A DNA stretch of 63,873 bases, counting the filler. It is 4 parts of 4 records of this genome, joined end to end, with 100 filler letters (N's around TTAATTAATTAA, not from the genome) between each part and the next. Parts side by side here need not be neighbours in the genome. Positions count along the whole stretch, not along the records: positions 31,796 to 58,487 come from SRR2962707_3429; 3 more parts are not named here. The stretch is one strand, 5' to 3'. The translations under genes and the position numbers were made by a program. Each line of letters opens with the position of its first letter. Position 1 is the first letter of the stretch. The notes under the pieces were generated by a model. That model saw nothing but the letters and a program-made list of their open reading frames with translations. It was not told the DNA's origin and searched no databases. Positions 1 to 63,873 of this stretch are shown in pieces.

Positions 1-1782
1 CGGGTTGCCCCATTCGGGCCATTCGGGCGGCGTCAGGGGCAGTGTGTCGTCGAGCATGGTGTTGAGCACGTCCACGAACGGCACCTGGGCGATGATCCCG
101 CCCCAGAGGTCGGGCCTCAAATTGGCAATGGCGCCCATCAGCATGCCGCCGGCCGAGCCGCCTTGCGCGATGATCCGGCCCTTCTGCGTGTAGCCGGCCT
201 CGATCAGCATCTCGGCGGCAGCAATGAAGTCGGTAAAGGTGTTGGTCTTGTGCTCGCGCCGGCCCTGCTTGTACCAGCGATAGCCCTTGTCCATGCCGCC
301 GCGAATATGGGCGATGGCATAGACGAAGCCCCGATCGACCAGCGAGAGAACAGAAACCGAAAAACTGGCGGGCATCGACATGCCATAAGAGCCATAGCCA
401 TAGAGCAGGGTGGGATTGGACCCATCGAGCTTTGTGCCCTTGCGACAAAGCAGGGTCACCGGCACCTGTTCGCCGTCACCGGCCGTTGCGAACAAGCGTT
501 TGGTCTCATAATCGGCAGGATCGTGGCCCGAGGGTACTTCCTGGGTCTTTAGCAGGGTACGTGCGCCGGTTTCGAGATCGACATCGAATACCTGGCTGGG
601 CGTGGTCGGCGACGAATAGGTCAGCCGGAACACACTGGTGTCGAACTCGTAGCCGGTCGACATGCCCAGTGCATATGCCTCTTCCTCAAAACCAACAATC
701 TCCTCCTTGCCCGTGCGCAGGTCGCGCGCGACGATGCGCGGCAGGCCGTCCTCGCGTTCGAGGCGGAGCAAATGGTTGGACAGCACCGCGATATCGAGGA
801 TCAGCACGCCCTCGCGATGCGGGACGAGATCGGTCCAGTTCTCGGCGGCGGGGGCGTCGGCCGGGGCGGTGACGATCTTGTAGTCTTCAGCCCCGTCCGC
901 ATTGGTACGCACATAGAGCAGGCCGCCACGCTCTTCGATCTCATATTCCCGATCCGTCACGCGCGGCGCGACCAGGCGTGGCTCGCCACCTTGTTTGGCA
1001 TCGATCAGCCAGACTTCGCTGGTCTGGTGGTCATGCGCGTCGATGACGATGAACTTGTCCGAAAGCGTCTTGCCCACGCCGACAAAGAAGCCGGGATCCT
1101 TTTCTTCATAGACGATGGGGTCCTCGGCCTGCGCCGCGCCCAGCCTGTGGTGGCGCACGCGGAACGGGCGATGATTGTCGTCATATTCGGTATAGTAGAA
1201 GGACCGGCCATCGGCGGACCACACGCTATTGCCCGCTGTGTCCTTGATGGTTTCGATGTCCTTGCCACTGGCAAGCTCGCGCACCACGATATCGAAGTAT
1301 TCCGAACCGGCCCGATCGGCAGCCCAGGTCATGTAGCTGTGGGACGGGTCATGTCCGGCGCCGGCAAAGCCGAAATAACCGTCTCCTGCCTCTACATTGC
1401 AGTCCAGCAGTACGGTTTCTTCGCCGCCTTCGCGCGGCGTGCGGACGATCAGGGGGTACTGCTTTCCCTCCAGCATCCGCGTATTGTAGGCCCACGCGCC
1501 ATCGGGCGAGGGAACGCCGCTGTCATCTTCTTTGATGCGACCGCGAATCTCCTTGTAGATACTGTCCTGCAGGTCTGCAGTCGGTTGGCCGAACTCGGTC
1601 TCGTAGTAGTCGTTCTCGGCCTCGAGATAGGCGCGGATGTCCTTGTCGAGCGTTTCGGGCTTCTGCATCACCTCCTGCCAGTTCCCGGCGCGCAGCCACG
1701 CATAGGGGTCATCGCGGGTGATGGTATGATGCGTGTGCGAATGAGGAATGCGCCTGGCAATTGGCGGGGTGGCCTTGGTCAT
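1..1782 (-). CDS. ptrB: Oligopeptidase B (S9A prolyl oligopeptidase family), 3'-truncated by window edge
   Basis: Not in the ORF track because it has no stop in the window. The minus strand from ATG 1782 reads MTKATPPIARRIPHSHTHHTITRDDPYAWLR...YLEAEN. It has the catalytic GGSAGG near 145-162 and ends at EWGNP. A GGAGA RBS lies upstream. Confidence 0.93.
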   Translation of the reverse strand, partial: MTKATPPIARRIPHSHTHHTITRDDPYAWLRAGNWQEVMQKPETLDKDIRAYLEAENDYYETEFGQPTADLQDSIYKEIRGRIKEDDSGVPSPDGAWAYNTRMLEGKQYPLIVRTPREGGEETVLLDCNVEAGDGYFGFAGAGHDPSHSYMTWAADRAGSEYFDIVVRELASGKDIETIKDTAGNSVWSADGRSFYYTEYDDNHRPFRVRHHRLGAAQAEDPIVYEEKDPGFFVGVGKTLSDKFIVIDAHDHQTSEVWLIDAKQGGEPRLVAPRVTDREYEIEERGGLLYVRTNADGAEDYKIVTAPADAPAAENWTDLVPHREGVLILDIAVLSNHLLRLEREDGLPRIVARDLRTGKEEIVGFEEEAYALGMSTGYEFDTSVFRLTYSSPTTPSQVFDVDLETGARTLLKTQEVPSGHDPADYETKRLFATAGDGEQVPVTLLCRKGTKLDGSNPTLLYGYGSYGMSMPASFSVSVLSLVDRGFVYAIAHIRGGMDKGYRWYKQGRREHKTNTFTDFIAAAEMLIEAGYTQKGRIIAQGGSAGGMLMGAIANLRPDLWGGIIAQVPFVDVLNTMLDDTLPLTPPEWPEWGNP

Positions 1783-1971
1783 GGTGTCTCCGGACGAGTG
1801 GGCGGCGGGCTGCCACAAGAACTTGCCACAGGACATAGGCCGCCCGCCCCGGCTTTGCCACCCCCGCATGAGATCGAAAACTGTTGGCCCTTTGGTCGCA
1901 CCCTGACCGATTCCGCTTGTTCCACGGGCCCCAATCAGTAAGGTCGCAAACCAATTCCATCGGAATCGCGC

Positions 1972-4416
1972 TTGGGCGAGAAAGGAGTGGCAGCATTGGG
2001 GTCGTCATTTGAGGCAGGCATAGGTCTTGCTGCCGTTGCACCCTTCGTGGCTGCCATTCTGGCACCGTATATCCAGCGTTTCGCGGGCGCATATGCCGGA
2101 TGGATTCTGGCGATCATTCCGGCCAGCATTTTCCTTTATCTGCTTGGCTTCGCCGATGCTGTCATCCACGGCGAAACGGTTTCCAGCGTCATTGAATGGA
2201 TCCCGGCCTACGGCATCAACCTCTCCTTTCTGGTCGATGGTCTCAGCCTGATCTTCGCGCTGACAATTTCGGGCGTTGGCACGCTGATCATTCTCTATTC
2301 CGGGGCCTATCTTGCCGGGCATCACCACCAGGGCCGGTTCCTGGGCTATATGCTGGCCTTCATGGGCGCCATGCTCGGGCTGGTCCTGGCCGACAGCTTG
2401 CTGGCCCTGTTCCTGTTCTGGGAATTGACCTCGGTCACCTCCTTCCTGCTGATCGGCTTTGACCATTCACGCCAGGCGGCTCGCCGTGGCGCCATCCAGG
2501 CGCTGGTGCTCACCAATATTGGCGGCATGTTCCTCCTGGCCGGCGCCATCCTGGTCTATCAGCTCGCCGGGACCTGGGAGATGAGCGCGGTGCGCGAAAT
2601 GGGCGAGGTGCTGCGCGGCAACGAGCTTTATCTTCCGGTGCTGATCTGCTTCCTCGGCGCCGCCTTCACCAAATCGGCGCAGTTCCCGCTGCATTTCTGG
2701 TTGCCCAACGCCATGGAGGCCCCGACCCCGGTTTCGGCCTTTCTGCATTCGGCCACCATGGTGCAGGCCGGCGTCTATCTGCTGGCGCGCATGACGCCCT
2801 CGCTCGGGGGCACGGATGTCTGGACCAATACGCTGGTTATCTTTGGCGGCGTTACGCTGATCTGGGGTTCGCTGGGCGCGCTCAAGCAGACCGATCTCAA
2901 GCAGATCCTGGCGCAATCCACCATCGCCTCGCTCGGCCTCCTCGTCCTGCTGATCGGGTTGGGCAGTGACTATGCAATTTCTGCCATGGTGGTCTATTTC
3001 GTGGCGCACGCCTTCTACAAGGCGGGCCTCTTCATGGTGGCTGGCGCCATCGACCATGAGGCCGGAACCCGGGAAATCACCGCGCTGGGCGGACTGGCCG
3101 AAAAGATGCCGGTTACCTTTATCGGCGCGGCGCTGGCGTCGCTTTCCATGGTCGGCCTGCCGCTGACCATTGGCTATTTTGCCAAGGAAGAAATGTATCT
3201 GGGACTGATGAGCGGTGAATGGACTGCCATCCTGGTGATGATCGTCCTGATCGCCGGCAATGCCATGCTGGCTGGTGTGGCGCTGCTGGTGATGATCCGG
3301 CCTTTCCTCGGCGAGGCCGTTGCGACACCCAAAAAACCGCACGAGGCCCCAATCGCCATGCTCGCCGGCCCCATTCTGCTCGGTGCCGGTGGCATTATTG
3401 CCGGTATCCTGCCCGACTGGCTTGGCCATGACGTGCTGGTGCCCGGAGCTTCGGCTATTCTGGACCGTGCGGTCGAGAGCCATCTGACGCTGGCGCTGGA
3501 CTTCACCAGCCTGTTGCTCTGGCTGTCCGCATTGACCTGGCTATTGGGCGTTTTGGTCTATCGCCAGGCGGACACCATTCGCACGCTGCTGCGCCGTTTC
3601 GACAAGGCCCTTGGCTGGACGGCCGACACGGTTTTCGACATCGTCATGTTCAGCCTGATCCGCTTTTCGGGGGCGTTGACCCGCTTCCTGCATCACGGGC
3701 AGCTTGAATTTTACCTGGTGATCGTCTTTGCCGCGCTGGCCGCTGCCCTGTTCGGACCCATGCTGGTCTGGGGTGGGCTCGATTGGCTGGAGCCGACTGC
3801 CGAGTTGGGCGATTGGAGCCAGCGCCTGGTTCTTCCGGCCCTGGCGCCTTATGAATGGGGTGTGCTGGCGCTGGCTGTGCTTGGGCTCATCGCCGTGTTG
3901 ATTGCCCAGTCGCGTCTGGTGGCGATACTCTCGCTTGGCGTGCAGGGCACCGCAGTCGCCTTGATCTTCCTGCTCTTTGGCGCGCCGGACCTGGCCTTTA
4001 CCCAGCTTATGGTGGAAATTCTATCGGTGGTCATCCTGACCTTCGTGATGACGCGCCTGCGGCTCGATCAGCGCGATCACCGGCCCTTCGAGGATTGGGC
4101 GCGCGACGGCACACTTGCGATCGTTTGCGGACTTGGCGTCAGCCTGCTCCTGATGCTGGTGCTTAACGGGACGCTCGACACACGCCTGTCCGATTTCTTC
4201 ACCGCGACCAGCGTGCCGATCGCCCATGGGCACAACATCGTCAACGTGATCCTGGTTGACTACCGCGGCTTCGATACACTGGGTGAAATTGCCGTGGTCA
4301 TGGGCGCGGGCATGGCGGTGCTGGCCCTGTTGCGGCGCCAGAAGAAGCCGGCATCGGCACCATCGGAGCCGGCCAAGCCCAAGCGGACCCGCAAACCCAG
4401 GAAGGCCGCATCATGA
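1972..4416 (+). CDS. mrpA: Mrp Na+/H+ antiporter subunit A
   Basis: NuoL/MrpA motifs [45 protein letters not shown] and the C-terminal [15 protein letters not shown]. The true start may be TTG 1996, after AGGAG. Confidence 0.95.
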
Positions 4417-4838
4417 ACACGGTCATCTTCCGCACCCTGGCTCCCTTGATCGTTGCGATCATGCTTGTCTTCTCGGTCTATGTGACGCTGCGCGGACACA
4501 ATGAACCGGGCGGCGGCTTCATCGGCGGTCTGATCGCGGCTGCGTCTATCGCCGTGTTCGGCATGGCCGCCGGTGTTAGTGCAGTGCGCCGGTCCCTGCG
4601 CTTCGACCCCATGGCGATTGCCGGTTTCGGTGTGGTGCTGGCCGGCCTTTCCGGCCTGGCGAGCCTGCTGACCGGCTCGCCATTCATGACCAGCATCTGG
4701 CTCTATCTGGAGTTCGGGCCGAGCATCATCCCGCTCTCGACCCCGCTATTCTTCGATCTGGGCGTCTATTGCGTCGTGTTCGGTACCCTGTCTGCCATTG
4801 CCCTGTCGCTTGAAAGCGACCGCGAAGAGGATCTGTGA
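4413..4838 (+). CDS. mrpB: Mrp antiporter subunit B
   Basis: [15 protein letters not shown] and FFDLGVY motifs; ATGA overlap with mrpA. Confidence 0.93.
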
Positions 4839-4839
4839 G

Positions 4840-5217
4840 ATGGAGTATATCCTCGCCGCCCTTGTGGGCCTGTTCATTGCTATCGGGACCTATCTGCTGC
4901 TCTCGCGTTCGGTGATCCGCATGCTGATTGGCCTGACCATCTTCAGCAATGGCGTGCTCCTGCTGATCTTTACGGCTGGCCGCCTGACCCAGGAAGTTGC
5001 CCCGATCGTGCCTGAGGGGCTTGAGGTGCCCGAAGGCGCAATCGCCAACCCGCTGCCACAGGCGCTGATCCTGACCGCCATCGTGATCGGCTTTTCAATG
5101 TTTGCCTTCCTGCTCGTGCTGGCGTTTCGCGCCTATCAGAGCCTGGATGCCGACAATACCGACACCATGCGCCTGGCCGAGCCCGACAATGCGCCCAACC
5201 CGCCGCTGAGCTACTGA
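4840..5217 (+). CDS. mrpC: Mrp antiporter subunit C
   Basis: NPLPQALILTAIVIGF motif; ATG 4840 is in frame with ORF 4798..5217. Confidence 0.93.
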   Translation: MEYILAALVGLFIAIGTYLLLSRSVIRMLIGLTIFSNGVLLLIFTAGRLTQEVAPIVPEGLEVPEGAIANPLPQALILTAIVIGFSMFAFLLVLAFRAYQSLDADNTDTMRLAEPDNAPNPPLSY

Positions 5218-5221
5218 CCCC

Positions 5222-6829
5222 ATGGCCACTTCCACTCCGACAACAGACCTGCCCCAGGCCATGATCGAGACGGTAATCCCGGCCTCCGACTGGGTCATTG
5301 TTCTGCCCATCGCCCTCGCCCTGATGGGGGCCGCCGGGCTGATGATGTTCCGCCGCAGCAATGGCACGCCGCTGATCGGCGCCTTGATAGTGGTTCTCGC
5401 CATTATTGCCTGCGAGATCGCGCTCTTGTTCGAAGTATTGGCCAATGGCCCGGTCAGCATGACCATGGGGCGTTGGCTGCCACCCTTCGGCATCAGCCTG
5501 ACGGCCGACATTTTCGGCGCCAGCTTTGCCTTGGCGGCTGCCGTGGTGACGCTGATCGTGCTGTTCTATGCAGAACTGGACCGGGCCGATGCGGACGGGC
5601 GCGATGCCTTCCATCCCATGGTCCTGCTGCTCTTGGCCGGCGTCACTGGCGCATTCCTCACCGGGGATTTGTTCAATCTCTATGTGTGGTTCGAGGTCAT
5701 GCTGATCGCCTCGTTCGGGCTGATCGTGCAGGGTAACCGGCCGCTGCAGCTCGATGGTGCGGTCAAATACGGCTTCCTCAATTTCCTGGCGACGACATTC
5801 TTCCTGATGTCTCTCGGCCTGCTCTATGGTCTGCTTGGCACGCTCAACATGGCGGACATCATGCGGGTTGCAAGCTCGGCAAATCCGGCGGCCATGGCCG
5901 GGGTGGCCGCACTCTTGCTGCTGGCCTTCGGCATGAAGGCGGCAGCTTTCCCGGTCAATGCCTGGCTGCCGGCCTCCTATCACACTCCGCCAGCCGCCAT
6001 ATCGGCCCTGTTTGCGGGCCTGCTGACCAAGGTTGGCGCCTATGCCATGCTCCGCTCGCTCGTGGTAGTGCTGCCGGCCAGCCGGGATATGCTTGAGCCG
6101 GTGTTGGCATGCATAGCAATCGGGACGCTGCTGATCGCGCCGCTTGGAGCCATCGCCGAAACCAATCTGCGCCGCGCCATCGGCTTTGTTGTAATCGGCG
6201 GTATCGGGGCGGTGATCGCTGGGCTGTCCATGCCCAGCCTGAACGGCGTGGCCGGGTCGGGCCTTTATATCTTCCATGCCATTCTGACCATGACCGCGCT
6301 CTATATGGTCGCCGGTCTTGTCGAGAAGACCACCGGGCAAACCGACACCAGGCACATGGGGGGTCTCTATGCCGCCAATGCGCCGCTCTCCATACTGTTC
6401 ATCTTGCTGGTCCTGGCCTCTGCCGGCGTGCCGCCATTCCTTGGTTTCTGGCCCAAGCTGCTGCTGCTCGAAGCCGGCCTCGACCAAGGCGTGACTGGCG
6501 CCGCGCCCGGTTGGCTTGGTACGGCTATGGTCTTGGCATTATTGATAAATGCCGTCCTGACACTCATCGCCGGCACACGCCTATGGGCCCACGTCTTCTG
6601 GCGCTCAGGGCCGGAAGGGCAGGGGTCCGAACACGGTTCGGTCGCGCTCGAACCCTTCGATAAGCGCGGCCACCTGGCCCTCGGCGCAACAACTCTTCTT
6701 GTCGCCGGAATCGTGGTCGCCGGGCTCTGGCCGGGGCCGTTGATGGAAGGTGTCAGCGCGGGCGCTGCCGATATCCTTGATCCGGCGCGCTATGTTGAGG
6801 CCGCCGGCCTGGCAGGAGACGAGCTATGA
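5222..6829 (+). CDS. mrpD: Mrp antiporter subunit D
   Basis: FLTGDLFNLYVWFEVML, WLPASYHTPP and LLTKVGAY motifs. Confidence 0.94.
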   Translation: MATSTPTTDLPQAMIETVIPASDWVIVLPIALALMGAAGLMMFRRSNGTPLIGALIVVLAIIACEIALLFEVLANGPVSMTMGRWLPPFGISLTADIFGASFALAAAVVTLIVLFYAELDRADADGRDAFHPMVLLLLAGVTGAFLTGDLFNLYVWFEVMLIASFGLIVQGNRPLQLDGAVKYGFLNFLATTFFLMSLGLLYGLLGTLNMADIMRVASSANPAAMAGVAALLLLAFGMKAAAFPVNAWLPASYHTPPAAISALFAGLLTKVGAYAMLRSLVVVLPASRDMLEPVLACIAIGTLLIAPLGAIAETNLRRAIGFVVIGGIGAVIAGLSMPSLNGVAGSGLYIFHAILTMTALYMVAGLVEKTTGQTDTRHMGGLYAANAPLSILFILLVLASAGVPPFLGFWPKLLLLEAGLDQGVTGAAPGWLGTAMVLALLINAVLTLIAGTRLWAHVFWRSGPEGQGSEHGSVALEPFDKRGHLALGATTLLVAGIVVAGLWPGPLMEGVSAGAADILDPARYVEAAGLAGDEL

Positions 6830-7305
6830 ACACAGTCTTTCTGGTTGTCGTCCTCGCACTGGTCTGGGCTGGTATTTCGGGAAGCTTTTCCGGCCTTAAT
6901 CTGCTGCTGGGCGGTGTTGTCGGCGGCGTGGCTGTCCTGGTGCTGCGCGAGGCCTTCGCCAGTCCCCGGGCCCTGCGGCGCATTCGACGCATCATCTCCC
7001 TTGCCGCGCTGTTCCTCTACGAACTGGTCGTCAGTGCCGTGCGCGTGGCCATCGTGGTTGTGCGCCCCGACCTGTCCAATGCGGTCCGCCCCGCCATCAT
7101 TGCGGTGCCACTTACAGTAAAATCTGACGCAGAAATCACGCTTCTGGCGAACATGATCACGCTGACTCCGGGCACGCTCAGTGTTGACGTGGCGGCCGAC
7201 AAGTCGGTGCTCTATGTGCACGCCCTGAATATGGCCGACAAGGAGGCGATGATCGCCGACATTGCTAATGGCTTTGAGAAGAAGATCCACGAGGTGTTCG
7301 AATGA
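6826..7305 (+). CDS. mrpE: Mrp antiporter subunit E
   Basis: LANMITLTPGTLSVDV motif; operon position. Confidence 0.93.
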   Translation: MNTVFLVVVLALVWAGISGSFSGLNLLLGGVVGGVAVLVLREAFASPRALRRIRRIISLAALFLYELVVSAVRVAIVVVRPDLSNAVRPAIIAVPLTVKSDAEITLLANMITLTPGTLSVDVAADKSVLYVHALNMADKEAMIADIANGFEKKIHEVFE

Positions 7306-7610
7306 CCGCGACACTCTTTATCGAGTGGGCGACATTGATTTCGCTCGTCCTGCTGGCCGTCGCGCTGTTGGTCTCGCTGGTGCGTATCGTGATTGGGCCA
7401 TCCCTGTCCGATCGTGTGCTGGCGCTTGACCTGCTGGCCGTTGTCGCCATGGGCTTCGTCGGCGCCATTGCCGTCAGAACCGGGCTTTGGCTTTACCTCG
7501 ATATTGCGATCGCACTGGCTCTGCTGGGCTTTCTCGCCACAGTGGCCCTGGCGCGCTACGTCCTACTGCGCGGCGCCCGGCAAAATCCGGCGCAAGGGGA
7601 GCGGCGCTGA
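7302..7610 (+). CDS. mrpF: Mrp antiporter subunit F
   Basis: GPSLSDRVLALD and LGFLATVALARY motifs. Confidence 0.92.
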   Translation: MTATLFIEWATLISLVLLAVALLVSLVRIVIGPSLSDRVLALDLLAVVAMGFVGAIAVRTGLWLYLDIAIALALLGFLATVALARYVLLRGARQNPAQGERR

Positions 7611-7948
7611 TGCTTGAGGGAATTGAACTTTATCTCGGTGGCACGCTGCTTGTACTGGGCGCAGCATTCACCCTGCTTGCCACAATAGGGGTCGTGCGCT
7701 TGCCGGACCTTTATACTCGTATGCATGCAGCGTCCAAGGCGGGTGCTGTCGGTGGTGGACTGATTCTTCTTGCCGTGGCCGTGTTGAGCCAAGATGCAGC
7801 GGTATCGGTGCGTGCTATTATTGGGGTCATGTTTGTCTTGCTGACTACACCTGTTTCGGCCCATCTATTGGCGCGTGCGAGTTATCTTACTGGATATCGT
7901 CCATGTAATGATACTGTTATCGATGACATAGCCCAAAGCAACGAATAA
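7610..7948 (+). CDS. mrpG: Mrp antiporter subunit G
   Basis: RLPDLYTRMHAASK and LTTPVSAHLLARA motifs; TGATG coupling to mrpF. Confidence 0.92.
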   Translation: MLEGIELYLGGTLLVLGAAFTLLATIGVVRLPDLYTRMHAASKAGAVGGGLILLAVAVLSQDAAVSVRAIIGVMFVLLTTPVSAHLLARASYLTGYRPCNDTVIDDIAQSNE

Positions 7949-8092
7949 TATTCGTTGCCACAATCCCGTTCCATATTACATGTTAAGCGTGTCTCTCGGG
8001 GGTTGCGTGTGCTAGTAAACGATCATATTAGATCAGTAAGGCTAGTAACTGCCCTTGTTGCGGCCCAATAAAAAAATATGGAAGGTTGAAAG

Positions 8093-8515
8093 ATGAACGA
8101 CGATACCGGCGCGTTCGCTGCAGTTGAGTCCGACCTGATTGAGCTCAGCACAGAAATTGTTTCGGCTTATGTCAGCCACAACGCGGTCAGCCCCGGCGAT
8201 CTGCCCAAGTTGATTGCAGAGGTTCACGGTGCCTTGCGCGCCCTGCAGGCCAACGAGAATCCGGCACCGGTTGAAGAACTCAAGCCCGCTGTGCCGATCC
8301 GCAAGTCCGTAGCCAATGACTTCATCATCTGTCTCGAGGATGGCAAGAAGTTCAAATCGCTCAAGCGCCACTTGCGCACGCACTACAATCTGTCTCCGGA
8401 AGAATACCGCGAGAAGTGGGGCCTGCCTGCTGACTACCCGATGGTGGCGCCCAGCTATTCGGCGACGCGCTCCAAGCTGGCCAAGGACAATGGCCTGGGC
8501 CGCAAGGCCGACTGA
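8093..8515 (+). CDS. mucR: Ros/MucR family zinc-finger transcriptional regulator
   Basis: IVSAYVSHN, CLEDGKKFKSLKRHLRTHY and YREKWGLPADYPMVAPSY signature motifs. Confidence 0.96.
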   Translation: MNDDTGAFAAVESDLIELSTEIVSAYVSHNAVSPGDLPKLIAEVHGALRALQANENPAPVEELKPAVPIRKSVANDFIICLEDGKKFKSLKRHLRTHYNLSPEEYREKWGLPADYPMVAPSYSATRSKLAKDNGLGRKAD

Positions 8516-8544
8516 TCCAGCACGCAGATCGACGCTGAATTGCT

Positions 8545-8575
8545 ATGGCCGCCCCTGAGGCGGCCATTTGCTTTT
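8545..8575 (+). terminator. Intrinsic terminator after mucR
   Basis: ATGGCCGCC-cctga-GGCGGCCAT hairpin followed by ttgctttt. Confidence 0.7.
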
Positions 8576-8675
8576 GCAGCACCCCTGTAGATTGTGAGTA
8601 CCAACTTATCCCCGGATGGGTGGTTTTGGTTAGTAAATAGGAATATCATCCTATTTCGGACGGAGCACCTTTCCC

Positions 8676-9035
8676 ATGGAACAATTGCACCACGAACATT
8701 CGGCACCTTTTCTCGCGGTCCGGCACACCCAAAGCGCTGTGCGTCACGCGGCAAATCTTGTTGCCCATCATGCAAGTGTCGACATCTCCATGATCTTTCA
8801 CACCAGTCGGTGCGGCATCACGGCAGCCCGAGCGCGCCAGCTGGCCATGTATCTGGCCCATGTCGTCCTCGGCGAAAGCCTCACAGACATTGGACTCGCA
8901 TTTGGTCGGGATAGGACAACGGTCTCGTATGCGTGCAATCTGATCGAGGACATGCGGGACGACGTCGCGTTCGACCGCGAAGTCACCGATCTCGAAATGC
9001 GGTTGCAGACCTTGGCGGGTCTGACTCATGAGTGA
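8676..9035 (+). CDS. DnaA C-terminal-like HTH protein (GafY-like GTA activator component)
   Basis: ARARQLAMYLAH...SLTDIGLAFGRDRTTVSYAC resembles DnaA domain IV. It sits between mucR and sufE and is coupled to a DUF6456 gene. Confidence 0.8.
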   Translation: MEQLHHEHSAPFLAVRHTQSAVRHAANLVAHHASVDISMIFHTSRCGITAARARQLAMYLAHVVLGESLTDIGLAFGRDRTTVSYACNLIEDMRDDVAFDREVTDLEMRLQTLAGLTHE

Positions 9036-9513
9036 ATTGCCCGAAGCCGTGACGCGCCTCTTGGGATCGGGTGGGCAAGAGGGATATTTGGCCGCACACC
9101 ACACTGAGGCAGCGCGATTGATCGCCAGGACGTTTGAACAAGCCATGCTGCGTCAGCGCGTGACCATGTCTTACGACCTAGTTGGCATTGGCCGGGAAGG
9201 AAATGGGCATGGGCAGGCCGAGTTGTCTGAAACTGTCGAAGATGCTCGGCAAAGGCTGGCGCGTCTGGCCCACCGCATTCCGTTGGACTGCTGGGGCGTG
9301 CTGACCGACATCTGCGTCTATGACAAAGGCCTGCAGCAGATCGAAACGGAACGCCGCTGGCCCCGGCGGAGTGCCAAACTGGTCTTGCGGATCGGTCTTG
9401 AGCAACTGGCCAGTTTGATGGGGCTGGACGCAGTGGCCAGGGGGCGGGAACGGTCTGGAGTGACGTCATGGTTGCCCGAACGCCCCGCCATGTTTCCTGA
9501 GCCCGAAAATTAA
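9028..9513 (+). CDS. DUF6456 protein (GafZ-like / GafA C-terminal sigma-like domain)
   Basis: RVTMSY...DICVYDKGLQQIETERRWPRRSAKLVLRIGLEQLA is the DUF6456 pattern; 8-nt overlap with the upstream HTH gene. Confidence 0.8.
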   Translation: MSELPEAVTRLLGSGGQEGYLAAHHTEAARLIARTFEQAMLRQRVTMSYDLVGIGREGNGHGQAELSETVEDARQRLARLAHRIPLDCWGVLTDICVYDKGLQQIETERRWPRRSAKLVLRIGLEQLASLMGLDAVARGRERSGVTSWLPERPAMFPEPEN

Positions 9514-9588
9514 CGATGTAATCTTTGGTAATGTTTGGGCGTGGCGCCGACGTGATATTGACTGCCATCTCCGTGGGGGCACAGTCCC

Positions 9589-10617
9589 GTGAACACCAAG
9601 ATCCTGTCCATTCAATCACTGCGCGCGCTAGCGGCCATTCTGGTGCTTGCTTCGCATGCCTTGCTCTATCCGCTCGCCGAGCAGACCTTGGCCTATGGCC
9701 GTCTGGGATGGCTGGGCGTCATCCTGTTCTTCGTCGTCTCCGGCTTCATCATGGTCGCTGTCACGGGGCAGGGAGGCTTTGAGGCCGGGGCGTTTCTGCG
9801 CCGCCGCCTGCTGCGTGTGGTGCCGCTATACTGGGGCTTCACGCTCCTTGCCGCTTTTCTCGCCTTGGTCTTGCCTGACCTGTTCAAATCCACCGTCTTC
9901 GACGGGCAGCAATTGCTGCTCTCGCTGGCCTTCATCCCCTTTTACAATCCAGCCAGTCATGGTCTGCATCCGCTTTACAAGCTTGGCTGGACGCTCAATT
10001 ACGAGATGTTCTTCTATGTCAGCTTTGCCCTGCTGGCCGTGCTGCGCGCGCGCCAGCGGGTGATGGTGTTGACGATGGCGTATCTGACGCTGTCGCTGAC
10101 CGGACTGCTGCTGCATCCCGAGAGTCCGATACCGGCTTTCTACACCAGCTATATGCCGCTCGCCTTCGTGGCCGGTGCCTGGCTTGGGCTTGCTCATATC
10201 GAGGGGCGGCTGCTCAATATGCCACGGTCAATGATTGTACCGCTGTTGGCCATTGCCTTGGCAGGTCTGATGGAAGGGTTCTGGCTCGATCGCGGGGTGG
10301 TCGAGGATGAATCCGCGTTTCTCGGGTTCCTGGCCTTTGCTGTCGCCGTTACCGCGCTGTTTGTCGGCGTGGAAGCGCGCCTGCCGCGCATGCAATGGCT
10401 CGAACGGTTGGGGGATGCGTCTTACTCGATCTATCTGGTGCACATATTTGCCGTGGGCGCCTTTGCCGGCTTTGTTCTCAAACTGCTGCAGCCCGGTGAC
10501 ACGCTTGTCGTTGCTGGTGCAGTGATGTTGGCCATTCTTGGCGGCCTGGCGCTGGGCTGGGCCTGCTATGCGATGATCGAGAAGCCGCTGATGGCGCGCT
10601 TGCGGCGCTTCACCTAG
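9589..10617 (+). CDS. Acyltransferase-3 (OafA/ExoZ-like) membrane O-acyltransferase
   Basis: IQSLRALAAILV..H, GVILFFVVSGFIM, RRLLRVVPLYW, GWTLNYEMFFY and LGDASYSIYLVH motifs. Confidence 0.9.
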   Translation: MNTKILSIQSLRALAAILVLASHALLYPLAEQTLAYGRLGWLGVILFFVVSGFIMVAVTGQGGFEAGAFLRRRLLRVVPLYWGFTLLAAFLALVLPDLFKSTVFDGQQLLLSLAFIPFYNPASHGLHPLYKLGWTLNYEMFFYVSFALLAVLRARQRVMVLTMAYLTLSLTGLLLHPESPIPAFYTSYMPLAFVAGAWLGLAHIEGRLLNMPRSMIVPLLAIALAGLMEGFWLDRGVVEDESAFLGFLAFAVAVTALFVGVEARLPRMQWLERLGDASYSIYLVHIFAVGAFAGFVLKLLQPGDTLVVAGAVMLAILGGLALGWACYAMIEKPLMARLRRFT

Positions 10618-11042
10618 GCCAGAGCCGTCCGGGCCTCGCCGCGTATCCGATTGACCATGGCGACCAGCCCATTAGAGCGTTGCATGCCCAGATGCTCGCT
10701 CAGGCCCAGATTTCGGAACCACTCAATGGCGTCGGTCTCGGCGATCTCGGATGCAGGGCGGCCCGAGTAAAGGGCGATGAGCACCGCCACCAGCCCCTTG
10801 GTGATGATGGCGTCAGACTGGCCCCGAAACGTCAAGATCGTCGCTCCACCCTTATGCTCGGTGCTCGACACCAGCCAGACATTGGAAACGCATCCCCTGA
10901 CCTTGTTCTCGGCGGTCTTTTCGCCATCCGCCATTGGAGGCAGCGCCTGACCGAGCTCGATAAGGTAGTTCAACCGGTCTTCCCAGTCATCGAGGAAGGA
11001 AAGGTTGTCGGCGATGTCCTGAAATGGCTGAGGCTGTGTCAT
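10614..11042 (-). CDS. sufE: SufE Fe-S cluster sulfur acceptor
   Basis: DDWEDRLNYLIELG, VRGCVSNVW, SDAIITKGL and QRSNGL motifs. Confidence 0.94.
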   Translation of the reverse strand: MTQPQPFQDIADNLSFLDDWEDRLNYLIELGQALPPMADGEKTAENKVRGCVSNVWLVSSTEHKGGATILTFRGQSDAIITKGLVAVLIALYSGRPASEIAETDAIEWFRNLGLSEHLGMQRSNGLVAMVNRIRGEARTALA

Positions 11043-11092
11043 GCGCCCTATCTAGGGGATGGATCGTGCCAATGCCAGAGCCATGCATGGAC

Positions 11093-11131
11093 AAAGAAAA
11101 AGCCGCAGATGCGGGGCAGCGCATCTGCGGC
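11093..11131 (-). terminator. Intrinsic terminator downstream of the DUF5330 gene
   Basis: Perfect 12-bp stem GCCGCAGATGCG/CGCATCTGCGGC with a minus-strand U tract (plus strand aaagaaaaa). Confidence 0.8.
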
Positions 11132-11215
11132 AGGAGCCAGGGGTCTATGGAGTAGCGTCGCTTGGGGAAGTGACACGACCCCTGGAGTAGCTTCCAGCGC
11201 CGGGGCAGGCGCCTG

Positions 11216-11509
11216 TTATCCCGCGCGGTCCGGCCGAGGTCGGGGCATCGGAACCGCGTTGAGTGCCGGCAATGCATGCATGGGGGCGCCGGCAAGCTGG
11301 GTCGACTGAAGTGCCGCGGCGGCGATGGCCTTGCCGCCCAGGCACTGAATTTCACTGCATTCGATAGCGTCGATCTGCGCGGCCACGAACTGGCTGCCGC
11401 GGGCCATCGCCTCACCGGAGAGGTTTGCGGCGGCATCGCCCACATCCACTCCGGGCCGAATGACCAGGAAGGCAAGGGTTAGCCAGAATACCGAGCGCAG
11501 CAGAAACAT
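11216..11509 (-). CDS. Small DUF5330-like exported protein
   Basis: The MFLLRSVFWL N-terminus and C-terminal PMPRPRP are typical. It has the conserved position between sufE and a divJ-like kinase. Alternative start at 11524. Confidence 0.7.
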   Translation of the reverse strand: MFLLRSVFWLTLAFLVIRPGVDVGDAAANLSGEAMARGSQFVAAQIDAIECSEIQCLGGKAIAAAALQSTQLAGAPMHALPALNAVPMPRPRPDRAG

Positions 11510-11707
11510 GTTTTCCAGGTCCATCGAGGCCGGAAACTGTCCGGCTGATGAGACCAGGCTAAGGACCGCAAATTAAGCGCGGCTGGGGCAAGTCGATAAA
11601 ATTTGAATCAAATGCCGACTGGCCCGGCAAGGGGGCAAGACCTTGTTTACGCTAACTGGTGAAACACCCGCGCCACGACCGTGAATCAGATCGATTGGGG
11701 GCGTGGC

Positions 11708-11723
11708 TTAAGCCCCTCTTAGC
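11708..11723 (+). promoter_or_regulatory. CtrA-like box upstream of the divJ-like kinase
   Basis: TTAA-gcccctc-TTAGC is one mismatch from TTAA-N7-TTAAC. GANTC sites lie nearby at 11605 and 11683. Confidence 0.55.
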
Positions 11724-11834
11724 GGTTGCTGGCCGAGGCTCAAGTCAACAACGACCCGGTTTCAGTCGGGCGCAAATGGCTCGGGGAAGGGCCAAAGAAC
11801 GGTCCTTGGACCGCAGGAATACAGGCGTCGGTTA

Positions 11835-13661
11835 GTGAGTTTTTTGTTGATGCGTAGCTTCACCCTATTCGGAGCCAGCAAGAGAAGCGTCACCGCTTCG
11901 TCCGGCTCTGGCAACTGGCCCGAGCTGCTGCGCCGCGCAACCATCGCGAACAATGCGAAACTGCTTGCCGCCGCTGCGCTGTTGGGCATGATCCCGGCAA
12001 TCTATGCCCTCATTTCAGGTGTTTCGGTCCCCTTCCTGCTGGCCTCGGTTGTACTGGCGGGCGGGTTGATCAGTCTGGCGTTGCACCAGCGCGGCCAGCA
12101 TGAAATCGCGGCCGCAGCGCAGGTTGCCACGCTGATGGCAACAGGCATGGTGTTGACGCTGGTTGACCCGCGATTGGGCGATGCCGGCATGGCCATGGCG
12201 GTCATGGGGCCGGTGCTCGCGGGCTTGATCGCGCGTAGCCCGCTGCGCCGATTGAGCTGGCTCGGTCTGGTGCCGGTGACAGCGCTGGGCGTGATTGCGG
12301 CCAGTCTGGGCTTGCCGGCGGTGCCGCTTGCCGACGCCATCCTGACCTATAGTTCGGCTGCTGGCTTTGCCGTTGCGTTTGCCGTTGTCGCCTTCAGCGC
12401 CCACCGCATCAACATGGCGTTCGAGGTGAACGACAAGGCCCAGGTCAGCGCTTATCGCCATCTGATCGAACATGTTCAGGACACCGTGCTGCGCCTGTCG
12501 ACCGACGGCAATATTCTGGTGGCATCGCGATCGTCGGAAACCCTGTTTGGCTGTCCGCGCTACCAGGTGGCCGGCGCAAAGCTTGCCGAACGCCTGCACA
12601 TCATGGATCGCCCGGCGTTCCTCACAGCCCTGGCCGAAGCCGCGCAGGATGGGCGGAACCGCCTGATCGAACTGCGCCTGCGCCAGGACGACCCGCATGC
12701 CCGCAGCAATATTCCCCGCTTCCTGTGGGTCGAAATGCAGCTTTCGCCGATCATTGGCGATTCGGCCGGCGGCGATCGGCACGACGTCATTGCGCTGTTG
12801 CGCGACATTACGGCCCGCAAGGACGCCGAAGCGGCCATGGCCGAAGCGCGCCGCGTTGCCGAAGACGCGTCGCAGGCCAAGTCGCGCTTTCTGGCGACTA
12901 TAGGGCATGAGTTGCGCACACCGCTCAATGCGGTGGTCGGCTTTTCGGAGATGATGTCGAGCGGTATCGGTGGGGATCTCTCGCCGACGCATAAGGAATA
13001 TGCCGGCCTGATCCAGCAGAGCGGCAAGCACCTGCTCGAAGTGGTCAGCATGTTGCTCGACATGTCCCGCATCGAGGCCGGTAAGTTCGAGATTCAGGCC
13101 GACTCCATGGATGCGGGCGCTATAATCCCGGCCTGTTTTGCCATGGTGGAGACGCTGGCGCAGGAACGCAATGTCAGGCTTGTGTCGGAGATTGAACCGG
13201 ATCTGCCGCTGATGTCGGCCGATGAGCGGGTCTGCAGGCAGATTGTGATCAATCTGCTCTCCAACGCCGTCAAGTTCAGTCATGAAGGCGGGTTGGTAAC
13301 TGTTGCGGTCAAGCGGCAGGGGCAGTCGATCAATTTCTCTGTGAAGGATCGCGGTATCGGCATGGCTCCCGCAGCCATGGCGCGAATCGGTGAACCCTTC
13401 TTCCAGGTTCAGGATGGCCTAAGCCGCAAATATGAGGGGACTGGTCTCGGACTTTCCATCGTCAAGGGCTTGGTCGAGCTGCATGGGGGCACATTGCGCG
13501 CCATGTCGGAGATCGGGGCGGGGACAGCCATCACTGTTTTGCTTCCTATAAACGGTCCGGCAACCAAACCGGGCGAAACTGCCGATATTCTGCAACTTCA
13601 TCGTGAGCCCGTGGCTGCGGCCCCCACTTCATGGCCAAACGAAAAAAGAAAAGCACAATGA
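11835..13661 (+). CDS. divJ: PAS-domain sensor histidine kinase, DivJ/PleC (PdhS) family
   Basis: N-terminal TM bundle, PAS domain, H-box FLATIGHELRTPLNAVVGFSE, NLLSNAVKF, DRGIGM and GTGLGLSIV. Synteny with mucR/sufE/DUF1491/DUF2336 matches rhizobial divJ. Confidence 0.75.
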   Translation: MSFLLMRSFTLFGASKRSVTASSGSGNWPELLRRATIANNAKLLAAAALLGMIPAIYALISGVSVPFLLASVVLAGGLISLALHQRGQHEIAAAAQVATLMATGMVLTLVDPRLGDAGMAMAVMGPVLAGLIARSPLRRLSWLGLVPVTALGVIAASLGLPAVPLADAILTYSSAAGFAVAFAVVAFSAHRINMAFEVNDKAQVSAYRHLIEHVQDTVLRLSTDGNILVASRSSETLFGCPRYQVAGAKLAERLHIMDRPAFLTALAEAAQDGRNRLIELRLRQDDPHARSNIPRFLWVEMQLSPIIGDSAGGDRHDVIALLRDITARKDAEAAMAEARRVAEDASQAKSRFLATIGHELRTPLNAVVGFSEMMSSGIGGDLSPTHKEYAGLIQQSGKHLLEVVSMLLDMSRIEAGKFEIQADSMDAGAIIPACFAMVETLAQERNVRLVSEIEPDLPLMSADERVCRQIVINLLSNAVKFSHEGGLVTVAVKRQGQSINFSVKDRGIGMAPAAMARIGEPFFQVQDGLSRKYEGTGLGLSIVKGLVELHGGTLRAMSEIGAGTAITVLLPINGPATKPGETADILQLHREPVAAAPTSWPNEKRKAQ

Positions 13662-14878
13662 CGGCTTCGACCCTGACCCAACTGCCGCTTTTGGCTGGCA
13701 GCGCCCTGCTCGGCACCGTAAGCCGCGCGGGGCTCTGGACCATTTCGCGCTACATGCGCGCGCCCCTGGCATCCACTGGCCTGTTGGCCATGGTGACCTT
13801 GACCGCCCTGGCGGGCAGCAACGCCCTGTTCTTCCAGACGGCAGAGCACCCTTCGCCATTCTTTGCCCCGTCGCGTAATGTAATTGCGCCGCTGCCGACA
13901 CCGGTTGTCGAGCGTCCCGTCACGCCGCGGACCAGTTCGGTCGAGACGGCCCCCATGCTCCCCGAGCTGCCACAAGCGAGCGCAGAGACTACAGGCAGCG
14001 TTGCCGCGCCGGTGCAACGGGTTGTGCCGGATACACCCGTGGGCAATGCGCAGATGTTCGCGGTGCAGAAGAAGTTGTTGGAGCTGCAGCTCTTTACTGG
14101 CGAAGTTGACGGCTACTACGGGCCCAAGACCGCCGAAGCCATTCGGGCGTTCGAGCAGCGCAATGGCATGACCCCGACCGGCGCCAATGACCCGGCAGTT
14201 ATTCAGGCCATTCTCGACGCAGATTCCGCCGGGCGCATGAGTACGCCGGTTGTCACCCTGCCACAGGCATTGCGCGCGCCGACGCCTGTCGTTGCGCAGC
14301 CAGTACCTGTGCAGCAGGTGGCGGTGCCTGCTCCTGCTCCGACGGCGGCTCCAGTCGTTCAGCAAGATCAGGTCGTTGCCCGCTTGCAGACACTTTCGCC
14401 GGCCGAACAGGTGTTCGACGATGTCGCCCAGTCGGCGGCCAGTACCATTGATTCGATCATCGCCGCTGTCGATGGATCGCGTGGTGGCGCCGGAAATGCT
14501 GGCAGTCCGCCCATTCCAAGCGCGTCGCTGCCCGCCCTGCGTCCGGTTTCCCAGGCCATGCCGGCGCCCGTGCAGCCGGTGGCTGCGGTCCAGGCTCCGC
14601 AACCCGTATCCACGCAGAACCAGACTGTGCAGCTTGCCAGTGCCGCTCCGGCGGCAGCGCCGGCATCCGTGCCGCCCGCAACCGACGCCGCGCTCGTCAC
14701 CCAGATACAGACCGGTCTGGCCAGCCTTGGCTTCTTCCGTGGCCCGATCGACGGCAAGCCGGGGCCGGAAACGGCGCGCGCCATTCGCGAGTTCGAGAAT
14801 TTCCACCGCTACAGAATGACCGGTCAGGTGCAGCCAGACCTGGTGGAGCTCCTGCTTAAGGCAGGCGCGACCATCTGA
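13658..14878 (+). CDS. Membrane-anchored protein with two peptidoglycan-binding (PG_binding_1) domains
   Basis: VQKKLLEL..FTGEVDGYYGPKTAEAIRAFE and IQTGLASLGFFRGPIDGKPGPETARAIREFE, joined by Pro/Ala-rich linkers. ATGA overlap with the kinase. Confidence 0.88.
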   Translation: MTASTLTQLPLLAGSALLGTVSRAGLWTISRYMRAPLASTGLLAMVTLTALAGSNALFFQTAEHPSPFFAPSRNVIAPLPTPVVERPVTPRTSSVETAPMLPELPQASAETTGSVAAPVQRVVPDTPVGNAQMFAVQKKLLELQLFTGEVDGYYGPKTAEAIRAFEQRNGMTPTGANDPAVIQAILDADSAGRMSTPVVTLPQALRAPTPVVAQPVPVQQVAVPAPAPTAAPVVQQDQVVARLQTLSPAEQVFDDVAQSAASTIDSIIAAVDGSRGGAGNAGSPPIPSASLPALRPVSQAMPAPVQPVAAVQAPQPVSTQNQTVQLASAAPAAAPASVPPATDAALVTQIQTGLASLGFFRGPIDGKPGPETARAIREFENFHRYRMTGQVQPDLVELLLKAGATI

Positions 14879-14879
14879 G

Positions 14880-15227
14880 GTGTCCAGCCTTCGCAGCGAT
14901 TTGTGGTGCATGGCCTTTGTCCGGCGCCACAATGACATGGGCAATATGTGCGTTGTGGCGCGACGCGGCGATCCCATAGCCGGTCAGATTTTCATCGAGG
15001 TCGATCACCTTGATGGCACCCGATCCCTGTTCACACCCGCGCCCACAGTGAGCCGGGGTGATAGTGCGGGTCAGATGTTTCAACGCCGTTTCGAGCGGGT
15101 GGAACCCGCCAAGGTGCGCGAGCGCATCGACCAGGAAATCTCATTCGATCCCGACCTTTGGGTGCTGAGCATCGATCTACGCGGCGATGACCTTGGCATC
15201 GATCTGGTGCGCGAACCAAAGGGCTAG
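14880..15227 (+). CDS. DUF1491 family protein
   Basis: LRSDLWCMAFVRR, VARRGDPIAGQIFI and FDPDLWVLSID motifs. Confidence 0.85.
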   Translation: MSSLRSDLWCMAFVRRHNDMGNMCVVARRGDPIAGQIFIEVDHLDGTRSLFTPAPTVSRGDSAGQMFQRRFERVEPAKVRERIDQEISFDPDLWVLSIDLRGDDLGIDLVREPKG

Positions 15228-15272
15228 CCAGCATCCATTGTCATTGACAACGACTTGAGCTGCACAAAAGCA

Positions 15273-15295
15273 ATTGCCGGGACAAGCCCGGCAAT
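15273..15295. terminator. Hairpin between convergent genes (REP-like GCCGGGnCAAGCCCGGC core)
   Basis: ATTGCCGGG-acaag-CCCGGCAAT perfect 9-bp stem. Confidence 0.6.
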
Positions 15296-15326
15296 CCCGA
15301 TACGGTGGTCAGCTTGCCGTTGCAGC

Positions 15327-16469
15327 CTAGCTTGCGCGGCGCACGCCGATCTTGGCCAGGGCCTCAATGGCCTGGTCGACCACCGGGTTGTGCGCCGGGG
15401 TGAGCGATGCCGTGCGCCGGCTGGCCTGGGTGAAGGGCTGGTGCTGCGGCTTGGAAAGATCGAGCAGGTTCACTTCGCCGCGCCACGCGCTCATCAGATA
15501 GGCCATGGATTCAGGCGAAACAGCCCCGAACAACGTCGCGAAGTCCGCCAGCGCGCGTGAGCGCTCGCTATCGTGGCTCGTGGCATGGATGAGAACCTTG
15601 AGCCCGTCATAGGCTGTGGAGCCGAAGGCCCGCAGTATGACGAACAGCGAGGCACCGGTCACATCATGCGCGATCTGGCCGCAGCGGACTTCATCCAGCC
15701 CGGTGATCTGCGCCAGCAAGCGCGTGACTTCGGGACGGCGGTTCTCCGAAAAAAGCTTCATCAGCGCCTTGGTCAGTTCGCCGGTTGCGACCGAGAGCTG
15801 TTCGATCGTGCGCGAAATCGGCGCTTTCGGCGTCGTGCGGTTGGCAAAGGCCTGGATGACCTTGACACGATGCTCATCCGAGAGATCAAAAAAGGCCGGG
15901 GCCAGTAGGGCCGCGTCGAAATCGTCGCGCTTGCCCAGTGCTTCGGCGACCAGATGATCCATCTGGGCGGAGCGCGCCAGCGCGCTGAGATAAGCGCCGC
16001 GCGGCACGATATGAGTATTGGCGGCGAGGGCGCGATAGACCTTGCGCGAATTCATCTGGAACAGCTTGGCCAGGACCACATTGCTGAGGTCGGCGCGGGT
16101 CGCCAGCGTAGCGCAGGCCGGCACGTCATAGCGGCTGATGGTGTCCAGCATGGTCTGGTCTGAGAGTTCGACCGCCCCTTCAAGGAAGGGGATGAGGTCT
16201 TCGCCAATGTTTTCCACAACCAGTCGTTCGAGGGTCGGGGAGAGTATTTCCGCTCGGCCCAGAATAGCGGCGCCTTTGGCGCGGGCCTGCGGGCCGGCAA
16301 TGGGGAACAGCCGCCCCGCCAGCGCCTCGAACTGTTCCATTTCGGGAACAGTGGGCTTGCCGCGCCGCGCATAGGCGTCGCAGGCCGCGATCAGCAAGGT
16401 GTTTGTGCGATCGACACCACCGGTTTCGATCAGCAACTGAAAGGTCTCGTAGGGCTGAAATCCAAGCAT
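15327..16469 (-). CDS. DUF2336-like protein
   Basis: Long ORF with typical codon usage, LATRADLS..V motif and the conserved position after DUF1491. Alternative starts at 16484 and 16514. Confidence 0.7.
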   Translation of the reverse strand: MLGFQPYETFQLLIETGGVDRTNTLLIAACDAYARRGKPTVPEMEQFEALAGRLFPIAGPQARAKGAAILGRAEILSPTLERLVVENIGEDLIPFLEGAVELSDQTMLDTISRYDVPACATLATRADLSNVVLAKLFQMNSRKVYRALAANTHIVPRGAYLSALARSAQMDHLVAEALGKRDDFDAALLAPAFFDLSDEHRVKVIQAFANRTTPKAPISRTIEQLSVATGELTKALMKLFSENRRPEVTRLLAQITGLDEVRCGQIAHDVTGASLFVILRAFGSTAYDGLKVLIHATSHDSERSRALADFATLFGAVSPESMAYLMSAWRGEVNLLDLSKPQHQPFTQASRRTASLTPAHNPVVDQAIEALAKIGVRRAS

Positions 16470-16537
16470 ATCCGGCGGAACCATCGACTCATTTATGCAT
16501 CCGATTTGATGCAAGTCAGACTCTTGCCGCCAATTCG

Positions 16538-16553
16538 TTAGCAGACTGTTAAC
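16538..16553. promoter_or_regulatory. CtrA-like box upstream of the DUF2336 gene
   Basis: TTAG-cagactg-TTAAC has one mismatch to consensus. GANTC sites lie at 16486 and 16519. Confidence 0.5.
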
Positions 16554-16653
16554 NNNNNNNNNNNNNNNNNNNNNNNNNNNNNNNNNNNNNNNNNNNNTTA
16601 ATTAATTAANNNNNNNNNNNNNNNNNNNNNNNNNNNNNNNNNNNNNNNNNNNN
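16554..16653. other. Artificial contig spacer
   Basis: 44 N + TTAATTAATTAA (stop in all six frames) + 44 N; abrupt GC shift across it. Confidence 0.99.
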
Positions 16654-16656
16654 AAG

Positions 16657-16695
16657 AGGAGTTTAGTAATATTGTTTCTTTAAACTCCTTATTTT
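16657..16695 (+). terminator. Probable terminator of a gene upstream of the contig start
   Basis: AGGAGTTTA...TAAACTCCT inverted repeat followed by a T-rich tail. Confidence 0.5.
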
Positions 16696-16986
16696 GTGAT
16701 AGTTAAAATTTGGTCTTTCTTCTTTTCTCTTAAAGCGAAGCGGTCTTGCATTTTTACTTGGACATTAATGGTATTTTTTAGGAAATGAGGTATAAGAGTT
16801 TAGTAAGGACTTATAAGTGTATTTGTTTTACCTGAAAAAATGTATTAAAAACTGCTCCCAAGTATACACTTGTGTGTAAATTTTACACACTTATGTAAAA
16901 TCAATTTTTCCGTAAGTGTCTGTTTTTCAGTGAAATTGGAATTGGTATCAATGTTGGTTATGGTATAGGGAACAAAATTATACCCT

Positions 16987-18423
16987 ATGGAACAATCAAT
17001 ATTAAAAGAATCAACCGAAGACTCGATACAGGAATCTAAAAATCGTATCGAACGATTTATTTCAAACTCATCATCATCTTTCATTTTAGTAGGTACATTT
17101 TTACTAATGCTTGGTGCGGTATCTTTATTCTTTATTCTAGCACCCTATTTTGAAAGAATTCACCTAGAAAGAATGAGTTCTACTTGGGGGATTGTTTTGA
17201 TGATTATTGGTTTTTCATTACTTACCATAAAGCTTAGTTTTATAACCTATATTTTATTTTTATATCTGAAATATAAAGTTGTTAAGCCAGTTTCAGATTC
17301 AGAATTGCCACTTTGTACGGTAATTGTTCCTGCTTATAATGAAGGAGAGTTAGTTTACAAAACTTTAAAAAGTTTGGTTGCTAGTGATTATCCAGAAGAG
17401 AAACTGCAAATTATTTCTATAGACGATGGGAGTCAAGATAACACTTGGGAGTGGATGAAGAAGGCTCAAAATGAATTAGGAAATCGTGTTTCTATTTATC
17501 AGCAACCAGAAAATAGAGGAAAAAGACATGCATTATACCGTGGATTTAAATTGGGAACAGGAGATGTTTTTATAACTGTAGATAGTGATTCTATAGTTTT
17601 AAAAGATACCTTGAGAACTATGGCGAGCCCATTTGTTGTAAATCAAGATTGTGGTGCAGTTGCAGGAAATGTTCGTGTGTTAAATAGTAAAAAAGCACTT
17701 ATTCCAAGGATGTTGAATGTAAGTTTTGCCTTTAGTTTTGAGTTTATTCGTTCGGCACAAAGTAGTTTAGGTTCTGTTTTATGTACGCCAGGAGCATTGT
17801 CTGCCTACCGTAGAGAGGCTGTATTTAATTGTCTACACGATTGGATTAACCAGACTTTTATGGGGGAAGTTTCTAAAATTGGAGAGGATCGTGCTATGAC
17901 AAACATGATATTGAAACAAGGATATAAAGTATTGTTTCAACGTAAGGCATATGTGTATACTAATATTCCAGAACGTTATAAAAACTTATATAAAATGTTT
18001 ATTCGTTGGGAAAGAAGTAATGTTCGAGAGAATATTGCAATGAGTAGATTTGCTTTTGGAGATTTTAGAAAAGGAGCTAAAGGTGGAACTAGAATATTAT
18101 TATTGAATCAATGGTTAAAAATGGTATTGGCATACCCTGCAATAATATTAATGTTATATTTTGTAGTGTCATACCCAGTATTGTTTCTTAGTTCAACATT
18201 AGCAGGTATCATGGTTTTTTCAAGTATGCAGGCTTTCTTTTATGCAAAAAAACACAGTTTGTCTGAAGCTTTTTGGGCATATCCATATAGTGTGTTTTAT
18301 GCTTTTACTTTATTCTGGATTACTCCATATGCAATTGTAACTGCTGGAAGAAGTGGGTGGTTAACCAGAGATTTAACTAAAAAGCAATTAAAAGAGCAAC
18401 GTGTGGTTGCAATAACCTCTTAA
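16987..18423 (+). CDS. Processive GT2 glycosyltransferase, hyaluronan synthase/NodC-like
   Basis: IVPAYNEG, IDDGSQD, GKRHAL, VDSDS, CTPGALSAYR, GEDRAMTN and MFIRWERS motifs; TM helices at both ends. Confidence 0.88.
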   Translation: MEQSILKESTEDSIQESKNRIERFISNSSSSFILVGTFLLMLGAVSLFFILAPYFERIHLERMSSTWGIVLMIIGFSLLTIKLSFITYILFLYLKYKVVKPVSDSELPLCTVIVPAYNEGELVYKTLKSLVASDYPEEKLQIISIDDGSQDNTWEWMKKAQNELGNRVSIYQQPENRGKRHALYRGFKLGTGDVFITVDSDSIVLKDTLRTMASPFVVNQDCGAVAGNVRVLNSKKALIPRMLNVSFAFSFEFIRSAQSSLGSVLCTPGALSAYRREAVFNCLHDWINQTFMGEVSKIGEDRAMTNMILKQGYKVLFQRKAYVYTNIPERYKNLYKMFIRWERSNVRENIAMSRFAFGDFRKGAKGGTRILLLNQWLKMVLAYPAIILMLYFVVSYPVLFLSSTLAGIMVFSSMQAFFYAKKHSLSEAFWAYPYSVFYAFTLFWITPYAIVTAGRSGWLTRDLTKKQLKEQRVVAITS

Positions 18424-18460
18424 TTAAAAATACTTAATAGTCCATATATATTTAAATGAG

Positions 18461-18499
18461 AAACGTTCATCTGGAATAATCTAGATGAACGTTTTTTTT
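18461..18499 (+). terminator. Intrinsic terminator after the GT2 gene
   Basis: AACGTTCATCTGGA-ataa-TCTAGATGAACGTT followed by a T run. Confidence 0.85.
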
Positions 18500-18623
18500 G
18501 TGGAATTATTTTGAAGATTTATCTACTTGAATTCTTTCGTATTAAAATGTTTTTATAATGAAGGTAATCTAGTACTATAAAAATAATTATCTTGATATCG
18601 AACATAAAAAACCTATAAATTAG

Positions 18624-19118
18624 ATGAATAAAAGCTATCTAGATTACGCTAATTATAATATTTGGGCAAATAATAGATTGATTAACGATTTAGCATCTCA
18701 AGAAGATAAGATTTTAAACCATGAGTTTATTGGGAGCTTTCCAACAATTCGTGCTACTATTTTGCACATTTGGTATGCGGAAACTGGTTGGTTGTCTCGG
18801 ATGCAAAATGGCGAATGGTCTGTAGATAAAGTTGTAAATTTCTCTGAGGATACTAATGTACTTTTTAATAAATGGAAGGATACTTCTTTAAAATTTAAAG
18901 AATTTGTAGAAACAGCAGATTTGGAAAATGAAATAAAATTTGAACACAAAGGAGAGCAATTCTCTATTCCAGCTAGAGAAATGGTTCAGACAGTTTTTAA
19001 CCATGGAAGTTATCACCGCGGACAAGTGGTTATGATGATGCGGCAATTGGGAGTCTCTAAAATATCTCAAACAGATTATATTGAATGGGCTCGGGAACGA
19101 GAGAGAGGTAATGTATAG
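18624..19118 (+). CDS. DinB/YfiT family protein
   Basis: YNIWANNRL, SFPTIRATILHI and VFNHGSYHRGQV motifs. Confidence 0.88.
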   Translation: MNKSYLDYANYNIWANNRLINDLASQEDKILNHEFIGSFPTIRATILHIWYAETGWLSRMQNGEWSVDKVVNFSEDTNVLFNKWKDTSLKFKEFVETADLENEIKFEHKGEQFSIPAREMVQTVFNHGSYHRGQVVMMMRQLGVSKISQTDYIEWARERERGNV

Positions 19119-19154
19119 TGTGACAGGTTTATGTAGTAATATTCAAATATTATA

Positions 19155-19282
19155 AGTGGCTGTCTAAAAATGTATCCAAACTCTAAATGTTATTCTAAGC
19201 TTATTGAAGAATTCTTTTGGTTGTTAGATGTTTAAAACTTCGACAAGTTTGATAATTACAAATTGCTTTTTAGACAGTCACT
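19155..19282. mobile_element. Putative MITE with IS1182-like terminal inverted repeats enclosing a decayed REP-like pair
   Basis: AGTGGCTGTCTAAAAA (19155-19170) and TTTTTAGACAGTCACT (19267-19282) form a 15/16 inverted repeat. There is an internal imperfect inverted repeat at 19188-19209 / 19238-19260 and no ORF. Confidence 0.6.
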
Positions 19283-19335
19283 CTTATTTTTTTAGAAGAA
19301 GTAAATAGAATTATCTCTTCGGAATTATTTTTAGT

Positions 19336-20481
19336 TTACCACCCGAAATCTGCTTTTAAAGCATCAATTCTTTCTAGGGCAAGGTCTTTGGTTAAGAAAT
19401 CTATTTCTTCCATTCCGAAAGCTTTTTCGTAAGTACGCATTGCTTTTTTAGGCTCGCCCATTTGTTCGAAATATTCAGCTTCAAAAAAGAAACCAAGCAT
19501 AGTGTCTGGATATTCTTTTTTTGCAATCTTACTTAACTCATTAAGAGACTCTAAATCTTCCTTTTTCTTTGTTCCAGCATAAATAGCCATCATGTCGTTA
19601 AGGCTAACTTGCTTTTTAAATCCGAATAGCGTCTCAATGGTATTATACTTTTCTGTTAAATATTCCACTATTGGTCCTTCATAAGCTAAGACCTCTTTTT
19701 TGTATTCTTCAATACTAATTGGTTTGTATACTTTGAATATTTTATCCAATGCCTTAGGAATTCCATACGAAGCTACTCCATAGTGATTTGCGTTTTCAAA
19801 TTCATCAAAGTAATAATGTACATTATCGTTAGAAATGCCCTTCATGGTATTATTGAATACTTTAATTCTTTGCTGATTTTCTTTTTCATCATTTTCGCTA
19901 GTTGCTAAATAATAAAAGGTCATAGCTTCTATGGCTCCTAGTCTTTCAGGAGTATTTCTTTCCATGCTAGGAGCAAATGTTGGAGACAATTCTATATATG
20001 CATTAAAGAGCATATTGTTTTTAAATAAATAATAATTGCTAAAATTTGCTGTAGTTCCGTGTCCTACTATGGCTTTAAAATTGGCTAAGTTGTAGTTTTT
20101 AGCAATCATAGGGATGAGTTCCATCCCGATAAATTCAAAGAAAGAGTTTCCTTTTTTATCAGGAAAACCGTTTTCATCACTATAAAAACAATCTTCATAA
20201 CGGGTATCTCTTTGATTGATTCCAACGACAATACTCTTTGGCATTTCGTCTTTATAAGCATAAAATTTTGAGTTTGCTACCACTATATCAAACAGATAAT
20301 CGGCATCCAAAACAACAATTAAAGGATATGATTTTTCTGCGGAATAGTCCTCTGGAACATACAATTGGATGTCTCTTTTTTCCGCAAGTTTAAAGGATTC
20401 AATTGTGGAGGAAGTTGTTTGTGCGTTAGAAATTAAAGCACACAAAAACAGCACAATACATGTGAGTGTAGTATTTTTCAT
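19336..20481 (-). CDS. Secreted alpha/beta-hydrolase-fold (esterase family) protein with C-terminal TPR-like helices
   Basis: Signal peptide, YPLIVVLDAD, MPKSIVVGI and FFEFIGMELIP. The nucleophile elbow reads GHGTTA, with no Ser. Confidence 0.8.
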   Translation of the reverse strand: MKNTTLTCIVLFLCALISNAQTTSSTIESFKLAEKRDIQLYVPEDYSAEKSYPLIVVLDADYLFDIVVANSKFYAYKDEMPKSIVVGINQRDTRYEDCFYSDENGFPDKKGNSFFEFIGMELIPMIAKNYNLANFKAIVGHGTTANFSNYYLFKNNMLFNAYIELSPTFAPSMERNTPERLGAIEAMTFYYLATSENDEKENQQRIKVFNNTMKGISNDNVHYYFDEFENANHYGVASYGIPKALDKIFKVYKPISIEEYKKEVLAYEGPIVEYLTEKYNTIETLFGFKKQVSLNDMMAIYAGTKKKEDLESLNELSKIAKKEYPDTMLGFFFEAEYFEQMGEPKKAMRTYEKAFGMEEIDFLTKDLALERIDALKADFGW

Positions 20482-20514
20482 GGTAATTAGATTTGGTGGC
20501 TGAAAGATAAAAAA

Positions 20515-21480
20515 TTATTTGTTTCTATTGTATATAGGAAGAAAAAGAAACGCTAAAGCTCCAAAAACAACGACCATCAACGTTTGGGAAGTCCACATAA
20601 TCCATCCAAATGCATCTCCAGAAGCTTCAGAAACTCCGTAGATAAGTAGAATTTTACTTACAGCAATTGGGTATAATCCAATACCTCCATTGGTGGCGCT
20701 CATGGCAAAAGCTCCAGCAACAAATGAAGCTAAGATGGCATTTAATGGTAAGGAAGCTGTTTCTGGGATACTAAATTTTATTACCCAAAACATAGCTATA
20801 TAAAGAACCCAAATACAAAGCGTATGAAAAATAAAAAGCCATTTATTTTTCATTTTAAAAATACTCAAAGCGCCTTCTAGCAGTTCAAAGACAAAATTCT
20901 TAACTTTCAAGAAAAATCCAGTTTTAGCCTTTCTTATCAAGAGTAAAAAAATAACTCCCACAGCAATTAAAATAACTCCAGCTATAATAAGCTTTGTGTA
21001 GTTTATATTTTTTTCAGCAAAATAGTTAGCTATAATTTCGGTTTGTAAAATAGCTGTTATTAAAACAATAGATAAGAGCATAATAACGTCTATTACACGT
21101 TCTGCAATAATAGTTCCGAAACCTTTTTGAAAAGGGACTTTCTCATAAGAGGTAAGGGTGGTGGCTCTTAACACTTCTCCAGATCTTGGAATTCCCAAAT
21201 TGGCTAAATAGCCAACAAAAATAGCCATGAAATTATTTAATAAAGCAGGTTGATAACCTATGGGTTGCAGGAGTAAATTCCAGCGTAAAGCTCTAGAAAA
21301 ATGACTTAAAAAGCCAAGAATTACGGAGATTATTACCCAAAAGTAATTGGCATTTTTAATAGCATTAAAGATGTTCTCGCGCTCGGTAGGAGTGGTGTTA
21401 TTGTAAGAATACCAAATTAAAAAAACTCCCAACAAAAGTGGGAGTAGTTTTTTTAAAATATTTATAAGTTTTTTACGCAC
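20515..21480 (-). CDS. Lysylphosphatidylglycerol synthase TM domain / flippase-like protein (UPF0104)
   Basis: RALRWNLLL, GYLANLGIPRSGEVLR, GTIIAERVID and GGIGLY motifs. Confidence 0.85.
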   Translation of the reverse strand: MRKKLINILKKLLPLLLGVFLIWYSYNNTTPTERENIFNAIKNANYFWVIISVILGFLSHFSRALRWNLLLQPIGYQPALLNNFMAIFVGYLANLGIPRSGEVLRATTLTSYEKVPFQKGFGTIIAERVIDVIMLLSIVLITAILQTEIIANYFAEKNINYTKLIIAGVILIAVGVIFLLLIRKAKTGFFLKVKNFVFELLEGALSIFKMKNKWLFIFHTLCIWVLYIAMFWVIKFSIPETASLPLNAILASFVAGAFAMSATNGGIGLYPIAVSKILLIYGVSEASGDAFGWIMWTSQTLMVVVFGALAFLFLPIYNRNK

Positions 21481-21482
21481 CT

Positions 21483-21833
21483 TTAGGTAAGAGAATTATC
21501 TTTTTCATTTGGGAATATAAGGGAAGGCTTAAAGTTTTTAGCTTCTTCAAAATCCATAATTCCGTAGGAGATAATAATAATAATGTCTCCCCGCTGTACT
21601 CTTCTAGCTGCAGGACCGTTTAAGGTAATTTCTCCACTATTTTTTGCGCCTTTAATGGCGTATGTTTCTAATCGTTCGCCGTTATTAACGTTTACAATTT
21701 GTACTTTCTCCCCTTCAATAATATTAGAAGCTTCCATTAATGCTTCATCAATGGTAATACTCCCAATGTAATTTAGGTCGGCTCCAGTAACCGTAACTCG
21801 GTGAATCTTAGACTTTACTACTTCAATTTGCAT
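21483..21833 (-). CDS. panD: Aspartate 1-decarboxylase
   Basis: [18 protein letters not shown] (G-S cleavage site), NGERLETY and LNGPAAR motifs. Confidence 0.97.
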
Positions 21834-21837
21834 GGTA

Positions 21838-21845
21838 CAAAGGTA
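21838..21845 (-). promoter_or_regulatory. Bacteroidetes -7 promoter element directly before panD
   Basis: TACCTTTG matches TAnnTTTG and lies 4 nt before the ATG. Confidence 0.6.
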
Positions 21846-22694
21846 TTAATTTAGAGCAACATTATCTATCAGTCTTATATCATTTGCATAAACAGCAACA
21901 AAAAGCCTGTAGCGTTTGTTTTCTTTTTTTGTTTTAACAGGTTTTAACGTTTTTTCGTCAGCAATTTCAGCATATTCCAAAGAAAAATCTGAGTGTTTAC
22001 TAAATTGCTCTTCAATCCAATTTACTGTATCTATTGCACTTTCTGTGCCAAACTTATCTTTTGCTTGCAGTAGTGTTTTATAAATAAAAGAAGCTTCTTT
22101 ACGTATATCTTGAGGAAGGCGTTCATTTCTGGAGCTCATTGCGAGTCCGTTTTCCTCTCTACTTATAGGGCAACCAACTATATTTACTGGAAGCTGATTT
22201 TTAGCTGCCATTTTTCTAATAATTTGTAGTTGTTGGAAATCTTTTTCACCAAAATAAGCATTATCTGGCTGGACAATTGTAAATAATTTTCTTACAATAG
22301 TTCCTACACCGTCAAAATGTCCGCTTCTGTATTTACCTTCCATTTGATGCTCTAATCCATCAAAATCAAAAGTTTCAGAAGTAACATTATTATCGTAAAT
22401 ATCTTCAGCAGAAGGAGCAAAAATTATAATATTTTCGTTAAGTAACTTTAAAGTTTCTAAATCTCTGTCAAAGGTTTTGGGGTATTTTTCAAGATCCGTT
22501 TTATTGTCAAACTGTGTAGGGTTTACAAAAATACTAACCACAACAACATCGTTGTTAATAAGCGCCTTTTCAACTAGAGAAAGATGTCCTTTGTGTAAAG
22601 CGCCCATAGTAGGAACCAAGCCAAGGGTTTTATTCTCTGTTTTTTCCTGTTTTAGGAATTGAATTAATGCTTCTTTTTGATTGAAAATTTGCAT
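21846..22694 (-). CDS. panC: Pantoate--beta-alanine ligase
   Basis: VPTMGALHKGH, SIFVNPTQF, YFGEKDFQQL, GLAMSSRN and RLIDN motifs. Confidence 0.97.
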   Translation of the reverse strand: MQIFNQKEALIQFLKQEKTENKTLGLVPTMGALHKGHLSLVEKALINNDVVVVSIFVNPTQFDNKTDLEKYPKTFDRDLETLKLLNENIIIFAPSAEDIYDNNVTSETFDFDGLEHQMEGKYRSGHFDGVGTIVRKLFTIVQPDNAYFGEKDFQQLQIIRKMAAKNQLPVNIVGCPISREENGLAMSSRNERLPQDIRKEASFIYKTLLQAKDKFGTESAIDTVNWIEEQFSKHSDFSLEYAEIADEKTLKPVKTKKENKRYRLFVAVYANDIRLIDNVALN

Positions 22695-22716
22695 TTGGTA
22701 TAAAATTAATAGCGTG

Positions 22717-22763
22717 CAAAGCTATATAAAATTAACTAATTAGGCATATTTTTTGTATTTTTG
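22717..22763. promoter_or_regulatory. Divergent Bacteroidetes promoters (panC and GT5 operon)
   Basis: TAGCTTTG on the minus strand (22717-22724) and TATTTTTG on the plus strand (22756-22763), both matching TAnnTTTG. Confidence 0.6.
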
Positions 22764-22802
22764 CATCCTTTAAACCTTAGTCTAAAGAAACAAATTGATT
22801 TT

Positions 22803-23612
22803 ATGACAGACAAAAGAGTATTATTTGTCGCTTCAGAAATGGTTCCTTACTTACCGGAAAACGAAGTGTCTTCAATGGCTTATGAAAGCCCACGAATGGT
22901 GAATGATAGAGGCGGACAAATACGAATCTTTATGCCTCGTTTTGGTAACATTAATGAGCGAAGACATCAACTCCACGAGGTTATTCGCCTATCGGGAATG
23001 AACCTTGTAGTGAATGATATGGATATGCCGCTTATTATAAAAGTAGCATCCATTCCTAAAGAAAGAATTCAAGTTTATTTTATAGATAACGAAGAGTATT
23101 TTAAGCGTAAAGCTACCTTTACAGATGAAGATGGAAACTTGTTTCCAGACAACGATGAAAGAGCAATTTTCTTTGCAAAAGGAGTAGTTGAAACTGTTAA
23201 AAAGCTTAATTGGAATCCAGATATTATCCATGTTCATGGTTGGATGGCTTCTTTATTACCATTGTATTTGAAGAAATATTATGCCGACGAACCACTTTTT
23301 GCTGAAAGTAAAATAGTTACTTCTGTATACAACAAAGGTTTTGATGGTACGTTAGACAAAGAGATGATTAATAAAGTGAAGTTTGACGGAATAGAGGAGG
23401 ATAAAATAGCACCTTTAGCAGATCCAACATATAGCAACCTTTTAAAAGTGGCTGTAGATAATTCGGATGCAGTTATTGTTGCTTCAGAAGAAATTCCAGA
23501 CGATCTTAAAGAGCATATTGATTCACTTTCAATTCCTGTTCAACCTCATGTTTCTATCTATGAGTTTGAAGAGGCTTACAATAAATTTTACGAAACTAAA
23601 GTTTTAAGTTAA
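22803..23612 (+). CDS. Glycogen/starch synthase (GT5) N-terminal-domain-only protein
   Basis: VLFVASEMVPY, RIFMPRFG, DNDERAIFF and PDIIHVHGW motifs. It is about 270 aa with no C-terminal Rossmann domain. Confidence 0.85.
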   Translation: MTDKRVLFVASEMVPYLPENEVSSMAYESPRMVNDRGGQIRIFMPRFGNINERRHQLHEVIRLSGMNLVVNDMDMPLIIKVASIPKERIQVYFIDNEEYFKRKATFTDEDGNLFPDNDERAIFFAKGVVETVKKLNWNPDIIHVHGWMASLLPLYLKKYYADEPLFAESKIVTSVYNKGFDGTLDKEMINKVKFDGIEEDKIAPLADPTYSNLLKVAVDNSDAVIVASEEIPDDLKEHIDSLSIPVQPHVSIYEFEEAYNKFYETKVLS

Positions 23613-23624
23613 TACAGAGTACAA

Positions 23625-25262
23625 ATGAAGATGAGTTTTAAAGGAAGGAATGTATTGCCAACACTGCTTGTAATAGGTAGTGTTATTTTTTTTACAGCTT
23701 GCGAAAGAGAGTATAATACTATAGGTGTAGATTTAATAGACAACGGAGAAATACAGGCGAGCAAGAAAACATTTGATGTTTATGCTTATAATAAAAAATT
23801 AGAGAGTGTTCGTACTAACGGACTTTCGGGATATCAGTTAGGGGCATATGCACATCCTGTTTATGGATTAGGTAAAAGTTCTTTTGCAGCTCAATTGTTG
23901 CTGCAAAGTGGCAATCCTACTTTTGGAAATAACACACAGGCTATAGAGAGTTCTTCTGCAGATAAGCAAGAGAATGAAAGGGTAACGGCGGTGTATTTAA
24001 ATATTCCTTTTTTTAGTACGGCTTTGAGTGATACTACAGAGTTGGCTGAAAACGAGCCTAAACCTTATAGAGTAGATTCTATTGTTGGAAATAGAGCTGC
24101 GGAGTTTAATTTGAAAGTACAGGAGTTTACAAAATATTTGAGAGATTTAGATCCAAATAGTAATTTTCAAGATGCGCAAGAATATTTTTCAGATGAAGAC
24201 GGAGCTTCTTTTGCAACTACAATTTTGTATGATGATACATATCAAATAAATGAAGAAGAAGTTGTAATTCCAGATCCAGATGCAGAAGACGATCCTGAGA
24301 CGGATGAGGATGAATCCATAATTCCATTAGAAAGAATTGCTCCGGGAATTCGTGTAAAACTTGACAATCAATTTTTTCAGGAAAAAATATTAGACAACGA
24401 AGGAAGTACTGTTCTAACAAGTCAAAGTAACTTTAAAGACTTTTTGAGAGGGTTGTATATTTCTGCTGAAATGCCTAATAACGACTTAGCAATGTTGCTT
24501 AATATTCAGGCTTCATATGTTGAAATTCAATATGATTATGATGCAACGGTAGATGGAGAAGCTACTGTAGAAAGTGGTACCTATAAATTGCAGATGAGTG
24601 GAAATAAAGTTAATTATCTTACTCAAGATTCGTATCCTTCAGAAGTTTCAAATCAATTTACCGATGCTAATGCTACAAGATTATATCCTAATGGAGGAGC
24701 AGGGAGTTATATAGAATTGGATATGTTGGCTGGAGGGTCTGATGTAACAACAGTATTTCAAGAAGCTAAAGAAAAAGGATGGTTAATAAATGAAGCTAAT
24801 TTGATATTTTATGTAGACGAAGGTTCGCTTTCGGAAAAAACAGATATTACGTTACCAAAGAGGCTTTATTTGTATGATTTAGGGAATGAACGCACAATAG
24901 TTGATTATACTAGAGATGTGGCAGGGAATACTGGTGTTGATTCAACTAGTTATACTGTCTATAATGGTATTTTAGATGAAGATAATGAAGTTGGGACACG
25001 ATATAAGTTTAGATTGACAGAATATATGAATGATATTGTTCGTAATGATTCTACAAATGTTAAGCTAGGTTTGTCTACAACCAGTAGTATTGCAAATTCT
25101 TTAAATGTATCCGCATTTAATCAAACAGAAGAAGTAAAAATTCCCCAAGCAACTATTACCAATTTATATGGAACAATTTTATACGGAAATAATGTTCCAG
25201 ATAATGAGAGTGATAAGAAACTAAAGCTCGAAATCTACTATACTGAGACAAAGGGAAATTAA
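23625..25262 (+). CDS. DUF4270 family lipoprotein
   Basis: Lipobox FTAC, FKDFLRGLYI, INEANLIFYV and the C-terminal KLKLEIYYT; conserved position between GT5 and glmS. Confidence 0.8.
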   Translation: MKMSFKGRNVLPTLLVIGSVIFFTACEREYNTIGVDLIDNGEIQASKKTFDVYAYNKKLESVRTNGLSGYQLGAYAHPVYGLGKSSFAAQLLLQSGNPTFGNNTQAIESSSADKQENERVTAVYLNIPFFSTALSDTTELAENEPKPYRVDSIVGNRAAEFNLKVQEFTKYLRDLDPNSNFQDAQEYFSDEDGASFATTILYDDTYQINEEEVVIPDPDAEDDPETDEDESIIPLERIAPGIRVKLDNQFFQEKILDNEGSTVLTSQSNFKDFLRGLYISAEMPNNDLAMLLNIQASYVEIQYDYDATVDGEATVESGTYKLQMSGNKVNYLTQDSYPSEVSNQFTDANATRLYPNGGAGSYIELDMLAGGSDVTTVFQEAKEKGWLINEANLIFYVDEGSLSEKTDITLPKRLYLYDLGNERTIVDYTRDVAGNTGVDSTSYTVYNGILDEDNEVGTRYKFRLTEYMNDIVRNDSTNVKLGLSTTSSIANSLNVSAFNQTEEVKIPQATITNLYGTILYGNNVPDNESDKKLKLEIYYTETKGN

Positions 25263-25277
25263 CTTAAATAAAAAATT

Positions 25278-27125
25278 ATGTGTGGGATTGTAGGTTATAT
25301 AGGCCCTAGAGAAGCCTATCCTATTGTAATAAAAGGATTAGAAAGATTAGAATATAGAGGTTATGACAGTGCAGGTGTGGTGCTTTATAATGATGGAGAA
25401 ACCCAACTGTGTAAAACCAAAGGAAAAGTAGCCGATCTTAAAGAAAAGGCCAATTCAGAAGGAATAACAAAGGGGAAAATAGGATTAGGGCATACCCGTT
25501 GGGCAACCCATGGTGTTCCAAATGATGTAAATGCACATCCACATTATTCAAATTCTGGGAACTTAGTAATTATCCATAATGGAATTATAGAAAATTACGG
25601 TTCTATAAAAAAAGCACTTGAGAAAAGAGGGTATACTTTTCAATCGGATACGGATACTGAAGTATTGGTAAATCTTATTGAAGATATTAAACAGAATGAA
25701 AATGTAAAGCTTGGAAAAGCGGTTCAGATTGCTTTGAATCAAGTTATTGGTGCGTATGCAATTGCTGTTTTTGATAAAACGAAACCAGACGAAATAGTAA
25801 CAGCAAAATTAGGAAGCCCACTTGCAATTGGGGTAGGTGAAGATGAGTTTTTTATAGCTTCAGATGCCTCTCCTTTTATTGAGTTTACTAACAATGCTAT
25901 TTATTTAGAAGACGAGCAAATGGCTATTGTCCGTTTAGGTCGAGATGTTAAAATCCGACAAATAAAGGATGATAAACCTGTAGCTCCGTATGTGCATGAG
26001 CTACAACTTAGTTTGGAGCAGATTGAAAAAAATGGATTTGACCATTTTATGCTGAAAGAAATCCATGAGCAACCTGAGGCTATAAAAGATACTTACCGTG
26101 GTAGATTACGTATCAATGACGGGATTATTAAAATGGCTGGAATTGAGGATAATTTAGAGCGTATTCTAAATGCTAATAGAATTATTATTGTTGCTTGCGG
26201 GACTTCATGGCATGCTGGTTTGGTAGCAGAATATATATTTGAAGATCTTGTAAGAATTCCTGTTGAGGTAGAATATGCATCAGAATTTAGATATAGAAAT
26301 CCTATAATTACTTCTAAAGATGTGGTTATTGCAATTTCTCAATCTGGAGAAACAGCAGATACTTTAGCAGCTATAAAATTGGCTAAGCAAAATGGAGCCT
26401 TTGTTTTTGGCGTATGTAATGTGGTAGGTTCTACTATTGCAAGAGAATCTCATGCAGGAGCTTATACACATGCGGGGCCAGAAATTGGAGTTGCTTCTAC
26501 CAAAGCATTTACAACACAAATTACGGTTCTTACTTTAATAGCGCTAAAATTAGCGCAATCTAAAGGAGCAATTTCGAAAACAGAATTTCATAATTACCTT
26601 GCAGAAATGGAAGCTATCCCTACTAAGGTGGAGGAGAGTTTAAAAATAGACGGACATATCCAGGAAATAGCATCAGTTTTTAAAGATGTACCTAACTTTT
26701 TATATTTAGGACGTGGATATAATTTCCCAGTTGCTTTGGAAGGGGCACTAAAATTAAAGGAGATTTCTTACATTCATGCGGAAGGATATCCAGCAGCAGA
26801 GATGAAACACGGGCCTATCGCTTTAATTGATGAGCAAATGCCAGTGGTGGTTATTGCAACCAAAAAAGGACATTATGAAAAGGTTGTGAGTAATATCCAA
26901 GAAATTAAATCAAGAAAAGGTAAAATTATTGGAATCGTAACTGAAGGAGATACAGAAGTTAAATCGATGGCCGATTATGTTATTGAAGTTCCTGAAACAA
27001 TTGAAGGATTAACACCTTTATTAACAACAATTCCGCTGCAATTACTTTCTTACCATATTGCAGTAATGAGAGGGTGTAATGTGGATCAACCAAGAAACTT
27101 AGCAAAATCAGTAACGGTTGAATAA
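25278..27125 (+). CDS. glmS: Glutamine--fructose-6-phosphate aminotransferase
   Basis: MCGIVGY, LEYRGYDSAG, GHTRWATHG, SQSGETADT and PRNLAKSVTVE motifs. Confidence 0.98.
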   Translation: MCGIVGYIGPREAYPIVIKGLERLEYRGYDSAGVVLYNDGETQLCKTKGKVADLKEKANSEGITKGKIGLGHTRWATHGVPNDVNAHPHYSNSGNLVIIHNGIIENYGSIKKALEKRGYTFQSDTDTEVLVNLIEDIKQNENVKLGKAVQIALNQVIGAYAIAVFDKTKPDEIVTAKLGSPLAIGVGEDEFFIASDASPFIEFTNNAIYLEDEQMAIVRLGRDVKIRQIKDDKPVAPYVHELQLSLEQIEKNGFDHFMLKEIHEQPEAIKDTYRGRLRINDGIIKMAGIEDNLERILNANRIIIVACGTSWHAGLVAEYIFEDLVRIPVEVEYASEFRYRNPIITSKDVVIAISQSGETADTLAAIKLAKQNGAFVFGVCNVVGSTIARESHAGAYTHAGPEIGVASTKAFTTQITVLTLIALKLAQSKGAISKTEFHNYLAEMEAIPTKVEESLKIDGHIQEIASVFKDVPNFLYLGRGYNFPVALEGALKLKEISYIHAEGYPAAEMKHGPIALIDEQMPVVVIATKKGHYEKVVSNIQEIKSRKGKIIGIVTEGDTEVKSMADYVIEVPETIEGLTPLLTTIPLQLLSYHIAVMRGCNVDQPRNLAKSVTVE

Positions 27126-27132
27126 ATGATTA

Positions 27133-27172
27133 TCAATTCCGTAATTTTTGTATTAAAAAATTACGGAATTGA
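27133..27172 (+). terminator. Long hairpin terminator after glmS
   Basis: TCAATTCCGTAATTTTT / AAAAATTACGGAATTGA 17-bp stem. Confidence 0.8.
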
Positions 27173-27212
27173 AAAAATATGTATATTGTTCTTATCTAAA
27201 ACTAATTTTATT

Positions 27213-29960
27213 ATGATAAGAACAATTTTTTTTGCCTTTACTTTTCTATTTAGTGTATTAGGAGTTGCCCAAACTACTATTTCTGGAAAAGTTACAGACG
27301 AGCAAAATCAACCTATTCCCGGAGCGAGCATTCAAATAAGTGCTACAACTGTAGGAACTGTGACTGATTTTAACGGGGAGTTCAATTTATCAACCGATCA
27401 AAACCTTCCATTTAAGATTATAATTTCTAGTATTGGGTTTACTTCGCAAACGATTGCGTTATCTTCTGCTCAATCAATAGAGATTCAATTAAAAGAGGAA
27501 ACTACTAGCTTGGGGGAAATTATTATTTCTGCATCTAGAACCCCAGAGCGTATTTTTGAATCTCCTGTTACGGTAGAGCGATTTGGTTTAAAAGAAATAA
27601 AAAATACAGCATCTGTTGATTTTTATGATGGTTTGGAAAATCTGAAAGGTGTCGATATTAATACCAATAGTTTAACATTTAAATCTATAAATACACGAGG
27701 ATTTGCAGCTTTTGCTAATACTCGTTTTGTACAACTCATTGATGGGATGGATAATGCTGCGCCAGCTTTAAATTTTCCATTAGGAAATTTATTGGGGATG
27801 ACAGAAATAGATGTTCAAAGCGTTGAGCTACTTCCTGGTGCTTCTTCTGCACTATATGGAGCAAATGCTTTTAACGGAATTTTATTTATGAGAAGTAAAA
27901 GCCCTTTCGATTTTGAAGGAATAAGTACGTATGCAAAATCTGGAATGACTTCTCAAAAAGCTGCAGGAGACAATGTTTTCTGGGATTTAGGAATTCGTGT
28001 TGCTAAAAAGTTCTCAGAAAAATTTGCTGCCAAAGCTAATTTCTCTTATTTAAAAGGGACAGATTGGTTTGCCGTTAGTGAAGAGAATGTGCTGAATCCT
28101 GGAACGGGACGGGAATTACCTAATTATGACGGACTTAATGTTTATGGAGATGAGGTGAGTACAAACATACGGGCAGTAGGACTAGCTCTTGCAGAAAATG
28201 GAATAATACCTGCAGCGGCAGTTAATTTATTGCCTAATGAAAGTGTGAGTAGAACAGGATATTTAGAACGCGATTTAACTAATTATGAGGCAGAAAGTGT
28301 AAAATTTGATGCGGCATTACATTACCGTCCTTTTGCAGATGATTTTGAAATTATCTATCAAGGAAAAATAGGAAAAGGAGCTACTATTTATCAAGGGGCA
28401 AACAGATATTCCTTAAAGAACTTCTTTTTACAACAACATAAAATTGAGTTTAAGAACGACAATTTTTTTGTACGGGGTTATATGACCGATGAAGATGCGG
28501 GCGATTCTTATGATATGCGATTTACGGGGATAAATGTGAACCGATATTGGAAAACAGATCAGCAATGGTTTGGAGAATATGCTGGAGCATATGTACAGTC
28601 AACTTTAGGGGGCGCTTCGAGTGAGCAAGCTCATAATATTGCAAGACAAGCTGCCGATACTGGAAGACTTATTCCAGGAACTCCAGAGTTTGAACAAGCA
28701 TTTAATACAGTAACTACAAACGCTGACTTAGCAACGGGGTCTCAGTTTAGAGATGCTTCTCAATTATATCATGCAGATGCAAATTATAATTTTTCACATT
28801 TAATTGATTTCGCCGATATTCAGGTTGGGGGATCTTATAGAACCTATCGTTTAAATTCCTTCGGAACTATTTTTACAGATTATGATGGGCCAATAAGTTA
28901 TAGTGAGCTTGGACTTTACACTCAAATTCAAAAACAACTTATGGACGAACGATTAAAACTTACAGGGTCGTTACGATATGATAAATCAGAGTTGTTTGAA
29001 GGACAAGTAACGCCTCGTTTTTCAGTTGGATATACGGCAGGAGCTAATAGAAATCATAATTTAAGAGCCTCTATTCAAACAGCCTTTAGAAACCCAACCA
29101 CTCAAGATTTATACATAGGCTTGGATGTTGGGAGAGCTATATTGGTAGGTTCTGCTGAAAATAATTTAGATCGTTATCAAAGAACATTTAATGTGAATAA
29201 CTCAGTAGCAAATGGAGGGGAAGCTACAGCTACTATAAGTGCTAGAGACGCATATGAAAATTCTTTTTTGGCAAGTTCTGTCCAAGCTGGTGCTCCAGTT
29301 GCTTCAAACGTAGGTTTAGTAAAACCAGAACAGGCTATTGCTTATGAGATTGGATATAGAGGGCAATTGGGCAAATTTGAAATTGATTTGAGCGGGTATT
29401 ATACAGATTATACAGATTTTATTGCTAATCAAAACGTAATTGTTCCTTTGTACGGACAGGTGGGAGATAATTCGCAATCTTTAGCAGCGTTGGAAAGTGA
29501 TGATTTTAAAGTTTTTCAGACTTATACTAATGCAAAGTCTGGAGTACAGTCTTATGGAGCTTCTATTGCAATAGCAACAAAAGTTTTTAATGGTTTTGAT
29601 TTAAGCGGAAATTATACTTATGCTGATTTTGAACAAGAAGATCCAGATTTTCGAGCGGGATTTAATACGCCAAAGCATAAATTTAAAGCCTCTTTTGGCC
29701 ATACAGAACTTGTGAAGAATTTTGGATTTAATTTTAGTTACCGATGGAGCGATTCTTATTTCTGGCAAGCTAGTTTTGGGGATGGAAATATCCCTTCTAT
29801 TACTGTGTTAGATGCGCAATTAAACTATACTGTTCCTAGTCTAAAGTCTATTTTTAAAGTAGGGGCTGCTAATTTATCTGGAGAGGAATATTACACAGCA
29901 TATGGTACAGGTTTAATAGGAACGCAGCTATATGTCTCTTGGACAATTAATAATTTTTAA
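27213..29960 (+). CDS. TonB-dependent receptor with N-terminal CarboxypepD_reg-like domain
   Basis: Signal peptide, ISGKVTDEQNQPIPGASI, plug ISASRTPE...VELLPGASSALYGANAFNG and a C-terminal aromatic beta strand. Confidence 0.92.
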   Translation: MIRTIFFAFTFLFSVLGVAQTTISGKVTDEQNQPIPGASIQISATTVGTVTDFNGEFNLSTDQNLPFKIIISSIGFTSQTIALSSAQSIEIQLKEETTSLGEIIISASRTPERIFESPVTVERFGLKEIKNTASVDFYDGLENLKGVDINTNSLTFKSINTRGFAAFANTRFVQLIDGMDNAAPALNFPLGNLLGMTEIDVQSVELLPGASSALYGANAFNGILFMRSKSPFDFEGISTYAKSGMTSQKAAGDNVFWDLGIRVAKKFSEKFAAKANFSYLKGTDWFAVSEENVLNPGTGRELPNYDGLNVYGDEVSTNIRAVGLALAENGIIPAAAVNLLPNESVSRTGYLERDLTNYEAESVKFDAALHYRPFADDFEIIYQGKIGKGATIYQGANRYSLKNFFLQQHKIEFKNDNFFVRGYMTDEDAGDSYDMRFTGINVNRYWKTDQQWFGEYAGAYVQSTLGGASSEQAHNIARQAADTGRLIPGTPEFEQAFNTVTTNADLATGSQFRDASQLYHADANYNFSHLIDFADIQVGGSYRTYRLNSFGTIFTDYDGPISYSELGLYTQIQKQLMDERLKLTGSLRYDKSELFEGQVTPRFSVGYTAGANRNHNLRASIQTAFRNPTTQDLYIGLDVGRAILVGSAENNLDRYQRTFNVNNSVANGGEATATISARDAYENSFLASSVQAGAPVASNVGLVKPEQAIAYEIGYRGQLGKFEIDLSGYYTDYTDFIANQNVIVPLYGQVGDNSQSLAALESDDFKVFQTYTNAKSGVQSYGASIAIATKVFNGFDLSGNYTYADFEQEDPDFRAGFNTPKHKFKASFGHTELVKNFGFNFSYRWSDSYFWQASFGDGNIPSITVLDAQLNYTVPSLKSIFKVGAANLSGEEYYTAYGTGLIGTQLYVSWTINNF

Positions 29961-29982
29961 GCTAATTCTAAACGATATTTTT

Positions 29983-31608
29983 ATGAAGACCAATTATGTA
30001 AGCCTTTTGTTTTTAATGTTTTTGGGACTGTATGGGTGCAGTTCGGATGATGATGCTGGGAACGGCGGAAGTGAAATGGAGATGGAATATTCCTCTGGAA
30101 CTGCAGATTTTTCAAATTATGTAGCTGTAGGGAACTCATTAACTGCAGGATATACAGATGGTGCTCTTTTTGTATCCGGACAATCAAATTCGTTGCCTAA
30201 TATATTATCACAACAATTTGCACTTGTTGGAGGAGGAGAATTTCAACAACCATTAACTAACGATAATATTGGGGGACTTCTTGCGGGAGGTTTTCCATTA
30301 CCAGGGATTGAAAACAGATTATACTTTAATGGTTCTGGGCCTGCTCGTTTACCTGGGAGTCCAACTACCGATATTGCACAAACCCTTTCAGGGTCATTTA
30401 ATAATATGGGAGTGCCAGGAGCGTTTAGTTATCATTTATTATCTCCGGGCTATGGAAATATAGCAGGTGTAGCAGCTGGGTTGGCAAACCCTTATTTTGT
30501 TCGTTTTGCTTCAAGTCCGTCTACAACAGTAATTGCCGATGCAGTGGCTCAGAAGCCTACTTTTTTTAGTCTTTGGATAGGAAATAATGATGTATTAGGG
30601 TATGCAACTGGAGGTGGTGTTGGAATTGATCAAACTGGAAATCTTGATTATGCTACGTATGCATTAAACGATATTACCGACCCAACCATTTTTGCAGATA
30701 TTTATACTGCTATTGTTTCTGAACTGTCTAAGAATGATGCTAAAGGAATAGTTGCAAATATTCCAGATGTAACGGGGATTCCTTATTTTACAACAGTTCC
30801 TTATGCTCCGTTAGATCCTACTAATCCTGATTTTGGTTCTCAAATTCCAATGTTAAATAACATTTTTGGAGCTTTAAATCAAGTTTATGAGGTGCTTGGT
30901 GCGCCCGAGCGTAAAATAGAATTTGCTACAAATGCCGCAAGTGCTGTTGTAATTAAAGATGAGGCATTAACCGATATTTCTGCTCAAATTGAAGGAGTGT
31001 TAAATGCTAGTCCGACTTTCCCTGCATTTATTTCGCAATTCGGATTACCTGCCCAGGCAGTTCCTCTTGTTGCGAATATATTAGGGCAAAGGTATGGACA
31101 GTCAAGACAAGCAAACGAAGCAGATTTAATAGTATTGCCAAGTAGTAATGTTATAGGAACTGTTAATGTAACCGCATTACAAGCTTTAATGGGAATGGGA
31201 GTCCCGCAGGAATTAGCAGGGCAATTTTCAATAGAAGGGATTACCTTGCCTTTAGAAGATAAATGGGTGTTAATACCTTCAGAACAAGCAAGTGTAAAAA
31301 CAGCTACCGATGCCTATAATATGGCAATTGCTACTATTGCCCAACAAAATGACTTGGCATTAGTAGATGCAAATGCAATTATGAAAATGTTGTCACAAGG
31401 GGGTGGCGTTCCTTTTGACGAATTTATACTGAACAGTAGTTTGGTGTTTGGGGGTGCTTTTTCTTTAGATGGAGTGCATCCTACAGCTAGAGGATATGCC
31501 TATTTGGCAAATAAATTTATGGAAGCTATTGAAAAGAAATATAATGCTGTTTTACCAAGAGTACGAGCGGCAGATTATAATACGCTCTATCCAGCACAAT
31601 TGCCATAA
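29983..31608 (+). CDS. GDSL/SGNH hydrolase lipoprotein
   Basis: Lipobox LYGC, block I VGNSLTAG, block III WIGNNDVL and block V DGVHP. Confidence 0.88.
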   Translation: MKTNYVSLLFLMFLGLYGCSSDDDAGNGGSEMEMEYSSGTADFSNYVAVGNSLTAGYTDGALFVSGQSNSLPNILSQQFALVGGGEFQQPLTNDNIGGLLAGGFPLPGIENRLYFNGSGPARLPGSPTTDIAQTLSGSFNNMGVPGAFSYHLLSPGYGNIAGVAAGLANPYFVRFASSPSTTVIADAVAQKPTFFSLWIGNNDVLGYATGGGVGIDQTGNLDYATYALNDITDPTIFADIYTAIVSELSKNDAKGIVANIPDVTGIPYFTTVPYAPLDPTNPDFGSQIPMLNNIFGALNQVYEVLGAPERKIEFATNAASAVVIKDEALTDISAQIEGVLNASPTFPAFISQFGLPAQAVPLVANILGQRYGQSRQANEADLIVLPSSNVIGTVNVTALQALMGMGVPQELAGQFSIEGITLPLEDKWVLIPSEQASVKTATDAYNMAIATIAQQNDLALVDANAIMKMLSQGGGVPFDEFILNSSLVFGGAFSLDGVHPTARGYAYLANKFMEAIEKKYNAVLPRVRAADYNTLYPAQLP

Positions 31609-31695
31609 AGCAACTTAAATTACAAATTTTGTTATAAATAGAATAAGCAGGTATAATTAAATCCTTCATTGAGGGTTTTATTCCTCAGAGCCTGT

Positions 31696-31795
31696 NNNNN
31701 NNNNNNNNNNNNNNNNNNNNNNNNNNNNNNNNNNNNNNNTTAATTAATTAANNNNNNNNNNNNNNNNNNNNNNNNNNNNNNNNNNNNNNNNNNNN
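31696..31795. other. Artificial contig spacer
   Basis: Same N44-TTAATTAATTAA-N44 linker. Confidence 0.99.
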
Positions 31796-31856
31796 TCATC
31801 ATCATCATCATCATTATCATCATCACCATCACCATCACCATTATCCTGATCATCAT
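31796..31856. repeat. (ATC/CAT)n microsatellite at contig end
   Basis: tcatcatcatcatcatcattatcatcatcaccatcacc...; lies just past the donor at 31901. Confidence 0.9.
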
Positions 31857-31901
31857 AGAACTTGCAGCGTATCTGACAAAACCACAACAAGCACATCGCA
31901 C

Positions 31902-33381
31902 CTGTTGGCGTCAACAGCCAGGAAAGCCTCGTACAGGGTCAAGCCGCGTTCAGCAATCGCTCGGCGGAGAAAACTAACATGCGCTCGATGTTTAAGTGCA
32001 TCGGCCGCGCGCTCGATCTGGAAAATTTGGCGCATTGAACCGTTCGTGGGCTTTAGAGCCATTCGGCGACGACAAGCCATTGAGGACAAGTAAAATTTCT
32101 CACGAAGGTACGGCTGAGTCCGCTGGAGTGTGTGCACAAGTGTGTTGATTGCCGGTTTTGAGAAGTGAGCGTCGTTGTCAAAGAATCTGAATGTTGAATG
32201 CACCACGGCTCGCTGGAATGTAGAGTTCCCGCTTACAGGAGCTGTGATCGTGTTCCGATCACCAGCATTGACTGAACCTGCGGAGTCCCTCTCCACCGTG
32301 GATTCCTGTTAGTGTGTGTGTGAATGTGACACAAGTAGAGTGGCCGTTAGTGTGCAAAAAGCAGGGCCCTTTGTCTTGAGCTGAAACCGACGGACACAAA
32401 GCACCCACCTCTTGTCCAAACAAGTCTTTCCATCGATCTGAGCTGTCAAACACAATTCCGCAAAAGCTGTCTAGACGCTTGTTGTGAATTGCCTGCGTCT
32501 GTTGCTTTTTGCTTGGGTTCGACGTGTCCACGATGGGGGCGGCTGGGCTGTAGCGAAGAGCAATTGCTGAGTCGCTTCCCTCGACAAGAGGTTTCTTAGA
32601 CGATTGTTTCACATGAATGAGGCGACGCAAAGTTTCTGCTTCAGCCAGATTTACAGCCACCCAAAAACGACCTTCCTGCTGCTCAAAAACGCGCCCGCTC
32701 TGCAAAAGACTTTGGAAGGCATCGAATTCCACACACGCCGACCCACCTGTACGAGAGCCGAAAGTTTTCAGGATCTCATCCAGTTGTGTGTTTGATACTG
32801 ACGAAAAAGATGCCATCTCGATGGCATTGCGCAAGTCGGCAGCCGTGAGATGCACACGGCCTTCAAAACTCAAGAGAGTAAAAGCCTTTCGCAATACCTC
32901 CACCTCCTCCTCAGAAACATTAACCACCTTTCGCAAGGCTTCAATCTCGGTGGGGTTGAGAAGCTTTTGACGGACATTTGCCACCGACGGTACCCATTCC
33001 AGCAGCATAACAACATTCTTCAAACGTCGAAGTCCTGTCCAAGAACGATTAAAGTAATTCGTTGAGGCCATGACATACTCAGGGAATTCCATGCTGTTCT
33101 GATGACGCAAATGAAACGTGGACAAGTCGTAAAACGGGTGCAACGCGTCCGACTCTTGTGCTGTGCTGCGTGCGTTCGTCTTCGGATCACCAAGAACAGA
33201 CACTGGCCAATGCGATGGCGCTTCCTTCGTGCGGCTATATTCCCGATCAACAAATTTTTCTACTTCAATTTGTTGATCTTTTTTTGCCTGCACTTCTTTC
33301 TGTTGTTCCTGCTCTTGCTCACGTTCTTGCTCTGTGTCCAAATTAATTTCACGACCGTCAAGCAGCATAAATCGCCCAACC
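31902..33381 (-). other. C-terminal exons of the giant gene: EQE motif and EF-hand-like repeats
   Basis: EQEREQEQEQQKE; LRKAFTLLSFEGRVHLTAADLRNAI...VEFDAFQSLL; LAEAETLRRLIH; LYEAFLAVDAN before the donor at 31901. Confidence 0.65.
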
Positions 33382-36300
33382 TATAAAAGAGTCACAGATT
33401 GTGTCACCGTGACGCAGATAAACGAACAGCAATTAGCAATAAAAAAGAAGTGCCTCTGCAGTTCGAATGCAGTACCTCGTCAAGGATTGCGCTTGAAACC
33501 TCGGTGTCCTTGTCAGCGCGCAAGAATTTTTCGTGCTTGGTCAGCATATTCTGAAGCTTGTCAAGAAAGGGCACAGGATCTGGCACTGCGGCCTCCAGTG
33601 AAAAGTCAATAGCTTCGTCGAACACCTTCAGCTCTTCCGGGCGCTCCTCGGCCACATCTTCCGCATCTTCATTGCTGGGTACTGCACTGCCAAGCGCGGA
33701 TGTGGAAGTGCCATTGGATGCCCGAACCGGGGCGTTTGCAGAAGGTTCCGTCAAACGCGCTTCGTCTTTGTGTTGTGCATCAAAAAGTGCGGACGCCCCA
33801 GGAGAATTGATTGAACCAGGTGAAGCGGGCACGTCCAGTGTTCCCAATGCTCCGGGAGTGGCGCCAGGGGTGGCGGGTACGCTGTCGATACCCGTGAGAG
33901 TGACTGCGGATGCGACTTCTGCAGCATCAAAACTAGAGTTAGCATTGTCCTCGGTCAATTCCTCCAGGCCCGCATCCTCGCCGCTTGCTTCAGCGCGATT
34001 GGTTTCCTGGGCGCAAGAATCCAGCAAGCTTGCAAATGCGGTTTTGCGATACAGGTTTGCAACATTCTGTATGCAAAGCATTGTCCATTGGATCTGTTCT
34101 GTCTGCATTGAACTGATAATAAGCCACGCGGCAATCATCGTCAAACATTGCCGAACAGGCATGCTGGAGACGCGGTCCTGAACGGTGAGGATCTTTGCTG
34201 CCATCAGCTGGCGCTGCATCAGCTCTGCGACTTCGGGAATAATGAACACAGTTACAACTTGGCCTTGGCCTACGTATTAGTAAAAAATACCAACTTTACA
34301 CAGCACCCCGACAACGCTTGACAAGCAAATTGTGCTGGTGCCACAAACAAACCAATGCCTCGCATTCGGTAAGCGCCTTGCACATAGTCACGGAACACCA
34401 TGTCTTTGCCGAGAGTAACTGCCGCACGAGCATTCACACGGTGCTTGATATCCATGCCCGTTGTATGAATTTGATCATAAAAAGCAAACCGCCGTGTGAG
34501 AGGGATCCCGCATTGGTCCTGATTCACAATGCGGCCTGTTGCACGGACGAGAACTTTTTTCTTGTCTTCATCGTCCAAAAACACAACACCATCAAAACCC
34601 TCCAAACCGCGCCTCAACAGTTGCTGTGCAACCTACGAGAACCATGCACGACATTGTCTTGTAAGTCTCAATTGTAATCGAGGCAGAACCATGTGATTTC
34701 AACTTGGGCATGCTTGCCTCTTCATTCGAATACCCTGTAATTAGGGCGCCAGTATCGATGAGCGCATGAAATTCTGGGCTGTGGTTGGCGACCATGTCAA
34801 GCAAACCTTCTATTGTCCACTGCCCTTCCAAATGCTCAACGTCAAAGATTGCAGTATTCAAAATAGTGGACATCATTTTCCCGTCGTCGCCTTCCTCGTA
34901 GTCACACTGCCCCATCTCTTTCGGTAAAAGATCTGAGGGCGTGCCAGAGAATCCGACGCGTCGGCCAAAAAGCATGTCTCCGCCGACCGCTTGCCCACAT
35001 GCTGATATTTTCGTGTGCTGCGACCGCATATGCTTCGGGAAGATGGTGTGTGTTAAATAGTGATAGAGCACGGCTGGGTGATTTCGCCACAAGTGATACC
35101 TGCGAAGAGCCGATGATTTAGCACATGACGGCACGTGACAGAAAAAAAAAAGTCCTTTACTTCACGTACAACTTGTCCATTTGTTCCGAGTTGCTGCGCT
35201 GCAAGTACTTGAGATCCACAACCTCCTTTGAGTCAGACTCTTCATCGTCTTCGGCAGCGTCAACGGCTTTTTGGGCACCAGCAACACAAGTAGATTCGGT
35301 TGTGTGGGGTCCCGCATCATCATTTCCGTCACCGCGAATCGACCCACCAGCGTCAATGACCCACTGTCGGTACCTGAAAAAGCATTGGGATTCAGCTCTA
35401 AGCAAGTGCAGGTCTAGGAAGGTCAACAAGATATTGGTGCAAACGCGTACATCACGCTGGACGGGCGGTCATTTGGTGGGCCGATTTCGTGTGTAAAGTT
35501 GGAGGTAATGAGGTCCATCAAGTCGTTGAAATCTGTTCTCCGTAGGCCTTGATATCGGTACCTGCAGCAGAACGGATCGATGACCCAAACCTCAATTGAA
35601 CCGGGCAGTCGCTGTGCAAAAAATGCTTTGTCTTACGCGAAAATGCTCAGCCCGAGGATAATGTCTGGGTGAGCAAACTCGGACGATTGCGACGGGACGT
35701 CTTTTCCCACGAACGGGACACCAAGCTTTAAGCGAGATGGTGGCAAAAGAGGATCTACCGACTACATTAAAAATAAAGCCAGCAGATTGGTCGGATGGGG
35801 GAGCTAAAGCCAGGAAAATCAGCTTGGGCAAGGTATGGGACGAACCAAAGCGTTAGAGCACTCTTGATCATTAAGAAGCCCAAATGAAACGCGATTAACC
35901 TTCTTCATACAGTGTGGAAGGAATGTGTGAAGCCAATCGTGTGCAAGGTTTAACAACTTCTTCTGATGCACTGGCACCTTGGCCATGACGGATGCAGCGA
36001 GCGCTAATTGGGAAAAGTAACGCCGTTGAGCCATGAGTGTACTTCGCATATGCGCACCAAGTGACTGGAAATGTTTTTTGGACCGCGCTAGATGGTGCGG
36101 CAACCACAGGTTATCAGGGACAGAGAGAGCATACATCACCTTTTCTGCGGAATCGCGAGGTTGTACAATCTAAATGCACACACATTCAGGGAGTGACGAA
36201 GTCAGTGCGTGACACAATTCGCGCCTTGGCTAACAAAGTTACTACTCCCTCCACACCTGAAAGTCTCCTCCGCCAAGCTTAACATAGCCCTCCCATGTTG

Positions 36301-39300
36301 TCACTGCGTCAACAGCCACAGCTCCTGGGGAGTGCGGCACACCTGGTGAGCCTGGTGTCATGAGCGCCCCGTTAAAAGCGTCAATCGAGCCAAGCACAAC
36401 TATGCCAGCGTCGCTGTCCACCAACGAATCAGAGGCATTGCTGACGGCTTCGAGAAGCGCCCCCCAACTTCGAACTTGACCCAAATCAACCTGCACAGCA
36501 CGCCCTCGAAGCCGGGCCCAAACTTTGCTGACCGGTGCCGGATCACCAACTGGTTCCAATTCAGTTTGGTTTTCGGCAAGAGTTTGCATTTTCGATGCAA
36601 ACTTGTCAACGTGCTCCAAAGCGGCGTCAATCTCAGAAATGTCTTTATCGATTGCAATTTTCAACGATGAGAAAATGCCCAGCAGAGTGCCTTGGTGTGA
36701 GTTTGAGGCAGCTTCGTGTTCGTCAGCCAGCTTGCGCTTCTCTGCGTCCAGTCGCTCAACTTCCGCGTGTTTGGCAGCAATTTCTGCAGCCGAAAGAGGA
36801 ACAATTTCTTCTGGTTGCTCGCTTGTGAACGAGCCCTCGACATCAACCCAGCTGACACATTTTGACGCTTTGCTATGAACCTTGCAATAAAAACAGCCAT
36901 CGATGCATGAGTTCTAAGTAAGCAGACTGAACATTTTCGGTTGAGTTCCAGCAACACACACGACGCACCTTGACGCGTGCGGACCAAAAGAACGAACGAC
37001 CTGCGTAGTCAAGAGAGCTTGACGCATCAAATGCTGAAAATCGGTCTGGGGACACAACGCCATGTTTTCGTGTAAACCCAGGGCCCCAGCTCGAGGTTAA
37101 ACCAGCCAAAGCGCCAGATATCTGGTCGACAGTAATCTCTGTCTTCGCGTGGGCATTGAGTTGCATATTGCCGCTGTTTGTACCGAGCGCACCGACCGCA
37201 GAGTTTTGATTATACCCAAAATTGGAGCTAAAACTACCCGAAGCAGGTTGACCAAACCTACCACACGTGCAGCTTGTCACTAAGCCATTCGACGCCCAGG
37301 CACAAACAAGGTGCAAAATCAATACTAAAACGTCCAATGAACGCACTTGCTGTTGAAACCCCCAAATGACGGCTTTCCGAAGGAACTTTTGCTGCCAAAT
37401 CGATTCTGGCCACGGCTGGACTGCTTCGCGTAGTTGCACACGTCGAAGATGGCACAGCGAAATTTCTTGCTCACATGCAACTCTTGGATGCGCGCTGTAG
37501 CCTCTTTCACGGTGTCGCATTGGCGTACATAAAAACCCATGGACTCGAGATCTGAGCACAACGTGCGTACATCAGCTTCACCGCTACCAACAGCAGCCTT
37601 AGAACCAGCACGATTGCCACTTGCAGCGGACGCAAAAGCTGATGACACCACCACAACAACCTGTAGTTCCCATAACACTCTGCGTAACTCAAGAGTAAAT
37701 CGCATCCTCGTCGCGCAACCAAGCCCAAGATTCAAACAGCACTTTTGTTACCTGGTTGAACATGGAGTCATCCGGCGGGCATTCAACGTTGTCAATTTCA
37801 GCCTTCAGCTTCGTAATGCGCCCGAGCATTTCGCCCATAGCTTCCCCATGGGCTTTAAGTGTGTCATCGCGCGATGCCTCGGCTGAGAAACTGAAAAATG
37901 CAAAAAATGCAAATCAAGCGCGAGCCATGCTCCAGTCAACAGAACACCAGCTCCAAAAAAAAACCTTTAGGCCAAACCGCTTCACTTACACATCGTTGAT
38001 CATTTGCAGACGCAGGCTACATCGCTGGATGCCCGCCTCAAAAAAGGCTTCTTGCTGCTTGTAGTACGGCGCAACGTGGGCAGTGGCGCCAAAAGTCTGA
38101 CTGAGGCGCTCTGCGTCCTCTCTGAGGTCATTCAACACTCTGAGTGACAAACTGCGTGCTGCTGCACCATCCATGATGTATCGAATCTATCATCACAATT
38201 CGGCCGCCCAGCTCGAATTAAGAGCGATTCAAACGCAACAATGGCGCAAGCGTATTGAAAACATTTTTTTTGTCATGAATACATACCGCTTCAGCGCGAT
38301 CCACCCCGTGCAGATGGTTTTTTTGCAGCCACAAAAAGGCCCATTCGGCCAGAATGGGCTTGAGCACATCAAAGTAAAACTCGAAGTCAAGAAGCGTGAT
38401 GTGGGGCAGCCGCTGCAGCGACCGACGCTTGTACCCATCCACCACCGCCATTTTGAGTTGCCTTAAGATTGTGAGGGCGGCTGATGACGCTTCGAATACA
38501 TAGCTGGGTATAAACCGTACATGAAGAAACAGAAAACAGAATGTTCAGCACAGACTCTGGCAGGCACGGGGACAACAACACAACACACGAGAAAAAATGG
38601 GAGAGCGAAGCACATACAGCTTGCTATCGAGATCGTTACTCGCATAGAAAATAGCGTCGATGAGATGAATTGGCAGCGACCATCGTTCCCCGCGTTCCGA
38701 CCCATCTAAGTCGAACTTGGCACCAATGGGAAAGTTCAGCTCTGACTTGAGCGGATGCAAAATCAGGTCAACCTCGTCCAATAACATGACACCTCCGCGG
38801 AACAGTCGTAATACCTTGGTGAACTCGCGCACCTACGAAGAAAGGAACACGCAAAGTGTGGGTAACAGTTGCACAACAACCTGAAACCAACAATATTCTT
38901 TTGCAACATCATTCAAAGGTCAGCATGCCTTTTGGTTCTGTCGGTCCTTCGCCACCTTTTTCGAAAGTTCTGCTTTTGCGTTGAGTGCTTCAATGAAGCA
39001 CAGCATGATGGATTTCACTGACGTGGGCGTTGCGACAACAACTCCGCGATTTTCAACGCAATTCTGAAGAGCGCGATACCTTCATTGGTGCGAGCAAGAT
39101 TAACGAGGCAGTTCACTTTGGGGCAAGAGATCCAACCAGTCACGCCATGGACTCACATTGCTGGACGGATATGGGAAGAGCGATCAAATTTCAGTGTGTA
39201 AATGCGTTTCGCCATAATGTTGGCGAAAGTCTCACGCATCAACGTTCGGCTCATTTCGAGTAGTGCTCGGGGAACAACCGACAAAACGAGACTGTGACCG

Positions 39301-42300
39301 TCCGCCAGCATGAGGGCCAACATAGGTGCAACAACTGTAGTCTTGCCCTGACCCATAATCATTTGCTTCACCTTGGAGCGGCCACTCGCCAGTGTCTCCA
39401 TAAAGTTGTCGACGATAATGACCTGTCCGGGAGTGCGAAAGAAAAAACATACCTTTAAGTGGCAATCACCACAAGCAAAGTGCACAGCTGCCCAGGAGCC
39501 TCAAGGCGCGCACCTGGTTTTTGCGCAACAGGATATTCCATACAAATTCGAACACTAGGAAGCGTGGATCATACTGCAAGGTTGTCTTCGGTGAACTTGG
39601 CGGTGCAGACTTGCTGTTGACAAAGTGCCGCTTAGTCAGTAGAAGGGATGCAAAAATTGAGCACGACTGCTCGATGTTTGGACGAAGAGCAGCATGATCA
39701 GATTTGGCTTCGGCAGTTGAAAGGTGCAAAGCGTGGTCGATACGGTCCAAAAGGTTGTTTCCCGCAACAATGCATCGGTTTGTATGCCCCAGCCGTGAAC
39801 CACGCAATATACACGCAACCGACACGTCCAAAATTGTCTGCGTCAACTCTTCTGCAATAAATGGGTTCACACCCCGCAAATCTTCAACGTCTTTGGTCGA
39901 CAACAAGGATCGATACCTAAGCATGTCCATTGGATGCATGTGACAAACAATGGCAAAACTCGGACAAAGAGTGTTCGTTGCAAAACGCGAGGCAGGTTGC
40001 AAGCACAACCAACTTACAACAAGTTCATTCGAATGTGCGACTCTTGCCCTGCTAAACGCTGCAACTTAAATTTCAGCTTTTGTTGCACTGCATCTGCTTG
40101 ATCTTTGCACTTGCCGTCAAAGAGCACCGCTGACTTCAAACCAACGTTGTTGGCTGCGGCTTCCACGAGTGGAGGTGTTGCCTGGGCGCCAGTTGAACAA
40201 AAGAGCAAGTCAGCAATTCAATTGTGGCAAACGAGCGCGTTTTTTGCCAGGCTATTCACACGACGCAACACAATACCTCAACGATTCGGGCATCTTCCGC
40301 CTTGAGTTTTTCCAGTTCGCGAACCACTTTCACGATTTTCCCGCGAGCACGCCGCAGTTTTTTCTGTGCAGCTTTGTGGCGCAATGAGTCCCCTGAGAAC
40401 AAATCGTCAAACAGCTGGGAAGATAACTCGGCGACAATGGCTTTTCGTCGATTTTTGCGCTGCTCCGCAACGAAAGCTACGTCCTTTTCCATGCGAGTGA
40501 TCATCTAGGTCCCGAACAGAAAGACAATGGAAAATTTAGTGCCGCGTCAAGTTGTGGTGCAAGCCAACATTGTGAAAACACATTTAGAGTGCAACAAACC
40601 TGTAAAGCGACTCCACTTTTTGCATCGGGGTGGCGGCTTACATCGAACGGAAGTCGCGAAAAATTCCCGTTGTCACCATCGCCAGAGGCATGCTGCTCGT
40701 AGGACAGCACGCCCAAAACGGTATCGTGGTCTTGCAAGGGGTGCCCTGCGAGCGCATCCAGCGTGCTTTGAGATGTCGTGTATGACATGCACTCTTGATG
40801 CGATACTTGAATTTTTTCCATGTTTGACTCAAGCTGCGCCAAAGTAATATCGCCTACAACCAAGGAATCCAACATTAAATCCCAAAACTCGCATAACTCA
40901 CGAATTGCACAAACTTCGCTGAAAAAATGAGCACCTGCACCCTTCGGCGTGGCTTTCTTGTCGCTTGTCTGGGCATCGGGTTGCTCGTCATCAAGGTCTT
41001 CTGAATCATAGCCCGATGTTTTATTCTTTTTGTCAACTTGACGCGAATCATCGTCATCAAAAATTGTAACGTCAATACTTTGGCCAAGAACTTGGCGCTC
41101 TGCAACCGTCGAGCTCTACCACAGAACCAAGCAGATTAGCGCAGGTTGAATGACATGAGCGCTTCAAGCAAAGCAAAAAAAAAACAAAAAAAAACATATC
41201 CCGTTCAAAGAAACGCTTGCGAACATGCCTGCACTATGGCGGCTGTTAGAGCCACGAGCGTTGCTGGACCCGCGCCTTCAAAAACATGAACAGCACGGTC
41301 AATGTTGCTTAAAACTTTCTTGCCGTCCCTTTGTACCATTCTTGGACGAAGAACAACGATGCTCGGGAGCTTTTTCACGCGGTATCTAGTGCAGAATTCA
41401 TTGCAGAAAAGCTCAACACGCCAGCCCCTCACATTTCAAGCTTCCAAACACAATTGCACAAACCCCATAAATAAGATGATTCCGGCACACATACCTTTCA
41501 GCAAGCCCGTCGCAGTCGTCAATATCCACGGAGAACACACGAACAGTCGGAATTTTCAACGCAAAAATCCGCATGGCTGGAGCAAGCGCTTGGCACTGTG
41601 GGCACCAATTTGCATGAAATTTGACAACTGCAAGCAAACCGTCCTCACTCGCTCCATCGTTGGCATTGCTGTCTTCACCCACGCCGGACACGGCAACGTG
41701 TTTCATGGCGTCTTCGAAGCTTTGCATAGTGTCCACCTGCAATCAGGTATGGAACAGGAACGTACTTGAAGAAAAAAGTGGCAAGATGCAAACTCATCTC
41801 GCATGAAACACCGAAAACATGGCTACTGCGATGCTATTGCGTTCGAAAACCGACCTCTTGAATTGGCATTGGAAGTAGGCGCGTGCTGTTGGTGTCTGTA
41901 AGCGAACTGAGAATTTGCCATACGTTGGATGAAACACTGCTCTGCGTCTCGTGCTTCAGCAAGTCGAAGAGTCTTTCGTACGCGTTCGCGGTGACTGGTG
42001 CGAGGAACCGTTTGGCTCGACTAAAATCTGTCACTGTCAGTTTGTTTTTCTTGCTTCCAAAGCCTCCAGCAAAAACGGACTTACGAAGGAGCACTGGAGC
42101 AGCACCCAACGTTTCTTGAACTGGCAAGTCCTCGGTCTCGAAAACTTTAAAATCTCGACGCGGCATCATATGTTTGGGGATGTTGCAGCGAGTTGGGTGA
42201 GGCTTCAACTCTGGATAAGGAGGTTTCGGCGGCGCCTTTAATACACCACGAGCCTTCTTTAACTTGTCAAATAGCCGTGTAACAAGCAGCATATGCCGGC

Positions 42301-45300
42301 CCAGGTTGCAGTTAGGCTCCGCCTGGTCCTGCCAACCATTGTGGACGGACGAGCGTTGCAGTTTTCGCGTATCACGGTAACTGTGAAGACAAAAGCCATG
42401 GATTCAGCATGTTCAACACACTTTTTTTTCGCATAGTTTGTATTGTGGACAACGACACCAACAGTCACTTGCTTACCGCGGCATTCGCACACAAGCGCTA
42501 CGGTTGCGGCTCAGGACGTTGACGATGGAGCCACAAAGCGACTTTTCTCGTGAATCTGCGTACAACTGAGACAAAAGAAGAGCCAGGCGTGGAGAGTCCG
42601 AGGAGTACGATCCCCATGCAGTCGTGGCTCGAGCTTTAATGCTGCCTTGCAAGAGATGGTACAAAAACAAAAAACCCAGCCCCTGTTGTGCTCCACACAT
42701 CGTCTCGCCACCTGTCCAGACTTTCTGAAGAACTTCAAGGCAACTTCGTCCTCGCAACCCATACACTTCGTTGTAATTCAGGGACAGAAGTTCAATTTCT
42801 CGCTGCAAGCCCTTTGAACGCAAAAGGAAGCGCCGAACAGGAACCTGGGGATGACAAATCATAAAAAAAATAACGTGGCAAGCAAGCAACATATTTCTGC
42901 AGTTCTTGAAGTTCTTTCTTTTAACACAACTCACAGAATTGCCATCGTCAGCGGCACATGACCCATCATCGCCGGCGGCATCGGTCTTGGGAAAGAATGA
43001 GACTGCATACTTGTGTTTGGCATCGAGTGTAATGTACCTTTTCCGTTCACCATCCGAAACAACACAATCACACGTCAGGTGTTACTTTCAAAAAAAAGCA
43101 TGCGGAGTCGACCCTGCTGCACAACGTACGCATGCACTTCGTGTTCTGCCCAAGTGCCCTGTGATTTCTTGAACGAAGCGCGTGGAAGCCCGGGCAAGTT
43201 TTGACACCGATGTTGGGTGTGGTGTTGCCAATTGGATCCACATTTCAAGCAGTTGCCATCACTGAGGTGAGCACTGTCACAATCAGGTCCACAGCCGTCT
43301 GGTCCGCCCTTGGGAACAGACTTACGAAAGTCTCCGAAACTGCAAACGTTGAGGCAGGCAGTGGTGAAAAGGGTGTCAAGTCGGCATTCCACAAAGACGT
43401 GCGGCTACATGATCACAACGTACGCTTCTTCCAAATTGTCATTAATGGAGGCAGGTAGCTGAACCCAAACATTGTCTTTTCCGAAACGTTTGATCATCCA
43501 CACGGCCTCCTCAAGGCCGTCGTCGTCTGAGGGTGCTGTTTCCTTAACCTCAAAACCGAAATTAGCTTGACCGGCCATGTCAACAACACGAAAGTCTTGT
43601 GCATCGACCACAATCTCGTACGTTGATGGGGCATTGGGTGTCCCATTAGTTGCTGTACTGTTAGCAGTGGTCGCGGCGGTCGATCCAAAACTAAACCCAC
43701 CACCACTGGAGCTGGCAGAGTCACTGAAAGCAAACCCGGCCGATTTTGAGGCTGCAGGGGCGCAAACAGTATCGCTTTTGGTCGCGGATGAGGTCGAGGC
43801 TCCCCCCCCAAAGCTGAAACCGCCCTTGCTGGCTGCGGGCTTAGCAGCAGCGCCGCCAAAACCGAATCCCCCTTCACCTGAATGTGAGGTCGAGGCGCCC
43901 CCTCCAAAGCTGAAATCGTCATTGGTGGCTGTGGGCTTAGCGGCAGCGCCACCAAAACCGAATCCACCTTTACCTGAAGATGAAATAGAGGCGCCAGCCC
44001 CAAAGCTGAAACCGCCTTCGGGCGTAGCAGCGGCGCCACCAAAACCGAATCCCCCTTCATCTGAAGGTGAGGCAGAGGCGTCTGCCCCAAAGTGGAGATC
44101 GCCTTTGCTGCCGTCGGGCTGAGCTGCAGCACCACCAAAACCGAGTTCGCCTTCATCTGAAGATGGTGCTTCCCCAAAGCCGAAACCGCCTTCGCTGGCC
44201 CCGGGCTGAACCGCAGCGCCGCCAAAAACGAATTCACTTTGACCTGCAGATGAGGTTGGGGCGTCATCACCAACGCTGAAACCGCCTTTGCTGGCTCCGG
44301 GTTGAGCGCCACCAAAGCCGAACTCAATATTACCTTTGGATGATGTCGAGGCGCCATCCCCAAAGCTGAACCCGCTACTTGTTGCGGGCTGCTGCGTCGT
44401 AGCGCCACCGAGACTCATGCCACCCTTGGTGCCAAAGCAAAATCCGCTCTCGTTCGCAGGCGGGGGAGGTGCGGTACCAACAGCAACAGTTCCACTTCTA
44501 TCTTCGATTGCGGTCAAAGAAGCAGCTGCTTTTTTACGCTGCATCGCAAACACTTTTTCCAGCGTGAGCCTATGCTTTTGAGGGTCCGCAGTTTCAGGAC
44601 CTCGCTGCCCACTTCGACTCGTGGACTTGAAACTGGCCGGCATTTTTGGCGCCCCGAACCCAGTGAAACCACTGTTCGCATTCTTCGCTCGTGACTCTTT
44701 CGACAGCTCTGGCTGAACGCTGGAGCCCGAAACTGGCGCATCCACGACGACCAGCTTCAACAACTGTTTCGGTTCGCTGGCATCATCCACTCCTTCGCCT
44801 CCTGTGTCCGCTTCAGCCCCGCTCGATGTCCCATCATTGTCCACTGTCCCGACTGAATTGATTTTGACGAGCAAATCCTCTGTGTGAAGTCCATCAGCTG
44901 AGGTCACACTAATAGAGAGCACAGCTCCAGGCACCAGCTGAGTTGTCGACCCATGAGTGGCAAGAGCTCGCTTTGCCCGCTCTGACAGTTGCAAAGTAAT
45001 GGTGGGATATCTGCAAGCACACAAAAAACAGCAATGAGCATATTTCTTTCGTCATACACGTTATAACTCTCATGGCAGGCCATTCGTGCGTGTTAAGCGA
45101 CACACGGCCAAGCCGCCACGCACCGCACTCGCATTGCTTCCAGCGAATCCTTGACCTTTTTCCAAATTTTCTTCAACTCGTGGGCACTTTGGTTCTTCAG
45201 TGCTGACACTGGCAACTTTGTGACATCAGCGATCTTTTGGAGTCGACTTGCTGCCAACTCATCGCCGTCAACATCCCCGCTCTCGTCACTGTCGCTGTCT

Positions 45301-48300
45301 GATTCGCTGTGGTCGGTAAGATCGCAAAACGAACCACGCTGTCCGAATCTTCCGGGACAACTATGTCCTAAATGCCGATTAAACGCCACAGAGCACTGTG
45401 TGCACTTTGCATTTTGGTCATGATCATCATTGCAAGTGGAGTCGCATCCACGCTCAATCGGCCGTCCCGACCCCGAGGCAGCAGCTCGCTGCTTATCAAG
45501 TTTGCGAATCCTCTTTTCCAAATCCTCGTAAAACCCATCCACGGGACATGTCATGATCACTGGGTACCTAAAACACACACCAAGATGAAATTTTTCGAAG
45601 CAACTTCCAGGATGCGAGGATTTTCGAAATGCAAAAGAAATGTGCAGACGAACACAGCAGCGGCAGATCCCAGCCGGTCAAACATGTTCGAAAAGGAACT
45701 TAAGCGCTCATCCTTTGCCTGCGGTGGACCGTCGGATACTGGGCAAAACTTGACAGGTGCTCCATCCAGTTCAAAGGACATCGTGCCGCCTTGAAGCGAT
45801 GTGTCAACGACCACTGTGACCACTGAATTTTGTCCGAAAAATAGCACAGGATTGTCTGACACTGTTGCAGATGCAGAGTTGACTGCATCGTCTTGACAAT
45901 CGTCCTTAGTCTTAGTTTTCAGAATTTGAGGTGTTGCTTTCGAGAGCATTTTGCTCGTGTCTGGATCTGGCTTGGGCTCAACAGCAACGGCAATTCTAGT
46001 GCCACGGAAAAACAAGTCGCCATTGGCGTAAAGTGCGATGCTATCAGCGACATGATAATTTCGGGCAAGGGTTGGCAACTGCACATCAAGTCATCGAATC
46101 ACGGACACGTAAGTGCAGTAAGTGCCATCCATTCAAAATACAAATGAACCTCGTCCATTGTCAACTCCGAGCAAGCGAAACGTGCCTGGGATGGCCCAAA
46201 CGAGTTAAAGCGGGCGGTGCACACGCCGACTGCATCGCAGCTTCCTTGGCGTCCGGGCTTGTGGGCAAAGTGGAGATCCCATCGGTGAACTCCTGTGAAA
46301 GGTTCAATGCACATGCCGCCACGAACAGCTTCGACGTCAACACCCCTGCGTTGAAGAAGTTGCATCTTGAGGCGGATTTCATCAAGATGGCTTCGTCCAT
46401 CATCATCCGCATTCGAGACCGTTTTCTTGAGAAAGCCTGCGTCCGGACCCGCGCACATCTCTCTTTTGTTGCAGCAAGATTCGCACAAAAAGCATACACT
46501 ACAGCGCCTGTTGCCCGTTTGTTGGGAGGGGCCAAACATGTTGCACATCTTGCATGATGCCATGCCAAAGCTGTTTGGATTAACACTGCGCCAATCTTGC
46601 AGCTGATGCGTCTGGCCGCGCTTTTTTTCAGCACTAGAATCGTCTCCACCAATGTTGAGCTTGATGGTGAACCCCTACACAATGAATCAATCAAGAACGC
46701 GCTTCAATTGATGCCATACATCTTCGAAAACATTGCAAAGACGGGAAATACGAACTTGATTGTCAAAAGTAATTCGCTCTCCGCGGTGCTCTTCATCCCA
46801 GACCCACGGTATTTCAACGGCTTCTTCCGAATCGTCTTCAGGACCAAGCAACGAACGCCTCTCTTCTTCTTCCCGGCACTGTTGCAGGCGATAGATTTTC
46901 CGGTCAGTCGCCGTGAGCGTGAGTTGGAGAGCTGTCGAGAGGGCTTCAACCACTTTTTCTGCTGCTTGGGAATTGCCAAAAGTGAGCGTGAAGTTCGAAC
47001 CAGTATCTACGGGTCGTAGCGTTGAAAGGACTTTGTTCTTCTGGTAAACAACAAACGTTGGAAACCCTGAAACGCCGTTGATGGCTTCTTGATGCTTTGT
47101 CCAGCGAATCGCATCAGTCTCAACGTGGACAAAGCGCACTTGCCCAAACTGAGCAGCAACATCGTTGACACGCCCAGTGATTGCAGCGCAATCTTTCATC
47201 CAATGCACGTAGTAGTACCTGCAAATCATCCATCGTGGTGAGCGCCAAGTGCAATGGGGGAAAATGGCCTTTCAGGCTGCTTCCGCGAACAAGTTAAATA
47301 ACGCACACGACCACCAGTCTGTGCGCTTCCTTCGGTAGATCGGCGCTCGCGACAGAGATTTCGGTTTCGGGTGGATAGTCGACAATCCCCGCAGCATTCA
47401 AGTCAGCTAACGCGTATGTCGAATTTTCCAGAACATGTAGCAGTTGCTCTTCATTCTTTATGGATTCAACGGAGTCGTACTTCGCTCCAAGCACCTGCAT
47501 TGGGGTAAGAATGTTCAGATTCCACAGTAGATGCTTGACCGAGCAAAAAGGAACATTGCAGCACCTACCGTGTTGTCTTCATAATACACCCACGGTGTGC
47601 CGACGATGCGTGGCGGGGCACAGCATATCATGGAACACTCGCCTGCATGTTTGGCAGCAGTATCAACGGTATCCGTGACTCCGTCAAGGGTTTCAGTGCC
47701 GTATTCGGTAAATTCATTGGGAGCCCGTTCGAGACGGGCGACGGCACGCAAGCAGTGCAGTCTGTTGAAAATTAGCGTGACCATATAATCTGTGTGCTTG
47801 GAGTGGTTGAAGAATAAACTTCGCCTACTTTTCGCAACAGCATGCTGCTCAAGCAATTGCACCTCCTCGTGAAGCCTGCACACGCCACACACAGTAAAAC
47901 AAGCCAGATGATATTACAAAGCAGGTCTGGTAGAACAGAACAGTGCAGCGGCGTCGTTAGTGTGGCAACAATGTCAGTGCGGCAATAACATTCACGACGC
48001 ACTCAATCTGCGTGGTCGCGCTGACGTGCGCAACCTTGTTGATAAACTTGGCTGCCTCGATGGTGAGGTCCCATGGAGACGGCATGGGCGCCTCCATCGT
48101 TGCAAGTGAGACTTTTAGGCGGCACGCATGAGCGTCAGGGTGCGCGTCGTCAACAGTAGCTGACAGCCGATTGAAAACCTGCATGCACAAATCCATAGCT
48201 AAGCGCGCCAAAAACTGGCAAGCGATGCAAAAGTCACGAGAAAAAGAATTGGAAATACCTGCATCCCTTCTGGCGAATATTTTGTGTCGGTGGCGATGGA

Positions 48301-51300
48301 ATCCACCAAATTGCTCACCTGAACCAGGCACCACGAAAAACGAGCAACAGAGATAAAACAGTGTCAAGAACAATACTAGAACACATTGTGCAGCACAAAG
48401 TTCGTCACATGAAGAAATCGAAAACGCGAACTTGCCGTTGCGTAATCACGGTTCAGAAAGCGGAGCAGCAACAGATAGAGTGCCGAATTCACCCCACGAG
48501 TCATCAAAAACGAAAGAGAGAGATGAACTGGATACAGATAGTAGCGCTGAGTCAGAGCTCCATACCATTTCTTGGCCTCGGGACTGGTTCGATCCATTAC
48601 CAAACGAGTAGAAAAAGGCCTGCCTCGAATGGGGGGTCTGACGGGGCACATGACAGGAACCAAGAGCTGTTTTTCGTCTTGGGCATTAGAAAGAATCAAA
48701 GCATGAGGGATTCCTGCGACAAGGCTCGTAATCAACTCATGTCGCGCATTTGTGATGAACAAATCGGCATGATCCAGAGAATACAGGCGCCCACCGCGTG
48801 GCTCAAAAACAAGCTTCAAGCGTGGAAGCTCCACACACTTGATTGGTGCAACACCAAAAAGAATGGTGTCATCGAGTGATGTGGTCAGGTTACCCGCATG
48901 GTGCATGCGGAGGCATTTGTCCAGTGTGGTCCAAGCCGCAATGTACGACAAATTTTCAACCCGTGCAAGTGTGACGGCAATAGAGTGAAGGCTGGACGCA
49001 CGAGGGGCATACCTGGTGCAGCAGCATCACAACATGAGTGAATGCAAAAAGGCGACGCTCAAACCTGTCGGCAACCGAACCATCGCAAAAGCTGTCACGC
49101 ACAACAGATTCACGAGAACTTCCACATCCTCCGGCTTTATCACCGAGGCATCATTCACAACTACGCGCGATCCATCCACGCTTTCTGTGCCAGAATGCCA
49201 ATGAGAATGTGTAAGTGCTTCATGCCCAAAAGTTCCACCGAAGCACTGCAAGGGAGGCAACGCAACACCAACCTCGATGTGCTCCAGCGCCAACTGGTTG
49301 AAGAATTTCCATATCATTTTCGGCCGCTTGCTGGTGAATGGCCTGCACTAGCTCATGGACGGTGCCACAGCGAGCAGAACTTCCCAGCAGATATGCTTTG
49401 TAGCGCGTCAGCATTTTTTCAACATGATCTTCACAACCGCCACAGCTGGTGACATCGCGAAAAGCAGCATGAAAAAAAAGCAGCAACCGCATTTATTGAT
49501 GGAAACGGCAAAAACGATGACGGCTTCAACAACGAAGCAATTCATGTCCTGACGTACTTCATGAACAGTAGCACAAGCTGTTCGAAGTGACCAAAGTGCA
49601 AGCGGTCCTTTTCCACATTGTTGCCTTCTGCACTTCGGGTCCCTCGCCCAGCGGGATTCCATTCTTCGTCTTCATCATCAGTCATTCCTTCCCAGTGGTA
49701 GATCCCCTCACCTTTGTTGGGTTTGCGTTTGGCTTTGCGCATTGTTCGAAGCTGTGTTTCTTTGATGTTCTCTTCACGAGCGTTCGACAGTGCCAACTGA
49801 ATTTGATACCGAACCTCCCCATTTACGACAGCTACCCCGGTGACTGTCGCCTTCAATAAATTCAAAACGTTAGAAACCGTCAGAGAACTCGTTGCCAATC
49901 AACGCCCATCAACTCCCCGATTCTCACTCCAATTCAAGTGCTTAGAAACCTACCGCTACCCAACGCTTCTCACACTCGTACAACACGAGTTGGCCGTGTT
50001 TGAATTTGGCGGCAGCATCGTTATTTCCCTCATCATCCTTGCGACTCTTCCGTGAAACATCTTCTGTTGGCACATCGTCGGGTTCTTTCGTTTCGTCATC
50101 ACTTTCTGAAGGTTGTGCTCGGGTCTCTTTGTGCTCTGGTTTGGGAGTCAGCAGTTGCAGCGACTCAAGGTGCGCTGCTACTCGCTGATGAATTGCGAAT
50201 TGAGCCTTGGCCTTTGATAGTGGAATTCTATACCGGCATAAAAGCACACGTGACTTGGTGACCCCGCTACAACAACCAAAGGAAGCAGAACGAAGATGCA
50301 ATCGGTTCGCACCGAAATACGCGAATGGTTCGCCCTGGCATTTGCGTGCTTTCCAAAACAGCCGCACGGCGCTGCTGTTTGAACACAGAGTCAAACTCGC
50401 CAGCATCTCCAGCACTGGCCGAAACGGAAGCACTGCTGGATGCGCCCGCGCCGAGAAATTCGTTCCAGTCCCCGACTGCTCCAAACTCAATGATAATTAG
50501 ACTGTCTGACTTGGCTTCATCGATAGGATAACCACGAAGTCGCCGATGATATCTGACATTGTGGATATTGACCACACACAATGCGTTTACCTGGGCTGAT
50601 AAGGCCAACCAGTGCATCCCACGGAGGTGGCGAGCGCTTTGCGAAACAATCATTGCACGAACGTGTACTGCTCCAGTAGAGGCTCGGATGATTTCCAATT
50701 GTACTTTGACTCATCTTGCCAAAATCGATACTCAGACAGAATGCAGTCTGGCACAATCCCGAAAAGCAAGCGTTTCGGGATGAAGGTTTCTCGGCCTACA
50801 CACGCACGCGTTGAGAAAGAACATGAACACGCGAAGGTGCTCGCATGCGCGCACAGATAAAATTGCGCCAGCCGCACCTCCAGACAAATTTTGCTCATGT
50901 GTGGCGTCTCGAACAATGACCACACTCTGAGCGTTTCCGGTACGCTGATCGTTGAAAAGCTGGCCGACAACGCCGGTGGGGTACGGCATCCCGGAACCAT
51001 TCTTCCACCAATACGGATCAGGGCCACGACGCCGTGGTTCAGTGCTGCAAACGTGCACGGTTGCAACAACGGGAGCTTAGCTGCACTCCCTGAAAACTCA
51101 CGTGAACAGCGTGGCACAATATAAAAGCGTTGCGGACCTGATCTGCATATCACGCAGAGTGTATCGCGTGTCGGTGGTAAGGTGCAGGCTCCACCACCAC
51201 TGCCGACCGTGAGACAAGCACTCATAAACGTGGACGCATTTCAGGCGTCGAAAGATATACACCAACTTAAATGGCCCTCCCAAATACTGGTGTTCTCCCA

Positions 51301-54300
51301 GAAGCACCGCCATCTCAGCGTTGGCAGGAATTGCCTGCACACATGCAACGCAAAGCACAGACGTGAATGTGGTTGGAACTGTTTTCGAAAACCGTCGCCT
51401 ACAATGATTGCAATAGCAAAAACTTGCCTTCTCAGGCATAAGAAACGTCATTGCCGGAGGCTGGGGTCCATTGAAAAAGGATGTGCGGACAGGCTCAAAC
51501 AGGCTGGCAACCCAGCTCTCGGATGCGAAAAGCTCCGACGGGTCGTAAGTGCGCTCCCATTGATCTGCCATGGGAGCTGTTGACTTTTCTGGAGTGGACC
51601 ACATTGTGACACTGTGTTTTAAACCGACCAGCCGATGTGTCTGCCATGCAACACACGTCGTCAAGGGAGCGAGATGTCAGACAACGCCATGAAAAGATCA
51701 ACACTCGCACCCCAAACCGCAAAGTCCAGCTGCGCGACGACCGAAAATTCCAAAAACAAAAGGCCGAGCTTACCTCACAGTGGATTGCTTGGCTCAACTG
51801 CGAGGCCTGGATTGTTCCACAGGCACCGAATACAGTTTTCATGTCAGGGTGCTGAAGAATCTCAGGCTTCAGTGCCGACAGATGGCGGTTCCTCAACGTC
51901 ATTTGTCCAAGCTGCAAATCAAGCTCGACGCCAACGAAAGCCGAATCAGCTACCTCCCCAACTGGAGTTTCCCACGACGCCTGCCGTGTGAGCTCTGGTT
52001 GAGAAATGCCAACGTCGTCATCAAGGGCGGTTGATGAAGTCGGCTTTTTCAAAATACTAACGCCAACGTTGTCCACATCCTCAGCAGCCACGTTGCTGCG
52101 AGTGGATGCAACAGCGTAGCGCCCACGGCAACGAGAACCCGAGATTTTGCTCCACCGATTTTGTGTATCAGCATGTCGATGAACAAATGCTCCTGCCGCA
52201 GATGTGCTTATCTCAAGAGAAGCTTGCATGGCGCTGTCCAATGGTCCCTGTTTCCTGCCATCGCACCACATGACCAAGCGGCGGCGCTGCACTTTCAAGA
52301 CCTCGTACAACTCGTTTTCCTACGATATCACCAATAAAATGCGAAGGGATAGTTGAGAAATAGAAAATTTCGCCACCAATGGCGGCCGACATTAGTCACA
52401 AGTCACACACCGGAACAAGAAGGTTGCCCTTCCAAGTGTGCCTGGTGGTCAAATAGACAAAACTGGAGAGGATGTTCTTCAAAATGCGGTTAAAGCTCAG
52501 TGAAGCACTGGATTCTGAAGGTAACACATCGCTATGCGAGACAAGCGGATCATCCGGGCGCACGTTGCGCAACACAAGCAGTTTGTGTGTGTGCAGATTG
52601 CACGCAAGCGCTGATTTTGCAGTGAGCAGTAAGTGGTTTGGTCCAGTCTTAGAACTGCTTCCAGCCACGATGTCGCGGTCAAGTTTTTTTAGGTACCTTA
52701 CGACCGACAAAAAGTCAAGGTAAAAAAATTGCAAAACTGGACATCAACCGTCAATTCCTTCCAGCATTGTCACACAAAAAAGCATCCAACGAAGCGCTTT
52801 TCCAAAGACTCACGAATCCAACAAATCCAAAAAACGCCCAAACAGAAGGCTGCGGAGTTTCATGCGGGCACCTTGCAGGATAGCCAACGTCTCATCGCTC
52901 ACGAAAACGCCACGCAATTTGAAGTTATTTGCATTGATTGTTGCATGTGTATTTGTGGTGTGCTTGAGTCACAACATTCACAATCAAGCGTGACATTCGC
53001 ACGCAACATACCTCGCGCATGAGCCCAGTTCAAAAACATACAATGCAAGCCAAACAACATGAACGGATGCAAGCTCGCACCTGGATGAGGAAGGATAGAT
53101 AATTGTCAATGCGGGCGCCGAGACGAATGATGTAGAGAATAATCAAAACGCCGCTATTGAATTGAGAGCCTGAATCATCCGTCACCGTCCCGGTGTCGAG
53201 TGCTAACGCACCTTGCACCAAGCGCATGATGGCATCCATCACAGGCACAGGGCTTTGACAGAGCTCGTTCAAAAGAAGCCCGTACCTATTACGCGGCAAC
53301 ATACTGAGACCAAATTCCAGATTCAGGCACCTGGATGATCACAGCGCAACAGAACACGTACGGGGAAGCCAGCAGATCAGGATGCTTCGTTGGAACCATG
53401 ACTGGAGCAACACCAATCATCCATAGCTTCAGGTGCACGCCCGGCTCAAACAAAACACTGTCCAAAATGAAGCGGAGCTTTTCACTTTCAAGTTTGTGAA
53501 CTCGATCATCGGTTGAGAAAAACGTCACAACGAGCGGCAAACGGAGGTACGGCACTGTGAGATACGAAATTAAGAGTTCCGAGTCTCGCTGTCCAAGCAC
53601 CGCCGGACCATTGTCCTACGGAAACCAACAAATGACATTCGTCAGATGCAATCTAAAAAGGCGATTTCAAGACCGCATGTATAAAAGTCACCACGGACTT
53701 CGTCTTGGAAACCAGGAAGGTTTGGCCGATAAATTACATCATCTTCAGTCTCAACTTTGGGCTCTGGAAGATAGAACGACGGGGTCGCTGTTGATGGGTA
53801 TCGGTGGGTCGGTGGTGGCAGTGCGTTCCCTGCTGAGTCTGTCCGCACTTGCGGTGCGCACGATAACGCGGTGCCACTGAAAGCCTGCACGTTGTACCTG
53901 TGCCAACAAAAATGAAAACGCAGGAGTGCTGTTGTCTCAGAACGGCTGATCCTGGACCGGCAGTTGACGTCGAGCAAGGAGCACAAATTGCTCACTTACG
54001 CCATGCCTTGCCAACCCCACACGAGTTGGCAGTCCATGCGATGAAAGTCCCGCCGTGAACTTGTCAGTGCTGACCGCGCTGCCAAGTCTGGATTCAGCAA
54101 AAACTTCCAGAAAAAGCAAATATTCTGGAACCTGCCATTCAAACGAAAAAACAGCTTGAAAGACGAAAAAAATTATCTTTCACCATCTGAGCAAAGCCTG
54201 AAAGACCAAGCTACCTACGCGCGCAGCTCTGGGTAGTTGACATGGAGAACTGAAACCTGGCAGAGAAAAGTCACCACATTTGTGAATTCCAATCGCACGG

Positions 54301-57300
54301 ACAATTTCAACCCCACGATTCACGCTTGTCGTACCTTTGGGTCTCCAGTGCAAAGTAACTGGTGTGCTTCTGCGGAAGGGGCTGCAATTTCGCGGCATAT
54401 GTTGCGAAGGTACTTCATAGTGGGGAGCGAGGGGAGCAGTTTCGGCTCATCTTCCCATGTGAATATCTGGAAAGTTTTTGGAACGGATTTACCCTACGTC
54501 TGGGCAGGCACGGTCCACAAAGAAGCATTTGCAACGCAGCGCACCCACAGTTGTACCTTTTGTAACTGCTGCTGACACGGCGAGGTGAAATAGTCCAGAA
54601 TGGCTGTGCGTGCCACGCACAACTCCGGTTGATGAAGCTCAATTGTCGCAGTCTGCGTTGAGAAGCTGCTGACACTGATGCCAAAGCCTGGCAGCCCCAG
54701 CTGACGCCCATCACGGCATTGACCTGCCAGTAGCAAAGGAAAATACCAATCGCGAAATATTGACAATGGAAAACAGTTTGCTGGGTCGACCAGCCATCCC
54801 CCATCCCACCAAAAGCAAATGCTCGACTCATACCCATAAGATGACTGCATGCCTCTGAGGGATGGTCGTTGGCACGACGACGCATGACGGCATCAGCCAC
54901 GGCACAAATGCAGCCATTTACAATAATTGACACTGAGTCGAGCTCTTTGCAAGCTGGAATCGACATGCATGCGGCCACAAAATGCTCGTTGATGCGTTCC
55001 AGTGTTTGCATCATCTCAACTTGGTCCTTGAACATCACGTCTTCGTCCCAAATGCATCGTTCTCGCACGGCGTCCGCTAGAGTGGAATCGCCCGTTTGCG
55101 TATCCAATGAGGCCTACGGTTTGGCGAATATAGGTAGAGCCCGGAGAACATTAGCCTGCCAATCAACAAGGTGCAACTCTCCATGCCTCCGTACCACCAC
55201 CACCACAACACACGCACGCACACCACACTACATCCCCAACGAACTCACCGGTGCCGGCGCTGTCTTGGACTCTTCGCTCGGGGTCTCAGTCGTGGATCCT
55301 TTCGTCTCGGCAGTTTGCAGTTGCTCCTCGAACCTCGACATGATTTCATGCTCAGATTCAGAATCAGAGTCCGAGGCGGCTGCCTCCATGTTCGGAGCTC
55401 CAGCGGGAACTTTTTCTCCTTGAGCACCGCCCTCTTGCTTCTTAAGCTTCTTCTTTCGCTTCAATGCCAGGCGGTCTTGTTTTCGTTTTTCCTCCCTTTG
55501 AGCGGCCAAAGTTGCAACCTCTGCGTCGTTCCCAAAACGCAAGTGGTTTGCGTGTCGAGGTTTCGGGACCGGAACCTGCACACGAAAGTGCAGTCACAAA
55601 ATTCAACCGGACAACCGGCAATGCATCTCAACAGACAGGCTGCCTGGTAAGCAGCTGTTTTCACGGCAAGCACAACGTACCACTTGGGTAAAGACGTGCT
55701 CAATGAGAGAAAATATGAGAAGCTTGCCATTCTTGATACAGAAAGGCTGGTTGTCGACGAGTGTCGCAAGTCGATCGCACAACCAGAGTGCTCGCGAAGC
55801 TTGATCACGCGTCTTGGCGCGAACAGGCAACTGTAGGAAGTCGACTGGCACGTAGCGCATGAGGTTACGCTGTTGCCCAGGATTAGGATCGTTCCGGACG
55901 GTCTCCCACAATACACCTGCAGCAACACGTCGTGATTGTTCAGACAGCGGGACGCACAAGCCGCAAAATAAAACGGCTCGTTGGACGAGTCACATTTCGT
56001 GCAGCGAGACGCACCGTCAATAAACTGAGTATTTTTTGACAAAGCCAGGTTTAGCTGCGCAGGCAGAGCAATCTGCTCTTGACGACAAGCATCCAACGAC
56101 TTTTGCACGGAGGTGACAAGCTTTGTCGTTGCAGCAAGCAGGGTAGTTGCCCATTGCTGTGGTCCAAACTCGTCCGACTCCGCATTCCTTTTTGTGCCGC
56201 CTTGTGACAAGTTGTCGCTGCCGTCGTTGCCATCAGTACCAAGTACCATTTCAGAAGTTGTCTTGCTGTCTGCACTTGAGTCTGCTACATTGCTCATTTT
56301 GTTTGCCACTTTAACTGCAGTGTAACCGAGCTGCTGACATGCCAATTGGCATATCCGCTCACCATTCTGGTCCGGGAATACGAACTGAAGATCGTTCTTG
56401 ACCATCTCAACAAACTGGGCTCGCAGAGCCACCCGCACACATTTTGACTTTGTCGATGACAATCTGGTTCAGGACGTCCACCCGCATGCATTCCAATAAA
56501 AAGAGTGCAGTGTGAGGACTCGTTGCGGCCCATATGCAATGCCTCCAAAAACAGTGAGCAAGTAACAGCACTCACCCTTTCGTACGCAACAGAAAGTGCA
56601 TGGCGGCCATAATCGCTCGTGCATAGGCAGTCTGTGAGCGTTGAGGGGAACGCCACTCGCCATACTCAGGAGAGTGTTCGTTGCCCTCAACCGCAGCTGC
56701 TGTTTCTGCCTCTACCAGGCTTGTTTCCAGAGGCTTTCCAGTCAGAAAAGGTATCAAAATCGTGTAAAACTGAACACGCAAATTCCACACCACGGTGTAA
56801 ATCAGGAAGAGCAGGAACACAAACAGCGGCGTGAATTCGTGCAACAGCCGCAATTGAGCGCAGAAACGGAAAGCAGGCAGTTTTTACTTGACTACACCGC
56901 ACTTTGTTGGTGTCACCGGGGGCGCTGCTAACCGACAGATTGTACACGGCCATCCAGAACACATCATCCAGCGCATTCTTTTGTGACACGTTATGAAGCA
57001 CCAAACATGCGCGATACTTGATCTTGGGGGCGGCGTCTGAGGCATTGACAGCGTGGTACCTGCCACATCGTGTCGATTAACAACAACGGAGTAACACTCG
57101 CGCCACAACGAAGCAGCAACGAAACAGCTCTTGGCGAAAGAAAAAAACTGGTTCGAACATAAATCAAGGCATGCAATAACACACTTCAGTCCTCGCTCAG
57201 CATTTGTGTTCACAACAACAAGTCGATACATGTTGTTCTCGCAGGCCGTGAAAACTAGAAGCATTTCCTCTGCCTCAAGCAGCAGAGGCAGCAAAAGGGA

Positions 57301-58487
57301 CTCGCCAATCTCGACACTGCGAAGCGACTTCCTCAGCTTTCTTAGAAAAGACAGCAATTGTGATGAGGATGACCCGTATCGCTTCACCTTTTGGAGTTGC
57401 CGGAACATATGGCGGCTTTGGCGAAACACCAACGCCACATCACTCAAGGCACTACGATCTTGACTCGAAAATGAGGCAAAGAATTCCGTGCGTTCTGTAA
57501 CAGTGCGTTGAAAGGTATGGTTGAGCACAACAAAAGTCCAGGGTAGCAATCCTGCTCTCGCATTGTCAAGCTTTCCCTCGATGAACGCATCGCCAAAAGT
57601 GCCGATGAGCGCGGGGGTCGACCACACGGGAAATGGCCTCGGGAACAATCGCGCCAGCGACAAACCCTTCTTTTGCTTGTCCAGTTTGCGCTTTCGCTCC
57701 TCGCTGTGCATCGAGATCAGCTTATCTTGGGATTTTAGCTGTTTCACCTAACGATTTGCAGCAAAGCCACAAAAGACATGTGTGTCGAAAGAGATGGTTT
57801 GCACCAAGTGTGAAATTATTCGCATCTCGCTTATGGCCAAACCAACTCGGTACATTGTTAGCGCAAAAGTTCACACCTCGTCGGGCCCAAGGCATCTGGA
57901 GTCGATGCGGACGGTCCGCACAGCAACGCTGGCTCCCATAAGGGGCGCCTTGCTTGATGAGAACAAGTACCTGCGAACAGAGTCGGCACAATGCTGGCAA
58001 TGATGAACGCCACGAGCCAGTTCGCATCTGAGCACCCGCGTTGAACTTGGTCAACCATAAGCCCGAACGACTCACATTTCTTTGTCATTGATTGAGAAGC
58101 GCTCATTCAAACAAATTTCTTTTCTGCTCACTTGCGCGCACGGCTTGCCGTCAATGTATCTTTGGTCAAAACATTGGCAAACAATTGATGAGAACCAAAA
58201 TTCATGACGCAACACATGCAACCCAAACTGTGAGCGACAGCCCAAAAAAGGAAATTCAGAAAAAAAAGAGACAACCTACGTCGCCATTTCGCCCTTGTGG
58301 ACGCTGTCTGTGCCGTCACCATTGCAGCGTACTGCAATCACCAATCGTGTCCAACGTTGCGTTTCTATCTTAGACTCAGGGGTATCGCCAAAGCTGCCAA
58401 AATGTCCAACGCCTCCAGAAGGGCTTATCTTGCACTCTGCGTCTGTTTGACGCACAGACACCGACTTCGAGCTTTGAGTTTTGTCAC
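31902..58487 (-). CDS. Giant spliced eukaryotic gene (partial at both ends): DUF3638/DUF3645 SF2-like NTPase multidomain protein
   Basis: Minus-strand ORF pieces join in frame across roughly 80-160 nt GT-AG introns, e.g. 58160-58279 (MAT|YIDGKP), 57971-58075 and 35562-35636 (IFA|YRYQGLR). Family motifs occur in order: FIPKRLLFGIVP..FWQ, VELPRLKLVF, YDPRFLVFEF, MGQGKTT, DEVD, SEFAHPD, GFSGT, QGAYRMRGIG, EQEREQEQE. The full exon structure was not resolved. Confidence 0.85.
34353..35099 (-). other. Exons with helicase-like motifs III, V and VI
   Basis: GFSGTP, ALIDTGALITG, YDQIHTTGMDI and RDYVQGAYRMRGIG. Confidence 0.8.
35450..35761 (-). other. DUF3645 motif exons
   Basis: The spliced reading is SRLKLGVPFVGKDVPSQSSEFAHPDIILGLSIFA|YRYQGLR; this frame is absent from the ORF track. 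Confidence 0.85.
38645..39600 (-). other. DUF3638 P-loop exons (Walker A and B)
   Basis: YDPRFLVFEF..ILLRKNQ; exon 39157-39422 reads QMIMGQGKTTVVAPMLALMLADG; LLDEVDLILHPLKSELNFPIG. Confidence 0.88.
41250..41736 (-). other. Thioredoxin domain (WCPQC) within the giant gene
   Basis: VVKFHANWCPQCQALAP...VFSVDIDDCDGLAE|RYRVKKLPSIVV, including the cis-Pro position. Confidence 0.85.
43690..44675 (-). repeat. FxFG/GFGFG nucleoporin-like coding repeat tract
   Basis: More than 15 GFSFG/GFGFG-type motifs with G/A/S/T/P spacers in ORF 43405..45024. The DNA shows imperfect direct repeats (ccaaagctgaa / ccaaaaccgaa). Confidence 0.9.
45740..46675 (-). other. SPRY/B30.2-like domain with inserted Cys-rich zinc motif
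   Basis: GVHRWDLHF...DAVGVCT...SIALYANGDLFFRG...FGQNSVVTVVVD..GGTMSFELDG, preceded by H..CKMC..CSVC..CESCC. Confidence 0.7.
46960..47500 (-). other. Second, degenerate thioredoxin-like domain (WMKDC)
   Basis: LVVV|YYYVHWMKDC...QFGQVRFVHVETD...VSGFPTFVVYQKNK. Confidence 0.7.
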
Positions 58488-58587
58488 NNNNNNNNNNNNN
58501 NNNNNNNNNNNNNNNNNNNNNNNNNNNNNNNTTAATTAATTAANNNNNNNNNNNNNNNNNNNNNNNNNNNNNNNNNNNNNNNNNNNN
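58488..58587. other. Artificial contig spacer
   Basis: Same N44-TTAATTAATTAA-N44 linker. Confidence 0.99.
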
Positions 58588-58670
58588 GGGAAAACTTCTA
58601 CTACATGTTGGTCAAAGCTAAAATCTTTAACCGCTTGCTCTGTGGCATAAATACTGTCTTTTATCGTCAC
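58588..58670 (-). CDS. cmoA: Carboxy-SAM synthase CmoA, 5' fragment
   Basis: GTG 58670 gives MTIKDSIYATEQAVKDFSFDQHVVEVFP, matching the CmoA N-terminal D-F/W-x-FD-xx-V-x-EVFP. Confidence 0.8.
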
Positions 58671-58787
58671 ACAAACAGTCTCTTTAAAAAATAATAGGGC
58701 TATTTTAGCATTTTATGCTGGATAGTCAGTGATAATTTCAGTAGCTTGGCTAGAATAATGAATAACAAGTATAAAAAGAGATGTTTA

Positions 58788-59474
58788 ATGACTAAAAGTA
58801 AAGTAATTAGTACTGATGATATATTGGCAACCCTTTGTCATTCTGTAACTGGGGTATTGTCGTCGGCTAGTGGCAACAGCATTAGCTATTCAGCCATGGT
58901 GCAAAAGATCACCCGTACCTGTATGCGACCAGATATTGGCTGCTTTGTGTTATTTGATGGCGGTTTTACCGGGCTTGTTATCACTAACTTTACTTCGCAA
59001 GCTGCAATGGAAATTTATCACGATTATATGCGCAGCATGGGTATGCCTGAAGAAGAACTGGCTCACAGCCACTTATCGGACGACGTATCAAATGTTCTGG
59101 GTGAATTGATGAACCAAATCGTCGGTGATTTTACCTCAAAAGTACGCGAGCAGCTACACACCTCAATCACCCAAAATCAGCCAAAAATGATGGCGATTAA
59201 TAAGCAAGTGCAAATATCGGTTGATACCACGATGGATAGACCACAAGCACGCCGCGTGACTTTTACCACCAGTAAACAAAACATCTTTTATTTAGAATTA
59301 GCGATGGATAAAACTGAGTTCATCAAGCTACACGACTTTGATATTGTTGAAGCGGTAGACCCTGATGACATTATCGAAAACGAAGCGAAGCACAAAGCTG
59401 AAAAACAAAAAGCTGCGGACGATGCAAAAGCCAGTGATGCAGATGATGATTTTATGGCCGAGCTTGGTTTGTAA
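58788..59474 (+). CDS. DUF3334 family, CheX/CheC-like phosphatase fold
   Basis: PDIGCFVLFDGGFTGLV, GELMNQIVG (ExxN motif) and an acidic C-terminal tail. Confidence 0.82.
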   Translation: MTKSKVISTDDILATLCHSVTGVLSSASGNSISYSAMVQKITRTCMRPDIGCFVLFDGGFTGLVITNFTSQAAMEIYHDYMRSMGMPEEELAHSHLSDDVSNVLGELMNQIVGDFTSKVREQLHTSITQNQPKMMAINKQVQISVDTTMDRPQARRVTFTTSKQNIFYLELAMDKTEFIKLHDFDIVEAVDPDDIIENEAKHKAEKQKAADDAKASDADDDFMAELGL

Positions 59475-59511
59475 AGTCACGAGCTTTAAAGCTGTAAGTT
59501 TTAAGGAAAAC

Positions 59512-59543
59512 AAAAAAGCGCGAGTGTATCTTGCGCTTTTTTT
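59512..59543. terminator. Bidirectional intrinsic terminator
   Basis: AAAAAAGCGCGAG-tgtat-CTTGCGCTTTTTT between convergent genes. Confidence 0.85.
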
Positions 59544-59671
59544 GTGTATCGGATTATTACGGTTTAGCAAAATATTTAAACTACTGCTGATAAATCTAAG
59601 ATCTGAGCAATGTTAGCGATAATGAATGTTATCCAAGCAGTTTATTTAACCACTTGGATTAAGCTGAGTGA

Positions 59672-60928
59672 TTAGCGGATGATCATTTGCTCACGCTCAG
59701 GCCCTACAGATACCATACTCACAGGCACACCCATCAATGCTTCTATGCGTTCAACATAGTGTTGAGCGGCCGCAGGCAGACTGTCAAAAGTACGACAACC
59801 GGTAATATCTTCATCCCACGCTGGCATGCTTTCATATATTGGCGTTAAAGCGGCTGTTTGTGGCCAAATAGGGTTTTCGCTGTGATCGCCTGCATAACCA
59901 ATACAGATTTTTAAATCTTTCATGCCAGACAGGCAATCAATTTTGGTTAAAGCAATTTCAGTGGCTGCTTGTAATTCAACTCCATTACGGGTTGCAACCG
60001 CATCAAAATAACCCATATCACGAGGCCGGCCAGTCACTGCGCCATATTCGTTCGCGCTTTCGCGAAAATTATCTTGCTCTGCCATGGCAGTAACGAGTGT
60101 GCCGGTGCCAACAGATGAACTAAACGATTTAGCCACGGCAATAACACGTTCAGGGCGCAGCGCTGGTAAACCGCTGCCAATTCCTGCATAGGCGGCAGTC
60201 ACGTTTGATGATGTAGTATACGGGTATTCGCCATAGACTAAATCGCGGCCAGCGCCTAGTTGCGCTTCAAATAATAAGTTTGAATCTTGCTTTTGCAACA
60301 CTTTTAAAGGCTCTGTAACATTACAGATAAATGCACGCCACGCAGCAGTGACGTCTAATAGCCACTGAGTTATTTGTTCTGCTGTTTGTGAATAATCGCA
60401 GCTTGGGTAAAGGGCTTTTAGCTGTGGCATTTTCCAATCAAGCATAAATTGAATGCGCTCTAATAAAACCTCAGGTTGATTTAACCAACCAACTAAAATG
60501 CCTTTTTTCATTACGCGATCGCCGTATGCTGGGGCAATGCCTTGGCGGGTTGAGCCGTAAGCGGCGTCACCTAAACGTACTTCTTCAAGTGTGTCTTCAA
60601 GTGCGTGTAACGGCAAGCACAGGGTTGCACGATCAGAAATACATAATTTTACCTCAACGCCAGCTGTTTTAACTTCAGCGATTTCTTCGCTTAATGCGCT
60701 AGGGCTTATCACCATACCTGGGCCTAATACGGCAATACAATCTGGATTAAAAATGCCGCTTGGTAATTGGTGCAGTTTAAACGTACCAAACTCATTCACA
60801 ACGGTATGACCGGCGTTGTTACCACCTTGAAAGCGAATGCTTGCAGATGCGTTCTCTGCTAAAAAATCGACGATGCGGCCTTTGCCTTCATCACCCCAGT
60901 TTGCACCTACAACAACAATTGACGGCAT
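59672..60928 (-). CDS. purA: Adenylosuccinate synthetase family, divergent paralog
   Basis: WGDEGKGRIVD, QGGNNAGHT, VTGRPR, TKID and SVGP motifs; non-canonical EAQLG and SSSVG motifs. Confidence 0.9.
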   Translation of the reverse strand: MPSIVVVGANWGDEGKGRIVDFLAENASASIRFQGGNNAGHTVVNEFGTFKLHQLPSGIFNPDCIAVLGPGMVISPSALSEEIAEVKTAGVEVKLCISDRATLCLPLHALEDTLEEVRLGDAAYGSTRQGIAPAYGDRVMKKGILVGWLNQPEVLLERIQFMLDWKMPQLKALYPSCDYSQTAEQITQWLLDVTAAWRAFICNVTEPLKVLQKQDSNLLFEAQLGAGRDLVYGEYPYTTSSNVTAAYAGIGSGLPALRPERVIAVAKSFSSSVGTGTLVTAMAEQDNFRESANEYGAVTGRPRDMGYFDAVATRNGVELQAATEIALTKIDCLSGMKDLKICIGYAGDHSENPIWPQTAALTPIYESMPAWDEDITGCRTFDSLPAAAQHYVERIEALMGVPVSMVSVGPEREQMIIR

Positions 60929-61008
60929 AATTTACTCTCCAAATTGATTGAATGAATATGGTATGCCCACTATCTAAATAAGAGAAATTAATTATAATTA
61001 TTATCCTG

Positions 61009-61023
61009 ATAAGAGTTTCATAT
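61009..61023. promoter_or_regulatory. LysR-type T-N11-A box in the purA/lysR divergent region
   Basis: ATA-agagtttca-TAT; a second ATAAGAG copy is at 60978. Confidence 0.5.
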
Positions 61024-61050
61024 CGATTTTAGCTAATTAAGGTCATCAAG

Positions 61051-61941
61051 ATGTTAGATATTCATTGGTTAAAAACCTTTGTCACATTAGCGGAACTAAA
61101 ACATTTTGGTAAAACCGCCAATGCCCTGCATATGACACAGCCCAATGTTAGTTTGCATATTAAGCAACTAGAAAAAATGACACGGGTAAAACTGATCGAG
61201 CGTAATCCGTTTAGTTTGACGCAAGCAGGTTTACGGCTATTACAGTCTGGGCAAAAAACCTTGTGGGAATTACAGGTTTGCCAATCTGATTTAAATGCGA
61301 TTAATGAGCTACGCCAAGGCACACTGACAATTGCCGCCAGTGATATTATTTCTCGATTGTTGTTGATTGAACCGTTTCAGCTATTTAAACGCCAGTTTCC
61401 GGGGATTGATTTTACCTTGCTCAATACCACCTCCTCACAAGCATCGACGTTGGTGAAAAGTGCGGAGGCTGATCTTGGTTTTGTTATTGCGCAAAAAGAA
61501 AGTGAACCACTGCATTTTACGCAATTGCAGCAAATCAAGTGGTGTGCGTTGGGGGATCATTTACAGCTATGGCAGCAAGCTAAAAATAACAACACTATAA
61601 CGCTGACTGAGCCGCCAACATTAATTTTACTCGGCCATGATACGCGTACGCGCGAGTTACTCGATAGCGCATTACCGTCATTAAATTTACCTAATTACCG
61701 GGTAATGGAAGTGGGCAGTGTGGATGCACAAATTGATTGGGCTGAAGCGGGCTTTGGTGTTGCTATCGTGCCGGAGTTTTCACTGCGCAGTAAAGCAAAT
61801 TTAACCACCACAGTCACCGCCTTGCCCAAGTTTCCAACCACTAGTTTAGGTTACATTGTGCGGCAAAATCAGGTGCTTTCAAAAGCAATAAAACAATTGT
61901 TGTATTGGGTGAGCGAAGAGATCTCGCGTAGTTATCGCTAA
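61051..61941 (+). CDS. LysR family transcriptional regulator
   Basis: HTH LKTFVTLAELKHFGKTANALHMTQPNVSLHIKQLE; 296 aa. Confidence 0.95.
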   Translation: MLDIHWLKTFVTLAELKHFGKTANALHMTQPNVSLHIKQLEKMTRVKLIERNPFSLTQAGLRLLQSGQKTLWELQVCQSDLNAINELRQGTLTIAASDIISRLLLIEPFQLFKRQFPGIDFTLLNTTSSQASTLVKSAEADLGFVIAQKESEPLHFTQLQQIKWCALGDHLQLWQQAKNNNTITLTEPPTLILLGHDTRTRELLDSALPSLNLPNYRVMEVGSVDAQIDWAEAGFGVAIVPEFSLRSKANLTTTVTALPKFPTTSLGYIVRQNQVLSKAIKQLLYWVSEEISRSYR

Positions 61942-62068
61942 CCAGCGGTATTTGTTTATTAATTAATTTTCACAACAAAAAGTGTAAAGCTTTCATGCAT
62001 ATATTAAGATACAGGGCTGGTGGCTTTAAAGCTGCAATTATTACAGACTTATGCGGATCTTCTACTGA

Positions 62069-63082
62069 ATGAGCTATTTTAAAAATTTAATCACAAAATT
62101 TATTATGATGATGCAGCAGCGGCCAGGTTTATTGGCGGTATTTGCTTTTTGTAGTGGGGTGGCAAGTTATGTGTTGGTTGAGCGTAAAGAATCATTTTCA
62201 CAAATTATTGCCATACTGCTGTTAGTTAGTTGGCTATGGTTGATTGTTGATAACTGGTTGCGCGATAAAGTAGAGCAGCGCTTTGGTGTGGCTGTTTCTC
62301 CCAATTTTATGCGTTTTGCCCTGCAAATGGTGCAACAAGAAAGCCTATTTTTTGCATTGCCATTTTTTCTCGCGGTGACTTCTTGGAATCATCCGCAAGC
62401 TATTTTTACATCCTTAATTATTCTCTGTGCGTTTATATCGGTTGTCGATCCGCTTTACTATAAAAAATTAGCGAAGCACAGCGTGCTCTTTACAGTGTTT
62501 CATAACTTTGCGTTATTCGTCGTTCTGTCGGTAATTTTACCTATTTTATTTAATCTCACGACCAGTCAAAGTGTAAAGATTGCATTGATCACCGCCGTTA
62601 TTTTTACTATTCCTAGCTTAGGTAAATTAATGCCTAACGCCAAATGGTGGCGTTTCCCTCTATTGGTTTTATTGCTAGGTGTTTTAAGTGCCGGTTTATG
62701 GCAGCTACGTAGTTGGGTGCCACCTGCAGCACTGCGTTTAACCGACATTACTTTATCGCATCAGGTTGATGTAGAGCAGCGTAAGGCGGTAGGCAGTATT
62801 AAGCATTTAGACGCTAACTCATTGCATCAGCAAGGTTTGTATACTTGGACTGCGGTTAAAGCGCCCAGAGGGTTAAATGAAAAAGTATTTCATGTTTGGC
62901 TACTTAACAATAAAGTGGTTGATCGTATTGCATTAAATATTAGTGGTGGGCGAGAGCAAGGTTATAGAGCATGGACGCATAAAGTAAACTTTCCAGCAAA
63001 CTCTGTTGGTAAGTGGCAAGTACAAGTTGTTACCGAGTCTGGCCAGCTGATTGGTTTAACTAAATTTACGGTCACTCAATAA
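62069..63082 (+). CDS. DUF5924/DUF2914 membrane protein
   Basis: QESLFFALPFF, VDPLY, multiple TM helices and the C-terminal GGREQGYRAWTHK..GKWQVQVVTESGQLIG. Confidence 0.8.
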   Translation: MSYFKNLITKFIMMMQQRPGLLAVFAFCSGVASYVLVERKESFSQIIAILLLVSWLWLIVDNWLRDKVEQRFGVAVSPNFMRFALQMVQQESLFFALPFFLAVTSWNHPQAIFTSLIILCAFISVVDPLYYKKLAKHSVLFTVFHNFALFVVLSVILPILFNLTTSQSVKIALITAVIFTIPSLGKLMPNAKWWRFPLLVLLLGVLSAGLWQLRSWVPPAALRLTDITLSHQVDVEQRKAVGSIKHLDANSLHQQGLYTWTAVKAPRGLNEKVFHVWLLNNKVVDRIALNISGGREQGYRAWTHKVNFPANSVGKWQVQVVTESGQLIGLTKFTVTQ

Positions 63083-63151
63083 ACTTATTTGTGAGTCAAG
63101 CTTGTTAATCAAACCAATAGAGTAGTCACTGTGTGTTGTAGGCAATAACGT

Positions 63152-63652
63152 TTACTTTAAATAAGGGTTTTTCCCTTGTGTGACTAACACACAAAATATT
63201 CGTAAATCTAATTCGAGTTGATGGTACTGTGGCTCCATGTGACAACATAACTGATAAAAACTTTTGTTGTGGTCTTTTTCTTTAAAGTGGGCGAGTTCGT
63301 GTACAACTAGGGCTTTTAATAACTCCTCGGGGGCACACAATAAGTCACTGTTAATGGCCAAATCATGTTTACGGGTTTTACCTTGCATACGATAAGTGTG
63401 TGTGCCGAGTGCATTAGTGACCATGTCACCTTGCTTTTTAAACGCGGCACGGCCAAACGGCGGGGCATTTTTTAAATAACGTTTTTTAAGCTCAGTGGCG
63501 TATGCATATAACGATTTGTCACTGGTGATCGTATGTGCATGGGGGTATTTTTTAGTTAAATACGCACCGTGTTTATCATTATCAATAAGCTGTATTACTT
63601 GGCTTATAATTTGTTCTGGGTAGCCAGTAAAATAGCGTTTAAAATCACTCAT
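63152..63652 (-). CDS. YgjP/DUF45 (M48-like HExxH) protein
   Basis: LVVHELAHFKEKDHNKSFYQLCCHMEPQYHQLE motif. Confidence 0.88.
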   Translation of the reverse strand: MSDFKRYFTGYPEQIISQVIQLIDNDKHGAYLTKKYPHAHTITSDKSLYAYATELKKRYLKNAPPFGRAAFKKQGDMVTNALGTHTYRMQGKTRKHDLAINSDLLCAPEELLKALVVHELAHFKEKDHNKSFYQLCCHMEPQYHQLELDLRIFCVLVTQGKNPYLK

Positions 63653-63690
63653 TCAATTACTTCTTGTTGTTAATTATATTTTAGCGGAAT

Positions 63691-63873
63691 TCAAAATAAA
63701 CTTGCTTGGCTGGCTTCTTTCTCACCAGTAAAGGGGTTGAGTACTGGATGATCGTAACCTAAATCTTCACAAAATGCCCGCGCTAACAAAGGGGCTTGGC
63801 GGTTATCTGCGGTATGAAAAAATACATACGGGTGCTTACCTTCATCAAGCCATTGTTTTACTTTTTTAAGCCA
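63691..63873 (-). CDS. yecE: DUF72 (YecE) family protein, 3' fragment
   Basis: The minus strand reads WLKKVKQWLDEGKHPYVFFHTADNRQAPLLARAF...QASLF*, matching the DUF72 C-terminus. Confidence 0.75.
   Translation of the reverse strand, partial: WLKKVKQWLDEGKHPYVFFHTADNRQAPLLARAFCEDLGYDHPVLNPFTGEKEASQASLF

Follow-up and report, generated by a model that had tools for sequence, protein, structure and literature searches.

The nuclear pore owes its barrier to FG domains. FG repeats are also found in AGFG1/HRB, an ArfGAP that is not a pore component. Further FG-repeat proteins outside the nucleoporins, as described in the available part of PMC3063144, are trophinin and GLH-1, -2 and -4 of C. elegans, Vasa-like DEAD-box helicases that combine an FG-repeat domain with zinc fingers. 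For the FG domain of these helicases a perinuclear or pore-tethering role has been proposed, together with a contribution to granules (PMC3063144, available part). Such FG domains show cells extending or exploiting the pore environment. The locus described here appears to hold an FG domain that has grown inside an uncharacterised giant P-loop family, whose close relatives keep an ordinary acidic linker in the same place, and it offers a natural with/without comparison for the effect of an FG tract on the location, partners and condensates of a very large enzyme.

The FG exon within a giant gene

The window, a stretch of 63,873 nucleotides, consists of four contigs joined by N44-TTAATTAATTAA-N44 linkers. 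Between two such linkers lies a eukaryotic (protist) contig (31796..58487) with a giant gene on the minus strand, for which we modelled an open frame of 6,666 codons and 61 introns (57735..31856) that is truncated by both contig ends. The model is anchored on an intron-less contig of 22,884 nt from a public run (X1), whose library type is not on record, “RNA” being a guess. This single contig covers positions 32200-52199 of the minus strand completely with 48 joints; the 15 joints listed have GT..AG ends or, in one case after shifting, GC..AG. With the exonic lengths between anchors fixed by the X1 contig at 681 and 2,258 nt, canonical introns of 77-118 nt connected the FG exon with the P-loop exon without any stop. 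In 32200-52199 the final model contains 46 introns, compared with 48 joints, two introns between 49010 and 52199 being missed. Unconstrained splice models were dropped because they conflicted with the listed joints or contained introns of 45-59 nt, and tblastn hints for obligatory exons were dropped because they ran through introns.

The FG exon (43424..45010, minus strand) comprises 1,587 nt with 528 full codons, corresponding to model residues 3175-3702. Its upstream intron (45011..45123, minus strand; 113 nt, GTGCGT..CAG) follows from the piece end at 45010 and the length-constrained model, its downstream intron (43340..43423, minus strand; 84 nt, GTACGT..CAG) from the piece end at 43424. 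The FG tract is a translated segment of a single giant gene, with its exon spliced in frame between its neighbours, and this exon is linked in one open frame to DUF3638 (P-loop), DUF3645 and two thioredoxin domains. The earlier note had placed the tract in one long exon of an NTPase gene and had named a separate nucleoporin gene or a mis-assembly as the explanations that would undo this placement. Repeats are indeed readily mis-assembled, and other frames across the FG repeat are open too. However, the exon lies in the independent X1 contig in one piece (record 9659-11245), identical over all 1,587 nt with 0 other letters and 0 gaps and joined to both neighbouring exons; the reading frame is unbroken across both of its splice junctions, and orthologous exons start and finish with the same flanks. 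Since the exon shares both transcript contig and open frame with the giant ATPase, it is therefore neither part of a separate nucleoporin gene nor a mis-assembly, and we regard both scenarios as hardly credible. The placement stands, and so does inclusion of the exon, in so far as a contig of guessed RNA origin can attest it.

The P-loop of the DUF3638/DUF3645 ATPase follows the FG exon at a distance of about 1,000 codons. The DUF3638 exon (39157..39422, minus strand; Pfam PF12340, E 2.9e-18, 66.4 bits against a cut-off of 31) contains the P-loop (Walker A) GQGKTT at 39353..39338, the LLDEVD exon (38618..38832, minus strand; joint at 38618) a Walker B-like motif at 38784..38769, and the DUF3645 exon lies downstream of DUF3638 (35637..35761, minus strand; Pfam PF12359, E 1.5e-13, 50.3 bits against a cut-off of 25). 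One thioredoxin exon carries WCPQC (41495..41736, minus strand; Pfam PF00085, E 5.2e-09), and a second, thioredoxin-like exon is located upstream of the tract (46756..47218, minus strand; PF00085, E 1e-05, 25.9 bits against a cut-off of 23.5). Extra FG motifs had been reported near 37200-37400, and a second, small FG cluster is present there (37402..37211, minus strand; RFGSKSSFGKPSFGGFNSK and FGQPASGSFSSNFG), with five FG within about 35 aa, interrupted by an 89-nt intron (37258-37346); in relatives, this place is taken by a Cys/His motif or by other sequence. Two further domains can be discerned by eye only, one SPRY-like and located upstream, the other receiver-like and preceding the second FG patch; Pfam returned nothing for either. 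A herpes-tegument-like deubiquitinase, expected in DUF3638 giants, was not borne out. In the available part of PMC9741609, the words giant, ATPase, NTPase and DUF are all absent.

Within the FG exon, the tract lies between two flanks that the earlier note had taken for folded domains. The N-flank (44695..45010, minus strand; YPTITLQLSERAKR ... LLKLVVVDAP) is conserved in orthologous exons, with strands predicted at low confidence. The C-flank (43426..43617, minus strand; YEIVVDAQDF ... AVWMIKRFGKDNVWVQLP..NLEEA) is the best-conserved portion of the exon, with 39-53% identity to the relatives P0099, P0100 and P0102. AlphaFold2 predicts strands on either side of the tract, partly in line with folded flanks, but its confidence reaches 73-78 solely at residues 500-525. 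By motif and position the C-flank is WWE-like. Searched against Pfam, WWE (PF02825) included, it matched 0 families at E<=1; the Pfam WWE model reaches its cut-off of 21.1 in the relatives P0054 (22.0) and P0050 (23.5). BLASTP of P0099 and P0100 against P0050 and P0068 gave no match, and hhalign aligned the C-flank region collinearly with the WWE region of the relatives at E 0.018 and a probability of 2.5%. The next exon (43130..43339, minus strand) holds a Cys/His motif (CGPDCDSAH..CLKCGSNWQHHTQHRC), inserted within the WWE-like module, which recurs in P0100 and C-terminally in P0054.

Repeat architecture and nucleoporin likeness

GFSFG/GFGFG motifs are visible in the minus-strand translation of 45051..43405, and the 528-aa exon contains 22 FG dipeptides. 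The tract had been described as about 330 aa long, which holds for the span 43690-44675 (exon residues ~112-440, from GFTGFG to the last GGGFSFG) but not for the dense core of 259 aa (44445..43671); relative to orthologues, the insertion amounts to 371 aa in total. The 259-aa core has 19 FG, 12 of them in the form F-x-F-G, compared with a mean of 7.4 (sd 2.2, maximum 16) in 10,000 composition-preserving shuffles, and elsewhere in the model no 260-aa window exceeds six FG. About 15 units, 11-16 aa apart, make up the dense FG core (43684..44445, minus strand), in which FSFG-GGASTSS-G-GG and FGFGG-AAAKP-x-KGG alternate. Phenylalanine is the exclusive aromatic residue (29 F, 0 W, 0 Y), and the 254 residues consist of 26% G, 16.5% S, 15.7% A and 11.4% F, with 21 D+E and 10 K+R.

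AlphaFold2 showed no secondary structure and pLDDT <50 for exon residues ~110-460. With mean pLDDT values of 40.5 and 45.5 the models are poor overall, so the low values in the tract are only weak evidence of disorder. We infer that the tract gives rise to a low-charge, intrinsically disordered FG domain with about 15 FxFG-type motifs. Many FG motifs and short hydrophilic spacers are present, in a region whose predicted disorder comes from a low-quality model.

A search of 1.84 billion proteins returned 11 matches, seven of which match the tract. These seven are all of its non-orthologous matches and all are FG-repeat proteins, matched weakly (E 7.7e-07 to 7.6e-04) on the basis of low complexity. 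Nucleoporin-type Pfam domains occur in four of the seven: P0105 carries Nup54, P0101 and P0107 carry two RanBP-type zinc ribbons apiece, and P0104 matches Nucleoporin_FG above the cut-off; P0108 matches Nucleoporin_FG weakly, and P0103 and P0106 have no Pfam family. The description of the tract as nucleoporin-like is thereby borne out at the level of sequence. The open reading frame of the FG exon matched 0 Pfam families at E<=0.01, so that Nucleoporin_FG (PF13634) does not match it. Pfam scans of 58 exon or ORF translations (24 + 26 + 8), run exon by exon such that intron-split domains can be missed, found no pore-anchoring, Ran-binding, transport- or importin-related domain, the domains sought being the Nsp1_C/Nup54 coiled coil, RanBP zinc ribbon, Ran-binding domain, autoproteolytic domain and beta-propeller.

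The composition also invites a reading unrelated to the pore, namely a glycine-rich module for nucleic-acid binding or condensates, with RGG/FGG-box-like RNA binding or self-association of the ATPase in cytoplasmic granules. Its 26% glycine, with G following many motifs (FGG), would suit such a module, as would an SF2-like ATPase host whose relatives match ResIII weakly, with scores that reach the cut-off or fall slightly short of it, and carry Tudor-like and WWE reader domains; GLH FG domains do contribute to granules (PMC3063144, available part). Against RNA binding, the repeat units are devoid of Arg, and 10 K+R among 254 residues with a net charge of -11 are unfavourable. The exon-wise Pfam scans found no RNA-binding domain. 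We consider this module very unlikely.

Relatives, repeat expansion and proposed function

Eight relatives span the position of the tract (three orthologous exons and five more distant ones), and none of them has FG repeats. Their linkers measure 21-85 aa and range from 21 aa of poly-Ala through 59 aa with 54% D+E to about 85 aa rich in Ser/Pro/Gln, the five distant relatives having an acidic linker; P0065, P0066 and P0068 each contain both sides of the position together with thioredoxin and DUF3638 in a single ORF. Similarly, none of 96 DUF3638 matches has more than four FG. The earlier note had called FG tracts unusual for this family and had suggested scanning homologues for FG density, and both counts agree with it. 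As to annotated proteins, a search with the N-flank (residues 1-190) among proteins of 290-924 aa recovered the window's own protein and no other, and a search with the C-flank among proteins of 925-2,640 aa recovered nothing, so neither search yielded a full-length annotated orthologue. A metagenome scan yielded 81 pattern matches and three confirmed loci, each a protein already found, and the ESM Atlas gave no usable match with the relative P0054. Since the spanning relatives are free of FG repeats, the family functions without them, and the tract looks young and lineage-specific rather than a family feature. We read it as a probable lineage-specific tandem expansion within a hypervariable disordered linker between two conserved modules.

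The tract grew as a 32-aa double unit (FSFG-GGASTSSxGxGG + FGFGG-AAAKPxxSKGG) was duplicated in tandem. TRF reports the corresponding tandem DNA repeat (43787..44375, minus strand) with 6.4 copies of a 96-nt period at 73% matches, as expected from repeats said to be still alignable. The recent expansion deduced from this alignability holds in a relative sense only: silent divergence among five double units is already 0.26-0.60 (dS, codon alignment), and the expansion is therefore not very recent. Pooled pN/pS across the five double units is 0.73, amounting to no more than weak constraint. FGFGGA is unchanged in all five B-type units, whereas the spacers have diverged, and this invariance together with the second FG cluster hints at constraint on the motif. 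One F is lost in two of the five aligned A-type units and in a further unit (LGFG) outside the alignment.

That near relatives lack the tract makes a neutral expansion of the linker a rival to be taken seriously. The tract would then be a by-product of replication slippage or unequal crossing-over in a sequence-indifferent linker that separates two modules, its FG motifs having no partner. The hypervariable length and composition of this linker among relatives would be expected under such neutrality, as would the pooled pN/pS, the F lost from A-type units and the lack of a relative with the tract in the N-flank search. It accounts less readily for an FG content beyond that of any shuffle, for FGFGGA being retained in every B unit despite the silent divergence, and for another linker of the same protein holding a second FG cluster. 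In addition, an uncharged disordered chain that carries about 15 FxFG motifs can hardly be expected to stay inert in the presence of transport receptors. Neutral expansion is a substantial possibility, though short of an even chance. If the tract were merely neutral, it would show how easily FG-like sequence arises in disordered linkers and would caution against inferring pore function from FG density alone.

The reading we favour, held at about even confidence, is that the tract forms a disordered, cohesive FG domain, specific to this lineage, which tethers the giant ATPase at nuclear pores or perinuclear FG assemblies. The tract would likely behave as a cohesive FG domain. Its phenylalanines would engage importin-beta/NTF2-type carriers, as well as other FG domains, in many weak contacts, and the most likely effect would be that the giant enzyme is tethered or concentrated at nuclear pores or FG-rich perinuclear assemblies. 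The tract would be a lineage-specific add-on outside the core mechanism of the family. Pore docking, karyopherin binding, capsid binding and condensate formation, all put forward in the earlier note, may be counted among its conceivable activities. A bolder variant has the tract and the second FG patch, near the ATPase, bring the protein of >700 kDa into the FG phase of the pore without a carrier, as an ATP-driven remodeller resident in or at the pore or as a self-transporter through it; this is unlikely, and equally doubtful is the corollary that the FG domain would be a built-in pore ticket of a giant SF2-like ATPase, acquired separately from that of the GLH helicases. Through the tract, the cell biology of DUF3638/DUF3645 proteins may become approachable for the first time; as judged by titles and the starts of abstracts, none of the papers found on these proteins concerns FG repeats.

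Comparison with known systems

With FG nucleoporins (the Nup54/Nup62/Nsp1 class and Nup153-like proteins with RanBP zinc ribbons) the tract shares F-x-F-G cores at a spacing of 11-16 aa, Gly/Ser/Ala/Thr/Pro spacers, F as sole aromatic residue and a predicted lack of structure. In contrast to these, it is internal to an ATPase of >6,600 aa, comes without a detected pore anchor and is not conserved in relatives. AGFG1/HRB and trophinin have folded domains unrelated to those of the window's protein. Membership in the DUF3638/DUF3645 giants (PF12340, PF12359) is indicated by both domains, above curated cut-offs and accompanied by GQGKTT and DEVD, and the layout of thioredoxin plus DUF3638 is common to the window's protein and several metagenomic relatives. 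Those relatives differ at the position of the tract, the linker being acidic, Ala-rich or Ser/Pro-rich in all eight that span it.

A precedent is provided by GLH-1, -2 and -4, as far as the available part of PMC3063144 describes them. Unlike in the GLHs, the ATPase is of the DUF3638/DUF3645 type and has no DEAD-box (DEAD or Helicase_C) match in the exon-wise Pfam scans of the window, the tract is internal instead of N-terminal, the protein is about ten times larger and no link to germ granules is known. Like GLH-1, -2 and -4, the window's protein combines an FG domain with an SF2-type ATPase outside the pore proper and has Cys/His zinc-type motifs between the two (PMC3063144, available part). 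Both groups also have FG-less kin, represented by GLH-3 among the GLHs and here by every sampled relative (PMC3063144, available part).

The FG exon in the gene of a giant ATPase

The window carries a minus-strand exon (45010..43424; 1,587 nt) that codes for an FG-repeat linker within a giant DUF3638/DUF3645 ATPase; the linker is transcribed, in frame and specific to its lineage. Three identical linkers of 44 N, TTAATTAATTAA and 44 N (16554-16653, 31696-31795 and 58488-58587) divide the window into four contigs, between which G+C shifts abruptly (62%, 33–38%, 50% and 40–43% from contig 1 to contig 4). Long, densely packed ORFs of bacterial families occupy contig 1 (1-16553; Mrp antiporter, PAS histidine kinase), contig 2 (16654-31695; TonB-dependent receptor, GlmS-type enzyme, DUF4270) and contig 4 (58588-63873; LysR regulator, adenylosuccinate synthetase), while a single minus-strand gene fills the sole eukaryotic contig (31796-58487). 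With three bacterial contigs beside a eukaryotic one, the assembly is a mixture, and the neighbours in the window have no physical linkage to the giant gene.

X1, the only public sequencing run containing the gene and classed as RNA by guess, holds one contig of 22,884 nt that spans all of 32200-52199 (minus strand) with 48 joints; the 15 listed joints resolve to GT..AG (one to GC..AG) once permitted shifts are applied. This intron-less contig is best explained as assembled mRNA, and the FG exon (43424-45010) is present in it as a single piece, free of gaps and of letter differences. Using the exonic lengths between anchors from its coordinates (869, 681 and 2,258 nt), canonical introns of 77–118 nt give a stop-free path from the upstream exons through the FG exon to the thioredoxin and P-loop exons; the stop-free frame is imposed by the modelling method, and the informative part is that solutions exist which satisfy the lengths exactly and use ordinary splice sites. 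The full model, unconstrained upstream of 49010 and with 46 introns modelled for 48 X1 joints, contains 61 introns (70–135 nt), and its open frame is 6,666 codons long (57735 to 31856). Because the transcript contig reaches ~3.1 kb past 32200 whereas the DNA contig stops at 31796, the gene is truncated in the assembly, its 3' part being absent, and the protein is larger than the model, whose stop at 31855 probably lies within an unmodelled intron. Two GC..AG introns occur among the GT..AG introns of 70–135 nt, one at 34632-34717 (a listed X1 joint) and one with its donor at 46185 (minus), deduced from the piece end and the length constraint.

P0065, P0066 and P0068, distant relatives encoded as single ORFs of ~1,440 aa, align with the model both before and after the FG position and extend across thioredoxin into DUF3638, and as judged from these alignments they are independent support for a tract lying in the NTPase gene. 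The embedding proposed in the earlier note thus holds, with FG exon, thioredoxin and P-loop exons on one constrained frame. The two alternatives that note had set against it, namely that the exon belongs to a separate nucleoporin gene or results from mis-assembly, are excluded by the X1 contig, the splice model and the relatives' single ORFs, and we regard an FG exon that is an artefact or part of another gene as extremely improbable.

Repeat structure and constraint

The GFSFG/GFGFG tract described in the earlier note appears on the minus-strand translation of 43405-45051. The exon contains 22 FG dipeptides, 19 of them in a 259-aa core (44445..43671) and 12 of these 19 as F-x-F-G, compared with 7.4 +/- 2.2 (maximum 16) in 10,000 shuffles of the core; elsewhere in the protein model, a stretch of 260 aa holds at most six. 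Units of 13–16 aa alternate between FSFG-GGASTSS-G-GG (A-type) and FGFGG-AAAKP-x-KGG (B-type), and the DNA repeats with a period of 96 nt (6.4 copies, 73% matches). Further open frames of 183–306 codons within the repeat (43494-44414, minus; 43571-44122, plus) are a by-product of it and no sign of additional genes. Gly makes up 26% of the core, Ser 16.5% and Ala 15.7%; charged residues number 31 of 254, and the net charge is -11. This composition bears on a Gly-rich binding or condensate role independent of the pore, which we hold to be improbable; phenylalanine is the sole aromatic residue in the tract.

The additional FG motifs reported near 37200-37400 are likewise present, as five FG within ~35 aa (37402..37211, minus) with an 89-nt intron inside. 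This second patch lies in a different linker, a region taken up in relatives by a Cys/His motif or by unrelated sequence, and hints that FG sequence is favoured in the giant protein. The segment before it (37660-37403, minus; ..LESMGFYVRQCDTVKEATARIQELHVSKKFRCAIFD) is conserved among relatives and, by eye, resembles a receiver domain; Pfam gave no match.

We give a neutral spacer somewhat less than an even chance as the explanation of the tract. Five aligned double units differ by a pairwise dS of 0.26–0.60, with a pooled pN/pS of 0.73; the B-type FGFGGA core is unchanged in all five, one phenylalanine is lost in two of the five A-type units, and another unit reads LGFG. This pattern is compatible with weak, position-specific constraint and is no proof of it, and since all F codons are one pair (TTC, TTT), identity by descent accounts for much of the conservation.

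Flanking domains and relatives at the FG position

Pfam, run exon by exon, gave four matches, all on the minus strand: DUF3638 (GQGKTT at 39353..39338; E 2.9e-18), DUF3645 (35761..35637; E 1.5e-13), a thioredoxin domain downstream of the tract (41736..41497; E 5.2e-09) and another upstream (47217..46756; E 1e-05). The giant ATPase thus has two thioredoxin-fold domains, with the WCPQC active site (41607-41595) kept in the downstream one, and many metagenomic relatives share the combination of thioredoxin with DUF3638. After the tract follows a module (AVWMIKRFGKDNVWVQLP..NLEEA, an inserted Cys/His motif, then ..YITLDAKHKYAVSFF..DDGNSVPVRRF) that looks like a WWE domain and matches the relatives' WWE in position; hhalign gave E 0.018 and a probability of 2.5%, a second AlphaFold2 model had a mean pLDDT of 45.5, and WWE identity was not established by Pfam, BLASTP, hhalign or AlphaFold2. 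The Cys/His motif (GC-x3-C-x3-H-x5-C-x2-C-x6-H-x3-H-x-C) occurs in two copies around the tract (45449-45350 and 43296-43200, minus), in P0100 (an orthologous exon) and C-terminally in P0054 (a distant relative); it had no Pfam match and looks like a putative zinc-binding module.

A P-loop exon search returned 96 DUF3638 proteins, mainly metagenomic fragments (best 87% identical), each with at most four FG. Five relatives cover the FG position (P0050, P0054, P0065, P0066 and P0068), and between the upstream domain and WWE they have a disordered linker rich in D/E along with a short conserved helix and an ARVTIVSPVP motif; in P0054 and P0050 the WWE match attains the Pfam cut-off. In some of them an SGF29-type Tudor-like domain directly precedes the acidic linker (P0050 34-98; P0054 N-terminus) and WWE follows it, so that Tudor-like and WWE 'reader' domains bracket the position of the window's FG repeats.

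With the FG exon as query, exhaustive HMMER over 1.84 billion representatives gave 11 matches: the protein itself, three orthologous exons (P0099, P0100 and P0102) and seven FG-repeat proteins. The orthologous exons match in the C-flank only (39–53% identity) and share the exon start (FPTIHIK.SERAKR vs YPTITLQLSERAKR in the window) and the VWMIKRxGxDNVW module at the exon end. Between the conserved anchors VVDAP and [FY]EI[TV]VD, the window linker has 371 aa, 20 FG and 8% D+E, that of P0099 59 aa, no FG and 54% D+E, that of P0102 21 aa, no FG and 57% Ala, and that of P0100 ~85 Ser/Pro/Gln-rich aa without FG repeats. A metagenome scan found no loci beyond those of the known proteins, and a search with the N-flank, like one with the C-flank among long proteins, found no further relatives. 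FG repeats are thus found in none of the eight relatives covering the position, which means that a hypervariable linker gained the tract, by insertion or expansion, once the lineage had diverged from relatives that share ~50% identity in the flanks; together with the low FG counts of the 96 DUF3638 proteins, this bears out the view that such a tract is unusual for the family.

Likeness to FG nucleoporins and a possible role at the pore

The seven non-orthologous matches all contain FG repeats; their scores are weak (E 7.7e-07 to 7.6e-04). Pfam assigns Nup54 to P0105, two RanBP-type zinc ribbons each to P0101 and P0107, Nucleoporin_FG with a Vint domain to P0104, a weak Nucleoporin_FG to P0108 and no families to P0103 and P0106. 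The FG exon ORF has no Pfam family at E<=0.01, hence no Nucleoporin_FG match. AlphaFold2 (four-sequence alignment) predicts no secondary structure for residues ~110-460 (pLDDT <50) and a confident hairpin at 500-525 only; as the model is poor overall, it lends weak support to disorder of the tract.

Through their phenylalanines, FG domains engage importin-beta/NTF2-type carriers, as well as other FG domains, in multivalent contacts. By analogy, the phenylalanines of the tract would make the same contacts, its ~15 FxFG motifs and few charges would allow carrier binding and partition into FG phases, and the enzyme could thereby be tethered at pores or perinuclear FG-rich assemblies, a reading to which our analysis gives an even chance. 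Of the interpretation in the earlier note, the structural part (an FG linker inside an ATPase gene) stands; its functional part is plausible, tempered by the fact that every sampled relative lacks the tract. Were the giant to reside in or cross pores via its tract, the interest of the finding would rise markedly.

The literature on DUF3638 and DUF3645, judged by titles and opening lines of abstracts, yielded no paper on such a tract. FG repeats outside nucleoporins, and on an SF2 ATPase (GLH), are already known; new are the tract's position inside the protein, its host family of uncharacterised giant P-loop proteins, and the clear evidence that it took the place of an ordinary acidic linker. 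According to PMC3063144, FG repeats occur together with zinc fingers and an SF2 ATPase in the Vasa-like helicases GLH-1/2/4 of C. elegans, which have been proposed to extend the pore environment, and GLH-3 is without an FG domain. The FG domain of GLH-1/2/4 is the nearest functional precedent for the window's FG linker.
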